From Polyangiales bacterium (GTDB lineage: Bacteria; Myxococcota_A; Polyangia; Polyangiales; JADJQN01), in contig CAXNJO010000003.1 in the NCBI GenBank assembly GCA_964202905.1, positions 256,001-320,000 on the forward strand: a stretch of DNA of 64,000 bases. The letters are read 5' to 3'. The position numbers were made by a program, and so were the translations under genes. Positions 1-64,000 of this stretch are shown one piece after another (the stretch's first letter is position 1; every line of letters starts with the position of its first letter). The notes below the pieces were generated by a model, which did no database searches, was not told the DNA's origin, and saw only the letters and a program-made list of their open reading frames with translations.

Positions 1-2
1 CG

Positions 3-566
3 CTCGGCGACGCGGCGGCGCCCTCCCCGACGGCGCGCCCGGAGTCGGCGCTCGCGCTCACGCTCACGCGCGAGGACGAGCCACCATCCCCCGCGGACGC
101 CGGCAGCGATGCACTGTTGGCCGAAGCGGGCCGCCCCGACACGCACGCGATCACGCACCCCGCGCTCGATCGCGGCGTCGTCGCCGCCCGCTGCGCGGAC
201 GGAATCCGCGTGCGCATCGGCGATCCGCGGCGCCGCGGCGCGCCCCCCCGCCTCGACGCGCCACCCGAGGCGGAGCTGCTGCTGCGCTTCCCCGCGGACG
301 CGCGGCGCGGGCCGCTGCGGCTCGAGGCCGCGACGCTCGACGTGTTGCTGCGCGTGCGCGTACCGCACGAGGGCGGGGGGACGAGCGCCGAGGACCGCGA
401 CGGGCACGTGCGGCTCGACGCGCACGACGTGGCGCGCGGCGCGCCGATCGCGGGGCAGGTCGAGCTCACCGTCACCCTCGGCGGCCAACCCGCGCGCGTG
501 CGCGGGAGCTTCCGCACCTTCGTGCGCGACCTCGTGGACGCCGACGCCCCCGAGTGCGCGCGCTGA
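3..566 (+). CDS. Hypothetical protein, C-terminal part (5' end outside window)
   Basis: Open frame from the window edge through ORF 117-566 with GC3-rich codons; no recognisable motif. Confidence 0.6.
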   Translation, partial: LGDAAAPSPTARPESALALTLTREDEPPSPADAGSDALLAEAGRPDTHAITHPALDRGVVAARCADGIRVRIGDPRRRGAPPRLDAPPEAELLLRFPADARRGPLRLEAATLDVLLRVRVPHEGGGTSAEDRDGHVRLDAHDVARGAPIAGQVELTVTLGGQPARVRGSFRTFVRDLVDADAPECAR

Positions 567-631
567 CCGCGGGGCGACGCGCGCTCGTGGCGGATGCCGC
601 GGGGCCCCGCCGTTTGATAGGCTCCGGGGCC

Positions 632-826
632 ATGGCGCTCGACGACCTCTCGAGGACGGAGCAGCCCGCGCCCGTCGGGCTCATCCGCCTGATGCGCGGC
701 AGCGACGGCCATTTCAGCGAGGCGGAGGCGGCGCAGGTGACTCTGCTCGACGCGCGGCTCGCCGGCACGGCGCGACGCGGTCGGCGCGCTGTGGGGCGGA
801 TGAGCGCGCCCCGGACCGGTGCCTGA
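632..826 (+). CDS. Small hypothetical protein
   Basis: ATG at 632, GC3-biased codons, end overlaps the start of the next gene. Confidence 0.3.
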   Translation: MALDDLSRTEQPAPVGLIRLMRGSDGHFSEAEAAQVTLLDARLAGTARRGRRAVGRMSAPRTGA

Positions 827-1655
827 CGTGGAGGTGCCCGGCGACGCGCCGCTCCCCCGCCGCGCGAACCTGCTCGGCGTCGGCGTGAGCGTCACGACCT
901 ACGCGGGAGTGACGCGGTGCGTCATCGATGCCGCGCGCGCGGGGCGTTCGCTGCTCGTCGCGGCCTCCGACGTCCATCTGCTCATGCAGGCGCGGCGCGA
1001 CCCCGCGTACGCCGCGGTGCTCGACAGCTTCGACATCGTCACGCCGGACGGGCAGCCCGTCCGCTGGGGCCTCCGGCTGACGCGCGCCGCGCACCTCCGC
1101 GAGCGCGTCTACGGGCCGACGCTGATGCTCGAGGTCTGCGCCGAGGCCGCGCGCCGGGGGCTGCCGATCTTCCTCTACGGCAGCCGAGGCGAGGTGCTCG
1201 CGCGGCTCCGCGAGCGGCTCGAGGCGCGCTTCGCGGGGCTGCGCGTCGCCGGGACGCGCGCGGGGCGGTTCCGTCCGCTGACGCCCGCGGAGCAGGAAGA
1301 TGACGCGGCCGCGATCGTCGGGTCCGGGGCGCGCATCGCCTTCGTCGGGATGGGCTGTCCACGGCAGGAGTGGTGGGCCTTCCACATGCGCGCGCGCCTC
1401 CCGCTGCCGGTGCTCGCGGTCGGCGCCGCGTTCGACTTCCATGCGGGGCTCGTGCCGCAGGCGCCCGCGTGGATGCAGGCGCGCGGCCTCGAGTGGCTGT
1501 ATCGCCTGCGCCGCGAGCCGCGTCGGCTCTGGCGGCGCTACGTGCTGCTGACGCCGCGCTACGTACCGCTGCTCGCGGCGCAGGCGTTGGGGTTGCGCCG
1601 CTTCCCGCCGACCCGCGACCTGCGGGAGGCGCGCACACGCGCGTGTCCGGGCTGA
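819..1655 (+). CDS. WecB/TagA/CpsF-family glycosyltransferase
   Basis: Motifs VTPDGQPVRW, RVYGPTL, FVGMGCPRQE, VGAAFDFHAG, APAWMQARGLEWLYRL..EPRRLWRRY. Confidence 0.93.
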   Translation: MPDVEVPGDAPLPRRANLLGVGVSVTTYAGVTRCVIDAARAGRSLLVAASDVHLLMQARRDPAYAAVLDSFDIVTPDGQPVRWGLRLTRAAHLRERVYGPTLMLEVCAEAARRGLPIFLYGSRGEVLARLRERLEARFAGLRVAGTRAGRFRPLTPAEQEDDAAAIVGSGARIAFVGMGCPRQEWWAFHMRARLPLPVLAVGAAFDFHAGLVPQAPAWMQARGLEWLYRLRREPRRLWRRYVLLTPRYVPLLAAQALGLRRFPPTRDLREARTRACPG

Positions 1656-1747
1656 GCGCGGCGACCGCGGGCGCCACGAAAGGGTACCGACCGATGCGTG
1701 TCACGGCCGATGCGCGCCGCTGACGCGCCGGCCCACGCGCGCCTGCG

Positions 1748-3271
1748 TCAGCGCGCGCGCAGACCCGACATCAGCCAGCGGCGCGAGGTCGAGGCGGCGA
1801 GTGCGCTGCAGACCAGGGCGGCGAGCGCAGCGAGCGCGACGACCCCGAACATCGCGACGCGATCGACCACGACCGGCACCGCGACGCGAACGACCGCGGC
1901 CCCCGCGAAGGCCGCCGCGGCCGGCCACGCCAGATCCTCGACGTACCAGCGTCGCGACTGGCCGGGCAGCCACGCCGCGTGCACGAACGGGAGGAGAAAG
2001 ACCACGTAGCCAAGGTTCAGCAGGAGCCACGAGCTCGCCGCGCCGACGAGCCCGAACCGCCCGATCAGGAACGGCATCGACGGGAGGAACACGAGCACCG
2101 CGACGAGGTTCGCGCGGAGGCCGAGCCTCAGCTGGCCGAACGCGAGCTGCAGCGCCCAGGGGACGCTCATCATCCCGTTCAGCGCCGTGCCGAGCGCGAG
2201 CACCGCGACGACCGCGGCCCCCTGCGCCGCGACGCGCGGGTCGCCCGTCCACGCGTGAACCACCTCGCGCGCGAACAGGACGAGCACTGCCGTCACTGGC
2301 CACACCGCGACGGCGATGAGCTGGCTCGCGCGGTGGTAGAGCTGCACGACGCTCGCCGTGTCCCCGCGCGCGACGAGCTGCGAGAGCCGCGGAAACACCG
2401 CCACGAACAGGGGCGCCACGAGCTGTTGCCCCCCCATGCCGGCGACGCTCGCGAGCGCGTACAGGCCGAGTTCCGCGGGCGTCGTGAGTCGCGCGACGAA
2501 GAACTTGTCGGCTTGGGTGAGCAGCGCCCCGAGCGCGGTGATGGCCCAGGACGTCGAGGCGAACGTGCCGTGGGCGCGCAGCGTCGTCGACGAGAAGCGC
2601 CCGACGCCGGGACCGACCGCGCGGCGGACGAGCCAGAGCGGGGCGAGCGTCTGCAGCGCCGCGCCGAGCACCTGCCACGCGAAGAACACCTCGAGCGTCG
2701 GGGCGACGATCACGAGCGCGAGGGCCGCGCCCGCCCAACGGACCGTGCCCGTCGCCGCCATGGCGAGGTTGGCCGCGCCGGGGCGCTGCAAGCCGAGCAG
2801 CGCTGCGTGGTAGAGCGACAGGGGCAACTGGAGCGCGAGCGTCGCGGTCGCGAGCCGGACCACGGTGTCGGTGACGCGCAGCGCATGGCCGCCCTCGCCG
2901 CCGAAGCGCCCCGCGAGCGCGGGCCCGGCCGCCCAGAGCCCCGCCGCGACGACGAACGACAACAGCCAGAGCGCAACCTCGAAGGTCCGCACGAGCTCGC
3001 GCATCCGCGCCCGCGTCGCGCCGGGGTCGCTCGCTGACAGCACCGCGAGCTGCCGCTGCAGCGTGCTCGACAACCCGAGATCCACGAGCGCGGCGAGCGC
3101 CGCGACGGCCATGAAGAGACCGACGACCCCGTATCCCTCGACCCCGAGGAGGCGCGCGTAGATGGGCGGGAACACCAGGCCGAGCGCGGCCATCCAGACG
3201 CGCCCGAGGTAGTTCGCGGCGACGTGTCGCGAGAAGGAGGACATCGGTGGAAGAGCGCGCGAGCTTGGCAT
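1748..3271 (-). CDS. Wzx-type oligosaccharide flippase
   Basis: About 12-14 hydrophobic segments; PIYARLLGVEGYG, DLGLSSTL, DKFFVARL..AELGLY; alternative start 3244. Confidence 0.88.
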   Translation of the reverse strand: MPSSRALPPMSSFSRHVAANYLGRVWMAALGLVFPPIYARLLGVEGYGVVGLFMAVAALAALVDLGLSSTLQRQLAVLSASDPGATRARMRELVRTFEVALWLLSFVVAAGLWAAGPALAGRFGGEGGHALRVTDTVVRLATATLALQLPLSLYHAALLGLQRPGAANLAMAATGTVRWAGAALALVIVAPTLEVFFAWQVLGAALQTLAPLWLVRRAVGPGVGRFSSTTLRAHGTFASTSWAITALGALLTQADKFFVARLTTPAELGLYALASVAGMGGQQLVAPLFVAVFPRLSQLVARGDTASVVQLYHRASQLIAVAVWPVTAVLVLFAREVVHAWTGDPRVAAQGAAVVAVLALGTALNGMMSVPWALQLAFGQLRLGLRANLVAVLVFLPSMPFLIGRFGLVGAASSWLLLNLGYVVFLLPFVHAAWLPGQSRRWYVEDLAWPAAAAFAGAAVVRVAVPVVVDRVAMFGVVALAALAALVCSALAASTSRRWLMSGLRAR

Positions 3272-3300
3272 GGGTTCGCGCCGCCCCGGGCCGAGCGCGG

Positions 3301-4761
3301 CTACCGCGCGCCCCGCCCGCGGAGCACGACGGGGATCGTCTTCAGCAGGAGCTGCAGGTCGAGCCAGAGGCTCCACTCGTCGACGTAGCGCAGGTCGAGC
3401 AGCATCCACGCCTCGAAGCCGAGATCGCTCCGGCCGCTCACCTGCCAGAGCCCCGTGATGCCGGGCTTCATCGAGAGGCGGCGTCGCTGCCAGCCGCGGA
3501 TCTGCGCCTGCTCCTGGGTCGGGAGCGGACGCGGCCCGACGAGGCTCATGCTCCCGGCGAGCACGTTGAACAGCTGCGGCAGCTCGTCGAGGCTCGAGCT
3601 CCGCAGGAAGCGGCCGAGCGGCGTCACGCGCGGGTCGAGGCGCGCCTTGAAGACCGGGCCACCGACCTCGTTGAGCGCGCGCACCTCGTCCCGGCGCGCT
3701 TCGGCGTCGCGGTGCATCGTGCGGAACTTGAACATGCGGAAGGGCCGACCGAAGCGCCCCGCGCGCTCCTGCGTGAAGAGCACGGGCCGCCCCATCGTGA
3801 GCCGCACGGCGAGCGCGACCGTGACGAGCACGGGGGCCGCCGCCACGAGGAGGAACGCGGCGGCGAGCGGATCGAGGCCGTGCTTGATCGCGAGCGCCTC
3901 CGGGCGCTTCGGCGCGACGTCGTAGCGGATCACGCAGTGGTCGTAGAGGTCGGCGACGCGCGGCGCGGCGCGCGCGAGCTGGCTCAGCTCGACGACGAAA
4001 CTCGCCGGCACCCCGAGCGCCTCGCACGCCGCGAGCGCCGCGGACGCCGTGTCCGGGCGCGCGTAGGGCGCGAAGAAGACGACCTCGTCGACGGGGTGCG
4101 CTTCGAGCAGCGCGGGCAGGGCCTCGAGCGGGCCGAGGCGCGCGGGCAGCGCGGCGCCGTCGTCCGGCGTGTCGGCCTCGTCCGTCGGCGCCGCGACGTA
4201 GCCGAGGATCGTCGGCGCGAGCGCGCTCGCGGCCGCGTCCCGCACGAAGTCGCGCATGCGGGCCGAGGGCGCGCCGACGAGCACGAGCCGCGCGCGCGTA
4301 TCGCCCCGCGCATGCTGGTAGCGCGCCCACGCACCGGTCAGCGCGCGCTGCGCGTAGAGGGCCGCCGTGCTGAACGCGAGAAAGAGCGCGACGAGGCTGC
4401 GGTTCACCACGCTCTGCGTGAGGAACTGCACGAGCGCGACGCCGAGCACGCCCGCCGCATCCAGCTTGAGCAGGCGCGCGAGCAGCTCCGAGTGCGGGAG
4501 CGGCTCCTCGAACGTGCGGTCGAGGCGCACCACCACCGCGAGCGCGACCCAGAGCGGCCCGACGATGCACGCGACGAGCGCCTGATCCCCGAACGAAGAC
4601 GGGAGTTTGACCCCGGGGACGAGTCCCACGAGCAGGGGCTGCACCGCGCCCGCCGCGAGCATCGAGAGCAGGACGAGCAGCGCGTCGATGAGCCGCTGTA
4701 GCCGACGGAGCCCCGCGACGCGCGACGCGCGCAGCCCGCCGAGCGCAGCGCGCTCAAGCAT
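3301..4761 (-). CDS. Polyprenyl-phosphate sugar phosphotransferase (WcaJ/WbaP-like priming transferase)
   Basis: N-terminal TM helices; C-terminal FRMFKFRTM, DPRVTPLGRFLRSSSLDELPQLFNVLAGSMSLVGPRP, KPGITGLWQVSGRS. Confidence 0.93.
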   Translation of the reverse strand: MLERAALGGLRASRVAGLRRLQRLIDALLVLLSMLAAGAVQPLLVGLVPGVKLPSSFGDQALVACIVGPLWVALAVVVRLDRTFEEPLPHSELLARLLKLDAAGVLGVALVQFLTQSVVNRSLVALFLAFSTAALYAQRALTGAWARYQHARGDTRARLVLVGAPSARMRDFVRDAAASALAPTILGYVAAPTDEADTPDDGAALPARLGPLEALPALLEAHPVDEVVFFAPYARPDTASAALAACEALGVPASFVVELSQLARAAPRVADLYDHCVIRYDVAPKRPEALAIKHGLDPLAAAFLLVAAAPVLVTVALAVRLTMGRPVLFTQERAGRFGRPFRMFKFRTMHRDAEARRDEVRALNEVGGPVFKARLDPRVTPLGRFLRSSSLDELPQLFNVLAGSMSLVGPRPLPTQEQAQIRGWQRRRLSMKPGITGLWQVSGRSDLGFEAWMLLDLRYVDEWSLWLDLQLLLKTIPVVLRGRGAR

Positions 4762-4913
4762 CGGCCGCTTCCACCGCCGCCTGCGCGACGCGACGCCCCT
4801 GCTCCTCCCTCGTCGCGCGGCGGCCCGGCATGCCGCGCGGACCATACCACCCACGCCACAGGCGCCGCGCCCGCGCGTCGCGACCCCGGCGCGGGCTCAC
4901 CGCACTCCGACTC

Positions 4914-6104
4914 CTACGCCATCGCCGCGTCGCGCAGCTCGGAGTGGACCTCACTGCGGTTTCGGCCGCTCGACTTGGCCCGGTACATCGCGGCGTCGGC
5001 GCGGCGCAGCGCTTGTTGGAAGTCGTCCTCGTCGTGCGCATGCAGGGCGATGCCGATCGACGCGGTGATCGGTGGGGCGCCCGCCGGCCCCACGGGGGCC
5101 ACGCGCAGCGCGCCGTGGATGCGCTCCGCGATGCGCTCGGCGGCCGTGACGTCGCAGCGAGGCAGGATGATCGCGAACTCCTCGCCGCCCCACCGCACGA
5201 GCACGTCGTGCTCCCGCAGGGCATCCGCGCAGCGCCGCGCCATGGCGCGCAGCACGTCGTCCCCGGCGTCGTGACCCCACCGATCGTTGATGCTCTTGAA
5301 GTGGTCGATGTCGAGCAGCATCACGCTGATGGGCCAGCCGTTGCGCCGCGCGGAGCCGACCAGCGCCTCGCTCTGCTGGGCGAGCCGGCGCCGGTTGCCG
5401 AGGCCCGTGAGCAGGTCGGTGTGCGCGTCGGCGGAGAGGCGATCGTTCGCGTGCACCAGCGCGGCGCGGCTGCGCGCCTCGGCCTCGATGATGAGCCCGA
5501 CCCCGCCGAAGATCCCGACGAGGTTCACGAGGAGCACGAGCCCCGTCCACCCCTGGAAGACGACGGGGTCCACCGTGCCCGGCGAGAGCAGGTAGGCCAC
5601 CGCACGCCCCACGTGGACGACGACGGAGAGGACAGCCGCCCAGATCAGATAGCGCCGGCCGATCGGCCAGGGGCGCGGGGTCTCGCGGAGAAGCGCACGG
5701 GCCCAGAGGAGCCCGCTGACGAGCATCGGCAGGACGTTCGCGACCACGCGCGGCTTCGCGAGCGCGAGGCTGCCCGCCGAGCCGTCGGCCGCCCACAGCA
5801 CGGTCACCGCCGCCGTACACGTGGCCGCCAGCGCGTATTCGACGCGCCACGTCGCGCGCGGGATCCCGCACAACCGGTGCATCCCCGTGAGCCAGAGCTG
5901 GTGCGCGAGCAGCAGGAGGCCGCTCGCGACCACGATGGTCAGGCCATCGGGCCACACCGTCCGCCTCGCGTAGAGCGCGACGGCCACCAGCGAGATCGGG
6001 GCCGCCGCGAGCAGCGGTCCCGCGACCTTCAGGCCTCCGGCCCCCCGCCACGCCGGAAAGCTCACCGCGACCAGCATCACGAGCTGGAACACCGTGGCCT
6101 GCAT
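4914..6104 (-). CDS. Membrane-bound diguanylate cyclase (GGDEF)
   Basis: TM N-terminus; TDLLTGLGNRR, DIDHFKSINDRWGHDAGD, RxxD site REHD, RWGGEEF, ADAAMYRAK..GRN. Confidence 0.92.
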   Translation of the reverse strand: MQATVFQLVMLVAVSFPAWRGAGGLKVAGPLLAAAPISLVAVALYARRTVWPDGLTIVVASGLLLLAHQLWLTGMHRLCGIPRATWRVEYALAATCTAAVTVLWAADGSAGSLALAKPRVVANVLPMLVSGLLWARALLRETPRPWPIGRRYLIWAAVLSVVVHVGRAVAYLLSPGTVDPVVFQGWTGLVLLVNLVGIFGGVGLIIEAEARSRAALVHANDRLSADAHTDLLTGLGNRRRLAQQSEALVGSARRNGWPISVMLLDIDHFKSINDRWGHDAGDDVLRAMARRCADALREHDVLVRWGGEEFAIILPRCDVTAAERIAERIHGALRVAPVGPAGAPPITASIGIALHAHDEDDFQQALRRADAAMYRAKSSGRNRSEVHSELRDAAMA

Positions 6105-6300
6105 GAGCGTGGGGACGTGCACGCCGCACGGTAACACCGTCCGATTCGTCGCGTCCCGCTGGTGCGCGTGGTGCGCCACGCCGCCCTCGCGCGGTCGGGG
6201 GCCGGCGCCGCGGTCTCGCCGCGGAGGGCCGCTCCGCTCGTGCTCGTGGGCCCCGCCGCGGCTTGACCCCGCCCCGACGCGCCGCGACGATGCGCCTCGC

Positions 6301-9300
6301 ATGGCGACCCCACCGCAGCGCCGTCCCCGTCGGCGCGCCCTCTCGCGCCTCACGCGCTTCGCGCAGACTGGCTCCCAGAACGTCCTCGAGGCGGTGCGGT
6401 TGTCGCGCCTCGCGGCGAGCGGCGCCTCGCCCTACGAGGTCGTCACGCACGACGCGCTGCACCGCCTGCGCCGCTACGCGCGCAACGAGTCCGCGCATGG
6501 CCCGCGCGCGGCGCTGCTGCTCGTGCCGCCGCTCATGCTGACGGCCGAGATCTACGACATCTCCGCAGATCTCTCGGCCATCGCGCCGCTCGCCGCCGCG
6601 GGCGTCGACTGCTGGGTCGTCGACTTCGGTTCGCCCGAGCGCGAAGAGGGCGGGATGTCGCGCACCCTCGACGACCACGTGCGCACGGTCGCAGGCGCCG
6701 TGCGCACGGTGCGCCGCCTCACCGGGCGCGACGTGCACCTCGCGGGCTACTCGCAAGGCGGGATGTTCGCGTACCAAGCCGCCGCGTACCTGCGCTCCGA
6801 AGGCCTCGCCTCGCTCGTCACCTTCGGCAGCCCCGTCGACGTGCACCGCAACGTGCCCTTCGTGCGCGGCGACGGCCTCGCGGCGCTCGTCCTCCGCGGC
6901 GCGCGCGGCGTGCTCGACGCGCCGCTCAAGCGCATCGAGGGGCTGCCGGGCGTGCTCACGAGCACCGCGTTCAAGCTGCTCACGCCGCGCAAGGAGATCG
7001 AGCAGATGTTCGACCTCGTGCTGCGCCTCTGGGACCGCCAGGAGCTCGAGAAGCGCGCCGCGCGGCGCAAATTCCTCGGCGGCGAGGGCTTCGTCGCGTG
7101 GCCCGGTCCGGCGCTCCGCGCCTTCGTCGACGAGCTGATCGTGCAGAACCGCATGATGGCGGGCGGGATCGTCATCGACGGCCGCACGCTGACGCTCGCC
7201 GACATCCGCTGCCCGATCCTCACCGTCGTCGGCCTCCGCGACGAGATCGCGCTGCCCGCCTCCGTCCGCGGGATCCGCCGCGCCGCGCCGCACGCGGAGG
7301 TGCACGAGATCGACGTCGAGGCCGGGCACTTCGGGCTCGTCGTCGGCTCGCGCGCGCTGCGCGAGACGTGGCCCTCGGTGCGCGAGTGGATGCGCTGGCG
7401 CGACGAAGGGGGCCCGGTGCCCGCGCGCCTCGCGGCGCAGGCGGAGGGCGCGACACCGCAGGCCGAGGACTGGGAGCAGGGCTCGGACGCGTGGGACTTC
7501 GCCGTGCCGCTCGACCCGGAGCTCGTGCGCGACGCCGTGCGCTCGACGGTGGGCAACGCCGCGGGCCGCGTCGCCGAGCTGATCGAGGACGCGACGCAGA
7601 ACGCGAGCGCGCTGCGCTGGCAGGTGCCGAAGCTGCGGCGGCTCGGGCGCATCGGGCGCGACACGCGGGTGAGCTTCTCCTTCGAGCTCGCGCGACGCGC
7701 CGCGAAGTCGCCCGACGCGACGTTCTTCCTCTGGAGCGGGCGCGCGTTCTCGTTCCGCAGCGCGGACGAGCGCGTCACGCACGTCGCGAAGGGGCTGCTC
7801 GCGTGCGACGTCGGGCGCGGGGCGCGCGTGGGCGTCGTGATGCTCGGCCGACCGAGCCTGCTGAGCGGCGTGTGCGCGCTCATCCGCCTCGGCGCCGTGG
7901 CCGTGGTCGCGCCGCACGACGCGGGCGACGACGAGCTCGTGCGCGCGCTCTCCGAAGAAGGCGTCGGCGCGGTCCTCACCGACCCCGAGAACGCCGCGCG
8001 GATGCGCCGCCTCTTCCCCCGCGTGCTCGTGCTCGGCGGGGCCGGGAGCGCAGGGCGCGCGCTGCCCGAGGGCGTCGTCGACATGGAGGCGATCGACACC
8101 GCCAGCCGCGATTTCCCCCCCGGATTCGTGCCCGACGCGGGCCTCGCGCAGGATCTCGCGATGGTGCTGCTGACGCGCTCGGCGCGCGGCGGGCTGCGCG
8201 CGTCGCCGGTCACGAACCACCGCTGGGCGTTCTCCGCGCTCGGCGCCGCGGCGGCCTGCACGCTCGCGCCGCACGACACCGTCTACGTGTGTCTGCCGCT
8301 GCACCACCCCGCGGGCCTGCTCGTCGCGGTGTCGAGCGCGGTCGCCGCGGGCGCGCGCCTCGCGCTCGGCTCCGACTTCTCGCCCGAGACGTTCTTCCCC
8401 GAGGTGCGCCGCTACGGCGCGACCATCGTCTTCTACGCGGGCGACATGCTCCGCGCGCTCATCGCGCAGCCGCCCTCGCCCGCCGACCGCAGCCACCCGC
8501 TGCGCCTCGCCGCCGGCAGCGGCATGCGGGCCGACGTCGCGCGCGCGGTGCGCGAGCGCTTCGGCGTCGGCGTGCTCGAGATCTACGCGTCGACCTCGCA
8601 CCACGTCGTCATGGTCGATGCGGCGGGCGAGAAGCCGGGCGCCGTCGGTCGCCCGCTGCCCGGCACGGCGGAGGTCTTCCTCGCGCGCTGGGACTTCGGG
8701 CTCGGTGCGCTCGCGCGCGACCGACGCGGCCGCGCGGTCCCCAGCGAGCCCGGCGAACCCGGGGCCGCGCTCGTGCGCCTCGACGCGCGCCACGGCGACG
8801 GCGCGACGCTCGAGCCATCCCGCATCGTCTCCGGCGTGCGCGAAGCAGGCGACCAGTTCTACGTGCTGCGCGACGTGCTCTCGCGCGACGCCGACGGCGA
8901 CCACTTCTACCTCGGCACGCTCGACGAGGCCGTGCTGCGCGGGGACACGCCCGTATTCCCACGCGCGATCGAGGACGTCCTCTACCGCGTCCCCGGCGTC
9001 GAGCGCGCGATCGTGCAGGCGCGCCGCGCGCCCGGCGGCGGCACCACGCTCGTCGCGACGCTGCAGCTCGGCGCGACGCAGCCCGCCGCGCCCGACGGCC
9101 TGCCTCCCCTCGACGCGGCCGCGCTCGCGACCATCGTCGACGATGGTCTTGCGCCCGCAGCGCGCCCGGACGTCGTGCGCGTCGCCTCGAAGCTGGAGGT
9201 CTCCGCGGGCTTCCGCGTGCTCGCCCCGGCGCTCCCCGACGAGCTGCGCGCCGAGCGCGGCGTGCGCGTCCTCGCGCGGCGCGGCGCGGGCTACGCGTCG

Positions 9301-9306
9301 GTCTGA
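6301..9306 (+). CDS. Alpha/beta-hydrolase (PhaC-like fold) fused to an AMP-binding acyl-CoA synthetase domain, Rv1683-like
   Basis: LLLVPPLM, GYSQGG nucleophile motif, AGHFGLVVG, then FATP-like region YVCLPLHH, YAGDMLR, GSGMR; about 1000 aa. Confidence 0.85.
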   Translation: MATPPQRRPRRRALSRLTRFAQTGSQNVLEAVRLSRLAASGASPYEVVTHDALHRLRRYARNESAHGPRAALLLVPPLMLTAEIYDISADLSAIAPLAAAGVDCWVVDFGSPEREEGGMSRTLDDHVRTVAGAVRTVRRLTGRDVHLAGYSQGGMFAYQAAAYLRSEGLASLVTFGSPVDVHRNVPFVRGDGLAALVLRGARGVLDAPLKRIEGLPGVLTSTAFKLLTPRKEIEQMFDLVLRLWDRQELEKRAARRKFLGGEGFVAWPGPALRAFVDELIVQNRMMAGGIVIDGRTLTLADIRCPILTVVGLRDEIALPASVRGIRRAAPHAEVHEIDVEAGHFGLVVGSRALRETWPSVREWMRWRDEGGPVPARLAAQAEGATPQAEDWEQGSDAWDFAVPLDPELVRDAVRSTVGNAAGRVAELIEDATQNASALRWQVPKLRRLGRIGRDTRVSFSFELARRAAKSPDATFFLWSGRAFSFRSADERVTHVAKGLLACDVGRGARVGVVMLGRPSLLSGVCALIRLGAVAVVAPHDAGDDELVRALSEEGVGAVLTDPENAARMRRLFPRVLVLGGAGSAGRALPEGVVDMEAIDTASRDFPPGFVPDAGLAQDLAMVLLTRSARGGLRASPVTNHRWAFSALGAAAACTLAPHDTVYVCLPLHHPAGLLVAVSSAVAAGARLALGSDFSPETFFPEVRRYGATIVFYAGDMLRALIAQPPSPADRSHPLRLAAGSGMRADVARAVRERFGVGVLEIYASTSHHVVMVDAAGEKPGAVGRPLPGTAEVFLARWDFGLGALARDRRGRAVPSEPGEPGAALVRLDARHGDGATLEPSRIVSGVREAGDQFYVLRDVLSRDADGDHFYLGTLDEAVLRGDTPVFPRAIEDVLYRVPGVERAIVQARRAPGGGTTLVATLQLGATQPAAPDGLPPLDAAALATIVDDGLAPAARPDVVRVASKLEVSAGFRVLAPALPDELRAERGVRVLARRGAGYASV

Positions 9307-10185
9307 CGGCGGCGTACGGGAAGCACGCGCGAGACGCGCGGCTGACAGCGCGCGCAGTGCACCGTCGCGCGGCCGGCCTGCGCGATCGTCGCGAGCACGT
9401 GCCCGCAACGCGGACACGGCTGCCCGTCGCGCCCGTAGACGAGAAAGCGGTTCACGCCACCGTCGCCGAGATAGGCGAAGTCGGTCCGCGCGACCTCGCG
9501 CATCGCGAAGCGCAGCGCGCCGGCGATCCCGCGCGCGAGCCGCCGCAGCGCGTCCGCATCGAGCGCACCCGCGGGCGTCTCCGGGTGCACGCCCGCGCGG
9601 AACAACGCCTCGGTCGCGTGGATGTTCCCGAGACCCGCGAGCACCGCCTGATCGAGGAGCGCCGCCTTGATCGGCCGGCGCTGCCCCGCGAGCACCCGCC
9701 GCAGCGTCGCGGTGCGCCCGCCATAACGCAGCGCGTCAGGACCGAGCGCGTCGACGCCCGCGAGCGTGCGCACCGCCTCCGGCGGCCCCGCGCTCGCCGT
9801 CCCGAAGCGGCGCACGTCGACGAAGGCGAGGCGATGCGCGCTCGAGCCCGAGGGCGTAGCGCGTGTGGGGCGGGAGCGGCGCCTCGCGCGCCGTGACCAC
9901 GAAGCGCCCCGTCATGCGCAGATGCGTCCACAGCAGCGTCTCGCGCAGCCCCTCATCGCCACATGACGCACCTCGCGACGCACCGTCCGCGAGCGTGACG
10001 AAGAGGTGCTTGCCCTCGCGCGTCGCGCCCACGACGACGCGGCCCCGGAGCGCGGCGACGAAGCCCTCGACGTCGACGCCGCGCAGCACGCGCGCGTCGG
10101 TGACGACCACCTCCTCGACGCGCGCACCGCGCGCGGCCGCGTCGAGAAGGCGCGCCTCGCGCTCGACCTCGGGCAGCTCCGGCAC
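9291..10185 (-). CDS. mutM: Formamidopyrimidine-DNA glycosylase, frameshifted near 9838
   Basis: MPELPEVE, REGKHL, HLRMTG in ORF 9736-10185; DQAVLAGLGNI and CPRC..CARCQP zinc finger in ORF 9291-9815. Confidence 0.9.
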
Positions 10186-10195
10186 GCGCGGCTCC

Positions 10196-11752
10196 CTACG
10201 ACAGCGCGCGCTCGCGCATGCGCCACACGAGCCGCGTCGCCATCGCCATGATGCCGATCTGCGGGTTCACGCCGAGGCTCGTCGGCACCACGCTGCCGTC
10301 CGCGACGTAGAGCTCGCGCGTGCCCCAGACGCGCCCCTCCGGATCGACCACGCCGCTCTCCGGTGTCGCGCTCATGCGGCAGCTCCCGAGCGGATGCTGC
10401 GACGAGCACTCGATCTGCGAGGCCCGGATCCGCCCGAGATCGAGGCGCTTCAGGCCGTCCGCATCGACCGGCTCCAGCCCGAGGACCGGCAGGTAGCACT
10501 CGCGCGCCCCCGCCTCGAAGAACGCCTCCGCCATGCGGCGCATGAGCACGGGGATCGCGGCGCGGTCCTCGCGCGCCATGCGGTACGTGAGGATCGGCTC
10601 GCGCCCCGGGCCGCGCCAGAGGCGGCCGCCGCCCTCGTCGTGGATGAGCCCGCCGAACATCGCGAGATGCGGCAGGTTCCGCGCGCGTTCGACGTGTCGT
10701 TTCGCGGCGCCGGGCATCGTCGCCGCCATCACGCCCTGCGGGATGAAGAGCCCGGTGAGCGTGACGCGCTCGGCGTGGAAGGCGTCCGAGAACGAGGCCT
10801 GCATCGCGCCCTTCCAGCCGCGCACCGGCTCGTCGAAGCGCGCGATCATGCGGAAGGCCGGGTGCAGCGTGAGGTGCCGGCCGAGGTGCCCGCTGCGCCG
10901 CCCGACGCCGCTCCGCGCGAGCAGCACGGGCGAGTGCATGCCGCCGCAGGCGACGACCACGCGGCGCGCGCGGACGCGCAATCGCAACCGCCGCTTCGCG
11001 CGCGGGTTGTCGAGGATGAAGCCCTCGACGCCCACCGCGCGATCGCCCTCGAAGCGGATCCGTTCGACGAGCGCGTCCGCGTAGAGCTCGGCGCCCGCCG
11101 CGAGCGCGCGCGGCAGGTGGCTCTGATCGACGCTCTTCTTCGCGCCGTGCGGGCAGCCGAAGTTGCAGCGCCCCTCGCCCTCGCAGCCGTGCGTGTTGCG
11201 GCGCATCGGGTGCGTGGCGTGCCCGCCGCGCGCCATGCCCTCCGCGAAGAGCACGGCCCCGCGGGAGCGCGCCTCGGGCGGCACCGACTCGACCTGCATC
11301 GCGCGCTCGACGGCGTCGTAGCAGGGCTCCATCGCGGCGCGGCCGAGGTCGGAGGGCAAGCCGCGCTCGCGCAGCCACACGTCGTGCACGGACTCCGGCA
11401 CGCGGAAGCACACACCGCCCGTCAGCGTCGAGGAGCCGCCGACGACGCGGCCCGCGGTGACGTTGATCGCGGGCGTGTCGCCGAGGGGCCACGCGATGGT
11501 CATCGCCGCGTCGCGCCAGACGTGCCGGATCGACTCGCTCGGCCGCATCGCGCCGTGCTCGGCGGCCGTCACGTGCGGGCCCTCCTCGAGCACGATGACG
11601 TGCTGCCCGGCGAGCGCGAGCTCCGTCGCGACGACCGCGCCGCCCGCGCCGGAGCCGACGACCACCACGTCGCACTGCAGGTCGAGGTCGCGCGTGTGCG
11701 ACGCGCCGCGGTGGATCGCGCCCGCGGCCCGCGCCGAGCCCGCCCCGCTCAA
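10196..11752 (-). CDS. GMC-family FAD oxidoreductase
   Basis: DVVVVGSGAGG, GRVVGGSSTL, CNFGC, GRHLTLHP, HPLGSCRM, LYVADGSVVPTSLGVNPQ; TTG start overlaps upstream TGA. Confidence 0.9.
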   Translation of the reverse strand: MSGAGSARAAGAIHRGASHTRDLDLQCDVVVVGSGAGGAVVATELALAGQHVIVLEEGPHVTAAEHGAMRPSESIRHVWRDAAMTIAWPLGDTPAINVTAGRVVGGSSTLTGGVCFRVPESVHDVWLRERGLPSDLGRAAMEPCYDAVERAMQVESVPPEARSRGAVLFAEGMARGGHATHPMRRNTHGCEGEGRCNFGCPHGAKKSVDQSHLPRALAAGAELYADALVERIRFEGDRAVGVEGFILDNPRAKRRLRLRVRARRVVVACGGMHSPVLLARSGVGRRSGHLGRHLTLHPAFRMIARFDEPVRGWKGAMQASFSDAFHAERVTLTGLFIPQGVMAATMPGAAKRHVERARNLPHLAMFGGLIHDEGGGRLWRGPGREPILTYRMAREDRAAIPVLMRRMAEAFFEAGARECYLPVLGLEPVDADGLKRLDLGRIRASQIECSSQHPLGSCRMSATPESGVVDPEGRVWGTRELYVADGSVVPTSLGVNPQIGIMAMATRLVWRMRERALS

Positions 11753-12246
11753 CGCCGCCCCCGCACGAGCGACGACGCCGGCCGCGCGACGCCCGCCGGA
11801 TGCCCGTCGAAACCGAGCTCGCGCGCGGCGTCCGGGTGCTCGTAGTACATGAGGCAGAGCAGCGCCTTGGCGCCGAAGAACGCGAAGCCGAGCGGGCTCC
11901 GCTCGAGGCGCTCGAGCACCGCGATGCGCCCCGCGACGGAGAGGCGCGTCAGCGGCGGCAGCGAGAGCGCCCAGAGCGGCCCGACCCACACGACGACGAA
12001 CACGCAGAGCCGGAACATCGCGCGCGCGCGCCCCGTCGCGCGGCCGAGGAAGTCCCGCACGTCGCCCTCGAGCCAGGCGACACGCTCTGCGGGCGGCGGC
12101 GCGATGCCATCATGGAAGAGGGCTTCCGCGATGCGCCCGCAGGCGCGCACGACGCCCTCCGGGACGCGGCTCGGTTCCCCGGCGAGGCCGGGCGCCGTGG
12201 ATGGGCTCACGGGCGCGAGGTTGTCACGCGCCGGGCCTCCGATCAT
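11749..12246 (-). CDS. GMC partner protein (gluconate 2-dehydrogenase subunit 3-like)
   Basis: Coupled to both neighbours by overlapping start/stop codons; KALLCLMYYEHP..LGF C-terminal pattern. Confidence 0.65.
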   Translation of the reverse strand: MIGGPARDNLAPVSPSTAPGLAGEPSRVPEGVVRACGRIAEALFHDGIAPPPAERVAWLEGDVRDFLGRATGRARAMFRLCVFVVVWVGPLWALSLPPLTRLSVAGRIAVLERLERSPLGFAFFGAKALLCLMYYEHPDAARELGFDGHPAGVARPASSLVRGRR

Positions 12247-13376
12247 GCGCGTCGACCACCGAGGCGCGGCAGCATCCCCGCGAGCGTCGGCACGAGCGCG
12301 GCGCCGAGCACGCGGCAGCGCTCGGGCGACCAGCCGCCCGCGGCGTCGGGCGCGTTGGCGTTGTCGATGAAGGGCATCTCGAGCGTGAACGAGAGCGCGT
12401 CGAAGAGGTCCGCCGCCCAGTTCGCGGCGATGCGCAGGTTGGCCTTGCCCGGCGCGTCCTTCGGGTAGCCGTGCACCGTCTGCATGTCCGGGCTCGCCCC
12501 ACCGAGCCCGGCGACGAACGCGGCCTCGAGGACGGCGGCGTGCGGCGTGCGCATCGGCACGCCATCCGTGCCCTGCACGAACACGTAGGGGATCAGTTCG
12601 TCGCCGTGCACGTCGAGGAAGAACGCGCAGCCGCGGGCCTGCATCGCGGCGCGCACCGCGGCGACCTCCGGCGCGCGCGCGTCGGGCGCAAGCCACTGCC
12701 GGTTCATGTCGAGGCCCGCCAGGTTGGTGCGGTGCGCGCCGATCGCGACGCCGTCCGGGTTGATCCGCGGCACGAGCGCGATCGCGGCGCCCGCGAGGAG
12801 CGCGCGCGCGTCCGGCCCGTCGGCGAGCAGCGCGTCGACGAACCCTTCCACCCAGAAGCCCGCCATGTGCTCACCCGGGTGCTGCTGCGCGACGATCCAG
12901 CAGACCGGCGCCCCCGCGCGCTCGGTCCCGAACTCGAGGAGCGAGACGTCCCGCCCGCCCGGCGTGCGGACGAGCGCGCGCGTCCGGGCGCCCGCGGCCG
13001 CGGCCCGCGTGACCACCGCGTCGATGCGCGCGTTCGCGCAGGGCGGGTAGTAGGCGTAGAGGGCGCGCGGTCCACGGGGCGTGTCGGTGAAGCGGAGCAC
13101 GCCCTCGGCGTACGTGGTCGGGACGCGGAACCACGCCTCGCCGTCGTGCGACGCGCAGACGCGGTAATCCACGAAGGCGCGCGGCCAGGTGCAGCGCGCC
13201 GCGTTCTCGATGGCCATCGCGAGCGGCTCGCCGTCCGCGTCCTCGACGGCGAAGGCGAACCACTGCCGGAAGCGCGGGTGCCCCGGATCGGCCGGGATCG
13301 CGAGGCGGATCGCGTCGGCGCTCTCCGCGGCGAGGACCTCGATGCGGGCCCCCTCGAAATCGGTCGCGATGCGCAT
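12243..13376 (-). CDS. M14-family cytosolic carboxypeptidase (CCP/Nna1-like)
   Basis: TDFEGARI, QWFAF, AYYPP, QHPGE, NPDGV..G..RTN..GLDMNRQW, LDVHGDE, FTLEMPF. Confidence 0.9.
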   Translation of the reverse strand: MRIATDFEGARIEVLAAESADAIRLAIPADPGHPRFRQWFAFAVEDADGEPLAMAIENAARCTWPRAFVDYRVCASHDGEAWFRVPTTYAEGVLRFTDTPRGPRALYAYYPPCANARIDAVVTRAAAAGARTRALVRTPGGRDVSLLEFGTERAGAPVCWIVAQQHPGEHMAGFWVEGFVDALLADGPDARALLAGAAIALVPRINPDGVAIGAHRTNLAGLDMNRQWLAPDARAPEVAAVRAAMQARGCAFFLDVHGDELIPYVFVQGTDGVPMRTPHAAVLEAAFVAGLGGASPDMQTVHGYPKDAPGKANLRIAANWAADLFDALSFTLEMPFIDNANAPDAAGGWSPERCRVLGAALVPTLAGMLPRLGGRRA

Positions 13377-13438
13377 CGGCCCGTGAAGTTCCACGAAGAA
13401 TGCGCCGGACGCAAACGCCTTCCGCTATCCTCGCGCGC

Positions 13439-14650
13439 ATGAGTGAGCGTCACACCATCCTCTGCCTCGCGAGCTACGAGAAGGGCCACGACTTCCTCCG
13501 CCAGTGCAAAGCGCAGGGTTGGCGCGTCCTCCTGCTCGCCTCCCTCAGCCTGAAGGACGTCGCGAAGTGGCCGAGCGAGGCCGTCGACGAGGTCTTCTGG
13601 ATGCGCGACGTCGAGAAGAAATGGGACCCGCAGGAGACGCTCCGCGCCGTCAGCTACCTCGCGCGCTCGCACCAGATCGATCGCATCGTGCCGCTCGACG
13701 ACTTCGACCTCGAGATCGCCGCGCTGCTCCGCGAGCACCTGCGCGTGCCGGGCATGGGCGAGACGACGACGCGCTACTTCCGCGACAAGCTCGCGATGCG
13801 CGTCCGCGCCCAGAGCGCGGGGCTGCGCGTGCCGGAGTTCGTCGGCGTGATCAACGACGCGCAGATTCGCGCGTTCACCGCGCGCATCCCCGCGCCGTGG
13901 ATGCTCAAGCCGCGCTTCATGGCGGGCTCGATCGGCATCCGCAAGATCGAGAACGAGAAGGAGCTCTGGCAGCGCATCGACGAGCTCGGCGACGAGCGCT
14001 CGCTCTACGTGCTCGAGCGCTACCTGCCCGGCGACGTCTTCCACGTCGATGCGCTCGTCTTCGAGAACCACGTCCGCTTCGCGATCGCGAGCGCCTACGG
14101 CAAGCCGCCGTTCGACGCCTCGCACGGCGGCGACGTCTTCACCACGCGCGTGATGCCGCGCACCGACCCGCTCGCGGTGCGCCTCTCCGCCGACTGCGCG
14201 AAGGTGCTCGGCGCGATGCGCCTCGTGCGCGGCGCCTCGCACACCGAGTTCATCCGCGCGCACGCGGACGGGCAGCTCTACTTCCTCGAGACGGCCGCGC
14301 GCGTCGGCGGCGCGCACATCGCGGACATGCTCGAGGCCGCGACCGGCCTGAACATGTGGCGCGAGTGGGCGAAGATCGAGCTCGCCGGCGAGGACGGCTC
14401 GTACGACGTCCGCGCATCGCGCGAGGAGTACGCCGGCCTGCTCGTCGCGCTCGCCCGCGAGGAGCGCCCGGACACGCGCACCTTCGCCGAGCCGGAGGTC
14501 GTCTGGCGCATGGACAAGAAGTTCCACATCGGGCTCGTCGTGCGCTCGCTGAACGCGGCGCGCGTCGAGACGCTCGTCGGCGAGTACCGCGAGCGCATCC
14601 GCCGCGACGTGCTCGCCTTCGTGCCGCCGCCCGCGCGCCCGGGCGACTGA
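13439..14650 (+). CDS. ATP-grasp domain protein
   Basis: FRDKLAMR, WMLKPR..AGSIGI, VLERYLPG, HTEFI, FLETAARVGG. Confidence 0.88.
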   Translation: MSERHTILCLASYEKGHDFLRQCKAQGWRVLLLASLSLKDVAKWPSEAVDEVFWMRDVEKKWDPQETLRAVSYLARSHQIDRIVPLDDFDLEIAALLREHLRVPGMGETTTRYFRDKLAMRVRAQSAGLRVPEFVGVINDAQIRAFTARIPAPWMLKPRFMAGSIGIRKIENEKELWQRIDELGDERSLYVLERYLPGDVFHVDALVFENHVRFAIASAYGKPPFDASHGGDVFTTRVMPRTDPLAVRLSADCAKVLGAMRLVRGASHTEFIRAHADGQLYFLETAARVGGAHIADMLEAATGLNMWREWAKIELAGEDGSYDVRASREEYAGLLVALAREERPDTRTFAEPEVVWRMDKKFHIGLVVRSLNAARVETLVGEYRERIRRDVLAFVPPPARPGD

Positions 14651-14792
14651 TCCCGCGGCGCGATCCGCGCGAGCCATCCGAGGCCCGCGCGGATTTCGTA
14701 TCTGCGACGCAGGATTTCATCCGCGCGATGCGCGCGGCCCGGCGCGAGCGACTCGGCCATCCGAACACCGAGGTTTCCCGCCTCTTCATGCA

Positions 14793-14808
14793 TGGCACGG
14801 TTACTGCA
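14793..14808 (+). promoter_or_regulatory. Sigma-54 (-24/-12) promoter
   Basis: TGGCACGGTTACTGCA with exact GG-N10-GC spacing; intergenic, no sense CDS downstream. Confidence 0.75.
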
Positions 14809-14818
14809 TCAGGTTTGA

Positions 14819-14935
14819 TGGCAGACGGCAGAGCGCGCGCCCCTCCCCCCAACGCGTGCCGGCCGTCGCCCTCTGTGGTGGCTCGAGCGACCTCCCATCC
14901 CCCCCCTTGGGGAGGTCGCTCGGGCTGCCCTCTTC
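14819..14935 (+). ncRNA. Candidate sRNA with two C-rich-loop hairpins
   Basis: Starts about 12 nt after the -12 box; stems 14824-14867 and 14877-14929 include G-U pairs that form only on the + strand; loops CCCCUCCCCCCAA and UCCCCCCCCU. Confidence 0.6.
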
Positions 14936-14949
14936 GGTGTCTCCTGCGC

Positions 14950-15336
14950 TCAGCGGACGGCGAGCGCGGCGACCACCAGCGCGGCCCAGCCCACGAGCAG
15001 CAGCACGCCCCCGATCGGCGTGATCGCGCCGAGCCAGCGCGCACCGCTCACCGCGAGCGCGTAGAGCGAGCCCGAGAACACGAGCACCCCGACCGCGAAG
15101 GCGAACCCCGCGACGGTCGCGGCCGCGTGCTGCGTCCGACCCGCGAGCAGCGCGGCGAGCCCGATCGCGAGCGCATGCGCGAGGTGGTACTGCGTCGCCG
15201 TCTGCCACCACTCGACGCGCTTCGCCGCGTCTGCCGCGCGCTCGAACACGTGCCGCAGCCCGTGCGCGCCGAACGCCCCGAGCGCGACCCCGAAAAAGCC
15301 GTAGACCCCCGCGACGACGAGCAGCGTTCGCTCCAT
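14950..15336 (-). CDS. DUF423 (YgdD/TMEM256) membrane protein
   Basis: VALGAFGAHGL, WQTATQYHLAH, FSGSLY, LGAITPIGG. Confidence 0.92.
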   Translation of the reverse strand: MERTLLVVAGVYGFFGVALGAFGAHGLRHVFERAADAAKRVEWWQTATQYHLAHALAIGLAALLAGRTQHAAATVAGFAFAVGVLVFSGSLYALAVSGARWLGAITPIGGVLLLVGWAALVVAALAVR

Positions 15337-15421
15337 GGCGCGGCAGCGTAGCGGCGCATGCCGCACGCGCACCCCGCGCGGCACGCGTTCCACGACATCG
15401 TGCCTCGTGTACCCTCGGGCC

Positions 15422-17410
15422 ATGCGCACCACCGTCCGGTCTGCCGTGCTGCTCGCGTGTCTGCTCTTCACCGCCTGCGGAGGCAGCGACACGCCCCCCG
15501 ATCGCCCCTCGCGTCCCGACGGCGGCACGGTCGCCCGTGACGAAGACGGCGACGGCATCACCGACGCGGACGAGGGACGCGCCGAGGGGCGCGACAGCGA
15601 CGGCGACGGCACGCCGGACTACCTCGACAACGACTCCGACGACGACGGGCTCCCCGATTCGCTCGAGGCGGGCGACGACCTCGCATCGACGCCGCCCATC
15701 GACACCGACGCCGACGGCGCGCCGGACTTCATCGACACGGACACGGACGGCAACGGCGTCCTCGACGCGGTCGAGGGCGACGGCGACCTCGACGGCGACG
15801 GCCTCGCGGACTACCGCGACTTCGACGACGACGGCGACCTGATCCGCGACGGGATGGAGCTCGGCGACGCGCCCGAGTCGACCGACAGCGACGGCGACGG
15901 CGTCCCGAACTGGCGCGATCCGGACAGCGACGGCGACACCATCCTCGATGGTCATGAGTTCGGCTTCGACACCGACGGGGACGCCCTCCCGGATCAGCGC
16001 GACCTCGACTCGGACGGCGACGGAATCCCCGACGCCGCCGAGGCGGGCGACGCCGACATCGCGACCCTGCCCGTCGACACCGACATGGACGGAACGCCCG
16101 ACTTCCGCGACACCGACGCCGACGACGACGGCCTCTCCGACGCCGACGAGGCCCTCGCGGGAACCTCGCCGACCACGGGCGACACGGACGGCGACGGCGT
16201 CTCGGATCTGATCGAGGTCGCCGCCTCCACCGACCCGCGCGACGCCGCCGACAGCCCGCGCGCGCGGGGCAATTTCGTGTTCGTCGTCCCCTACATGCAG
16301 CCGCCCGCGCCCCCGCGCGACACGCTCGGCTTCCGCACGAACATCCAGTTCGCGGACATCTACTTCCTCTTCGACATCTCCGGGTCGATGTCCGGCGAGA
16401 TCGGCGCGCTGCGTGGCGCCGTGTCCACGCTCGTCGACGACTTCACCTGCATGGACAGCGGCATCGCGTGCACGTCCGACGCCGAGTGCGCGAGCCCGCT
16501 CGTGTGCAGCCGCCTGAGCGGCACGTGCATCGAGAATCCCGCGACGAGCGCGTGCCTGCTGAGCACGTACAGCGGCGCGGGCTACTACGAGGCCAGCTAC
16601 CGCAACCTCCTCTCGCTGCAGCCGAGCCCGGCCGCGACGTCGGCGGCCCTCGCCGTCGCGACGTTCGGTGGCACGGAGAGCCTCTACCGCGCGCTCTGGG
16701 GCGTCGCGGATCCGCGCGGCGCGCCCGGCTCGCCGGCGGACTGCGCGGCCCCGATGCCGGGCTTCGTCGGCTGCCCGGCGTTCCGCGACGAAGCCGTGAA
16801 GATCGTCGTCGCCTTCACCGACGAGGACAGCGACGGAGCCGAGACCTCGCTCTCGGCTTCGACCGCGCTGCGCGCCGCGGAGATCAAAGTCATCGGCGTC
16901 TGGAGCGGCGCGACGACGAGCACGGCGCGCACGGACCTCGTCGACGTCGTGCGCGACTCGGGCTCGCTCGACCCGGCCGGCATGCCCCTCGTCTACAACG
17001 GCGCAGACGCGTCGGTCGTGCCCGCGGTCGCAGGCGCGATCCGCACGATCGTCGAGGGCGTGCCCATCCGCGTCACGATCGAGGCGACGGATCAGCCCGA
17101 CGACGCGGGCGACGCGCTGCCCTTCATCGAGCGCCTCGAGGTCAACGTGAGCGGCGGCGACTGCACCGCCGTCGCCGAGCTCGAGGACACGAACGGCGAC
17201 GGCTTCAACGACGCCTTCCCGTCGCTGCGCCCCGGCACGCCCGTCTGCTGGGACGTCGTCGCGCGGGAGAACGCCACCGTGATGCCGACCCGCAGCCCGC
17301 AGATCTTCAAGGCGCTGCTCACCGTCCGCGGCAACGGCTCGCCGCTCGACACGCGCGACGTGTACTTCCTCGTCCCGCCCACCATCCCGATGCCCGGCGG
17401 TCCCGGCTGA
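15422..17410 (+). CDS. Lipoprotein with thrombospondin type-3 Ca-binding repeats and a vWA domain (CglD-like)
   Basis: Lipobox LFTAC; many DxDxDGxxD repeats; MIDAS motif FLFDISGSM and AFTDE. Confidence 0.8.
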   Translation: MRTTVRSAVLLACLLFTACGGSDTPPDRPSRPDGGTVARDEDGDGITDADEGRAEGRDSDGDGTPDYLDNDSDDDGLPDSLEAGDDLASTPPIDTDADGAPDFIDTDTDGNGVLDAVEGDGDLDGDGLADYRDFDDDGDLIRDGMELGDAPESTDSDGDGVPNWRDPDSDGDTILDGHEFGFDTDGDALPDQRDLDSDGDGIPDAAEAGDADIATLPVDTDMDGTPDFRDTDADDDGLSDADEALAGTSPTTGDTDGDGVSDLIEVAASTDPRDAADSPRARGNFVFVVPYMQPPAPPRDTLGFRTNIQFADIYFLFDISGSMSGEIGALRGAVSTLVDDFTCMDSGIACTSDAECASPLVCSRLSGTCIENPATSACLLSTYSGAGYYEASYRNLLSLQPSPAATSAALAVATFGGTESLYRALWGVADPRGAPGSPADCAAPMPGFVGCPAFRDEAVKIVVAFTDEDSDGAETSLSASTALRAAEIKVIGVWSGATTSTARTDLVDVVRDSGSLDPAGMPLVYNGADASVVPAVAGAIRTIVEGVPIRVTIEATDQPDDAGDALPFIERLEVNVSGGDCTAVAELEDTNGDGFNDAFPSLRPGTPVCWDVVARENATVMPTRSPQIFKALLTVRGNGSPLDTRDVYFLVPPTIPMPGGPG

Positions 17411-17495
17411 TCGCCCACGATCCATCGCGAACGCGCATGCCATCCACGGTGATGGACATTGCCGCGCACGCTGCAGCCGTGCGACGAAGCCGCCC

Positions 17496-19763
17496 ATGCG
17501 CATCGCGTGTCGCACGCTCCCATCATTCGCGTTTCTGCTGCTCGTCGCGTGCGGCGCCGCGCCTCCTTCCGGTGCGCCGGGCCTCGCGGAATCCGTCGCG
17601 CCGCCCGGCCCCCCGCTGCTTCCCGTGAGCTCGGCCACACCCACCGATCCGCGCCGTGCGCTCGACGACGCCGCCCGAGCCGGCGCCATCACCGAGACGC
17701 TGCACGGGCTCGTCGTCGCCGATCCGTACCGCGCCCTCGAGGAAGACACCGCCGCGACGCGCGCGTGGATCGACGCGCAGAGCACGCGCACCGGGTCGGC
17801 GCTCGACGCGCTCGCCGTGCCCGCGCGCCAGGAGCGGCTCGCCGCGCTGCTCGCGATCGGCACGATCTCGCGCGTCGTCACCGCCGGCCCGCGCGTCTTC
17901 TACCTGAAGCGCGAGGCGGGCGAAGAGCAGCCCTCGCTCTGGGTCGCCGAAGACCGCGGCCGCCGCGACGCCGCCCTGCCCGCGCCAGCCCCGCGGCGCC
18001 TCCTCGACCCGACACGCCTGCCCGGCGCCGACCCGGCCGCGCGCGCCGCGCTCGACTGGTTCTATCCGTCCCCGAAGGGCCGCCTCGTCGCGCTCGGCAT
18101 CTCCACGAACGGCGACGAGCGCAGCACGCTCCACGTCCTCGACGTCGCGACGGGCGCGCTGCTCCCGGAGCGCATCGCGCGCACCAAGTGGTGCAACCTC
18201 GCGTGGCTGAACGACGAGCGCGGCTTCTACTACACGCGCTACCCCGCGCCCGGCGAGCCGGACTTCGACGCCGCGCACGAGGACACGTATTTCCCGCGCG
18301 TCTTCTTCCACGCGCTCAGCGCGGATGCCGCCGCCGACCCGCGCATCTACGGCGGCGCGCGCGGCACCGATTTCCCAAGCCCCTCCGTCTCCGACGACGA
18401 CCGCTGGCTCGTCGTCAACGACTTCCGCGGCTGGTCCGCGTCCGACGTGCACCTCGTCGATCGCCGCGCGCCCGCCGACGCCTCCGGCGCGCCCGTCGTG
18501 CGCCCCGTCGTCACGGGCCGCGACGCGCTCACGAGCGGCCGCGTGCACGGCGGCAGGCTCTACCTCCTCACCAACCTCGACGCCCCGCGCTACCGCGTCG
18601 TCGTCGCCGATCGCCCAGAAAACGCGGCCGATCCGGCGCGCTGGCGCACCGTGATCCCCGAAGGCGACGCGCCCATCGAGGGCTACGAGTTCGTCGCCGA
18701 TCGCCTCGTCGTGCAGACGATCGACGACGTGCGCGCGCGCGTCCGCGTCTACGGGCTCGACGGCCGCGAGGAGCCCGAGCTCGCGCTGCCGACGCGCGGC
18801 TCGATCGACGGGCTCGGCGCCGACCCCAGCTCCGCGCGCCTCGCCTACGCGTTCAGCTCGTACTTCCTCGCGCCGACGCTCTCCACCTGGGATGTCCGCA
18901 GCCGCACCGCGACCGTGCTCGATCGCGTCGCGAGCGACGTCGACGCGGGCGCCTTCGAGCTCACGCAGGAGCGCGTGCCCTCCGCGGATGGCACGCCCAT
19001 CAACGTCTACCTCGTGCACCGGCGCGGACTGCGCCGCGACGGCACGAACCCGGTGCTGCTCACGGGCTACGGCGGCTTCAACGTCTCGCTCTACCCGACC
19101 TTCACGCGGCACGCGCTCTACTTCCTCGAGCGCGGCGGCGTCTTCGCGGTCGCGAACCTGCGCGGCGGCGCGGAGTTCGGCGAGGCGTGGCACCGCGCCG
19201 GGAACCTGCTGAACAAGAAGCACGTCTTCGAGGACTTCGAGGCCGTGATCCGCTGGCTCGCGTCGAGCGGCGTGTCCTCGCCCGCGCGCATCGCCATCAC
19301 CGGCGGCTCGAACGGCGGGCTGCTCATGGGCGCGATGATCACGCGCTGCCCCGACGCCTTCCGCGCCGCGGCGACCTACGTCGGCCTCTACGACATGGTC
19401 CGCTACGAGCGCTTCCCGCCCGCCGAGCTCTGGACGAGCGAGTACGGCAGCGCCGCCGACCCCGAGCAGCTCCGCTACCTGCACGCCTACTCGCCGTACC
19501 ACCAGGTGCGCGCCGGCACGCCCTACCCCGCCGTGCTCGTCGAGACGGCCGACCACGACAGCCGCGTGCACTGGGCGCACTCCACGAAGTTCGCCGCCGC
19601 GCTGATGGCCGCGACGTCGAGCGAGCGCCCCGTCTGGTTCTACCGCGAGCGCGCCGTCGGCCATGGCGCCGGCACGCGCCTCAGCGATCTCGTCCGCCGC
19701 TACGCGCGCATGTACGCCTTCGTGGAACACGAGCTCGGCATGGACGCGCCTGCCACGCCCTGA
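17496..19763 (+). CDS. Prolyl oligopeptidase (S9A), lipoprotein
   Basis: Lipobox LVAC; ADPYRALE, GYGGFN, NLRGGAEFGEAWH, GGSNGGLL, HDSRV, GHGAG. Confidence 0.95.
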   Translation: MRIACRTLPSFAFLLLVACGAAPPSGAPGLAESVAPPGPPLLPVSSATPTDPRRALDDAARAGAITETLHGLVVADPYRALEEDTAATRAWIDAQSTRTGSALDALAVPARQERLAALLAIGTISRVVTAGPRVFYLKREAGEEQPSLWVAEDRGRRDAALPAPAPRRLLDPTRLPGADPAARAALDWFYPSPKGRLVALGISTNGDERSTLHVLDVATGALLPERIARTKWCNLAWLNDERGFYYTRYPAPGEPDFDAAHEDTYFPRVFFHALSADAAADPRIYGGARGTDFPSPSVSDDDRWLVVNDFRGWSASDVHLVDRRAPADASGAPVVRPVVTGRDALTSGRVHGGRLYLLTNLDAPRYRVVVADRPENAADPARWRTVIPEGDAPIEGYEFVADRLVVQTIDDVRARVRVYGLDGREEPELALPTRGSIDGLGADPSSARLAYAFSSYFLAPTLSTWDVRSRTATVLDRVASDVDAGAFELTQERVPSADGTPINVYLVHRRGLRRDGTNPVLLTGYGGFNVSLYPTFTRHALYFLERGGVFAVANLRGGAEFGEAWHRAGNLLNKKHVFEDFEAVIRWLASSGVSSPARIAITGGSNGGLLMGAMITRCPDAFRAAATYVGLYDMVRYERFPPAELWTSEYGSAADPEQLRYLHAYSPYHQVRAGTPYPAVLVETADHDSRVHWAHSTKFAAALMAATSSERPVWFYRERAVGHGAGTRLSDLVRRYARMYAFVEHELGMDAPATP

Positions 19764-19794
19764 GCGCGTACGCGCTCGGGAAATGAATGGCGAT

Positions 19795-20484
19795 TCAGCG
19801 CGCGGCGGCGAACGTCCGCGCGAAGCTCGGGTGCGCGGCGAGCGTGTCGAGCGACTGCGCGAGCAGCGACTTGCCGGGCTCGAGTTTCGGCCACGACGAG
19901 AGCCCGCTCGGGTGCGGCAGCGCGACCCAGTCCACCTCGTGTCCGAAGAACGTCGCGCGGTGCAGCGGACCGACCACCGCGTCGAGCGTGCCAAACGGTC
20001 GCTGCGCGAGGCGCTCGATCGCGAGCCTTCCCACGGCGATGACGAGCCGCGGCCGCACGATGCGCACCTCCTCGCGCATCCACGCGGCGCAGCGCTCGAT
20101 CTCGTCGCGCACGGGCACGCGGTCGCCGCCGCCGCTCTTCGCCTTGCCCGGGAAACAGCGCAGCACCGCGGTCATGTAGACGCGCGCGCGGAAGTCGGCC
20201 TCGCTCACGCCGATCGTGCCGAACCAGCGGAAGAGCGTCTTGCCCGCCGTCCACGCGAAGGGCTGCCCGATCGCGCCTTCGTGGATGCCCGGCGCCTGCC
20301 CGATGAAGAAGATCTCCGTCTCGACGGCGCGCCCGCTGACGACGGGCGGGATCACGTCCGGGCACTGCCGGCACCCGAGCAGCGCCTCGCGGTGGACGAC
20401 GAGCGGGTGCCGCGCAGACAGCGCGGGCCGGTGCCCCGCGTCGGCGTGCGCGGTCGGTTCGGGATCGCGCGGAGGGGCGCTCAT
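19795..20484 (-). CDS. Uracil-DNA glycosylase family protein (Fe-S type)
   Basis: CRQC, IGQAPG, PFAWTAG, RCFPG, LPHPSG. Confidence 0.88.
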   Translation of the reverse strand: MSAPPRDPEPTAHADAGHRPALSARHPLVVHREALLGCRQCPDVIPPVVSGRAVETEIFFIGQAPGIHEGAIGQPFAWTAGKTLFRWFGTIGVSEADFRARVYMTAVLRCFPGKAKSGGGDRVPVRDEIERCAAWMREEVRIVRPRLVIAVGRLAIERLAQRPFGTLDAVVGPLHRATFFGHEVDWVALPHPSGLSSWPKLEPGKSLLAQSLDTLAAHPSFARTFAAAR

Positions 20485-20683
20485 CGGGCCGAGTATGCCG
20501 CAGCCACGCGCGGCGCCGCACCGCGCGTGGCTGCGCCGCAGGTCACCGTCATGCCAGCGCTCGCCCGGAGGCGCATGACGGAATCGTGACCCGTAGCGGA
20601 TGGGGCCGTGGCGCGCAGGTGGTCTAGTGGCTTCGTCGCGCCCTGCACGCCGCCGCGCGCGGCCCCTCCCGGAGACTCACGCC

Positions 20684-21514
20684 GTGGCCGCCATCCTCAC
20701 CTTCTTCGTCGCGCACTGGGTGCTCTCGCTCTTCTCGCAGACGTTCTTCCTGCACCGCTACGCGGCGCACCGGATGTTCACGATGAGCCCGGGCTGGGAG
20801 CGTTTCTTCTATCTCTTCCTCTACGCGACGCAGGGCTCCTCGTACCTGATCCCGCGCGCGTACGCGGTGCTGCACCGCGAGCACCACGCCTTCAGCGACA
20901 CCGAGCGCGATCCGCACTCGCCGCACACCTACCCGAGCGTTCAGCAGATGATGCTCGCCACGAAGGACCGCTACTACGGCTTCGTAAACCGCACGATCGC
21001 CCCGGAGAAGCGCTTCGAGGGCGGCGCCCCCGAGTGGCCCGCGCTCGATCGCTTCGGCGACAGCTGGCTCTCGCGCATCGGCGTCGGCGCGCTCTACACG
21101 CTGTTCTACGTGGCCTTTGCGCCGCACTGGGCGTTCTACCTGCTGCTCCCCGTGCACTACCTGATGGGCCCCATCCACGGCGCGATCGTGAACTGGTGCG
21201 GTCACAAGTACGGCTACCGCAACTTCGCGAGCGACGACCGCTCACGCAACACGCTGCCCTTCGACTTCCTCATGCTCGGCGAGCTCTTCCAGAACAACCA
21301 CCACGAGTTCGGCATGGCGCCGAACTTCGCGGCGCGCTGGTTCGAGATCGACCCGACCTGGACGGTCATCCGCGCCCTCGACGTCGTCGGCGTCATCCGC
21401 CTCTCGCCCCACATCCAGAAGGCCCGTTGGACGCCCGCCGCCCGCGTGTCGAAGCCGCGCGCCAAGGCCCGTCCCGCGCACGAGGCCCCGCTCGCGATGG
21501 ACCCGGCGGAGTAG
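20684..21514 (+). CDS. Acyl-CoA/acyl-lipid delta-9 fatty acid desaturase
   Basis: His boxes HRYAAH, HREHH, QNNHH; DPHSP; WFEIDPT. Confidence 0.9.
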   Translation: MAAILTFFVAHWVLSLFSQTFFLHRYAAHRMFTMSPGWERFFYLFLYATQGSSYLIPRAYAVLHREHHAFSDTERDPHSPHTYPSVQQMMLATKDRYYGFVNRTIAPEKRFEGGAPEWPALDRFGDSWLSRIGVGALYTLFYVAFAPHWAFYLLLPVHYLMGPIHGAIVNWCGHKYGYRNFASDDRSRNTLPFDFLMLGELFQNNHHEFGMAPNFAARWFEIDPTWTVIRALDVVGVIRLSPHIQKARWTPAARVSKPRAKARPAHEAPLAMDPAE

Positions 21515-21642
21515 TCCACGCCGCGGCCCGCGACGCACGCGGACGCGCACCGCCGCTCCCGCGCGCTGCGTCACGACTTCATCCGACCCGCTCCGCCGCA
21601 CTGGCCGCCCCCGCGGACGGGGCGTAGACTCGGCGCCCCAAG

Positions 21643-24567
21643 ATGGACCAGGATTTCGGCGTCAATCAGTCGCTCGTCGAAGAGCTCTACCTCCGCTATT
21701 GCGAGAACCCGCATTCCGTCGAGGATGCGTGGCGGAAGTACTTCGACGCCTTCCAAGCGGCACAGGAGCGCACGACCGGCGGCTCCCTCGTCGCGCCCGC
21801 GCCCGTCGAGGCCCTCCTCGCGCCGCCCCGCGCCCCGCGCATCGAGCCGACGAACGGCCCTGCGCCCCGCGGCAGCGAAGCGCTCGGCGGCAACGGCCAC
21901 AGCGCCCACGCGCTCGTCGCCATCCTCCCGACGAGCGCCGAGTTCGTGCCGGGCTGGACGGGCGAGCGCATGGCGTCGGTCGCGCCGCCCGCCGGCGTGC
22001 GCGACGCGGTCGCGCTGCAGGGCCGCGTCTCCGCCCTCATCAACGCCTACCGCGTACGCGGTCACCTGTTCGCGCAGATCGATCCGCTCGGCCTCCTCGA
22101 GCCGCCGCCCTTCGAGCTCGGCCTCGCGAAGTTCGGCCTCGCCGAGATCGACCCCGACACCGTCTTCTCGACGGGCGATCTCGCCGGCCCCGCGGAGCTC
22201 CCGCTGCGCGAGATCGTCGCGCGCCTGACGGCCACCTACTGCCGCTCGATCGGCGTCGAGTACACGCACGTCGAGGACCCGGACGAGCGCCTCTGGCTCC
22301 AAGAGCGGATGGAGTCCACGCAAAACCACGCGAAGCTCTCCCGCGAAGAGCAGGTGCGCGTCCTCTCGAAGCTCACCGACGCCGAGGTCTTCGAGACCTT
22401 CATCCACACGAATTACGTCGGCAAGAAGCGCTTCAGCATCGAGGGCGGCGAGAGCACGATCCCGCTGCTCGATCTGCTCGTGGAATACAGCGGCCGCCTC
22501 GGCGTCGAGGAGATCGTCTTCGGCATGGCCCACCGCGGCCGGCTGAACGTCCTCGTCAACGTCCTCGAGAAGGACGCGAAGGAGATCTTCGCGGGCTTCG
22601 ACGACAAGCACCCCGAGCTGAACCTCGGGCGCGGCGACGTGAAGTACCACCTCGGCTACTCCTCGGACCGCGTCGTCAGCACCGGCGAGAAGGTCCACCT
22701 CACGCTCACGTTCAATCCGTCGCACCTCGAGTTCGTCAACGCGATCATCGAGGGCCGCGCCCGCGCCAAGCAGGACCGCGTCGGCGACGTCGACACCCGC
22801 CGCAAGGTCCTCGCGCTCCAGATCCACGGCGACGCCGCCTTCATCGGGCAGGGCATCGTGCCCGAGGTGCTGAACCTCTCGCTGCTCACGGGCTACCGCA
22901 CGGGCGGCACGATCCACCTCGTCATCAACAACCAGATCGGGTTCACGACGGCGACGGAGGACGCGCGCTCGACGCGCTACGCGACCGACATCGTCCGCAT
23001 GCTGCGCTGCCCGGTCTTCCACGTGAACGGCGAGGATCCGGAGGCCGTCGTGCAGGTCGTGCGTCTCGCGACCGAGTACCGGCACCGCTACGGGCGCGAC
23101 GTCGTCATCGATCTCCTCTGCTACCGCAAGTACGGCCACAACGAGGCCGACGAGCCGCGCTTCACGAAGCCCGTGATGTACGCGGCCATCGACAAGAAGC
23201 CCACGATCCGCAAGCTCTACAGCCAGCGTCTCGTCGAGATGGGAACCATCGACGAGGCCACCGCCGACACCATCGCGCAAGGTCGCAAGCGCTTCTTCGA
23301 GGAGGCCCTCCGCGAGGCCCGCGACACGAACCTCGCGCCGAAGGCGAACACCGGCGGCGGCGTGTGGAGGGGCTACCGCGGCGGCTCCGACGCCGAGGTC
23401 GACGAGCCCGACACGCGTGTGTCGCGCGAGTCGCTGCTCGCCTTGATCGGCAAGCTCACGACCCTGCCCGAGGACTTCAAGCCGCACCCGAAGGTCATCA
23501 GCACGGTGCTCGAGCCGCGCAAGAAGGCCGGCGAGGGGCAGCCCTTCCCGTGGGCCGTCGGCGAGCATCTCGCCTTCGCGTCGCTGCTCGAGGCCGGCAC
23601 GCCGATCCGCTTCACCGGTCAGGACGCGCGCCGCGGCACGTTCAACACGCGCCACGCCGTGCTCTTCGACAACGACACCGGCAAGACCTTCTGCCCGCTC
23701 GCGCACCTGCGCACCGGGCAGGGCCGCGTCGACTTCTGGGACTCCCCGCTCAGCGAGCAGGGCGTGCTCGGCTTCGAGTACGGTTACTCCCTCGACTCGC
23801 CCGACGCGCTCGTCGTGTGGGAGGCGCAGTTCGGCGATTTCGCGAACGGCGCACAGGTCATCATCGACCAGTTCATCGTCAGCGGCGAAGACAAGTGGTC
23901 GCGCTTGTCGGGCCTCGTGCTGATGCTGCCGCACGGCTTCGAGGGGCAGGGCCCGGAGCATTCGTCGGCGCGCCTCGAGCGCTTCCTGACGCTCGCGGCC
24001 GAGGACAACATCCAGGTCCAGAACCTCACGACGAGCGCGCAGCTCTTCCACTCGCTGCGTCGGCAGATGCTGCGGCCGTACCGCAAGCCGCTCGTGCTGA
24101 TGACCCCGAAGAGCATGCTCCGCCTCCCCGAGGCCATGAGCACGCTCGACGAGCTCGTGAACGGCCGCTTCCAGCGCGTCATCGCCGACACGAGCGGCAC
24201 CGACGCGAAGAAGGTCCGCCGCGTACTCCTCTGCTCCGGCAAGGTCTATTACGACCTCGACAAGGCGCGGCGCGAGCGCAAGGCCGAGGACATCCACATC
24301 GTCCGCCTCGAGCAGCTCTACCCGCTCCGCGCCGAGCACGTCGCCCCGGCCCTCGCGCCCTACGGCAAGAAGACCGAGCTCGTGTGGGTGCAGGAGGAGC
24401 CCGCGAACAGCGGGGCCTGGTATCCGCTCTGCGCGCGCGCGGAGGCCCTCTTCGGCTGCCCGCTGCGGCTCGTCTCCCGCACCGAGAGCGCGAGCCCGGC
24501 GACGGGCAGCGAGGCGAGCCACAAGCTCGAGCAGGCGCAGCTCATGGACGCGGCGTTCGCGAAGTAG
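21643..24567 (+). CDS. sucA: 2-oxoglutarate dehydrogenase E1 component
   Basis: GKKRFSIEGGE, GMAHRGRLNVL, GDVKYHLG, HGDAAF.GQG, WEAQFGDFANGAQ, LPHGFEGQGPEHSSARLERFL. Confidence 0.98.
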   Translation: MDQDFGVNQSLVEELYLRYCENPHSVEDAWRKYFDAFQAAQERTTGGSLVAPAPVEALLAPPRAPRIEPTNGPAPRGSEALGGNGHSAHALVAILPTSAEFVPGWTGERMASVAPPAGVRDAVALQGRVSALINAYRVRGHLFAQIDPLGLLEPPPFELGLAKFGLAEIDPDTVFSTGDLAGPAELPLREIVARLTATYCRSIGVEYTHVEDPDERLWLQERMESTQNHAKLSREEQVRVLSKLTDAEVFETFIHTNYVGKKRFSIEGGESTIPLLDLLVEYSGRLGVEEIVFGMAHRGRLNVLVNVLEKDAKEIFAGFDDKHPELNLGRGDVKYHLGYSSDRVVSTGEKVHLTLTFNPSHLEFVNAIIEGRARAKQDRVGDVDTRRKVLALQIHGDAAFIGQGIVPEVLNLSLLTGYRTGGTIHLVINNQIGFTTATEDARSTRYATDIVRMLRCPVFHVNGEDPEAVVQVVRLATEYRHRYGRDVVIDLLCYRKYGHNEADEPRFTKPVMYAAIDKKPTIRKLYSQRLVEMGTIDEATADTIAQGRKRFFEEALREARDTNLAPKANTGGGVWRGYRGGSDAEVDEPDTRVSRESLLALIGKLTTLPEDFKPHPKVISTVLEPRKKAGEGQPFPWAVGEHLAFASLLEAGTPIRFTGQDARRGTFNTRHAVLFDNDTGKTFCPLAHLRTGQGRVDFWDSPLSEQGVLGFEYGYSLDSPDALVVWEAQFGDFANGAQVIIDQFIVSGEDKWSRLSGLVLMLPHGFEGQGPEHSSARLERFLTLAAEDNIQVQNLTTSAQLFHSLRRQMLRPYRKPLVLMTPKSMLRLPEAMSTLDELVNGRFQRVIADTSGTDAKKVRRVLLCSGKVYYDLDKARRERKAEDIHIVRLEQLYPLRAEHVAPALAPYGKKTELVWVQEEPANSGAWYPLCARAEALFGCPLRLVSRTESASPATGSEASHKLEQAQLMDAAFAK

Positions 24568-24653
24568 GCGCCGCGACACGCCACTTGAATCCGGACGCGG
24601 TGGGGCGCGTCTGAGCCGCGCACGCCGTGCGGGGCGCACGGATACATCGATGA

Positions 24654-24821
24654 CTGGGCGGACGGTCCTTGTGATTCGCGGGCCAGGCGCCCGTGGGTTG
24701 GGCGGGCCAGAAGCCCGTGGGTTGGGCGGGCCAGAAGCCCGTGGGATGGGCGGGCCAGAAGCCCGTGGGACTTCCGGGCGCAGGGCCCGTGTGACTGGCG
24801 GGCGACGAGCCCGTGTGGAGG
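24654..24821. repeat. Tandem array of seven 24-bp units, each with a (G)CGGGC-N5-GCCCG(T) inverted repeat
   Basis: Unit starts 24654, 24678, 24702, 24726, 24750, 24774, 24798; stems conserved (first unit degenerate), loops and spacers vary. Confidence 0.9.
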
Positions 24822-24827
24822 CTTCTC

Positions 24828-25950
24828 ATGATGACGATGCGTCGGTCTGTCTGGGGTTCGCTCGCGATGGCGGCGACGGTGCTCGCGGGCTGCGTGGTGA
24901 CGGTCGAGGTGTGGACGCCCATCGGGTCGGACGCCTCGGCGACGGGCTCGTGGACGGTCAACGGCCAGCCTGCGAGCGCGGGCGTCTGTGACGCGGCGGG
25001 CATCAATTCGGTAGCGATCCGCTTCGACAACGGCTTCGACCCCGCCGTGATTCCGCCGCAGTTCGTGTTCGACTGCGCGTCGGGCGGGTTCAACCTGCCG
25101 AACGTCCTCGCTGCGGGCACGTACAACGCGACCTGGATCATCGACACCGACACGACGGACGTCGTCTCCCCCGCGGGCGCCTTCACCGTGGGCTTCGGGG
25201 ACACCGCGAACTTCACGCCGATCGACATCGTGACCACCCCGGCGGGCTTCAACCCGAAGGGCAACGACTTCACGATGGACGGCATGTGGACGCTGAACGG
25301 CGGCCCCGCGACCACGGCCACCTGCGCCGCGGCCGGCATCAGCAACGTGCAGCTTGTCATCCAGCAGGCCGGCGAGACGTACACCGAGCCCGGCTTCGTC
25401 TTCTCCTGCGCGGGCGGCGCCTTCGACACGCGCACGCTCACCCCGGCGATCCGCTTCACCTACGGCAACTACATGACCTTCTGGCGCGCGCTCGACGCGT
25501 CGGGCGCGAACATCGGCATGAGCGCGCCGCTGCCGCTCGTCGTCAACGCGCCCATCACGCACTCCACGCTCGCGACCGCCGACTTCGTCGTCGCCACGCC
25601 CGAGTCGCTCACCATCAACCTCACCTACGACACCGTCTCGGGCCCCGGCGTGATGTCGGACACCGACTGCACGGGCGCGGGCGTCGCGACGATCTTCTAC
25701 ACGCTGCGCGACGTGACCGGCGGCGGCACGGGCACCGTGGTCGCGGAGAGCCGGCCGCCGCGGGCATCCCGTGCAGCGGCAGCAGACTCGTGTTCGGCAA
25801 CGACATTCGTCATGGGCGGCCGCACGTATGTCCTTCTACATCGAGGCCGCGAACGCCGCGGGCCTCAAGCAGTGGATGGCCTTCGACGACACGCTCTCGG
25901 TCGCGGCGATGACGCCCGAGTTCTACAACATCGCGCTCGACAAGAACTGA
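24828..25950 (+). CDS. Lipoprotein with three similar beta-rich repeat domains; frameshifts at about 25750-25830
   Basis: GGAGG RBS, lipobox VLAGC, repeated W.+NG.PA...C.AAGI motif; plausible C-terminus SFYIEA...DKN* lies in another frame. Confidence 0.75.
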
Positions 25951-26098
25951 GCGCGGCGCGCGCCTCGACCCGCGCGACCTCCCCGGACGCCCCGCAGGCC
26001 ACGTGCCCGCGGGGCGTTCGCGTTTCGCGCCGCGAGACGGCGGAGGCGTGGCGCACGCGCTTGCCTCGCGCTGCACGCACGGCGCAGAGACGCCAGTC

Positions 26099-26810
26099 GT
26101 GGCGTGGCCCCCGCTGACACCGCTCACCCTCCGCGTGCTCGTGACGCTCTTCGTGGCGTTCGCAGCCCTCGCGCTCGCCGAGTCCGCGACGTCCCTGCCG
26201 CTCGCGGCCGTGCTTGCGCTCGACACGCGGAGCCTCGGCGTGCACACGGCCTGGCAGAGCGCTCGCGTGGCCCTTCGTGGTCCCCTTCCACGGCGGCGCG
26301 ATCCTCGACCTCGCGCTCGCCCTCTTCTTTGCGTACCTCGTGCTCGCGCCCTTCGACCTGCGCTACGGCGCGCGGCGCGCGCTCGCGCTCATCGCCCTCT
26401 GCACCGGCGGCGCGACGCTCGGCGCAATGCTCGGCGACAGCGTCTTCGCGATCGCCTTCCCGGGCCCGACGGCCGCGCTGCAGGGCACCGGGCCGATCGC
26501 GTGGGGGCTGCTCGTCGGGGGGCTCTTCGGGGCGCCTGGCGCGCGCATCCTGTTGTTCGGCCGCTTCGAGGCCCGCCGCTGGCAAGTCCTGCTCGGGGTG
26601 CTGCTCTTCACGCTGTTCCCGCTGCTGCAGACCCGCGGCGCGCTGAGCGCCGGTTTCTTCGCGACGTGGGGCTCCGTGGGCACCGCCGTGCTCTTCGCGC
26701 GCAGGCAGGCGCGGCCGCGCCCACGCCCGCCTGCGCTGCCTCGCACCGCGCCCCTCCGCGTGATCCGCGGCGGCCGCGACGACGACGCCCCCCCGCGCAC
26801 GCTGCACTGA
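26099..26810 (+). CDS. Rhomboid-like membrane protein; frameshift near 26258
   Basis: Hydrophobic segments split across two frames at the WQ motif; C-terminal LRVIRGG..LH tail; no clear GxSG catalytic motif. Confidence 0.6.
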
Positions 26811-26853
26811 GCGCGGCGCGCCTGCGCCATCCGAGGGCGCGGTCGAGAGCCCC

Positions 26854-27528
26854 TCAGCCGGCCTGCACCGCGAGCGCGCGCGCGAGGGCCTCGCCCACCG
26901 CTTCGGCCGACGCGGGGTTTTGTCCGGTGATGAGGTGGCCGTCCTCGACGAGAAGGACCTTCCAGTTCGCCCGCTTGCGGTAGATCGCGCCGGCCTCGAG
27001 CATCCGCTCCTCGAGCACGAAGGGGACGACGTCGAGGGTCTTCATGGCGACCTCCTCCTCGCGCGTGAAGCCCGTGACCTCGCGGCCCTCGAGGATACTG
27101 GCGCCATCGGCGCGCCGCACCCGCGCCAGCGCCGCGGGACCGTGGCAGACGGCCGCGACGGGCGCGCCACGCTCGAAGAGGGCCGCGGTGATCCGATGGC
27201 TCTCCGCGTCCTCCGTGAGGTCGAACAACAGGCCATAGCCACCCGGGAAGAACACGCCCGCGTAGTCCGCGGGGTCGATGTCGGCGAGGCGCAGCGTGGA
27301 CCGCAGCCGCGCGGCGAAGGTCGCGTCGGCGAGCATCGTGCGCGTCAGCGCGTCGGCGTCGGCGCCGTAACCCGGGATCTCGCCGCCCTTCGGTGACGCG
27401 AGCTCGTACGCGACGCCGGCGCGATCGAGCGCGTGCAGCGCGTGCGTGAGCTCGGGCAGGTACGTGCCATTCGGCTTGCCGGCGAGCTCACCGTGGTTGC
27501 TCGTGATGACCAGGACGCGTGCGGACAT
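26854..27528 (-). CDS. DJ-1/PfpI (type 1 glutamine amidotransferase-like) protein
   Basis: ASPKGG, FFPGGYG, AAVCHGPAAL, VTGF..EE, LITGQNPASA. Confidence 0.92.
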   Translation of the reverse strand: MSARVLVITSNHGELAGKPNGTYLPELTHALHALDRAGVAYELASPKGGEIPGYGADADALTRTMLADATFAARLRSTLRLADIDPADYAGVFFPGGYGLLFDLTEDAESHRITAALFERGAPVAAVCHGPAALARVRRADGASILEGREVTGFTREEEVAMKTLDVVPFVLEERMLEAGAIYRKRANWKVLLVEDGHLITGQNPASAEAVGEALARALAVQAG

Positions 27529-27749
27529 GGCGGCTCCTTCGTGCAGGCGGGCATGGCGGGGACGTCCCCCGACACAGCCGCGCTCCGGGAGGGTCAAGCA
27601 CCTCTCGGAGTCCGCGCCGAGGATCGCCGCGTTGTGAACGTCCCCCAACACCCATTCAAGCGCGCGTGGTCGACGTTCAGCACGGCCGGCCGCGCACGGC
27701 ACCGCACCGCACCCGCGCGATGCGCCCCCGACGCCCAGAACCCGCCTCG

Positions 27750-27765
27750 TGGCACGCCTCGTGCT
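27750..27765 (+). promoter_or_regulatory. Possible sigma-54 promoter
   Basis: TGGCACGCCTCGTGCT with GG-N10-GC spacing just upstream of the 27779 gene. Confidence 0.5.
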
Positions 27766-27778
27766 CAGCCACGTCCCC

Positions 27779-28717
27779 ATGAACGCGCTGTGCCGCCCTG
27801 TGCCGATCCTACTCACGCTGCTCTCCCTCACGGCCTGCGCGGAGGCGCGCGTCACGCCACCGGCCGACGCGGGCACGCCCCCCTCGGACGCAGCGGCGCC
27901 CGATGGATCCGCACGCGACGCCGCGACGCCCGACGCGGACCTCCCCGACACCGGGACGCCTGACGCGGCAGTTCCCGACGCCGGCTTGCTCTGCCCGCTC
28001 CTCCGGGCCAACGGCGTCTGCCTCGAGACCACGATCGTCCCTGCGGGGCGCCCGTTCGAGCTGCCCTTCCAGCTCGACACCTGCGGCTGCTGCCCCTCGA
28101 CCGAGTGCGCGGTCGGCGTCGACCCCGCCACGCGGACGCTGCGCGTGACGACCACCTTCTGCGCGGATCCCTGCGACTGCGCGGCCTGCAACCCCGCCGT
28201 CGCGCGCTGCGCCTTCCCCGCGCTCGACGCCGGCACGTGGACGCTCGAGGTGAACGGCGAGCCCGCCTCACGCCTCGCGGTCGGCGCGGAGCCCGGCCTC
28301 GTCCCCGCGCCGGCGGCGTGCATCGACTTCGCCGAACTGACCACCTGCGAATCAGCCACACCGCTCGACGGCGCCCCGCAACGCGCGACGGACGTCTGCG
28401 TCACCTCCGACCGCGCACAGCGCCACATCGTGAATCTCGTCGACACCTGCGGCGGCTGCACGCTCGAGGGTCCCTGCGTCGTCACCGTCGAGAAGCGCTC
28501 AACCGACGATCTCCCGCCCGGCAACGAGATCCGCGTGAGCGCGACCCGCTACGAGAACGCGTGCATGCCCGCCTGTTTGGCCGTGTGCATGGAGACGACG
28601 CGCACCTGCATCCTGCCGCCGCTCGTCGAGGGAGAGACGCAGCGCGTCTACGTCGAAGGGCGCCCACCGTTCGTCTTCGTGTCCGGACGCGACGTGCGCG
28701 CCTGTTCGGGCGGCTGA
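27779..28717 (+). CDS. Cys-rich lipoprotein with two internal repeats
   Basis: Lipobox LTAC, PDA-rich linker, DTCGCC/DTCGGC and C...LP.L..G repeated. Confidence 0.8.
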   Translation: MNALCRPVPILLTLLSLTACAEARVTPPADAGTPPSDAAAPDGSARDAATPDADLPDTGTPDAAVPDAGLLCPLLRANGVCLETTIVPAGRPFELPFQLDTCGCCPSTECAVGVDPATRTLRVTTTFCADPCDCAACNPAVARCAFPALDAGTWTLEVNGEPASRLAVGAEPGLVPAPAACIDFAELTTCESATPLDGAPQRATDVCVTSDRAQRHIVNLVDTCGGCTLEGPCVVTVEKRSTDDLPPGNEIRVSATRYENACMPACLAVCMETTRTCILPPLVEGETQRVYVEGRPPFVFVSGRDVRACSGG

Positions 28718-28732
28718 GCGTCGCCGTTCACA

Positions 28733-28754
28733 GACAGCCAGCCGGCTGGCTGTC
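28733..28754. repeat. Perfect 22-bp palindrome, copy 1
   Basis: GACAGCCAGCCGGCTGGCTGTC equals its own reverse complement; identical copy at 56749. Confidence 0.9.
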
Positions 28755-28845
28755 CGAGCTCGCCGCGCGCGCTCGCGGCGCACGTCGTCGCCATCCACGG
28801 CCGCCTCGACGCGCACGACGACGACCGACCGCGCGCGACGCGGCG

Positions 28846-30124
28846 CTAGAACGTCCAGCCGGCGTGCGCGTGCGCGTGGTAGCCCTGATCGCGGCCGTCG
28901 AACGTCCCGTCGACCGTGCGAAAAGCGAGCGCATACGCCCGGTAGCCGCCCTCGACACGCCAGAGCAGGCCCGGCCCGACGACACCGCGCAAGGCGCACC
29001 GTGACGTCGAAGCCACGCACGTCGTGGTCTTCGCCGTAGAGCGCCTCGAGGTCGCCGACCGCGAAGGGCAGGCGCACGCCGCCTTCGGCCTCGAGCACGA
29101 GTGTGTCGCCGAGGACGCGCGCGGCGGCGAGCGCACCCGGCCGCACGTACGCATACGCGATCGTCGGCACCTGCTCGTTGAAAGGCAGCGCGTAGCGGTC
29201 CCAGCCGACGCCCGCGGCGAGCCCGAGCTCGAAGGCGTCGTCGAGGGTCACGCGCGCGCCGAGGTCGACGCTCGCGCTCGCGAACCACGAGTCGAGCGGC
29301 GCGCGCCCCGGCTCGGCCGGTCGAGAGCGCAGCCCCGCGGAGCTGGTCGCAGCCCCCCGCACGAAGAGCACGTCGACGAAGCGCGCCTCGGCCCCGAGCG
29401 CGAGCTCCACGAAGCCGGGCGCCGCGTAGCCCGCGTCCTCCCCGTTCGGCGCGATCAGCGTCACCGTCCGCGTGCGCACGCCCGCACCGAGCCACGCCGA
29501 GAGGGCGACGACCCGACGCGCCGAAGAATCTACACCATCCCGAGAGATGGTCTCTTGATCTCGCACGGCGACGGCGTCCTGCGCCGTGCGTCGCGCCGAC
29601 TCCGCTTCGGTCGCGTCGGTGTTCGCCGTCTCGGGTGGAGGGACGGACGCGGCGACGACGGGCGGCGGGAGCGCGGCGAGCCGGGCGACGAGCGCATCGA
29701 CGGCCTCGGCGAGCGCACGCGGCCCGCGCGCCGGACGCCGCACGCGCACCACCTCGCCGCCCGCGGCGTCGCGCGCGAAGAGGTCGAAGCGCCAGCGATC
29801 GCCGCGCCGGACGGCCTCGCCGCCGAGCACGGCCGCGACGCCCAGTCGCGCGCAGAGCGCCGCCGCCGCGTCGATCTCGTCGGCGATCGGCGCCGTGTCC
29901 TCGACGACGACGAACGCGCCGGCCGAGAGCGCCTCGCGGAGCCGTGTCGCCGCGTCCTCGTGACCGCGTCCGGAGAGCGCCGCGAGCGCGACACGCTGCT
30001 GCGCGTGCGCGCCGCCCGCGACGAAGAGCGCGCACGCGAGAGCGAGCACGCAGCCGAGGACGCGCGACGCGCGCACCGCGATCACGTCGCGCCATGCGCG
30101 CGCCCGACGCCCCGACGCGCGCAT
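28846..30124 (-). CDS. Secreted protein with predicted outer-membrane beta-barrel C-terminus; frameshift near 28993
   Basis: Signal peptide ending AHA-Q, amphipathic beta strands, C-terminal AGWTF in the shifted frame; alternative start 30085. Confidence 0.65.
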
Positions 30125-31512
30125 CAGGTGCGGAGCAGCGCCGGGATCGGCGGCACGCGGAGATCGGCGGCGTCGTCGGTGAGGCCCGCGTCGACGAGCA
30201 GCGTGCGGAGGATGTGCTCCGGCCGGATCACCGCGCCGCCCGCGTCGACGCGCCCGGTCGCGAGGTCGACGGCCTGCGGCGACATCCCCACATCGCTCGA
30301 CGCGCCGATCACGGTGTTCCCGCGGATCTTCCCGCCGAGCGCGAAGCAGCTGTTGGTGAGCCAGTGGTCGCGGCCGCCGCGCGCGTTGAGGAGCGGCGTA
30401 CGCATGAACTCGCTGAAGCCGACGATCGTCGTGCGATCGAGGAACGACTCGCCGGTGTCCTTGTACGGCAGCTCGGCGAGGTGGGTCGCGAGCTTGGCGA
30501 TCGCGTCGAAGCCGCGCTGCTGCCGTGGGCCGTGTTCCGTTTGCCAGTCGTCGAAGTGCGTGTCGAGCCCGCCCGTCGCCTGCAGCGTGACGACACGGCT
30601 CACGCCGCTCGAGATGGCCTGCGCAGCGAGCGCCGCCTGCGCCTCGGGGCTGCGGAGATCGGTGGTGAAGCCATAGCGCGCGCGGAGCGCCTGCATCTCC
30701 GGCGTAGACGCGCCGAAGTTGAAGAGGGCCTGCACATCGGCCTCGAGCACCGCGCGCAGGCGCAGGCGCGACGACTCGGCCGCCCGCAGCGTCGGCGAGC
30801 CGTAGGCGCGCGCACACGCCGCGTCGTCAGCGAGGCGCATCGCGACGAGCGGATCGAGGGCCGGATCGAGCGTGGGATCCGCGCGGCGCAGCAGCGCGAC
30901 GAGGTCAGCCGCGTTCGACACGCGCACGGCCGATACCTCGACGGGCAGATCGGGGTTGAACGACTCGACGCCGACGGAGAGATTCGGCATGAGCGCCCCG
31001 TCGGGGAACTGCGCCGCGAGCCATGCGGAGCCGGATGCGCCCCGCGCGAGCAGCCCCGACGGCGGCCGACCCGTGAGGAAGCGACGACGCCCGACCTCGT
31101 GCGTGAGCGTGTCCATGCTCATGCCGCGGACCACCGCGAGCCGCTCCCAGTGGGCCGCGAGCCCGCCGATGTACGGGCCGAAGACCATCTCCGCGGCCGC
31201 ATCGGGCGAGGGCCGCACGAGCGCGAGGTCACGCGCGCGCTGCAGCTCGTACCCGGGCTGGATGCGCGTCGCGTCCATGCTGTCGGCGTCGAACACCGCC
31301 GGATCACGCGGGTCGAGACCGAGCAACACGTCCCATCCGCCCGAGAAATAGGCGAACACGTAGAAGCGCTCGTCGGCCTCCGGTCGATCCCCCGCGCGCG
31401 CGAGCCGCGCGAGCGTGCCGAGCCCACCCGCGCCGAGCGCCGCGGCGCCGCCCGCGAGGAGCATGCGCCCGAGGAATGTCCGCCTCCCCGTCCCTTGTCC
31501 GTGCTGGCTCAT
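30124..31512 (-). CDS. DUF1501-domain protein with Tat signal
   Basis: RRTFL twin-arginine; YFSGGWD, GLDTH, SEFMRTP..N..GGRDH, LGGKIRG..VIG. Confidence 0.88.
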   Translation of the reverse strand: MSQHGQGTGRRTFLGRMLLAGGAAALGAGGLGTLARLARAGDRPEADERFYVFAYFSGGWDVLLGLDPRDPAVFDADSMDATRIQPGYELQRARDLALVRPSPDAAAEMVFGPYIGGLAAHWERLAVVRGMSMDTLTHEVGRRRFLTGRPPSGLLARGASGSAWLAAQFPDGALMPNLSVGVESFNPDLPVEVSAVRVSNAADLVALLRRADPTLDPALDPLVAMRLADDAACARAYGSPTLRAAESSRLRLRAVLEADVQALFNFGASTPEMQALRARYGFTTDLRSPEAQAALAAQAISSGVSRVVTLQATGGLDTHFDDWQTEHGPRQQRGFDAIAKLATHLAELPYKDTGESFLDRTTIVGFSEFMRTPLLNARGGRDHWLTNSCFALGGKIRGNTVIGASSDVGMSPQAVDLATGRVDAGGAVIRPEHILRTLLVDAGLTDDAADLRVPPIPALLRT

Positions 31513-31522
31513 GACGTCGGCC

Positions 31523-32188
31523 TCAGTAGGTGTAGAAGTCGGGGTGATCGACGAGGGCGACGCACACGGTCTCCCACGCGCGACGCGGCGGGAGATCGGG
31601 GCGATCCGGATCGGCCACGGATGCGGCGACCTCCGCGGACGCCCGCGTGTAGAGCGTGCGCCAGGGCGTGAGCGCCGGGCTCGTCGGCGCGACGCGGCGC
31701 CCGTGGAAATTCAGGAGAAGCGCTGCGAGCGCCGCATCGACGTCCGCGGGCGCGGGGCCCTCGGCGTCGACGTCGACGGGCGCGAAGGTCCCGATGGGTG
31801 CATCGCCGCCCTCGCGATCGGCGACACGGCGACACACGTTGCGCGCCGCATCGTCGAGGAACTTCAGGAAGATCAACGACACGGCGCGATCCTCGGAGGT
31901 GCTGCTGACGTAGTCGGGCACGCCGAGCGAGTCGTCGAAGCGCACGAACTGGTTGGTCGTGCCGATGTCCCAGCCGATCCCGCCCGTCACGCGGCGCAGC
32001 GACGCGTCGACCTGCGCGATGTCCATGCGGCGCCGCTCGCGCCACGGCTCGCCGCCGACCTCGACGGGTCGCTCGTCGCCGAAGCCATGCTCTTCGAGCG
32101 ACACGGGGACGGGCCCCTCCGCGCAGGCGGGCAGGACGAGCACGAAGAGCGCGGCGAGGCCGCAGCGCGCGATGGATCGTGTCGTCAT
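31523..32188 (-). CDS. Lipoprotein, DUF1501-associated (DUF1553/DUF1595-like)
   Basis: Lipobox LPAC; C-terminal AWETVCVALVDHPDFYTY; coupled within the operon. Confidence 0.7.
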   Translation of the reverse strand: MTTRSIARCGLAALFVLVLPACAEGPVPVSLEEHGFGDERPVEVGGEPWRERRRMDIAQVDASLRRVTGGIGWDIGTTNQFVRFDDSLGVPDYVSSTSEDRAVSLIFLKFLDDAARNVCRRVADREGGDAPIGTFAPVDVDAEGPAPADVDAALAALLLNFHGRRVAPTSPALTPWRTLYTRASAEVAASVADPDRPDLPPRRAWETVCVALVDHPDFYTY

Positions 32189-33852
32189 CACAGCGCCCTC
32201 CGATACGTCTCGCTGGTCACGATGGCGCGCACGAGCTCCCGATAGCGGAAATCGCTCGCGGAGAAGCGCAGCGCGAGGTCGCGCGTCCAGGCCTCCTCGT
32301 CCTCGCGGAGCGGGCGGCCGACGAGCCACTCGGCCGTGCGGCGCGTCGCACACGCGGTGAAGCGCCCGTCGGCGAGACCGTCGCGCACGAGCCCGCGCGG
32401 GCCCTCTCCGATGTACGCGCGATGCTCGGGGCGCAGGAACTCGTAGGCGCGCAGCCGACCGAGGTTGGGCTCGTCGGCGGGCGTGAGCGCGCGCGTCACG
32501 TAATGCAGTCGGCAGCGCTCGGGGCACGTCGCGGTGTCGAGCCGACACGCCGCGCATTCCGCCTGGAACTCGGGGAAGTCGGCCGGGTCGAGGTAGGCCC
32601 CGCCCTGCTGCGTCCAGCGGCCCCAGTGCGCCGCCGCGGGCTCGAGCTGCGCGTGGCAGTAGTTGCAACCGGGTCGCAACTGGACGTCGGGCTGCTGCGC
32701 GGCGACGGGGTCGTCGGGTGCGATGCCAGTGTCCGGCGGCTGGAAGGGCTGGCAGAGAAACGCATCGTAGAAGCGCGCCGCGCGCGCGCGGTTCGTCTGG
32801 AAACGCAGGAGGTAGGTGGGCGCGGTGAGCACCCCCGCGTGCTCGGCCGGGAGCTCGACCTCCTGCCACGCCGCATCCCCGAAGCCGACGTCCGGGAGGG
32901 CCGCGACGTCGATGGACTCGGGGACGAGGGGCACGCTGTCGTAGCTGTTGCGCTGATGCGTCCAGTAGTGCGTGAGCGCGCCGTTGACGAAGGCGCGGCG
33001 CGAGGTGAGGAGCGCGTGGTAGGGCTCGTCCTCGAGGATGTTCGCCGCGATGCGCCGCTCGACGTCGCCCCGAAACGACGCGAGCACCGCCTTGCGCACG
33101 TCGGAGGTCGGGCACCAAGCGAGATCGGTTCCGCAGCCGCAGCCAGCGTCGCCGATCGCCGCGCGCGAAGCACAGTCGCGGCCCTGCGCCGAAACCGGCG
33201 CGCGCTGCGCGTCGAAGGCGCAGACCTTGATAGTGGTCGAGGGATCCCAGTAGGGCCGGACTTCGACCCAGCCCTCGCGCTGCGCGCCGTCGACCTCGCG
33301 CGTCTGCGGGCGGCCATCGGCCCCGAACGTCGCGGGCTCGTCGAGGCAGGTCACGCCCGCGCCGCGATAGGTGCGCCGCGTGTCGTTGGCAGACTGATCC
33401 CAGATGGCGGTCGTCGAGTCGCGCGAGAGGCCGCGCCGGAAGTGGAAGATCCGATCGACGTTGTCGATGTTTGGCCAGAGCAGCGCCCCGTGGCGGCTCA
33501 CGACGCGCTCGGCGAACTCGGTCGGCGGGGGCGCGCCCGGGGAGAGGCCGAGCCACGCGTCGACGAAGGTCTCCGGCGCTTTGCCGCCCGCGAGCGCGTC
33601 GTACTCCTCGACGGTCGGCACGACGCCGCGCAGATCGAGGCTGAGCGCGCGGAGGTACGCATGATCATCGAGGCGCGGCTCGAGGGCGCGGCAGCTCCCC
33701 GGCTCGTCGCACTCCGCCGGGCTCGGCGTGAGCAGCGACGCGCCGAGCGCCGCCGCCGCGATCACGCCCACACCGCCGAGGACCCCGAACGCGACGCGCG
33801 CGCGGCGCCCCAGTTTCGCGCGGCCCCGCTCCCGCTCTTCCGGTCTCGTCAT
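32188..33852 (-). CDS. Membrane-anchored c-type heme protein (DUF1549/DUF1588/DUF1585-like)
   Basis: YLRALSLDLRGVVP, HAGVLT, NRARA, CNYCH..LEP, ELVRAIVTSETY; alternative start 33867. Confidence 0.75.
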   Translation of the reverse strand: MTRPEERERGRAKLGRRARVAFGVLGGVGVIAAAALGASLLTPSPAECDEPGSCRALEPRLDDHAYLRALSLDLRGVVPTVEEYDALAGGKAPETFVDAWLGLSPGAPPPTEFAERVVSRHGALLWPNIDNVDRIFHFRRGLSRDSTTAIWDQSANDTRRTYRGAGVTCLDEPATFGADGRPQTREVDGAQREGWVEVRPYWDPSTTIKVCAFDAQRAPVSAQGRDCASRAAIGDAGCGCGTDLAWCPTSDVRKAVLASFRGDVERRIAANILEDEPYHALLTSRRAFVNGALTHYWTHQRNSYDSVPLVPESIDVAALPDVGFGDAAWQEVELPAEHAGVLTAPTYLLRFQTNRARAARFYDAFLCQPFQPPDTGIAPDDPVAAQQPDVQLRPGCNYCHAQLEPAAAHWGRWTQQGGAYLDPADFPEFQAECAACRLDTATCPERCRLHYVTRALTPADEPNLGRLRAYEFLRPEHRAYIGEGPRGLVRDGLADGRFTACATRRTAEWLVGRPLREDEEAWTRDLALRFSASDFRYRELVRAIVTSETYRRAL

Positions 33853-33863
33853 CGCGACCTCCC

Positions 33864-35306
33864 TCATTCCCGGAATCCGCCGTATTCCCACGCCTCGAAG
33901 AGCGCGAACTGCCGCTGGGACAGCGGCGCACGACCGAGCGGCATGCGCCCGGTCTCGACGTTCGCGCGGACGTCGGCGATGCGCGCCGCCCAGTCCGCGG
34001 GCGATGCGAGGCGCGTCACCGCGGGCCCCGCAGCGCCGTGGCACGGCGCGCAGTGTGTCGACTGGAGCGGCTCGATGTCGGCCGCCCACGACGCCGTCGA
34101 GATCAGCTCGAAGGTGCGGCGCGCGCGGAAGGGCAGCGTGCCGTCGTCGAAGGCGACCTCGACCGAGAGCGCGTACACGCCATCGTCGAACCCATCTTCT
34201 GAGATGGTGACGCGGAGCGGGTCCTGCGCGACGGGAAGCGACGCGTCGGCGACGCGCGCGACGACGCGTGGATTCGCCGCGCCGAGCACGTCGACCGCGT
34301 ACGTCGCGCCCATCACGACGACGGCGCCGTCGGCGGGCCCGTCGATCACGACGTCGTGGCGCGGCGCGTAGCGGACGAGCGCGCTCGACCCGCCGGACCC
34401 TTCCGCGACGATCGTGTAGAGCGCGCCATCGACGCCGACCCGCGCGCGCGCACCCACGGAGACGTCGCCGCGCACCTCGTGGAGCCGGCCGTCCGCGTGC
34501 AGCCACGCCCGCCCCGCGTCCCCCACGAACCACGCCACGTCACTCTCCGCCGACGTCAGCACGCGCGCCACGGAGACACCGTGCTCGACGAGGCGGCGAT
34601 CCGCGCCGAGCGAGACGAGCCCGCCATCGAGCACGAGCCAGAGCACGCCCGCGGCGTCCGCACCCAACGCGGAGGGCTGCGACGGCAGCACCAGCCGCGC
34701 CGTACGGAGCGCGCCCGCCGCATCCGTCCAGAGCTCGAGCACGCGATCCGGCAGCCGCACCCAGAGCGACGCGGTGTCCCCGCGCGCGCCCGCCGCGAGA
34801 CTCGCCCGCGCGAAGTCGCCCTCGAGCCCGAGCCGCCGCGCGACGCCGTCCCGCACGCGGTAGAGCGACGACGCGGTGCAGATCCACAGCTCGGGTTGCG
34901 CCGCGATCGTGCGCGCCGGGAGCACGGCCGCGTCGACGATCGGCCCGTCGAGCGCGTCGCCGAGGGGCGAGGGGAGCCACGCATCGCCGCGGAGCACGAA
35001 GGTGCCGGTCGTCGTGAGCGCGACGATCGCGCCGTCGAGCGTCGTCACCGCACGCAGCTCGCCGACGCCATCCGCTGCGCCGAGCGCGACGGCCGCGAGC
35101 GTGGGGCGGCGCGGATCGAGCGCGACGAGCACGCCCTCCCGCGCGCCGACGACCCGCCCGTCGGGGAGCGGAACGAGCGCGTCGCCCGCCGCGGCGAGCA
35201 GCGTCTGCGCGAGCGGCTGCACCGTCGCGACGTCGTCCGCACAGGCGGCGACGAGGACGACGATCCCCGCGATCGCGAACACGGTGGGCGAGACGCGTGA
35301 CCTCAC
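33864..35306 (-). CDS. Lipoprotein with beta-propeller-like region and C-terminal cytochrome c domain
   Basis: Lipobox VAAC; SWAADIEPL...CAPCH...GRMP...W; start approximate. Confidence 0.75.
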   Translation of the reverse strand: MRSRVSPTVFAIAGIVVLVAACADDVATVQPLAQTLLAAAGDALVPLPDGRVVGAREGVLVALDPRRPTLAAVALGAADGVGELRAVTTLDGAIVALTTTGTFVLRGDAWLPSPLGDALDGPIVDAAVLPARTIAAQPELWICTASSLYRVRDGVARRLGLEGDFARASLAAGARGDTASLWVRLPDRVLELWTDAAGALRTARLVLPSQPSALGADAAGVLWLVLDGGLVSLGADRRLVEHGVSVARVLTSAESDVAWFVGDAGRAWLHADGRLHEVRGDVSVGARARVGVDGALYTIVAEGSGGSSALVRYAPRHDVVIDGPADGAVVVMGATYAVDVLGAANPRVVARVADASLPVAQDPLRVTISEDGFDDGVYALSVEVAFDDGTLPFRARRTFELISTASWAADIEPLQSTHCAPCHGAAGPAVTRLASPADWAARIADVRANVETGRMPLGRAPLSQRQFALFEAWEYGGFRE

Positions 35307-35384
35307 AGGCGGGGACGATACCGCACCGAGCGCGCCGCCGTCTCGCCGCGTCGTGTCACATCCGCTCCGTGTATCCTCGGACGC

Positions 35385-38300
35385 ATGAGTCGGTCCGTCG
35401 ATGGCGATACAGCCCGCCTGCGGCGCTCGGTGCAGCGCGCCGCGCTGCTCGCGTGGCTCCTCGGGCTCCTCGGTTGCGAGGGCGCATTCACGCAGCCGCG
35501 CCCGCCCACACCGACGGGAGGCGCGTCGACCCCGTGTGCGGCCCTCGGCGTGCCCGTGCGCCTCGAGCCCGCGCGCGCCGAGACGGTCGCGGCAGGCACG
35601 CTCGTGCTGCGACCGACGGGCGGGCTCGGCGGCTATCGCTTCACGCTCGCGACGAACCAGTCCGGCGCGTCGGTCGATCGCGCGTACGGCGTGTACGTCG
35701 CGGGCGCGCCGGGCGACACGTACGCGGAGCCCGTCGACGTCGTGATCGTCGAGGCGCGCGGCTGCACGGGCCAGGCGAGCGCCTCGATCCGCGTCCACGA
35801 CGCGCTCGCGATCGCGCCCGCCGGCGTCATTGCGGTCTCGCCGGGGCAGCGCGTGGATTTCGCGGCCACGGGCGGCACCGGGCGCTACGCGTGGTCGCTG
35901 CGCGACGCGCGGAGCGGCGGCACGCTGAGCGACGCCGGCGCCTACGTCGCCGGAAGCACCGAGGGACGCGACGTCGTGCGCCTCACGGACGCGACCCTCG
36001 GCGCGACGATCGAGGCGGAGGTCGAGGTGCGCGCGGGCGCAGGGCTCCGCCTCACACCGCAGCGCTTCGTCGTGCCGCTCGGGAGCGTCGTCCCGCTGCC
36101 CGTCGCCGGAGGCAGCGGGACGGTCCGCGCGACCTCGAGCGCAGCGGGCATCGTCACGACCGCCGACGTCGGCGCGACCCTCACCGCCGTCGCCGCGGGC
36201 GACGCGGACGTGACCGTCACCGACACGTACACCGGCGAGCGCGTCATGGCGCGCGTGACGGTCGTCGCGCCCGGCGAGGCCGCGCGTCGACAGCCGGGCG
36301 ATCGCTCGGAATCGCACGTCTTCGGGGGCACCGCCGACCTCGACGGAGACGGCCTCACCGACGTCGTGGTTGGCCTCCCCGACTGGAACGCCGACTGGCT
36401 GCAATCGGGCCTCGTGCTCGGCTTCCGCGGCACGCCGGACGGGCTCGATCCGACGCCCGCCTTCGCGCTGAGCGGCACGACGCGCAGCCAGGAGTTCGGC
36501 CGCTCCGTGGCGCTCGCCGACCTCACCGGCGACGGGCGCATCGACCTCGTCGTCGGCGCACGACGCGACGATCCGACGGGTACGGACGTGGGCACGGTGA
36601 GCGTCTACGCGGGCACCGGCGAGGCGACGTGGTTCGCACCGGCGCCGGCGCGCGAGTTCTTCGGGCGCAGCGGCTTCGACCTCTTCGGAAACGCCGTGGC
36701 GATCTGCGACTTCGACGCCGACGGGCTGCGGGATCTCGCCGTCGCCGCGCCCTTCGCCGAGCTGAGCAGCGCGGTCCGCGACCACGGGCTCGTCTCGATC
36801 TTCCTCGCAGCGTCGCCGCGCTACGAATTCCTCTCGACGCCGAACGTGGTGCTCTCCGGCGCGCTGCCGGGCCCCGATGGCGCGTGGGCGCCCGTGCCGT
36901 CGATGCGCTTCGGCGAAGCGCTCGCTGCGGGCGACTTCGACGGCGACGGGGCGTGCGACCTCGCGGTCTCCGCGCTCTCGCCGGGCACCGCGCGCGTCGA
37001 GGCGGGCGCCGTCTTCCTGTACCGCGGCCGCGCGAGCCGCCCCGGCGCGCCCGGCGGCCTCGACGCGCGGCCCGCGATCTACTGGGCCGAGCTCGCCGAC
37101 GTCGACGCACGCGGGCGCTTCGGACACGCGATCTCGCTCGGCGACACGGACGGCGACGGGCGCGCGGATCTCCTCGCGGGTCATTTTCTGCACGACGCGG
37201 CGAGCGGCAGCGACGCGGGCGCGCTGCACCTCTTCCTCGGGCGCGCGCTCGACGGCGAGGCCACCGTGCCGACGCCGCTCTCCGACGCCGCGTGGATGCT
37301 CGAAGGCGGCAGCGGCGATCGCCTCGGCCAATCGGCGCGCATCCACACCCGCGCCGACGGTCGCGTCGAGTTCGTGAGCGGCGCGCCGCGCGGCGGTGTG
37401 CCGATGGGCCTCTCGCGCCCCGGCGTGTTGCGCGTCCACGCGGCCGACGGCGCCGCGACGCCATCGACGCCCGCGCGCGAGATCGAGGGCGCCGCCGCGA
37501 ACGACTGGCTCGGCATCGGCGCCGGTCCGCTGGGCGATGTCGACGGCGATGGGATCACGGATCTCCTCGCATTTTCGCCCTATCGCGACGGTGCGGAGAT
37601 CGAACGACGACCGCGGCGGGCTCTTCGCGGCGCTCTCCGACGGCGGCCTCGTCGAGCTCACGCTGCCGTTCCGCGCGTCGGGGCAGCGCATCGCACAGGG
37701 GCTCGCGTTCGTCGGCGACCTCGACGGCGACGGCCCGCCGGAACTCGCCGTCGGCGCCCCCAACGCCGACATCGCCGGCCCCGGCGCGAGCGGCTCGAGC
37801 CTCGGCCGCAACGTCGGCGTCGTGCGCGTCTACCGCGGCACCGCGAGCACGCCCTTTCAGACGCTCAGCGGCTTCGTCGGACACGGCGACAGCGACGAGT
37901 TCGGCTGGGACGTGAGCGCCGCCGGCGATGTCGACGGCGACGGGCTTCCCGACCTCGCCGTGCTCGCGCGCTCCGAGGACATCCCGACGACGCTCGACCC
38001 GGCGCTCTACGAGGTCGGCCCGGGCTGCGAGCGCCGCGACAACACGGGCGCCATCTACGTCTTCCGCGGGCGCAGCGATGGCAACTTCGACACGGGGCCC
38101 GCCTTCGTCTACTTCGGCCCCGAGGCGAACCAGCGCATCGAGCGCATCCTCGGCGGCCTCGACCTCGACGGCGACGGCCTCTCCGACCTCGTCGCGGGTG
38201 CGCGCGAGTGGGACGCCGCGGGCACGAACGCGGGCGGCGTCGCGATCGTCCGCGGCCGCGCGCCCGTGGCCGATCGCATCGTCGCGATCTGCACGCCCGA

Positions 38301-39063
38301 CACGCTCGTCCCCGGCGTCGCAGGCGAGCGGCTCGGCGCAGCGCTCGCACGTGCGGGCGACCTCGACGGCGACGGCTGCGACGATCTCCTCGCGGGCGCC
38401 CCGGAGGCCGCACCGACGGGCGCGCCGCGCGTCGCCGGCGCCGTGCGCGTGTTCTTCGGTGCAGGGACCGCCTGCGCCTCGACCGCGGTCCGCAGCGTCA
38501 CGCTCGTCGGCACGAGCGCCGACGCGCAGGCCGGCAGCGCGCTCTCCGACGCGCTCGACGTGACGGGCGACGGCGTCCCGGATTTCGTCGTCGGCGCGCC
38601 GCGCTTTCGCGACGCACGCGGCGGTGTCGGCAGCGCGGTGCTCGTGAGCGGTGCCTACGTGCGCGCTGCGATCGGCGCCGCCGATCCGCGGCCCCTCGTC
38701 GAGCCCGGCGCCGCGCAGCGCGTCTGGACGGGCACGGGCGCCGGCGAGCGGCTCGGCACCTCGGTCGCGCTCGTCGCCGGCCCGGATGGCGCGCCGGTCG
38801 CGCTCCTCGGTGGCCCGTTCGGCAGCACGGCCGGCCGCGTCGACACGGGCTCGGTCGTCGTCGTAACCATCGCACGTGATGGCTTCGGCTCGAACATCGC
38901 GATGCAGATCGCCGGCGAATCCAACGGAATCGGCCAGCTCGGCGAGACGCTCGCTGCCGTCCGCGCCGGCACGCGCACCTTCGTCGCCGTCGGCGCGCCC
39001 TTCTCGAGCCTCGTCGCACGCGAGGACGGCGCCTCGTACGCCTTCACGCTGCCCGCGCCCTGA
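35385..39063 (+). CDS. Large FG-GAP (integrin-alpha-like) repeat lipoprotein with N-terminal Ig-like domains; frameshift near 37600
   Basis: Lipobox LLGC; about ten DxDGDGxxDL repeats with FG/GAP motifs across ORFs 35385-38879 and 37396-39063. Confidence 0.85.
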
Positions 39064-39076
39064 GCGCACACGCGCG

Positions 39077-39177
39077 CATCGCGCCCGGTTCGACGGGAGC
39101 GCGCCCCCCGCGCGCCTCGATTCGACCGCGACACGCCGACGACGGCGTCGCCGCGATCCCCCGCGCCGACTAGGGCC
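39077..39177 (+). repeat. Left copy of 101-bp direct repeat bounding the island
   Basis: Matches 55597-55697 with one mismatch (39113 c vs 55633 t); offset 16520. Confidence 0.95.
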
Positions 39178-40516
39178 TCGTGCACTTGCGGTGTTGTGAT
39201 TGCGGGCAAGAGCTTGTCGTCGCGTTCTCGTGCAAGAAGCGCGGCTTTTGTCCGTCGTGCGTCGCGCGGCGCATGTCAGACGCGGCCGCGCACCTCGTCG
39301 ACGACATGCTCTTCGAGGTGCCGGCGCGACAGTGGGTGTGCTCGCTCCCGTGGCGACTGCGCATCTTGCTCGGCAACGACAGGAGGCGTTGCGCAGCGGT
39401 GATGTCGGCGTTCACGGGCGCAGTGTCGCGCTCTCTCCGACACCGGGCGAAGGCGCGGCTCGGCTTGCCGACTATGGAGGACGCACACGTCGGCGCAGTG
39501 ACCTTCATCCAGCGCTCGGACTCTGCATTGCGCCTCAACGTTCATGCGCACTCGCTGTTTCTCGATGGCGTGTATGTGCGTGACTCCATCGGCGCGCTCG
39601 AGTTTCACGCGCTCGGCGCGATCGGCAGCGACTCGAGCACGTGTTGCGCTACATGGCGCGGTCGCCTCTGGCGCTCGACCGGCTGTCGCTGCGCGAACAT
39701 GGCGCGCAGGAGCGTAGCGACGAGCACCTTGGGACAGGTCGTCGATCGCTTCAAGAAAGCGTGGCGCGACGGGACGCACGCCGTCGTGCTCTCGCCCGCG
39801 GACTTCATCGCGCCATCGCGCGGAGAGCGCGCGCAGAGAGAGCGAAGCGAGCCGAGCACGCCGAGCACGTGTGTGTGCGCTCGTGCCACCTCCTCGCTGT
39901 CACTGGATGCGCTACCTCGGCGTTCTCGCGGGTCACTCGTTGCTCCGTGCGGAGGTCGTGCCGAAGAGACTGGCCGCGCCGCCAAAGCAACTCTCGCTGT
40001 TCGATGAGATGGACGAGCCGACGACGTCAGCGAAGAGCACCACAAAGAAGACAGCCGAGCCGTCGCGACATCCATGGAGTTGGCTCCTGCAGCGGGTGTT
40101 CGCGGTCGATAACTTGAAGTGCGAGAAGTGCGGCGGCCGGCTGCGCATCGTCGAGATCGCGAAGAAGCCCGACGACATTGCGCGCGTGCTCAACGAGCGC
40201 GGCTATCCGAGAGCGCCGCCCGACGCCGAGCCGCGAGCGTCAGCGTATGGACAGCTGCGGCTCGTGCTCGGTTGAGCGGAGCGGCACGGTGAGCGGAGCG
40301 GCACGGTGAGCGGAGCGGCTGCGCACAGCGCGGTCAGGGAGACGTGCGTCCGCCGCACGAACATGCGCTGAAAGTGGGCGCTCGAGGCACGTCGACGAGC
40401 CTCCGGCAGAGCAGCATCGACGCCGAGATTGTGCTCCACGGCACGCCCGTATAGCGTTCCTCGAGGATGGAGCGTCATGGAGCACGACCGAAAGGGCGAC
40501 CGGATGGGCTATACGC
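39178..40516 (+). mobile_element. IS91/ISCR-like HUH transposase relic, copy A (most diverged)
   Basis: CCDC..FSCKKRGFCPSC zinc domain, NVHAH HUH motif, LRYMAR, CEKC; internal deletion at about 39618; ends GGATGGGCTATACGC. Confidence 0.9.
40273..40319 (+). repeat. 17-bp tandem repeat TGAGCGGAGCGGCACGG, about 2.7 copies
   Basis: Units at 40273, 40290, 40307, directly at the transposase stop. Confidence 0.85.
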
Positions 40517-41000
40517 GGCGCTATCGCTCCTGATCGCGGCGTGCGGTTCTTCCCAGGGCTCCGCTGATGGTTCGGTCGCTGACGCTCCGGCCCCTCCCGC
40601 CGCGACGCTTCGCCTCGGCGAGGGCGCGGCGGCGTTCCGCGCCATCGAGGACGGCGACACGCTGCTCGTCGCGATGGGATGTCAGGGAAGTCAGCACGTG
40701 TGGATGTCGCTTCAGAGCGAGGGGCTGGAGCCGCGGCGCATCACCGTCGAACTGTCGCTGTCGCGCGTGAGCGACGGGAGCCTCGTCACGCTCCCTTTCC
40801 GCATCGACCTCTCGTTCACGCCCGATGCATCCGGCGCGTTCGCGCAGATCACGGGTGTGACGCTGCAGGTCCCACTTCCCGACGAAGCGCTCGGGCAGGA
40901 TCTGCTGCTCGTCGGGCGCCTCGCGGATCGAGCGGGTGTGACGGCGACCTCGCAGCGTCGCGTGCGGATCGCGTGGGGGACCGAGATCTGCTCGGTCTGA
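40467..41000 (+). CDS. Lipoprotein; first about 16 codons derive from the IS end
   Basis: Lipobox IAAC; GCQGSQHVW motif. Confidence 0.7.
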   Translation: MERHGARPKGRPDGLYAALSLLIAACGSSQGSADGSVADAPAPPAATLRLGEGAAAFRAIEDGDTLLVAMGCQGSQHVWMSLQSEGLEPRRITVELSLSRVSDGSLVTLPFRIDLSFTPDASGAFAQITGVTLQVPLPDEALGQDLLLVGRLADRAGVTATSQRRVRIAWGTEICSV

Positions 41001-41012
41001 GCGTCGCGCGTC

Positions 41013-42911
41013 TCAGCGGAGCGGAAATGCACCCCGATAGTACGTGTCGACCGCCTCGACGATGCCACGCGTGCTGATCAAGTAGTTGGTCGGGTGCGAC
41101 GCGGCGCGCGGCAACGAGTCGATCTGGAATCGATCCTCGTACACGCGCTCGGAGCCGTTGAACGCGATGACCGCCGGTGGCGCGAGGTACCCGTGGTGGC
41201 CCACGTCGGCGGCGCTGAGCGCCCAGCGAGCGACGTAGCCATCTGCCGCTATGTCGGACTCGGTCAGGAGAAATGGTGTTGCGCCGTCGTCAAGCACACC
41301 AAGCGCCCCGAGGTACGTCGAGTCCTCGATCACAGGCCACATCGCAGCGCAGTCGCGCGCGAAGAAGATCGCGAGGGAACGCCGCCCCGTGACCGGAATG
41401 CTGACGACTCCGCGCGGCGCCACGACCTGTACCTCCGGGAACGGGTCGCCGGCGGCGGGCCGTTCGGTGGGTGGCGTGCTCGACATCGGCCGGAAGGCGA
41501 CGGGCAGGCTCACGCCCGCGCTACCTCCAGCGCTCGCGAACGTCACGTAGATGGACTCGCCGGGCGTGGCCGCGAGCGGCGCGAGCTCGGCAGGGGTCAG
41601 CGTCATCGTCACCGTCTCCATCGCTCCCACTCGCGCGCTGATGGGCGTCGAGCCGAGGTGCGCGGTCACGTCGAACGGCACATCACCTTCGTTGCGAAAC
41701 GGGATCGTCGCGCCCGCGCCCGCGGGCAGGTAGATGCCTCGCGGCATGTCGATCTCGAGTACATGACCCGTTCGGTCCGTGGCGAAGCGCTCGACGAAGA
41801 TCCAGTCGCTCGTGATGAAATCCGAGCCCGCGAAGCGCCCGGAGAGCATCACGCCGCCGTCGCGGTCGTCTCGATGTCCCGAGGCCGAATAGCCGACGAG
41901 TCTCGGCGGCGTCGCGGAGAGATCGTAGAGGTACGCGCCCGTGAGCGTCGTCAGCGCCAGCAGATCGCCGTTCAGGTCAGCTCCAGTCACGACGGCTTGG
42001 GGACTCACGCTCGCGATCACGGACGGCACGCCACTGAGGTCGACGACCACCGCGCCGGCCGAGCCGAGCGCCACCGCGGCGCGGTCTCCGCGAACGGATA
42101 GGTCCTGGGGCGTGCCGGCGAGCGCCAACTCGTGCGCGACGGTCACTGCCGCCCCCGCGCCGTCGAGCACGAGGAGTCCACGGTCGGCAGACAACGCCAC
42201 GAGGTGCTCGGCGTCCGCGGACACGAACCGCACGTTCCCCGTCACGGCGGTGGCCACCGCGGCACGCAGTCCGCCTCTGGGGTCGATCGCAGAAACCCGC
42301 AGCCCGGCATCGAACTGCGCGAGGTAGAGGTCGTCCCGCACCACCGCCAAGTCGCGCACGCCTGCCGTGGTCAGCGGGAGTGATGCGGCGGCGCGCCACA
42401 CGGGGTGCTCCGGGTCCCCGACGTCGTACGCGGTCACGCGGTCGGACTCGTCGGAGCTGCAGTACATCGTCGACGATGCGCCATGGATGGCGAGGGTCGT
42501 GCAGCGAGGTCGCGGGGTCTCGTCCGGGCGGACGAGCGTCGCGAAGATGGACCCGTCCGGCTCGAGCGCGAGCGTCGTGAAAGAGTCCCAGCTGTTGGCG
42601 ACGTACGCGACGCTCCCGTGGATCGTTACCTCGCCGAGGTGCCCACTCGGAATCGGGATCTCGTATTGCTTGCGCAGCGGGAGACCGGAGAGCACAGGCT
42701 CGATCATTGATCCATCCGAAGCCGTGCCGCCATCTCCCGCGTCCGTGGAGCCGTCCGCCGGCGAGCCGTCCCCCGTGTTCGCGTCGTCGTCTGCGTCGCT
42801 CGCGCCTGCGTCGCCAGAGGCGACCGCCTCGTTCCCATCACACGCCACGAACAGGACCGCGACCAGCGAGAGAACGCTCCAGGAGAGACGACATTCTTGG
42901 ACCGCGAGCAT
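41013..42911 (-). CDS. Lipoprotein with LVIVD-like beta-propeller and C-terminal thioredoxin-like domain
   Basis: Lipobox FVAC; repeats AYVAN, YDVGDPEHP, VVVDLS; C-terminal AGDPFP..FFARDCAAM..HPTNYLISTRGIV. Confidence 0.7.
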   Translation of the reverse strand: MLAVQECRLSWSVLSLVAVLFVACDGNEAVASGDAGASDADDDANTGDGSPADGSTDAGDGGTASDGSMIEPVLSGLPLRKQYEIPIPSGHLGEVTIHGSVAYVANSWDSFTTLALEPDGSIFATLVRPDETPRPRCTTLAIHGASSTMYCSSDESDRVTAYDVGDPEHPVWRAAASLPLTTAGVRDLAVVRDDLYLAQFDAGLRVSAIDPRGGLRAAVATAVTGNVRFVSADAEHLVALSADRGLLVLDGAGAAVTVAHELALAGTPQDLSVRGDRAAVALGSAGAVVVDLSGVPSVIASVSPQAVVTGADLNGDLLALTTLTGAYLYDLSATPPRLVGYSASGHRDDRDGGVMLSGRFAGSDFITSDWIFVERFATDRTGHVLEIDMPRGIYLPAGAGATIPFRNEGDVPFDVTAHLGSTPISARVGAMETVTMTLTPAELAPLAATPGESIYVTFASAGGSAGVSLPVAFRPMSSTPPTERPAAGDPFPEVQVVAPRGVVSIPVTGRRSLAIFFARDCAAMWPVIEDSTYLGALGVLDDGATPFLLTESDIAADGYVARWALSAADVGHHGYLAPPAVIAFNGSERVYEDRFQIDSLPRAASHPTNYLISTRGIVEAVDTYYRGAFPLR

Positions 42912-42990
42912 GGCTGCATACGCTACCACGCAGCCGCTCTCGAGCGGGTGTACTGTCGCCCCGTCTCGAACCCGACTCCCACCGCCGCCG

Positions 42991-44114
42991 CCGGGCAAAG
43001 GCACGTCTCGGCCTGCCGAGCGTCGACGATGCGCATGTTGGCGCAGTGACGTTCATTCAGCGCAGCGACTCCGCATTACGCCTCAACGTGCATGCGCACT
43101 CGCTGTTTCTCGATGGCGTCTATGTGCGTGATTCCATCGGCGCGCTCGAGTTTCACGCGCTCGGCGTGCCCACGTTCGAAGAGGTAGAGCAGGTCGCCGA
43201 GTGGACGCACGCGCGCATCGTGAAGGTCCTGCTGGCGCACGGCCGTACGCTCGACGGACTCGGCGATGAGCCGGCGGAGCTCACGCACGATCAGCCGGTC
43301 CTCGCCTCGTGTTTCGCGGCGTCCGCGGCGGACATACAGCTGCTCGGCGACAACGCCGGTCAAATGACGCTCAAGCTCGTGCAGCCTGTGCGCGCCGTGC
43401 GTTCAGAGGCGCGCGCGCTCGCGGACTTCGGCGGCGTGAACGTGCACGCGGAGGTGGCGATAGACGGCCGCGATCGGCAGCGACTCGAGCACGTCCTTCG
43501 CTACATGGCGCGCCCTCCGCTGGCGCTCGACCGGCTCTCGCTTCGCGAACATGGCGCGCAGGAGCGTAGCGACGAGCACCTTGGGGCAGGTCTTGTACCG
43601 GTTCAAGAAGGCGTGGCGCGACGGGACGCACGCCGTGGTGCTCTCGCCCGAGGACCTCATCGCCAGGTTGTGCGCGCTGGTACCCCCACCGAGGTTCCAT
43701 TTGATTCGCTACCTCGGTGTGCTGGCGGGGCACTCGTCGCTCCGTGCCGACGTGGTCCGGCTGCGGATCGTCGAGATCGCCAAGAAGCCCGATGATGTGT
43801 CACGCGTGCTCGCCGAGCGCGGCTGGTCCCGAGCGCCGCCTCGTGGACCGCCTCGCGCCGAGGTGCCGCTGCTCGCGCACGGGCAGCTGCGCCTCGCCTT
43901 CCAGTGAGCTCGACGATTCGAGCGGTTGCGCAGAGCGCGGCCAAGGAGACGTGCGGCCGCCGGGCGAAAATCACCTGAAAGTGAGGGTTCCCGTGTCGCC
44001 GAAGACCACACGGCAGAGGCCCATCAGCGCCGAGATTGTGCTTCGGAGCACCCTCGCGGAGGGTTCACCGGTGCATGGAGCGGGGACGAATCACCGATCG
44101 GATGTCCTACGCGC
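42991..44114 (+). mobile_element. IS91/ISCR-like relic, copy B
   Basis: Starts at RAKARLG, HUH motif present, internal deletion at about 43757, ends GGATGTCCTACGCGC. Confidence 0.92.
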
Positions 44115-44335
44115 CCTGCTCGGCTTCCAGTTCTGAGTCCGTCGGGGGGCCGCTCGGCTGCGTGCCGCCGCGTCCGACGCAAGGCGAGGCGGGAGAGCGG
44201 GAGTTGCGGTCCTCACCGCGCATTGGGTGCGTCGCCCGTCACCACGCATACCGGGATAGAAAGCGCGTGGTGCCCGTACGCGGACGACAATCCACCACGC
44301 GCTGCGATTCACGACACGAACGTCAGCGAAACCGG

Positions 44336-44797
44336 TCAGTATCGCAGACTCACTCGCATGGTCACCGTTTCATTCGCGGTGACGGTGAATTTCGACTCAT
44401 CCCAGGTCGGCGCGGACAGTGCGTACGTGTGATTGTTCGACACGCCATATCCCTCGCTCGGAACGCCGAAGAGGTTCTTGTCGAGGCGCCGATTCGCATT
44501 CTCGTCATGCACGACCGCGATGGCGTAGGTGCCGGGCGGAACGCCCTCCCACGCGCAATCGGCCACCGTGCCGCGGATGGTGGCCCGTACCGTCCGCACG
44601 CCGTTGCCGTCCGGGAAGGTCTCTGGCTTCGAGAACAGCCTGCATTGCAGCGCTCCGCGGGTGTTGCGAAAAGTCGCGACACGGACCCGAACGCTTCCGC
44701 CGTTCTCCTGCGCGGCGACCTGGGGCCACGAGGCGACCAACGGCAGGATCGCCGCGAGGGTGCCGACGAACATGGACAAGGGTTTCCGGTTGATCAT
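44336..44797 (-). CDS. DUF2141-family secreted protein
   Basis: Signal peptide; PGTYAIAVVHDENANRRLDKNLFGVPSEGYGVSNN. Confidence 0.92.
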   Translation of the reverse strand: MINRKPLSMFVGTLAAILPLVASWPQVAAQENGGSVRVRVATFRNTRGALQCRLFSKPETFPDGNGVRTVRATIRGTVADCAWEGVPPGTYAIAVVHDENANRRLDKNLFGVPSEGYGVSNNHTYALSAPTWDESKFTVTANETVTMRVSLRY

Positions 44798-44829
44798 GGT
44801 GGTGTCTCCTGATGTTCCAAACATTCGGT

Positions 44830-45636
44830 TCATGGTGTAGGTGGTGGCAGCGCCGGCAGCGTCGCGTCCCCGCGCACGAGCCATGCGGAGAGGCGCGCGG
44901 TGAGCGCGCGCGGCGAGAAGCGCGCTCCTTGCGCCATGACCCAGTTCCTCCAACCGACGACGTAGGTCGGTGCGGTGCCGTCGAGTGCGGCGAGCGCTGC
45001 CGATACGACCTCTGCGACCGAAGCGGGGCGCTGGAAGATGCGACTCGACCGGAGCTCGGTGCCCGCTGCGTCGATGAACGGTGTTTCGACCGGACCGGGG
45101 CACAGCGCGAGCACACGCAGGCCGCGCCCGCGATATTCGGCCCAGAGCGCTTCGGACAACGAGAGCACGAACGCCTTCGTCGCCCCATACGCGCTCATGA
45201 ACGGCGCGGGCTGAAAGGCGATGGTGGAAGCGACGTTGAGGACGGTGCCGCCGCGCACGAGGAGAGCGGGGGCGAACAAGCGCGTCAGCTCAGTGAGCGC
45301 CACGACGTTCACGTAGAGCTGTTCCGACAGATGGGACGTCGGCTCGTCGTGGAAGGCGCCGAAATAGCCGAGGCCGGCGTTGTTCACGAGCACGTCGATC
45401 GCGAGTCCCTGGCGCGTCACCTCGTCGAAGACCGTCCGCGCCGCCCCCGGCTTCGAGAGGTCCGACGCGAGCACCGTCGCCTTTCCCCCTGCCGCGCGCA
45501 CGCGCGCGGCGAGCGCGTCGAGCCGCTCTTGCGTGCGCGCCACGAGTACGACGTGGTCGCCCCGCGCGCCCAACGCGAGCGCGAGCGCCTCTCCGATTCC
45601 CGACGATGCACCGGTGATCAAAACGATCTTCCCCAT
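44830..45636 (-). CDS. Short-chain dehydrogenase/reductase
   Basis: TGASSGIG, LVNNAG, NVAS, YGATK, LCPGPVET. Confidence 0.95.
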   Translation of the reverse strand: MGKIVLITGASSGIGEALALALGARGDHVVLVARTQERLDALAARVRAAGGKATVLASDLSKPGAARTVFDEVTRQGLAIDVLVNNAGLGYFGAFHDEPTSHLSEQLYVNVVALTELTRLFAPALLVRGGTVLNVASTIAFQPAPFMSAYGATKAFVLSLSEALWAEYRGRGLRVLALCPGPVETPFIDAAGTELRSSRIFQRPASVAEVVSAALAALDGTAPTYVVGWRNWVMAQGARFSPRALTARLSAWLVRGDATLPALPPPTP

Positions 45637-45727
45637 ACTGACGACTCCTAGGCACTTCGAGACCGCCGCGGGGACACCCAGCGGCGCGCGTGGTGCGCGA
45701 TGACGCGAGCGGCCCGCGCGTTGCGAC

Positions 45728-45763
45728 TTGACAGTGTCTACCAGCCGAAGATGACGGTGTCAA
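45728..45763. promoter_or_regulatory. Paired TetR-type operators overlapping divergent -35 boxes
   Basis: TTGACAGTGTCTA (45728-45740) and ATGACGGTGTCAA (45751-45763) between the divergent SDR and TetR genes. Confidence 0.7.
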
Positions 45764-45785
45764 GTCCGTGTGGTAGAAGCAGCCG

Positions 45786-46358
45786 ATGGCCGCGGAAACG
45801 CTGAAGCAACAGGTGCTCGACGCGAGCATCGCGCTCGTCGCCGAGAGTGGACTGGCGGGGCTCTCCATGCGCGAGGTCGCGCGTCGCGCCGGCGTCAGCC
45901 ACCAGGCGCCCTATCATCACTTCGCCGACAAGGCGGCGATCGTGGCAGCGCTCGTCGAGCGCGGGTTCGCGATGCTCACGCTCCGACTCGAGGCGGCCCG
46001 TGACGCGGGCCCGGCCGAGCGTGCGCTCGAGCGAGCGGGGCGCGCCTACGTCCACTTCGCGCTCGCCGAGCCTGTCTACTTCCGGCTGATGTTCCGACCC
46101 GAGCTCTCGGGTACGCACCCCGTTCCCCCAACGGAATCAGCCGGTGCGAAGGCATTTTCGGTCTTGCAGTCCCTCGTCGACGTGCGTCTCGGGCCCCGCG
46201 CGCGTCCATCGCGCCGTGAAGCGCTCACGTCCTTGAACTGGGCGGTCGTGCACGGCCTCGCGACGCTGTTGCTCGACGGGCCCCTCGCGCACGTCGAGGA
46301 CCGGGAGCAGCACGTCGATCAGGTGCTGCGCCTCTTTTCCGAGGCGACCTCGGACTGA
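45786..46358 (+). CDS. TetR/AcrR-family regulator
   Basis: LSMREVARRAGVSHQAPYHHFADK helix-turn-helix; WAVVHGLATL. Confidence 0.95.
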   Translation: MAAETLKQQVLDASIALVAESGLAGLSMREVARRAGVSHQAPYHHFADKAAIVAALVERGFAMLTLRLEAARDAGPAERALERAGRAYVHFALAEPVYFRLMFRPELSGTHPVPPTESAGAKAFSVLQSLVDVRLGPRARPSRREALTSLNWAVVHGLATLLLDGPLAHVEDREQHVDQVLRLFSEATSD

Positions 46359-46390
46359 TCGCCCTGCCCGACCTCGGAGTTCGCCGACTC

Positions 46391-47902
46391 CGGCTTTTGT
46401 CCGTCGTGCGTCGCGCGCCGCATGTCAGACGCGGCCGCGCACCCCGTCGACGACGTGCTCCCCGAGGTGCCGACGCGACAGTGGGTGTGCTCGCTGCCTT
46501 GGCGACTGCGCATCTTGCTCGGCTACGACAGGAGGCTTTGCGCAGAGGTGATGTCGGCGTTCACGGGCGCAGTGTCGCGCTCGCTCCGACACAGGGCGAA
46601 GGCGCAGCTCGGCCTGCCGAGTGTCGACGATGCGCATGTTGGCGCAGTGACGTTCATTCAGCGCAGCGACTCCGCATTACGCCTCAACGTCCATGCGCAC
46701 TCGTTGTTTCTCGATGGCGTCTACGTGCGTGATTCCATCGGCGCGCTCGCGTTTCACGCGCTCGGCGTGCCCACGTTCGAAGAGGTAGAGCAGGTCGCGC
46801 AGTGGACGCACACGCACATCATAAAAATCCTGCTGGCGCACGGCCGCAAGCTCGACGGACCCGGCGATGAGCCGGCGGAGCTCACGCACGATCAGCCGGT
46901 CCTCGCCTCGTGTTTCGCGGCGTCCGCGAGCGGACGTACAGCTGCTCGGCGACAACGCCGGTCAACAGACGCTCAAGCTCGTGCAGCCTGTGCGCGCCGT
47001 GCGTTCAGAGGCGCGCGCGCTCGCGGAGTTCGGCGGCGTGAACGTGCACGCGGAGGTCGCGATAGATGGTCGCGATCGGCAGCGACTCGAGCACGTTCTG
47101 CGCTACATGGCGCGCCCTCCGCTGGCGCTCGACCGGCTCTCGCTTCGCGAACATGGCGCGCAGGAGCGTAGCGACGAGCACCTTGGGGCAGGTCTTGTAC
47201 CGGTTCAAGAAGGCGTGGCGCGACGGGACGCACGCCGTCGTGCTCTCGCCCGAGGACTTCATCGCCAGGTTGTGCGCGCTGGTACCCCCACCGAGGTTCC
47301 ATTGGATGCGCTACCTCGGTGTGCTGGCGGGGCACTCGTCGCTCCGTGCCGACGTGGTCCCGAAGAAGGCTGCCGCACCGCCTGAGTCGCCGAAGCAGCT
47401 CCCGCTGTTCGACGAGTCGGCCGAGCCGACGACGTCCGCGAAGGCAGCCGCGACGAAGACGGCCGAGCCGTCGCGGCATCCGTGGTCCTGGGTGCTGCAG
47501 CGGGTCTTCGCCGTCGACGTCTTGAAGCGCGAGAAGTGCGGCGGCCGGCTGCGGATCGTGGAGATCGCGAAGAAGCCCGATGATGTGTCACGCGTGCTCG
47601 CCGAGCGCGGCTGGTCCCGAGCGCCGCCTCGTGGACCGCCTCGCGCCGAGGTGCCGCTGCTCGCGCACGGGCAGCTGCGCCTCGCCTTCCAGTGAGCTCG
47701 ACGATTCGAGCGGTTGCGCAGAGCGCGGCCAAGGAGACGTGCGGCCGCCGGGCGAAAATCACCTGAAAGTGAGGGTTCCCGTGTCGCCGAAGACCACACG
47801 GCAGAGGCCCATCAGCGCCGAGATTGGGCTTCGGAGCACTCTCGCGGAGGGTTCACCGGTGCATGGAGCGGGGACGAATCACCGATCGGATGTCCTACGC
47901 GC
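46391..47902 (+). mobile_element. IS91/ISCR-like relic, copy C (longest)
   Basis: Starts at GFCPSC, HUH motif, LRYMARPP, frameshifts at about 46928 and 47157-47187; ends GGATGTCCTACGCGC. Confidence 0.93.
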
Positions 47903-48333
47903 GCGCGCTACGAGCGTGTGACGTGCCCTTCGTCGCCCTCGAAATGAACGTCGACAACGTCCGCAAGGGGCGCGCCGAGGGGCATCCCGCGTATTACGGG
48001 GACGCGACGAGCGAGGAGGCGCTGCGCCACGCACACGTCGAGCACGCGCGGCGGGTCGTGCTGCTGATGAACGACCCGCAGGCGGCGCTGCGCGTGGTGG
48101 ATACGCTGCGACGGGTCGCGCCGAACGTGCCGGTGCTGATGCGGACACGCTATCTCGCCGATCGCGCGACGCTGCTGGCGCTCGGCGCGAGGGATGTGGT
48201 CGTCGAGGAGGTCGAGGGAGCCGCCGAGGTCGTGTCGACGCTGCTGCGGAGCGTGGACGTGCCGGAGCCGACGATCGACGAGCGCTTGCGCGCGCTGCGG
48301 AGCGCGACGGGGGCGAGCGCGTTTGCAACCTGA
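47903..48333 (+). pseudogene. C-terminal KTN/TrkA-N fragment of a Kef-type cation/H+ antiporter
   Basis: ARAL...PFVALEMN, YYGDATSEEAL..A.VEHAR, LGARDVVVEE; begins at the IS tip. Confidence 0.8.
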
Positions 48334-48416
48334 CGCGACGCCGGCCACTGCGGCGCTTGTCTGGATGCGCGGGCTTCGGCATCCTTCACGCCATGCGCTC
48401 GGATCGCGGAACGCTC

Positions 48417-49601
48417 ATGCATCGGTCGCCGTGCATCCCCCGCGGGGTTGGGTTCGCCATCGTGCTGCTCGTCGCGGGCTGCGGGCTCACGAAGCGTGAG
48501 GCCGTGACGAAACTCGATGCGGCGCTCGGGGCCATCGCACCGGGCGAGGTGCACGGCGCCGCGATGTGGGTAGACGCGCCGCGACACGGCATCCGGCAGG
48601 GTTTTGCGCATGGCGTCGCGGATGCGGCACGCGGGACGGCGATGACGGTGGACACACCATTTCTCTCGGCGAGCGTCGGCAAGCTCTTCGTGGCGACGGC
48701 CGTGCTCAAGCTCGTGGCGGATGGCCGTCTGTCGCTGACGGATCCGGTCACGCGGCACGTGCCGCGCAGCGAGCTCGCCGGGATCCCGATCGCGGGTGGC
48801 GACGCGGCCTTCGACCGCTTGACGGTGGGGATGCTCCTCGCGCACCGGAGCGGGCTGCCGGACTATTTCTCGGATCCGTCGCGCGATGGGGCGCCGCGGC
48901 TCTTCGATCGGATCGTGCGGGAGCGTGACCGGGTGTGGACGCGCCGCGCAATGCTCGATTACGCGCGGGCGCACTACGCACCGGTCGGTGCGCCGGGGGC
49001 GACATTCCACTATTCCGACACCAACTACGATCTGCTCGGGATGGTGCTCGAGGGCGTCGCGCAGAAACCCTTTCATGCGGCGGTGCGCGAACTGGTGATC
49101 GCGCCCGTCGGATTGCGGGCCACCTGGTATCACGCCTTCGAGCAAGCGCCTGCGGAGGCCGCGCCCGTGGCGGATGTGTGGGTGAAGAATGCGAATCTGC
49201 GCGGGGCGCCTGCGCTCTCCGTCGATCAGGCGGGAGGCGGGCTCGTGACGACGCTCGCGGACCTGCGCACGTTCATGCGGTCGCTCGTCGCGGGGCGGCC
49301 CATCCCGCTCTCGTCTCTCGACACGGATTACACCCTCGATGCGATGCACGACGGCATCGATGTGGGCCGTTGTGCGTGGCGCATTCGCCCGAGCGGCGTG
49401 TTTTTCGCGCTCGCGGGGATGCCCGATCTCGTGGGGCACTCTGGCGCGACGGGCGTCTGGGCCTATTACGCGAAGGATTGGGATGCCGTGTTCGTCGGCG
49501 CAGTGAGCGATTCGCGTTGGCAGGAGAAGCACATCGAGTTCCTGCTGCGCGAGGTGCTTCCGGTGCTGGCGCGGACACCGATGCAGGACACGGTGCGCTG
49601 A
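48417..49601 (+). CDS. Serine hydrolase (beta-lactamase class C/AmpC-like), lipoprotein
   Basis: Lipobox VAGC; ASVGK (SxxK), LLAHRSGLPDY, YSDTNY, GHSG. Confidence 0.9.
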   Translation: MHRSPCIPRGVGFAIVLLVAGCGLTKREAVTKLDAALGAIAPGEVHGAAMWVDAPRHGIRQGFAHGVADAARGTAMTVDTPFLSASVGKLFVATAVLKLVADGRLSLTDPVTRHVPRSELAGIPIAGGDAAFDRLTVGMLLAHRSGLPDYFSDPSRDGAPRLFDRIVRERDRVWTRRAMLDYARAHYAPVGAPGATFHYSDTNYDLLGMVLEGVAQKPFHAAVRELVIAPVGLRATWYHAFEQAPAEAAPVADVWVKNANLRGAPALSVDQAGGGLVTTLADLRTFMRSLVAGRPIPLSSLDTDYTLDAMHDGIDVGRCAWRIRPSGVFFALAGMPDLVGHSGATGVWAYYAKDWDAVFVGAVSDSRWQEKHIEFLLREVLPVLARTPMQDTVR

Positions 49602-49668
49602 GCGGCGACGCCGCCATGGACATGTCGTCGGGCGACTCACGCCCTGCGTCATGCAGACGAGGAGACCC

Positions 49669-50068
49669 GTGGCCGAGAGACGCCAGATTCCCCCGAGTGC
49701 GCGTCTGATGATTCTGTTTCGGGAGACGGGAGTCCCGGCGCTGTGGATCGCCCTGTGGCTGCCCTTTCTGGTGCACTCGTTTGCCGACAGCGCCTACGTG
49801 CTCTGGTTTCGCGACACCGTCGATCTCCCTGCGCGTATCGTGTCGGCGGGCTTCACCTCCGAGAGTCGCGGTCGGACCGTGCCGCGGTGGGAGGGATATC
49901 GCGTCGAGGCGGAGTTCACGTATCAAGGGCGGTCTTGGCGCACCACCGGGGATCTCACCGGTCTCCCGAGCGACGGCAGGGTGCGCGTACGTGTTCCGCG
50001 CACACGACCTGATCTCGCGGTCGCCTTCGACGGAGGGGGGCCGTGGTATCGACAGACGCCTGTGTGGC
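49669..50068 (+). pseudogene. DUF3592-like membrane protein truncated by IS copy D
   Basis: TM helix, beta-rich middle, VRVRVPRTRPD; runs into transposase sequence at WLL. Confidence 0.5.
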
Positions 50069-50485
50069 TCCTGGCTGCTGCAGCGGGTCTTCGCCGTCGA
50101 CGTCTTGAAGTGCGAGAAGTGCGGCGGCCGGCTGCGGGTCGTCGAGATCGCCAAGAAGCCCGACGACGTGTCGCGCGTGCTCGCCGAGCGCGGCTGGTCC
50201 CGAGCGCCGCCTCGTGGACCGCCTCGCGCCGAGGTGCCGCTGCTCGCGCACGGGCAGCTGCGCCTCGCCTTCGAGTGAACTCGACGATTCGAGCGGTTGC
50301 GCAGAGCGCGGCCAAGGAGACGTGCGGCCGCCGGGCGAAAATCAACTGAAAGTGAGGGTTCCCGTGTCGCCGAAGACCACACGGCAGAGGCCCATCAGCG
50401 CCGAGATTGTGCTTCGGAGCACCCTCGCGGAAGGTTCACCGGTGCATGGAGCGGGGACGAATCACCGATCGGATGTCCTACGCGC
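50064..50485 (+). mobile_element. IS91/ISCR-like relic, copy D (3' end only)
   Basis: WLLQRVFAVDVLKCEKCGG..QLRLAF plus the same about 200-bp end finishing GGATGTCCTACGCGC. Confidence 0.92.
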
Positions 50486-50777
50486 CGAGCACGTAGCCAG
50501 TGATCACCACCAGCGCCATCTGCAGCGTAAACGGCAGCAGCACCCAGAAGCCCTTGCCCCACAGCTCCACCACCTCGACCGGAGGCGTCGGTGTCGCGAA
50601 CATCGCCGCGAGAACGACGACGATGGTGCCTATGAGCGCGAACACGAACGCATCCGGCACGAAGCGCTCCGCCGCGTCCGTCAGCCGCGCAGCGACGCGC
50701 TCGAACAACGGCGCGCGCGTTCCAACGAGCTTAGCGGTAGACGGAGACGGCGTACGCGGAGGAGCGTCGGCGGACAC
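50478..50777 (-). pseudogene. atoE: N-terminal fragment of short-chain fatty acid transporter (AtoE-like)
   Basis: ERFVPDAFVFAL, WGKGFWVLLPFTLQMALVVITGYVL; cut by the IS tip. Confidence 0.85.
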
Positions 50778-50819
50778 GCCGGCGACGGAAACACTCGGGC
50801 GGCGATGGGGGCGCGCTCG

Positions 50820-51266
50820 CTACGAACCGGCGAGGGGGTCCTCCACCCACCACGAGCCGGCGTCGAAGACCGGATTCAGCAAGTGCTCGCGACCGTCGGC
50901 AAACATGACTCTGATGAACGGCGACTCGTCCCACCCCCACGAACGCTTGAGCGTTGCGATGACGGCGGCCGCCTCCCAGCGCTCGCGTTTGGATTTCGCG
51001 CGGCAGGAGATTGTCGCGGCGCCCCGGGTTTCAGAGCGCACCGCGGACACGACGTCGTGCGGGAAGAGCGACTCCAGCGCGGCGTCGTCGCTCTCGAGTA
51101 CGAACGGCTCGCTCGCCGGAGCGATCACCACGTGCGACCGCGACTCTCCGCGATACGACACGACGGCGCGCACTGCTTGGACCGCTCCGGACAGGCCGGT
51201 GGTCTCAGCCGGCCAGTGGCCCAAGTCCTGAGTCGTGATCTCGATTGTGTAGGCTCGCGAAGTCAT
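50820..51266 (-). CDS. Hypothetical protein
   Basis: 148-aa ORF from ATG 51266 with globular-looking composition; no motif recognised. Confidence 0.55.
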   Translation of the reverse strand: MTSRAYTIEITTQDLGHWPAETTGLSGAVQAVRAVVSYRGESRSHVVIAPASEPFVLESDDAALESLFPHDVVSAVRSETRGAATISCRAKSKRERWEAAAVIATLKRSWGWDESPFIRVMFADGREHLLNPVFDAGSWWVEDPLAGS

Positions 51267-51298
51267 CGGAACGGCGGTCGGTCTCACGTGCGAGATTC

Positions 51299-51640
51299 TC
51301 ACACACCGCGTCGCAATGCCCCGCGCGTGGAGCTGGGCGGGGGAGGTATCTTGAAAACGTGGGTACAGCGCGTCGGACCCGTCCCCTCGCGCAGCTGGCC
51401 GACCTCCTGATCGAGTGGCGGCTGCAGCTTGAGCACCACGTCGGCGCCCCACGCGGTGGCGCGATCGACGAGCGCGGCGCCGGCGGCCTCGTACTGGGTG
51501 TCGGGGTAGCTGGCGATCTCGCCGGCCCCGCGCTCGAGCTGGACGTCCCAGCCGGCCTTCACCCACCGCGCCACGACCTGTGGCGACGCTGCGACCCGCC
51601 GCTCCTCGGGACGTATCTCCTTGACGATACCTAGCTTCAT
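51299..51640 (-). pseudogene. pntA: N-terminal fragment of NAD(P) transhydrogenase alpha subunit
   Basis: MKLGIVKE..PEERRVAASP, ERGAGEIASYPD..Y.AAGA, ADVVLKLQPP; similarity stops near 51380 (alanine dehydrogenase shares this domain). Confidence 0.75.
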
Positions 51641-51725
51641 GCGGGGGGCGGAGGTTGCCACCCGCCGCCCCCGCACGGAAGCCTTGACCCTCAACTTGTG
51701 CCCCCCCACGTGCGACACTGGCGGC

Positions 51726-52125
51726 ATGTCCGACTCTGCCGACCCAGGGGCGCTCGCGGCGCTGCAGGCCGAGGTCCTGGAGCTGCGCGAGGCCGTCAGC
51801 GCGCTGCAGGGAGAGCTGCGGCGGGCTCAGCACCGCGTGGACCTCACCATGCGGGGCCAGCTCCGGTGCAGAGCGTGCGGCTGCCGCCAGATCGCCCACG
51901 CCCTGCGCGTGCTCGACCGCGCCGACGGCAACACCCGGGACGCGATGGCCCTGTACCAGCCCAGCTGGTGGAGCACCCGCACCGTCGGCGAGCTCGAGGC
52001 CTACATCTGCACCCGCTGCGGCTCGGTGGAGTGGTGGATCACAGGACCCGGGCTCGCTGGTCGAGCACGCCGAGCACCTCGAGATCCTCGATGGCGATCG
52101 CGTCGGCGAGGGCCCGTACCGGTGA
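51726..52125 (+). CDS. Coiled-coil plus zinc-ribbon hypothetical protein; frameshift near 52050
   Basis: CRACG and CTRCG..EW pairs; C-terminus LVEHAEHLEILD..GPYR* in the shifted frame. Confidence 0.6.
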
Positions 52126-52330
52126 CCGGCGCGGGGACCCGGTACGACGCCGACGCGGCGGGCCGGCTGACCCGGATCACCGACCGCGCTGGCGCGGTCC
52201 ATGCCGAGCTATCCTGGAACGGCGACGCGCTGATCGCGCTGGTGGTGCCGGGCGCGAGCGTCCACGGCGAGGTCCATGACGATCCCCTGCTCGGGGCGTC
52301 CCACGCGATCCAGCACGCGGTCGAGGCGGG
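52122..52330 (+). pseudogene. N-terminal gene fragment with YD-like segment
   Basis: GTGA overlap start; YDADAAGRLTRITD; ends at the IS3-like remnant. Confidence 0.4.
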
Positions 52331-52334
52331 GAAT

Positions 52335-52419
52335 CTGCCCATCTCTCGCTTCGCGCGCATGTCCGCGAAGCAGGCAGCAGCGAGCTAGGCAACCTGTCTA
52401 CTGAACCGGGGCAAGCTCA
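52335..52419 (+). mobile_element. IS3-family right-end remnant
   Basis: QAAAS-stop followed by CCTGTCTACTGAACCGGGGCAAGCTCA, a typical IS3-family right terminal repeat ending in CA. Confidence 0.6.
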
Positions 52420-52559
52420 GTGTCGCGACGAGCACCCCGGAGCCCCTCGAGCGCCCCGGCGTGCTGGTGCGCGCTGCCGACGCGGCCCTGTACCAAGCCA
52501 AGGAACGGGGCCGCAATCGCGTGGTCTTGTCCGTAGCCGTCCGGCGACCCCCGTCGTGA
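52420..52559 (+). pseudogene. C-terminal GGDEF domain fragment
   Basis: GVAT...LVRAADAALYQAKERGRNRV starts immediately after the IS3 end. Confidence 0.8.
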
Positions 52560-52560
52560 C

Positions 52561-53237
52561 AAGCGCGCGGATCGACGTTCAGTTCGCGGCGGCCCAGGCG
52601 GCGGGGAGCAAGTCGTCGATGGCGTTCGCGGGGTGATCCTGCACGCGGGCGAGGACGTCGGAGAGGTAGTCGAAGGGGTTGATGCCGCGCGATTCGCAGG
52701 TGGCGACGAGCGAGTAGAGGCCGGCGAGGCTTTGGCCGGCGGCGACGTCGCCGACGAAGAGGTAGTTCTTGCGGCCGAGCGCGATCCTACGCAGCGCGCG
52801 CTCGGAGGCGTTGTTGTCGAGCGGGACGCGGGCGTCGTCGAGGAAGACGCCGAGCTCGTCCCACTGGCCGAGCGTGTAGCGGATGGCGGCGCCGATCGGG
52901 CTCTTCGGCGGTTGCTTTGCGTGCTGCGCGTCGAGCCAGTGCTTGAAGCGTTCGCGGATCGGGCCTGCGCGCTGTTTCCGAAACTCCAATTTGGCGGCGT
53001 CAGAAAGTTTGCGTTCCGCGGCCTCGTGTTCGACGCGATAGAGCGCGGTGATCAGGTCGAGCGCCTCCTGCGCGACGGGCGCGGTCTTGATCGACTCGAA
53101 GAAGTAGCGGCGCACGTGCGCATGGCAGGCCGCGCGGCGACGACTCGAGACCTTCTCGATGTCGTTGTAGCCGCTGTAGCCATCGACGAGCAGCACGCCT
53201 TTCGTGTCTTCGAGAAGCGCCTTCGGCGTCGCGCCGC
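52561..53237 (-). mobile_element. IS66-family transposase (TnpC) C-terminal fragment with near-intact end
   Basis: VDGYSGY, CHAHVRRYF, LDNNASERALR.IALGRKNYLF, GINPFDYLSDVL, DDLLP.AW; stop at 52579. Confidence 0.92.
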
Positions 53238-54074
53238 TCAGGGGACCGGCTCGGCGGTGGCCGCGGCGCGCGCGGAGGCCCTCGCCGTGCCGCCCCCCTC
53301 GGAGACTGGCACCGCGATCTCGAAGTCCATGTCGAACCGCATGTCGACGAGCCAACCGTCCGAGAGGCGGACGAAGAAGTCCCCCTCGACGCTCCCCCTC
53401 CCTCCACCGCGCTCCGTCTCCGCGACCGGTCGCTCGTCCACCACCGCGAGCGTGCCGGCCAAGCGGATGTGCGCGTGCAGCTCGTCGCCGCGCGGCTCGA
53501 CCGACACGAGCGTGTAGGCCGCATCGACCGTGTAGCGGTCGGTGCCTCCGTTCGGGTTCCAGCGGAGCGTGCCCTGCCACGCGTCGCCGATCGCGACCGG
53601 CGCCTCGGGATACAGCTCGAACACAGGCTGGGTGTTCGTCGCCGTGCCCTCCGCGGTGGAGGCGGGCCGCCCGCGCTCGTCGAGCAGGCGGATCGAGGGC
53701 GGTGAACACGGTCCGTCGCTCGGCTCGGGGGCCAGCCTCCGCATCAGCTCGCAGCGCGACTGCACCTCGAGGAGACCCGCATTGCTGACGCCGACGATTC
53801 GCTGGACGAAGCTGAACTCCGCCGCGGGGCCCCCTATCCCGTTGATGTTGTAGGCGGTGCGAAGCCGCATTCGCATCGCGGTGCCGAGGCTCGGCTGCAG
53901 GCGCAGCCGGTACGTCGCGGACGGGTCACCCGCGAGCCCGTTCGATGCGCTTCGGGCGGTGGCCTCGCCGCCCGCAGCCCCGGCGGCGCCGCAGCCGAGG
54001 AGGAGCGCCGCAACGGCCGCGAGCCGGGGTTCGACGCGCGGACGAAGGGATGTTTCGCTGCACCGTGTGTTCAT
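53238..54074 (-). CDS. Lipoprotein, DUF6263-like beta-rich fold
   Basis: Lipobox LLGC; YPEAPVAIGDAW, YTLVSVE, G.FFV...GWL. Confidence 0.7.
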   Translation of the reverse strand: MNTRCSETSLRPRVEPRLAAVAALLLGCGAAGAAGGEATARSASNGLAGDPSATYRLRLQPSLGTAMRMRLRTAYNINGIGGPAAEFSFVQRIVGVSNAGLLEVQSRCELMRRLAPEPSDGPCSPPSIRLLDERGRPASTAEGTATNTQPVFELYPEAPVAIGDAWQGTLRWNPNGGTDRYTVDAAYTLVSVEPRGDELHAHIRLAGTLAVVDERPVAETERGGGRGSVEGDFFVRLSDGWLVDMRFDMDFEIAVPVSEGGGTARASARAAATAEPVP

Positions 54075-54152
54075 CGGCGGACCGTACTTGCCGCGAAGCT
54101 GCCTCGTCCAAGACCCTCGGGTGGGATTCCCGATCTCGGATTCGATGGTGAG

Positions 54153-54659
54153 ATGGCGGACCTCGGATACGCGCGACCGCTGCGCGCGCTGACTCCGGTG
54201 ACGTATCGACTGCTGCGGAGGCGCGGCTCGACTCTCGCCGGCCTCGGCGCGGTGTTCCGGGTGACGTGGCGGGACGGGGTCGCGGTGCTGCGGGAGCCCA
54301 TCTCGGGGCCTCCGGAGGCCGCCGAACTCGTGTTCGGAAGCTCGTTTTTTCCCGGCTGCCCGCGGCCGCACGGGCCCGTGCAGGTGAACGATGCGTGGAC
54401 CGAGGCCGACCCGCTCGAGCCCTCGATGGTGCTGCAGGCGCGCCTCGTCTCGATCGACGCCGAAGTCGGCACGGCGAGCGTGGAGTGCACCTCGCAGGGC
54501 GTGCTGCCGCAGGCGGACGGGACAACGATGCACCTCCGCGCACGCGATGAGATCGCGATCGGCACGGGACTCTCGGTGCGCGTCACCTGCGACGTGACGG
54601 TCAGCGCCGAGCGCTTTCGGACGACGACCCGAGCGGTCACCGAGCGCGCCCCGCTCTGA
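54153..54659 (+). CDS. Hypothetical protein, possibly same fold as 53238-54074
   Basis: PHGPVQVNDAW, ARLVSID, TGL; no signal peptide. Confidence 0.55.
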   Translation: MADLGYARPLRALTPVTYRLLRRRGSTLAGLGAVFRVTWRDGVAVLREPISGPPEAAELVFGSSFFPGCPRPHGPVQVNDAWTEADPLEPSMVLQARLVSIDAEVGTASVECTSQGVLPQADGTTMHLRARDEIAIGTGLSVRVTCDVTVSAERFRTTTRAVTERAPL

Positions 54660-54680
54660 GCTGCGCGGAGCCGCCCGCGC

Positions 54681-54743
54681 CGAACATCGCGACGCAGATC
54701 GCCGGCGAATTCAACGGAATCGGCCAGCTCGGCGAGACGCTCG
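54681..54743 (+). repeat. 63-bp copy of the FG-GAP gene 3' region (38891-38953)
   Basis: Direct alignment with two mismatches. Confidence 0.92.
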
Positions 54744-54946
54744 GCGCCGGCCAACCGGCGCAGCGCGGCGCCTCGGCGCGCGCGTCGCTCTTCGTCGGAG
54801 TCCATGCGCAGCTGCGTATCGGACGCGTGGTGCGATGGCCAAGGCGCTCCGACCGACCCTGACCAACCTCCGCCACTCTCAGAAGAATACGTGAACACCT
54901 CGTCGGCGCTCAGCTCAGCGACACCGTTGACACACAGCGCCACCCC

Positions 54947-55450
54947 ATGAGCAGGATCGCGCTCATGAAGTTGTCCCACTCGCACCGTTTCATCGCATTG
55001 GTCTTGCTCGTTACGTTCTCCGCGATCTCGTCGGGCTGCTACAAGAACGTCGCGATTCGCCCAGACCAGATCCCGCAGCTCAGCGGCATGCCGAGCCCCA
55101 CAGTCGTCGGCCAGTCCGGCAACACCACGATCTACGCAATCCCCGTCGCGACCGTCCTCGCGCCCGACGGGACCAACGTGCAGATTCGCGGCGAGTACAA
55201 CCTCGTGCTTCGCATGAACGGCGGCCAGGAGTTCACTTTCGACCATCCGGTGCGCGGCACGATCGACCCCGGCGGAGTGCTCGACGTCAACGGCGCCAAC
55301 CGGCCGGCGACGCGGTTCAACCTTGGCGATATTCGCGAATCGTTCGTCACGCAGTACGACGCCGTCGCGAGCGTCTTCGCCATCATGGGAGCGAGCCTCT
55401 TGGCCTTCGCGGTCTCCCTGGGCATCACATTTGCCGCCATCGGGCGCTGA
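54947..55450 (+). CDS. Lipoprotein-like protein with C-terminal TM helix
   Basis: Signal peptide ending SSGC; hydrophobic C-terminus; alternative start 54965. Confidence 0.75.
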   Translation: MSRIALMKLSHSHRFIALVLLVTFSAISSGCYKNVAIRPDQIPQLSGMPSPTVVGQSGNTTIYAIPVATVLAPDGTNVQIRGEYNLVLRMNGGQEFTFDHPVRGTIDPGGVLDVNGANRPATRFNLGDIRESFVTQYDAVASVFAIMGASLLAFAVSLGITFAAIGR

Positions 55451-55596
55451 CGGGCCTCCCGCATCCGACGCCGCAGCATGTCGAGATTCCCCGGCAACCA
55501 AACCTGCGTTGCGGCGCGCGACAGCCCACCGAAACTGTCCGACTCACACGAATGGCGGATATCCACGGGGCGATTCGAGTCTTTGCGCACACGGCA

Positions 55597-55697
55597 CATC
55601 GCGCCCGGTTCGACGGGAGCGCGCCCCCCGCGTGCCTCGATTCGACCGCGACACGCCGACGACGGCGTCGCCGCGATCCCCCGCGCCGACTAGGGCC
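55597..55697 (+). repeat. Right copy of 101-bp direct repeat
   Basis: Matches 39077-39177; includes the TAG stop of the 55690 gene. Confidence 0.95.
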
Positions 55698-56664
55698 CGA
55701 CGGCCCCGCGGGGCGCGCCCGCCGCGATCCACGCGCGGAGGTTCGCGAGGACGTCGTCGGTCACGCGGAGCGCGTTGAGCGGCATCGGACGCCCGCACAC
55801 CGCGGCGTCGTCCGTCGCGGCGAGCTTCCGCAACAACAGCGAGGCGTCGGGGTTCGCCGTGTCGAGCAGCGCGCCTTCCCCACGGCAGTCGTCGCCCGCG
55901 CGCACCCCGCGGGGCGGCGCGACGAGCTCCGCGTAGCTCGCCTCGGCGTCGTCGACGAACACCTGAAAGCCCGCGCCCGGGTTCCCGCCGTGGCACAGCC
56001 CCGAGGCGCAGCGCGGCACGAGCAGCGCGCCGAACACGCTGTCCCAGCTCGCTTCGACGGGCGCGATGGGCTGCCCCGGCACCACCACGCTCGGCACGCC
56101 GTCCGCCCGCGTGACCGTGCGCTCGACGACGGGCCCGTCGCACGCGAGCCAGTTGCGCAGCACCTCCCGCCCCTCGGACGTCTCGAGCCCCGGCAGCGGC
56201 TCGCTCTCCCCCGACGCGCGCAAGCGTGCGTAGCGCGGCCCCGCCGCGACGACCCGCTGCGCCTCGGGCGACGCCGGAGGCATCGTCCCGGCCACGACCT
56301 CCTCCCAGATCGACGCACGCGCCTGGCGCACGCGAAAGCGCGCGTGCCGCAGCCGCGCGACCTCGTCCGGGACGACACGCGCATCGCTCGACGCGAGCCG
56401 CACGTCGAAATCGAAGCCCGCCGGCACGCCGTGCAGCGCCGCCGCGTCGACGCCCGATGCGTGACAGAACTGCCCGCCGCCGCATGAGCCGAGCAGCAGC
56501 GCCTGCCCTTCGTACGCCGGCATGCCCGTGCTCGTGTCGTAGACGACGCGCTCGGCGGCGACCGGGTCGCACACACCCAGATCCGCGCTGCATCCCGTGC
56601 CCGCGACGAGCGCGGCGACCGCGAGATGCCCCTGCCACGCCACCCGCCGAAGACGCTCGATCAC
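55690..56664 (-). CDS. Lipoprotein with two cytochrome c-like domains and non-canonical heme motifs
   Basis: GTGC lipobox-like; CGGGQFCH..GTMPP..WL and CASGLCH..SLLLRKL..PMP..WIAAGA; start approximate. Confidence 0.75.
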   Translation of the reverse strand: MIERLRRVAWQGHLAVAALVAGTGCSADLGVCDPVAAERVVYDTSTGMPAYEGQALLLGSCGGGQFCHASGVDAAALHGVPAGFDFDVRLASSDARVVPDEVARLRHARFRVRQARASIWEEVVAGTMPPASPEAQRVVAAGPRYARLRASGESEPLPGLETSEGREVLRNWLACDGPVVERTVTRADGVPSVVVPGQPIAPVEASWDSVFGALLVPRCASGLCHGGNPGAGFQVFVDDAEASYAELVAPPRGVRAGDDCRGEGALLDTANPDASLLLRKLAATDDAAVCGRPMPLNALRVTDDVLANLRAWIAAGAPRGAVGP

Positions 56665-56748
56665 GCGCCGAGCAAACCATGCTTCCCACCACGCGGGAAG
56701 CCCCGCGCGCCTTGCCTCGCGGAAACGCCGATGGACTGGGCGTGTCTC

Positions 56749-56770
56749 GACAGCCAGCCGGCTGGCTGTC
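56749..56770. repeat. Perfect 22-bp palindrome, copy 2
   Basis: Identical to 28733-28754. Confidence 0.9.
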
Positions 56771-56850
56771 CGCGGGCGCCGGCGCGACCCCTCGGCCCAG
56801 CGGCGCGCAAGCCGCGCGCCCCACCGCGCGACTCCTGTACCCTTCGCGCC

Positions 56851-58074
56851 GTGCAGACCCCCGACGACGGCCGCGCGTACCGCCGCAAACTCCTCTTCTT
56901 CCTCGGCGTCGCGACCTTCTTCGAGGGCTTCGACGGGATGGCGCTCGCGCAGCTCCTGCCCTCGGTGCAGCGTGATTTCCGCCTGACGGACTGGGCGCTC
57001 GGCGGCCTCGTCGCGCTCGTCAACTTCGGCACGGTGATCGCCTATCTGCTCGTGCGGCAGTCCGATCGCGTCGGCCGCAAACCGGTGCTCGACATCACGA
57101 TCGTGGGATATGCGATCACCTCGTTTCTCTCGGCGTTTGCGCCCGAGGGGATCTCGTTTGCGCTCCTGCAGATGAGCGCGCGCGTCTTCCTGATCGGCGA
57201 GTGGGTCGTCTCCACCGTCTACGCCGCCGAGGAGTTCCCCGCCAACGAGCGTGGGTTTGCGATCGGTCTGATCAATGCCTTTGCGAGCCTCGGCGCGGTG
57301 GTGTGCGCGGGTGTCGTCCCGCTGCTGCTGCGCCTGCCGTGGGGCTGGCGGAGCGTCTACGTCGTCGGGACGATTCCGCTCCTCGCGCTCGCCTTCGCGC
57401 GGCGCGGGATCCGCGAAACCCATCGCTTCTCGCAACTCCCCCTCTCCGAGCGCAAACCCACGGCGCTCTTCCGCGTCTTCGGCACGCCCTATCGCCGCCG
57501 CGTCCTGCAACTCGCCCTCATCTGGGGCCTCACCTATCTCTGCACGCAGACGGCCATCACCTTCTTCAAATCCCGTGCAGTCGATGAATTGCACCGCAGC
57601 GAGGGGGAGGTCGGCACGATCATCAGCGTCGCCGCCGTGCTCTCGATGCCCGCGGTCTTCCTGATCGGGCGCCTCTTCGACCGCTTCGGCCGCAAGCCCA
57701 TCGCGAGTTTCGTCTTCCTCGCGACCGCCCTCGGCTGCGTCGGGGCCTACACGGCGACGAGCACGCCGCTGCTCGTCGTCTCGGCCATTCTCGCCGTCTT
57801 CGGCTGCGCGGCGGTGCTCCCCGTCCTCAACGCCTTCAACACCGAGCTCTTCCCCACGGATCTGCGCGGCGACGCCTTCGCGTGGTCCAACAACCTCCTC
57901 GGTCGCGTCGGCTACGTGCTCTCGCCGCTCGTCGTCGGCGCCGCCGCCGAGCGCTTCGGCTGGGGACCCTCCGTCGCTCTCACCGCGCTCGGCCCGCTCG
58001 TCGCCCTCGTCCTCATCCTCCGCTGGCTCCCCGAGACGAGCGGCAAAGAGCTCGAGGAGACGTCACGGCTCTGA
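56851..58074 (+). CDS. MFS transporter
   Basis: About 12 TM segments; FFEGFD, SDRVGRKP, EEFPANERG, FDRFGRKP, ELFPTDLRG, LPETSGKELEE. Confidence 0.95.
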   Translation: MQTPDDGRAYRRKLLFFLGVATFFEGFDGMALAQLLPSVQRDFRLTDWALGGLVALVNFGTVIAYLLVRQSDRVGRKPVLDITIVGYAITSFLSAFAPEGISFALLQMSARVFLIGEWVVSTVYAAEEFPANERGFAIGLINAFASLGAVVCAGVVPLLLRLPWGWRSVYVVGTIPLLALAFARRGIRETHRFSQLPLSERKPTALFRVFGTPYRRRVLQLALIWGLTYLCTQTAITFFKSRAVDELHRSEGEVGTIISVAAVLSMPAVFLIGRLFDRFGRKPIASFVFLATALGCVGAYTATSTPLLVVSAILAVFGCAAVLPVLNAFNTELFPTDLRGDAFAWSNNLLGRVGYVLSPLVVGAAAERFGWGPSVALTALGPLVALVLILRWLPETSGKELEETSRL

Positions 58075-58113
58075 CGAAAGTGAGATTCTCGCGCCCCCGT
58101 ATCCGCCGCCGTT

Positions 58114-58671
58114 TCAGAAGCACAGACGGAATGCAGCGAGGCAAGACGCACTGTCGATTGCGGACAGCCCGCAGGTGACGAGCGCACCGTTTTCGGCAGC
58201 ACAAGCTGCTACGAAACATTCTGAGCCGAGGTCGCCCTCGCAGTTCTCAGCAGCGCAGCAGGATGCGCTCTGCCACTGTCCGAGACATTCGCCAGAGAAC
58301 GCGCACACCTCCGAATTCAGCTTGATGCAGTCGTTGCATGCGCTCCCGAACATGAGCGCACACACGGAGAGGCATTGTGAGTCGCGGCAGGTGACGAAAC
58401 AGTCGGAGGCCGCCGTGGGGCATCTACCCGTTTGATATTCGGGTAGAGCGACGTCACAGGCTGGACCCATGTCGACGTCGCCGAGGTCCATCTCACCGAG
58501 ATCGACGTCGCCGAGGTCCATCTCACCGAGATCGACCCCGCCGTCCGGCATGATGCCCCCGCCCTCATCGACCGTGAAGCTGTCGAAATCGGAGACGACG
58601 GTGCAACCCGCGACCACGAGAAGTGCGGTCAGCCCGCAGCTCCTGATGGAATTTGCACAGAATCGTCGCAT
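58114..58671 (-). CDS. Cys-rich lipoprotein with DLGEM/DLGDV linker repeats
   Basis: Lipobox VAGC; 30-bp tandem repeat at 58472-58536; Cys-rich C-terminus. Confidence 0.8.
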   Translation of the reverse strand: MRRFCANSIRSCGLTALLVVAGCTVVSDFDSFTVDEGGGIMPDGGVDLGEMDLGDVDLGEMDLGDVDMGPACDVALPEYQTGRCPTAASDCFVTCRDSQCLSVCALMFGSACNDCIKLNSEVCAFSGECLGQWQSASCCAAENCEGDLGSECFVAACAAENGALVTCGLSAIDSASCLAAFRLCF

Positions 58672-59834
58672 CAGAACCTCCCCCCGACGCCGACCGCGCA
58701 GCCGCGGCCATCGCAGGCCGCCGTCGCTGTGACGGGCGTTTCGTCGTCACCATCGACGAGCCACCATGCAAGGCCGAAGCCGATGGCGAGCGCGCCACCG
58801 ACGCCGAAGAGCACGTCGGCCGCGAGCGCCTCGCTGCTCCCGCGATCGACCAACGACTGTGCCTCGCCCGGGCAGAACCGCTCCGCATCGCAGAGCGCAT
58901 CGAGCTCCCCGCGCGTGCCGCGCGCGAGGACCGCGGGCACGATGCCTGCGGCCGCGACGCCAACACCTACGAAGGTGCCCACGATGGCCCACGTCGGTGC
59001 GCCGCCGCCCGAGTCCGTCGCAACCTCGCCCGGCGCGGAACCCGTCTCATTTGCACGCGCGGACGGCGCATCGGCAGAGTTCTCCTGCGCGGGGCCGGAA
59101 GTCGGCGCGGCGGGCGCCACGCGGTCGACGGCGGGCATCTCGCGGGGCGGCGGGGTCACGGTCACCGGTGGCGCGACATGTGCCGTCGTCGTCACGCTCG
59201 TCGCCGCGGGGGTCATCGACGCAGGGGGCGTCGCGGAAATCGGCGCGGGCGGTGTCGCGGACGTCGACGCGCGGGACGCCGCGGTCGTCGGCGCCGGAGG
59301 CGTCGCGGTCGTCGGCGCGGAGGGCGTTGCCACCGCCGCCGGATTCGATGCTGCACTACTCGCCGGAGCGATGGCCGGCGCTGCTGCACCCACACGCGCC
59401 GCGGCGATGGCCTCCGCCTGACGGGCCTGCGCAGCGCGGAGTGCACCGATGCGCGTGCGCACCTCCGCAGCATTGGGCGCGTCGGGCATGGCCGCGAGGT
59501 AGCGGTCGAAGGCCTCGAGTGCCTCGTCGTCACGACGCAGGCGATCCGCGCACTGACCGATGTTGTAGAGCAACGCAGGCCGCGCACTCAGCGTGTAGGC
59601 CTCGCGAAAGCGGGCGAGGGCCGTGTCGTAACGGGCGTCCGCGAAGGCGCGCTTCGCCGCCTCGAAGAGCAGCCGCGCCTCGCCGTCCTGCGCCTCTGAC
59701 GCCGACCCCTGCGAGCGTGGCTGCGCGAGCACGCGAGTCGGCGCCAACCACGCTGCGCTGGCGAGCGCCAGCACCCCGACGAACGCTGCGCCATGCACGC
59801 AGCGCGAATCCCATGCAGCCTGAATGCGTCCCAT
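58671..59834 (-). CDS. Secreted TPR protein with Pro/Ala/Thr linker and hydrophobic C-terminal domain
   Basis: ARLLFE.A..AF...RY..AL..FREAY, LLYNIGQC, C-terminal VGVGGRF. Confidence 0.82.
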   Translation of the reverse strand: MGRIQAAWDSRCVHGAAFVGVLALASAAWLAPTRVLAQPRSQGSASEAQDGEARLLFEAAKRAFADARYDTALARFREAYTLSARPALLYNIGQCADRLRRDDEALEAFDRYLAAMPDAPNAAEVRTRIGALRAAQARQAEAIAAARVGAAAPAIAPASSAASNPAAVATPSAPTTATPPAPTTAASRASTSATPPAPISATPPASMTPAATSVTTTAHVAPPVTVTPPPREMPAVDRVAPAAPTSGPAQENSADAPSARANETGSAPGEVATDSGGGAPTWAIVGTFVGVGVAAAGIVPAVLARGTRGELDALCDAERFCPGEAQSLVDRGSSEALAADVLFGVGGALAIGFGLAWWLVDGDDETPVTATAACDGRGCAVGVGGRF

Positions 59835-60003
59835 CCTCGTGCCTTCCCGTCGCGGTGGACCCGACGACCGAATGGTCGTGCGGGCGGAGGATGGCGGGGT
59901 TCCCCCACCGTTTCAAGCATGGTGCGCGCGGCGACGCGCCGTGAAGATCGCCTGTTCATCCGCGCGAGCCATGAGAATCGCCGACGTCGTGTCCCGACCC
60001 GAC

Positions 60004-61107
60004 TCACCCCATCGGCCGCGGCTCCGCGCCGTCATCGGTCGCGGTGAAGCGATCGAAGGAGCCGAGCACGCGCACCTCGACGGCCGCCTCCGCGAGCCGG
60101 GCGAGGGCCCGCGCACAGGGCGCATCCGCGCGATGCCCCGCGAGTTCGGCCACGAAGACCCAGGCCCACGGGCGCTCGGGGCTTGGGTGCGACTCGATGT
60201 GCCGCAGGCTCACGCCCTCGTCGTCGAAGGCGCCGAGCGCACGCCGCAGCGCGCCCGGCCCCTCCTCGAGCTCGAAGGCCACGAGGGTGCGGTCGCTCCC
60301 CGTCGGCGCCGCGTCCTGCTGCGCGAGCACCACGAAGCGCGTCGCGTTGCGCTCGTCGTCCTGCACATCGCCCACGAGCACGGGCACCCCCTCGAGCTCG
60401 CCCGCGAGGCGGCTGCCGATCGCGGCGACGCTCGCATCTTCCGCGGCGAGCCGCACCGCCGCGGCCGTCGAGTCCGTCTGCACGAGTTCGGCACCCGGCA
60501 CGTTGCGGTGCAGCCACTCGCCGCACTGCCCGAGCGCCTGCGGATGCGAGGCCACGCGGCGGATCTCCGTGAGCGCGCCCGCGCGCGACAGCAGACACTG
60601 ACGAATCTCGAGCACCAGCTCGCGCTGCACCCGCAGCTCCGAGCGCAGCAGCGCGCGCAGCGTCGTCTGCACCGAGCCCTGCGTCGCGTTCTGCAGCGGC
60701 ACGACGCCATGCGAGGCCTCGCCGCGCGCGACCGCGTCGAACACGCCCTCGATGGTGACCGCGGGCCGCAGCACCGCGCCGCGCCCGAAGAGCCGGATCG
60801 CCGCCGCCTGACTGAACGTGCCCTCGGGGCCGAGATACGCGACCGTGAGCGGCCGCTGCACCGCGAGACACGCGCTCATGATCTCGCGAAACACCGTCTT
60901 CACGGCGAGCGGCGGCAGCTTCCCCGCCGCGAGCGCCGCGACGCGCTCGAGCACGCGCTGCTCGCGCACCGGATCGTACGCGAGCGTGCGCCCCTCCTTC
61001 GCCTTCTCGCGCGCCGTCTCGACCGCGACGCCCGCCCGCTCGACAAGCAGCGCGACGATCGCCTCGTCGATGGCATCGATGCGCGCGCGCAGGTCGTCGA
61101 GGCTCAT
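60004..61107 (-). CDS. pheA: Chorismate mutase / prephenate dehydratase
   Basis: LDDLRARIDAID, YDPVRE, VAYLGPEGTFS, SHPQALGQC, NATRFVVL, IESHPS. Confidence 0.95.
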   Translation of the reverse strand: MSLDDLRARIDAIDEAIVALLVERAGVAVETAREKAKEGRTLAYDPVREQRVLERVAALAAGKLPPLAVKTVFREIMSACLAVQRPLTVAYLGPEGTFSQAAAIRLFGRGAVLRPAVTIEGVFDAVARGEASHGVVPLQNATQGSVQTTLRALLRSELRVQRELVLEIRQCLLSRAGALTEIRRVASHPQALGQCGEWLHRNVPGAELVQTDSTAAAVRLAAEDASVAAIGSRLAGELEGVPVLVGDVQDDERNATRFVVLAQQDAAPTGSDRTLVAFELEEGPGALRRALGAFDDEGVSLRHIESHPSPERPWAWVFVAELAGHRADAPCARALARLAEAAVEVRVLGSFDRFTATDDGAEPRPMG

Positions 61108-61498
61108 GAGGGCTCCGTGGTGCGCGGGGCGTACGCCGACGAATCGAAGAAGGGGAGGTTCACCGGGTGCGCCGACGGTATGGCACGGAGGGACGTGCTC
61201 GCCGTGCGGGACGGGTAGCACGCGAGAAGGTGACGGCGAGCCAGAAGCACGGTCGGCAGAGAGATCCCGATCGGCGTCTCCCGGGCCGCGACATCCGATC
61301 GTTCCCGAGACGAGGCCGCACCGACAACCGCTCTCCGGCGCGTCCAACAACGTCTCAGAATCCCATTCTCGAACTCGACGCAGCGAGTTCGCTGCGCGCG
61401 ACGTGCCGTCTTGGAGGCCTGCTGAAAGACCGATGTAGGGGTGATCGCGTACTGCACGCCTCGCCTCGATGGCGGATTGGCGATCCCTGCGCTCCGCC

Positions 61499-64000
61499 TC
61501 ACGCCACCGTCGGCGCGACGACCACGCGCGTCATGCGCAGCGTCACGCGGCCGCTCCCTTCGCTGCCGAACTCGACCTTCGCGCCGAGCTGGCGGGCGAG
61601 GGCGCGAATCAGCTGCATGCCGAGCGAGCCGGAGCGCGCTTTTTCCGGCGGAAATCCCGGGCCGCGGTCGGAGACGGTGAGCACGACGGCCTCGCCGTCG
61701 CGGTGCAGCGCGATGCGAATCGCGCAGGTGCCGTCGGGCGAGCGGCCGTGTTTGATGGCGTTCGTGACGAGCTCGTTGAGCACGAGGCCGCAGGGCACCG
61801 CGAGGTCGAGTTGCACCTCGATCGGCTCGACGTCGAACGCGATGGTGGCGCGGGGGTCGAGCGAGCCGATCAACGACGTCGAGAGCGCCTGCGCGTAGGC
61901 GCCGAAGTCGATGCTGTCGAAGCGGTCGCTCCCGTAGAGCTGCTGGTGCACGAACGACATCGAGCGCACGCGGTGCACCGTCTCGAGGAGCGCGTCGCGC
62001 GGGGCGCCCGGGTCCATCCCATCGGCCTGCATCGAGAGCAGACTCGAGACGATCTGGAGGTTGTTCTTCACGCGGTGATGCACCTCCTGAAGGAGCATCT
62101 CCTTCTCGCGGAGCGAGCGCGTGAGCGCCGTCTCCACGCGGTCGCGCTCGGTCAGATCGCGCACCGCGATGATCGCGCCGCGCCGGTTCGCGGTGACCAC
62201 GCGCGAGGCGCTCACCTCGGCCGCGAAGGGCCCCGCCGCGCCCTGCGCGCTGCGGCGGAGCAGCTGGCCCTGCGGGCTCGCGGGGGCGGCGTGGTCGAGC
62301 ACCTCGGTGACGAGCGCCGCGCCCTCGGCGAGGAGCGCCTCGACGGGCTGCCGCAGCGCCGGGCCGAAGAGCGCCGCGGCGCGCGCGTTCGCGTCGGTGA
62401 CGACGCCGTCCTCGCCGACGACGAGCAGGCCGTCGGGGCTGCGATCGAAGAGGTCCTGGAAGGCGCGGCGGCTCGCGTCGTGGAGCAGGAAGGCCGCGAC
62501 CTGCTCGGCCACGCGCTCGAGCAGGTTCGGGAGCAATTCGTGGCCGGGGAAATACGCCGTGCCACCGACCTCGAGCACGGCGAGGATTCCGTCCGGGCCG
62601 CGCACCGGCACACCGCAGAACGAGATCACGCCCGCGGCCTTCGCCTCCGCGAGGCGCCGCGAGCCGACGGACTCCATCACCGGCAGCACTGCCGTCGCGC
62701 GCGTGCCCCACGCGGTGCCCGGCACGCCCACACCGAGCACGAAGTCGCGCCCCGGCCCGAAGGGCAGCTGCCGCGAGATCTCGAGGAAGGCGTGACCCGG
62801 CTCGCCCGCCGACTCTGCGCTCGCGCCCGCGACGTAGCGCAGGTGCGGGCTGCCCGACTCGACGAGCCAGAACTGCGCGGTGCGCACGTCGAGCTCGGCG
62901 ACCAGCTCGCGCACGAGCCGCGCGCCGGACTCGGCCACCGTGTCGCTGCCGAGCAGCAGCGCCGCGACCCGCTCGGCGAGGCTGTCGCGACGCGCCGCGA
63001 GCCGACGCTCGGTGACGTCCGTCTGGACCGCGACGAAGCCCGAGGGCTGCCCCGCCTCGTCGTGCACGACGCGCGCCTCGATGTGCACCCAGTACTGCCG
63101 CCCGTTCCGCGCGACGTTGAGCACCTCGCACTCGAAGGGCTCGCGCGCGGCGATCGCCCGCGCCATGCGACGCGCGCGTCTCCGGATGCCGTCTGCGGCG
63201 CCTGGAGGAAACTCCCCCGGTCGACGTGCCCTCGACCTCGTCGAGCGCCCAGCCCGGTCAGGCGCGTGAAGGTGTCGTTGACCCACTCGATGCGGCCCTC
63301 GAGATCGGTGATGACGACGGGATTGCCGGTGCGGCTCGCGACCTCGGCCAGCCGTTTGCGCTGCAGTTCGTTGGCGCGCTCGGCCGTGATGTCGACGCAC
63401 CAGCCCGCGCACCCGCCGCGCGACGCCCGCCTCGTCGCGGACACTCGACACGGTCGCGCGCAGCCAGCGCTGGCGGCCATCGGGGAGCTGCACGCGAAAC
63501 TCGAGCGTCCCCTGTTCGCTGAACAGCACCGCGTCGAGGCGGGCCCGATCGTCGGGGTGGGTGCGCGCCCGCAAGGCCGCGAGCGAGGGCTCGTCGACCC
63601 CCGGCCGACATCCGAGCAGGCGCCGCATCTCGCCCGCGCAGGACATCGCATCGGTGGCGAGATCGACCTCGAAGAGCCCGGTGTTCACCGCCGCGAGCGT
63701 GTGCTCGAGCGTCCCGGCGAGCGTCTCGCGCTCCCCGCGCGCGCTCGTGAGCTCCGCGAGCGCCGCCTCGCGCAGCGCGACCGTGCGCCGCAGCGCCGCG
63801 ACGAGCCCGCCGAACTGCTCGTACATCAGCCAGCTGCCCACGACCGCGAGCGACGCAATCTCGACGACCGTGAGGCACAGCCCCGCCCAACCGATCACCG
63901 ACGTCAACTCGAGGTGCGCGACCGGCCCGAGCGGAAACACTCCCTCCGCGTACCCCCACGCCGCGCCCACGAAGATCGCGATCACCGCGCCGGCGGCGAG
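61499..64000 (-). CDS. Membrane PAS/GAF sensor histidine kinase, HisKA_2 type (5' end outside window; compensating frameshifts at about 63180-63400)
   Basis: EVHHRVKNNLQIVSSLL, NELVTNAIKHG, VSDRGPG, SLGMQLI; the PAS segment VVITDLEGRIEWVNDTF lies in another frame. Confidence 0.9.
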   Translation of the reverse strand, partial: LAAGAVIAIFVGAAWGYAEGVFPLGPVAHLELTSVIGWAGLCLTVVEIASLAVVGSWLMYEQFGGLVAALRRTVALREAALAELTSARGERETLAGTLEHTLAAVNTGLFEVDLATDAMSCAGEMRRLLGCRPGVDEPSLAALRARTHPDDRARLDAVLFSEQGTLEFRVQLPDGRQRWLRATVSSVRDEAGVARRVRGLVRRHHGRARQRTAAQTAGRGREPHRQSRRHHRSRGPHRVGQRHLHAPDRAGRSTRSRARRPGEFPPGAADGIRRRARRMARAIAAREPFECEVLNVARNGRQYWVHIEARVVHDEAGQPSGFVAVQTDVTERRLAARRDSLAERVAALLLGSDTVAESGARLVRELVAELDVRTAQFWLVESGSPHLRYVAGASAESAGEPGHAFLEISRQLPFGPGRDFVLGVGVPGTAWGTRATAVLPVMESVGSRRLAEAKAAGVISFCGVPVRGPDGILAVLEVGGTAYFPGHELLPNLLERVAEQVAAFLLHDASRRAFQDLFDRSPDGLLVVGEDGVVTDANARAAALFGPALRQPVEALLAEGAALVTEVLDHAAPASPQGQLLRRSAQGAAGPFAAEVSASRVVTANRRGAIIAVRDLTERDRVETALTRSLREKEMLLQEVHHRVKNNLQIVSSLLSMQADGMDPGAPRDALLETVHRVRSMSFVHQQLYGSDRFDSIDFGAYAQALSTSLIGSLDPRATIAFDVEPIEVQLDLAVPCGLVLNELVTNAIKHGRSPDGTCAIRIALHRDGEAVVLTVSDRGPGFPPEKARSGSLGMQLIRALARQLGAKVEFGSEGSGRVTLRMTRVVVAPTVA

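Follow-up and report, generated by a model that had tools for sequence, protein, structure and literature searches.

The window, by which we mean the whole 64,000-nucleotide stretch analysed here, holds a variable, 16.5 kb chromosomal island of a freshwater myxobacterium, in which four co-oriented, 5'-truncated ISCR-like transposase relics (A to D, beginning at 39178, 42991, 46391 and ~50069 on the + strand) alternate with 2.2-2.5 kb of foreign DNA that consists partly of cut genes (Table 1). This arrangement, as described in the initial annotation, is real and confirmed: all four relics were found, each beginning at a different internal point (at about residues 76, 165, 98 and 452 of the intact transposase for A, B, C and D, respectively) and each retaining the 3' end with its tail of ~200 bp, measured here at 207-241 nt. 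The BLAST match of relic D begins at 50064, being extended through a near-matching overlap. All four are dead copies. Relic-to-relic matches have E-values far below 1e-40, which excludes chance likeness, and co-orientation of the four by chance alone would be a 1 in 8 event; the genome holds two further clusters of similar kind, and co-orientation recurs outside the window (5/5 pieces on contig C17, 6/6 on C13). Two relics on C13 start at the same base, this pair sitting beside ISAzo13 copies, and two relics in genome G004 likewise start at the same base. No tRNA gene was found in the window.

Table 1. Features of the island and its edges (positions in the window)
Feature	Position	Strand	Details
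Left copy of 114-bp imperfect direct repeat	39064..39177	.	Intergenic DNA after FG-GAP gene, and last bases of gene ending 55690
GGCC overlap, resident chromosome to interior of relic A	39174..39177	+	Both parents in genome (55694-55697; C5 transposase copy)
Relic A, ISCR-like transposase	39178..40516	+	5'-truncated, internal deletion, two short insertions, 241-nt tail, tip GGATGGGCTATACGC; PF14319
Lipoprotein gene, cut in signal peptide	40517..41000	+	In frame with ATG at 40467 inside A tail
Cargo 1, secreted protein of ~630 residues, intact-looking	41013..42911	-	No Pfam or NCBIfam match
Relic B	42991..44114	+	Start near residue 165, frameshifting insertion, internal deletion at 43757, 207-nt tail; PF04986
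Putative last codons of cut gene (...LLGFQF*)	44115..44136	+	From sequence
Cargo 2, DUF2141 protein	44336..44800	-	Domain match
Cargo 2, short-chain dehydrogenase	44830..45636	-	Domain match
Cargo 2, TetR-family regulator	45786..46358	+	Domain match
Relic C	46391..47902	+	Start near residue 98, two frameshifts, 207-nt tail
KTN (TrkA-N) C-terminal part of Kef-type potassium transporter gene, cut	47903..48333	+	In frame with tail ATG
Cargo 3, serine hydrolase, beta-lactamase fold	48357..49601	+	PF00144; far under every NCBIfam beta-lactamase cut-off
Cargo 3, membrane-protein gene, 3' side cut by relic D	49657..50070	+	70% paralogue on C2
Relic D	50069..50485	+	Last ~70 codons and 207-nt tail
atoE short-chain fatty acid transporter gene, N-terminal piece, cut at tip D	50486..50777	-	Domain and homologues
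Right third of island, patchwork without ISCR ends	50820..55584	.	ORFs, domains, self-comparison
N-terminal piece of AlaDH/PNT gene	51299-51640		Within right-third patchwork
IS end	52347-52420		Within right-third patchwork
IS66, 3' part	52533-53232		Within right-third patchwork; several unassigned ORFs also there
Second copy of resident FG-GAP gene piece, 93%	54681..54752	+	Source 38891-38962
Right copy of 114-bp repeat	55585..55697	.	Resident genes resume

ISCR elements are defined as a group by a single catalytic tyrosine, and the IS91 family in the strict sense by two (YxxxY). The catalytic region of the element, HVLRYMAR, has one, in keeping with the ISCR-like character first assigned to it, and a search of the genome for a full-length element, as had been suggested, recovered an intact 520-residue single-tyrosine frame on contigs C6 and C15, with a terminus one mismatch away from that of B, C and D. 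The intact transposase is 38% identical to that of ISVsa3 over 503 residues, with its HAH and LRY motifs opposite HFH and CRY in the alignment; it lies above the PF04986 cut-off, and its best NCBIfam match is ISCR clade Ia (E 1.8e-91), at 307 bits against a cut-off of 925 (NF052416), with 84.5 bits against 125 for the strict IS91 family profile (NF033538). The tails had been called oriIS-type, and their ends can indeed be aligned with those of ISVsa3 and ISCR1. On these sequence features we place the element in the ISCR group of IS91-like elements, with a predicted HUH transposase related to Rcr proteins. No terminal inverted repeats appear among the 25 longest inverted repeats, left and right flanks are unrelated, with no target duplication, and full-length copies have a common left boundary slightly upstream of the transposase gene. 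Members of the strict IS91 family (IS91, IS801, IS1294) use CTTG or GTTC as target beside oriIS (PMC13181058); neither is present at 63 junctions here, which have a C/T preference at the first base only.

Amongst the relics, B, C and D are 95-99% alike and carry the tip GGATGTCCTACGCGC, whilst A and C are 90% alike in the 5' part of A and ~72% alike over the 3' part; the relics are mosaics of two subfamilies, which indicates that recombination acts on them. Their left ends fall at unrelated internal points with no motif in common, and terIS is absent from all four. A 7-nt overlap at the left joint of B was discounted, since it depends on a single X2 contig, at a loose end that falls in low-complexity DNA. 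A TTGTGC-17-TAG[CG]GT spacing, a putative outward promoter, recurs in nine tails and has a changed form in B, C and D; tail A failed a consensus scan for such a promoter. The B tail forms a 6-bp hairpin, and the five tails folded in search of oriIS hairpins (z-scores -0.35 to 0.88) do not rise above shuffled sequences.

Directly behind every tip the initial annotation had seen a cut gene, and for three tips this holds: the KTN/TrkA-N piece lacks 433-500 codons of open frame that are present upstream in 9/9 homologues examined, the atoE piece lacks ~400 codons (10/11 homologues; the eleventh shows 237), and the lipoprotein behind tip A lacks only the first few codons of its signal peptide (eight homologues compared). 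The ...ALLGFQF* tail could not be traced to a source, a homology search giving one chance match, unrelated and in another frame. Simple insertion into one gene can be rejected: in the window the two flanks of a relic do not make up a single gene, and in the near-complete genome G137 no clear rejoining was seen at five copies (open frames) or among the ORFs around 13 copies. For none of the window's cargo blocks did this genome or the searched relatives yield a second copy or an empty site, so that capture by the window's own copies is something we only infer; the comparison of related strains for variable cargo that had been proposed yielded no empty site, as the FG-GAP flank was not closely matched in any of 60 genomes (best 66%), and metagenome scans with one cargo pattern and one tail pattern gave no matches. 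That the array lacks an integrase was borne out, the genome's three PF00589 matches lying on C6, C8 and C11, and none on C3. To call it 'integron-like' was an overstatement: its units are arbitrary fragments, each spacer contains, rather than whole-gene cassettes, 2-4 genes that lie on both strands and have cut ends, and about one third of the island (~5 kb) has seams without ISCR ends. Contig depth in X1 and X2 is low over 53.4-55.6 kb, which may mean strain variation, but no contig joins across and the dip was given no weight.

At its right end each copy has a fixed 15-nt terminus, conserved across eight genomes and joined sharply to arbitrary DNA; this terminus can be aligned both with the end of ISVsa3, as read from a plasmid, and with the ISCR1 end quoted in PMC13023784. 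The GCGC at three tips, first taken for a possible target tetranucleotide, turns out to be the element's own end: homologues of atoE read V-[LV]-A-[TQ] in 11/11 cases, against L-G-A in the window, and the donor sequence lacks the last four bases of the tip both where a tip on C2 joins a known transposase interior and in four tail duplications (G137, G162, G025 and G001). At tip C the Kef gene itself may read GCGC (Ala at the first codon in 8/9 homologues) and one X6 contig matches from exactly 47899; this overlap may be a chance or a favoured one. Tabulating the bases that follow the tip, another early suggestion, gave no fixed tetranucleotide and a preference at the first base, which is C or T in 55/63 distinct junctions (background 51%) and in 34/39 once the two largest sets are left out. 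Head-to-tail tail duplications number five (34-106 nt; the four above and one in ISVsa3), each joining the tip to a point upstream of that tip.

The genome was assembled from a metagenome (19 contigs, no N), and repeat-induced misassembly, in which real cargo blocks would owe their order to the joining of contigs across similar repeats, has to be considered; no single record among the matches listed spans the whole stretch, and C17 and C18 have an identical end of >5 kb. Against this, the copies differ by 1-5% or more and carry private deletions, short-read contigs of two studies run from tips A, C and D on into cargo (X1 record 3, X4 record 21 and X2 record 14, respectively; X1 may be the source sample of the assembly), and the same architecture recurs in near-complete genomes. 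Bridging of tip B by 31 letters, or of any left junction, was not seen among the matches listed. Misassembly of the array is unlikely, and we give it next to no weight.

Comparison genomes were chosen for having several matches on one contig. In G137 (9.5 Mb), 16/16 exact tips lie on one strand within ~190 kb; 0/120 tip pairs have at least 20 nt of downstream flank in common, against 28/66 left-end pairs with at least 20 nt of common upstream DNA. These upstream stretches have nested lengths of 470-1943 nt, of which the first 55-430 nt may be part of the element itself, and they do not start at the previous tip (the gaps being 4-24 kb), so that units there either underwent remodelling or arrived in some form other than simple circles. 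This asymmetry between the two flanks is also seen in G004, and again in the present genome for its two intact copies; no genome examined has a downstream flank common to copies, the one exception being the C17/C18 pair, an apparent assembly duplicate. Both orientations occur in 4/10 comparison genomes (G001, G046, G103 and G151). As GC skew was too weak to assign the replication strand, we used octamer polarity, with a motif known from E. coli; 8/10 loci follow a replication-strand trend (two weakly) and the copies of the window face against it, so that a replication-strand bias does not explain their co-orientation.

Taken together, we propose, with confidence that is evenly balanced, that the locus is an array of ISCR-like rolling-circle copies, now decayed, and built by capture of upstream DNA and integration at a resident copy. 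Rolling-circle mobility is suggested indirectly by the flank sharing, the junctions and the tail duplications. The transposase (acting in trans for dead copies) would nick at the tip and copy to the left, first the element and then the DNA upstream of it, until it halts at a site that is only loosely specified and would often lie within a gene; joining of the tip to the stop point would then generate a circle of the form 'cut gene - cargo - element - tip', which might enter at a resident copy either by RecA, across 400-1500 bp of homology, or by the transposase at the tip. Each new unit, made up of cargo and the relic on its right, would thus be placed directly behind an old tip and in the same orientation, with illegitimate deletions stripping 5' parts before capture (loss of terIS promoting read-through) or after it. 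A circle-plus-recombination model has been published for ISCR1 (PMC7707992, PMC13023784), as has capture between two oriIS (PMC12772301). Against the proposal, most IS801 fragments were concluded to arise by rearrangement (PMC3189936), and according to a 2018 paper ISCR transposition was without experimental proof (PMC6218425). We also speculate, and think it improbable, that dead tails serve as attachment sites, the transposase adding each unit at an oriIS tip (origin-to-origin, with the C/T preference) to produce integrase-free accretion arrays that would be common in myxobacterial chromosomes, with the 34-106 nt tail duplications as their smallest units.

Two features of the island sit poorly with upstream capture, namely the seams without ISCR ends and a left edge that looks like one-sided recombination, and the latter bears on the 'landing pad' of the initial annotation, in which incoming DNA carrying the IS plus its oriIS flank recombines at a dead element, rolling-circle capture being given as the alternative. 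Part of an element that had inserted into a gene of a donor cell, its tip and the downstream flank would be trimmed, circularised or illegitimately joined and then enter a resident relic by one crossover, with no transposase at capture, so that the cargo ends up between one full copy and one truncated to a variable extent. A study of one-sided homology in E. coli (PMC3240628) reports partial anchor duplication in 56/60 clones, with geometry as here, and duplications of 109-950 bp in 14 sequenced clones. Correspondingly, the island is bounded by a 114-bp duplication (111/114 positions identical, 97%) with no further copy elsewhere in the genome, the GGCC joint has both parents in the genome, a piece of the resident FG-GAP gene recurs inside as a 93% copy, the left joint of D has a 2-nt exact overlap within a 6/7 match, the relics are mosaic, and the genome has comEC and two recA matches over the whole profile. 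With its 114-bp duplication and GGCC joint, the outer edge of the island is likely to reflect one-sided homologous recombination and not rolling-circle action, and recombination on relics, as first supposed, stands. The polarity of 'IS plus downstream flank' is less favoured: sharing of upstream but not downstream flanks, together with the head-to-tail tip joints, favours rolling-circle capture, although the lack of a common downstream flank is a weak point if donors were always other cells. Tail duplications as short as 34-42 nt are also left unexplained, and for DNA of 70% GC an overlap of 2-4 nt is a short one. Since the units of the window cannot be ordered in time, the landing pad stays a live rival, if a rather doubtful one.

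Each relic might otherwise be a separate, abortive, one-ended insertion into an existing patchwork island, precise at the tip and illegitimate at the other end with loss of neighbouring DNA, so that relics would mark seams and carry no cargo. The patchwork of the island's right third, the flanks that never rejoin into one gene, and the presence of cargo pieces at 93-99% identity in contigs of another study (X6) are consistent with this, as is the transposition in vivo of one-ended right-end fragments of IS801 (PMC3189936). Clustering and co-orientation on the scale of G137 would need a separate cause, which replication-strand bias fails to supply for the window, and the nested upstream flanks show that upstream DNA travels; we consider independent insertions unlikely.

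Antibiotic-resistance regions have already made both this type of element and its stacking of genes familiar. In ISCR2/ISVsa3 regions on resistance plasmids (NZ_MZ054178.1; tet(X4) contexts, PMC11228144), same-strand copies likewise alternate with passenger genes, and ISVsa3 has the same HxH and single-tyrosine RY motifs, a tail of ~235 nt ending ...TTCCTATACGT and a 98-nt head-to-tail tail duplication; unlike these, the array in the window lies in a chromosomal island of an environmental myxobacterium, with non-resistance cargo and four dead, 5'-truncated copies. The proposed loss of terIS, upstream read-through, a circle and entry by recombination would be shared with ISCR1 in complex class 1 integrons (the Toleman model, via PMC7707992 and PMC13023784), whose terminus ...TTCCTATACCC aligns with ...GTCCTATACGC; here, by contrast, there is no integron or 3'-conserved segment, the element itself would be the homology anchor, and each unit has different cargo rather than repeating one unit. 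The ISCR28 'sandwich' of a remnant oriIS and a full copy, as described in PMC12772301, also holds cargo between two direct-orientation oriIS ends, whereas the window has three iterations and only truncated copies. With IS91, IS801, IS1294 and the miniature right-end fragments of IS801 (PMC13181058, PMC3189936) the element has in common an HUH transposase, an oriIS downstream of the gene, right-end fragments of variable length and the lack of a target duplication; it differs in its single tyrosine, in that neither the tip nor the left ends adjoin a fixed tetranucleotide, and in flanks that are not a split target. One-sided homologous integration (HFIR, trimmed-circle single crossover; PMC3240628) partly duplicates the anchor and leaves a short overlap at the joint, which fits the 114-bp outer repeat; that process alone does not produce the sharp tip junctions.

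The window holds an old, eroded array with ordinary cargo, and in itself adds little further. Many resistance genes are associated with ISCR elements, and natural arrays outside clinics supply many independent junctions, which fix the end of the element (GCGC included), the C/T preference at the joint and the travelling of upstream rather than downstream DNA. Intact and apparently recent elements, such as the C6/C15 copy of this genome and the identical copies in G137, are candidates for direct assay.

The array is real, and its element is of a type and kind already known. All four ISCR-like transposase relics were recovered, on one strand, where the initial annotation had placed them, and each carries a tail of 207-241 nt that stops at a 15-nt terminus (the ‘tip’, on the oriIS side). 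Because a frameshifting insertion is common to relics A, B and C, internal deletions affect A and B, and D comprises the last 70 codons only, none of the four can give a working enzyme. The spacers between them have a GC content of 68-69%, against ~75% in the resident flank, and no close copies elsewhere in the genome beyond one 70% and one 74% paralogue; the genes at the tips are cut, with 400-500 codons missing from Kef and atoE and the lipoprotein short by a few. An ATG in the tail could have given the cut lipoprotein and KTN genes a new start (two of three same-strand cases, which is within chance). A Kef-type KTN homologue near an ISCR-like transposase in another genome is probably coincidence.

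Features of the array, its island and related loci (C-numbers, contigs of the genome under study unless prefixed; L-numbers, handles of DNA stretches; G-numbers, comparison genomes)
Feature	Location	Particulars
Relic A	window 39178	starts near residue 76 of intact transposase; 2474-nt spacer follows, with lipoprotein and secreted protein
Relic B	window 42991	starts near residue 165; 2276-nt spacer follows, with DUF2141, short-chain dehydrogenase, TetR
Relic C	window 46391	starts near residue 98; 2166-nt spacer follows, with KTN fragment, serine hydrolase, membrane protein
Relic D	window ~50069	starts near residue 452; atoE fragment behind
Direct repeat bounding island	window 39064-39177 and 55585-55697	114 bp, 97%
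Tail ATG	window 40467, 47863	in frame with cut lipoprotein (A) and cut KTN domain (C)
Promoter-like spacing TTGTGC-17-TAG[CG]GT	window 40425-40453, same place in others	nine tails of the genome; changed in tails B, C, D; tail A failed consensus scan
AGCG(T/A)AGCGA-type short insertions inside relics	window ~39697-39730, 43550-43583, 47152-47185; ~39812-39870	first one common to four copies in this genome, also in G001
Identity between window and C2	window 52315-52357; C2:683576-683618	43 nt; gene upstream of C2 derivative; beside an IS end
Tandem repeats	window 24667-24810	24 nt, five
Intact transposase copy	C15:74000-83572 (L008)	~7 kb from comEC
C13 array	C13:102750-124271 (L003, L004)	relics of other ISCR-like family, tip GGATCGGTTACCCTC; adjoined by ISAzo13 copies and serine recombinase gene
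Non-autonomous derivative	C2:666850-682974 (L005, L006)	~1.15 kb, ISCR-like tip, three copies; one tip runs into interior of another transposase relic
Contig ends	C17:1-5770; C18:1-5650	>5 kb identical, including relic
Young array	G137:C2:14564-151966 and 3175000-3217000 (L064-L067, L137-L146)	at least 17 co-oriented ISCR-like copies
Head-to-tail tail duplications	L101:8141-8239; L031; L069; L155; G137:C2:76767-76872	
Kef-type KTN homologue	L156 (G092:C246)	2 kb downstream of full ISCR-like transposase

An intact transposase frame of 520 residues is present on contigs C6 and C15. It is 38% identical over 503 residues to that of ISVsa3 (ISCR2), with which its zinc-binding region, HxH and single RY motif align, and its best match is ISCR clade Ia, albeit below the cut-off for that clade and below that for IS91 too. 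Homologues occur in 159 of the 251 genomes of the order (a tally that includes the present genome and the unpublished G122, from which no conclusion is drawn). The closest named one lies in a Sandaracinaceae genome (86%), which makes a myxobacterium of this sort the probable host; the runs holding the sequence best are lake and freshwater metagenomes. Two further same-strand clusters are found in this genome (5.68 Mb, 19 contigs, 73% GC): one on C17, made up of five pieces, and one on C13, where six copies of another family are 98-100% alike. The end common to C17 and C18 reflects either recent duplication or doubling during assembly.

Across eight genomes the element ends in the 15-mer G(G/A)ATGTCCTAYRCGC, which can be aligned both with the end of ISVsa3, taken from a plasmid sequence, and with the ISCR1 terminus given in PMC13023784. 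GCGC, put forward initially as a target tetranucleotide, proves to be part of this 15-mer and is missing from known or well-constrained donor sequences, tip C being the sole case in which the cut gene may itself read GCGC. Nor did the junctions examined hold an IS91-type tetranucleotide resembling CTTG or GTTC, the targets named in PMC13181058. Of 63 distinct junctions, 41 have C directly behind the tip, 14 have T, four have A and four have G, compared with 51% pyrimidines further out; this C/T excess persists without the two largest sets (34/39), and its significance is overstated, as the 15-mer boundaries were set by the analyst and junctions from kin are non-independent.

We propose that the transposase would form circles holding upstream cargo together with the element, that these would enter at resident copies, and that 5' parts would then be eroded by illegitimate deletions; this is the most likely mechanism, with about an even chance of being correct. 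The landing pad of the initial annotation, in which the IS would bring in a downstream flank by homology, we regard as somewhat unlikely. Which side travels can be judged in the near-complete relative G137 (5 contigs, 97% complete). Its copies are mostly full-length and 98-100% identical, and its 16 exact tips all face the same way on a single contig, 14 in the first 151 kb and two near the other end. Downstream, a shared stretch of 20 nt is absent from all 120 pairs of tips; upstream, at least 20 nt are common to both members in 28 of the 66 left-end pairs, in nested lengths of up to 1.9 kb. This young array is a better model than the window, and the same asymmetry is seen in G004 and in the C6/C15 pair. 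Five elements, including ISVsa3 on an E. coli plasmid, also repeat the last 34-106 nt of their tail right behind the tip, such that the tip abuts a point that lies upstream of it, the repeat beginning with C or T in every case. Upstream sharing and tail duplications both fit a rolling-circle start at the tip with read-through leftward; counter to a tidy version of this, the shared upstream DNA in G137 stops short of the previous tip, and left and right flanks form one gene again in none of the copies examined.

Independent abortive insertions, each leaving its own relic, seem to us unlikely. No empty site or alternative allele for the array was secured among the relatives and metagenome contigs searched. 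In ten comparison genomes selected for several matches on one contig, copies are co-oriented in six and found in both orientations in four (G001, G046, G103, G151). The window copies are oriented opposite to the strand trend seen at other loci, so something local, or the import of a whole block, has to account for their shared orientation. Misassembly is highly improbable, given that contigs built from short reads run across tips A, C and D. The fixed tip, the cut genes, the C/T bias, the upstream sharing in relatives, the mosaic copies and the intact enzyme of this genome are shown directly; that the four window copies carried the three blocks of cargo, in what sequence this happened, and any activity today are inferences.

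Relics B, C and D are 93-95% identical to the C17 copies in the 5' half and 65-72% in the tail, and one insertion is found together with either type of tail, so segments have been exchanged among the copies. The genome also encodes comEC and two recA genes. The array takes up two thirds of a 16.5-kb island, on its left side, and a 93% copy of part of a resident FG-GAP gene lies near the island's right end. In the right third are gene pieces, one IS end and an IS66 fragment, but no ISCR end; the window contains no tRNA, and contig C3 carries no tyrosine integrase. Relic A is joined to resident DNA by GGCC, present in both parents. One-sided homology, which according to PMC3240628 often gives partial anchor duplication via a trimmed circle, fits the repeat bounding the island well, and could be a source of truncated relics too. 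The 43-nt identity with C2 would be an exchange between islands of this genome.

The window array would work in the same way as regions with ISCR1 and ISCR2, where the model in the literature is that a circle forms and then enters by recombination (PMC7707992, PMC13023784, PMC11228144), and it is like the ISCR28 sandwich, described second-hand in PMC12772301. Other papers deal with IS91-type circles and arrays outside resistance (PMC5737581), truncated right ends (PMC3189936), the general definition of the element group (PMC13393415, PMC3575428) and both outward promoters and the absence, as of 2018, of experimental proof for ISCR transposition (PMC6218425). Among the papers listed by a literature search that covered subscription journals thinly, none described arrays of several truncated ISCR copies on chromosomes of myxobacteria, and none a preference for C or T behind oriIS, a weak negative in both cases. 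The main value lies less in the eroded window array itself than in the junction rules and intact relatives, which make ISCR mobility testable.
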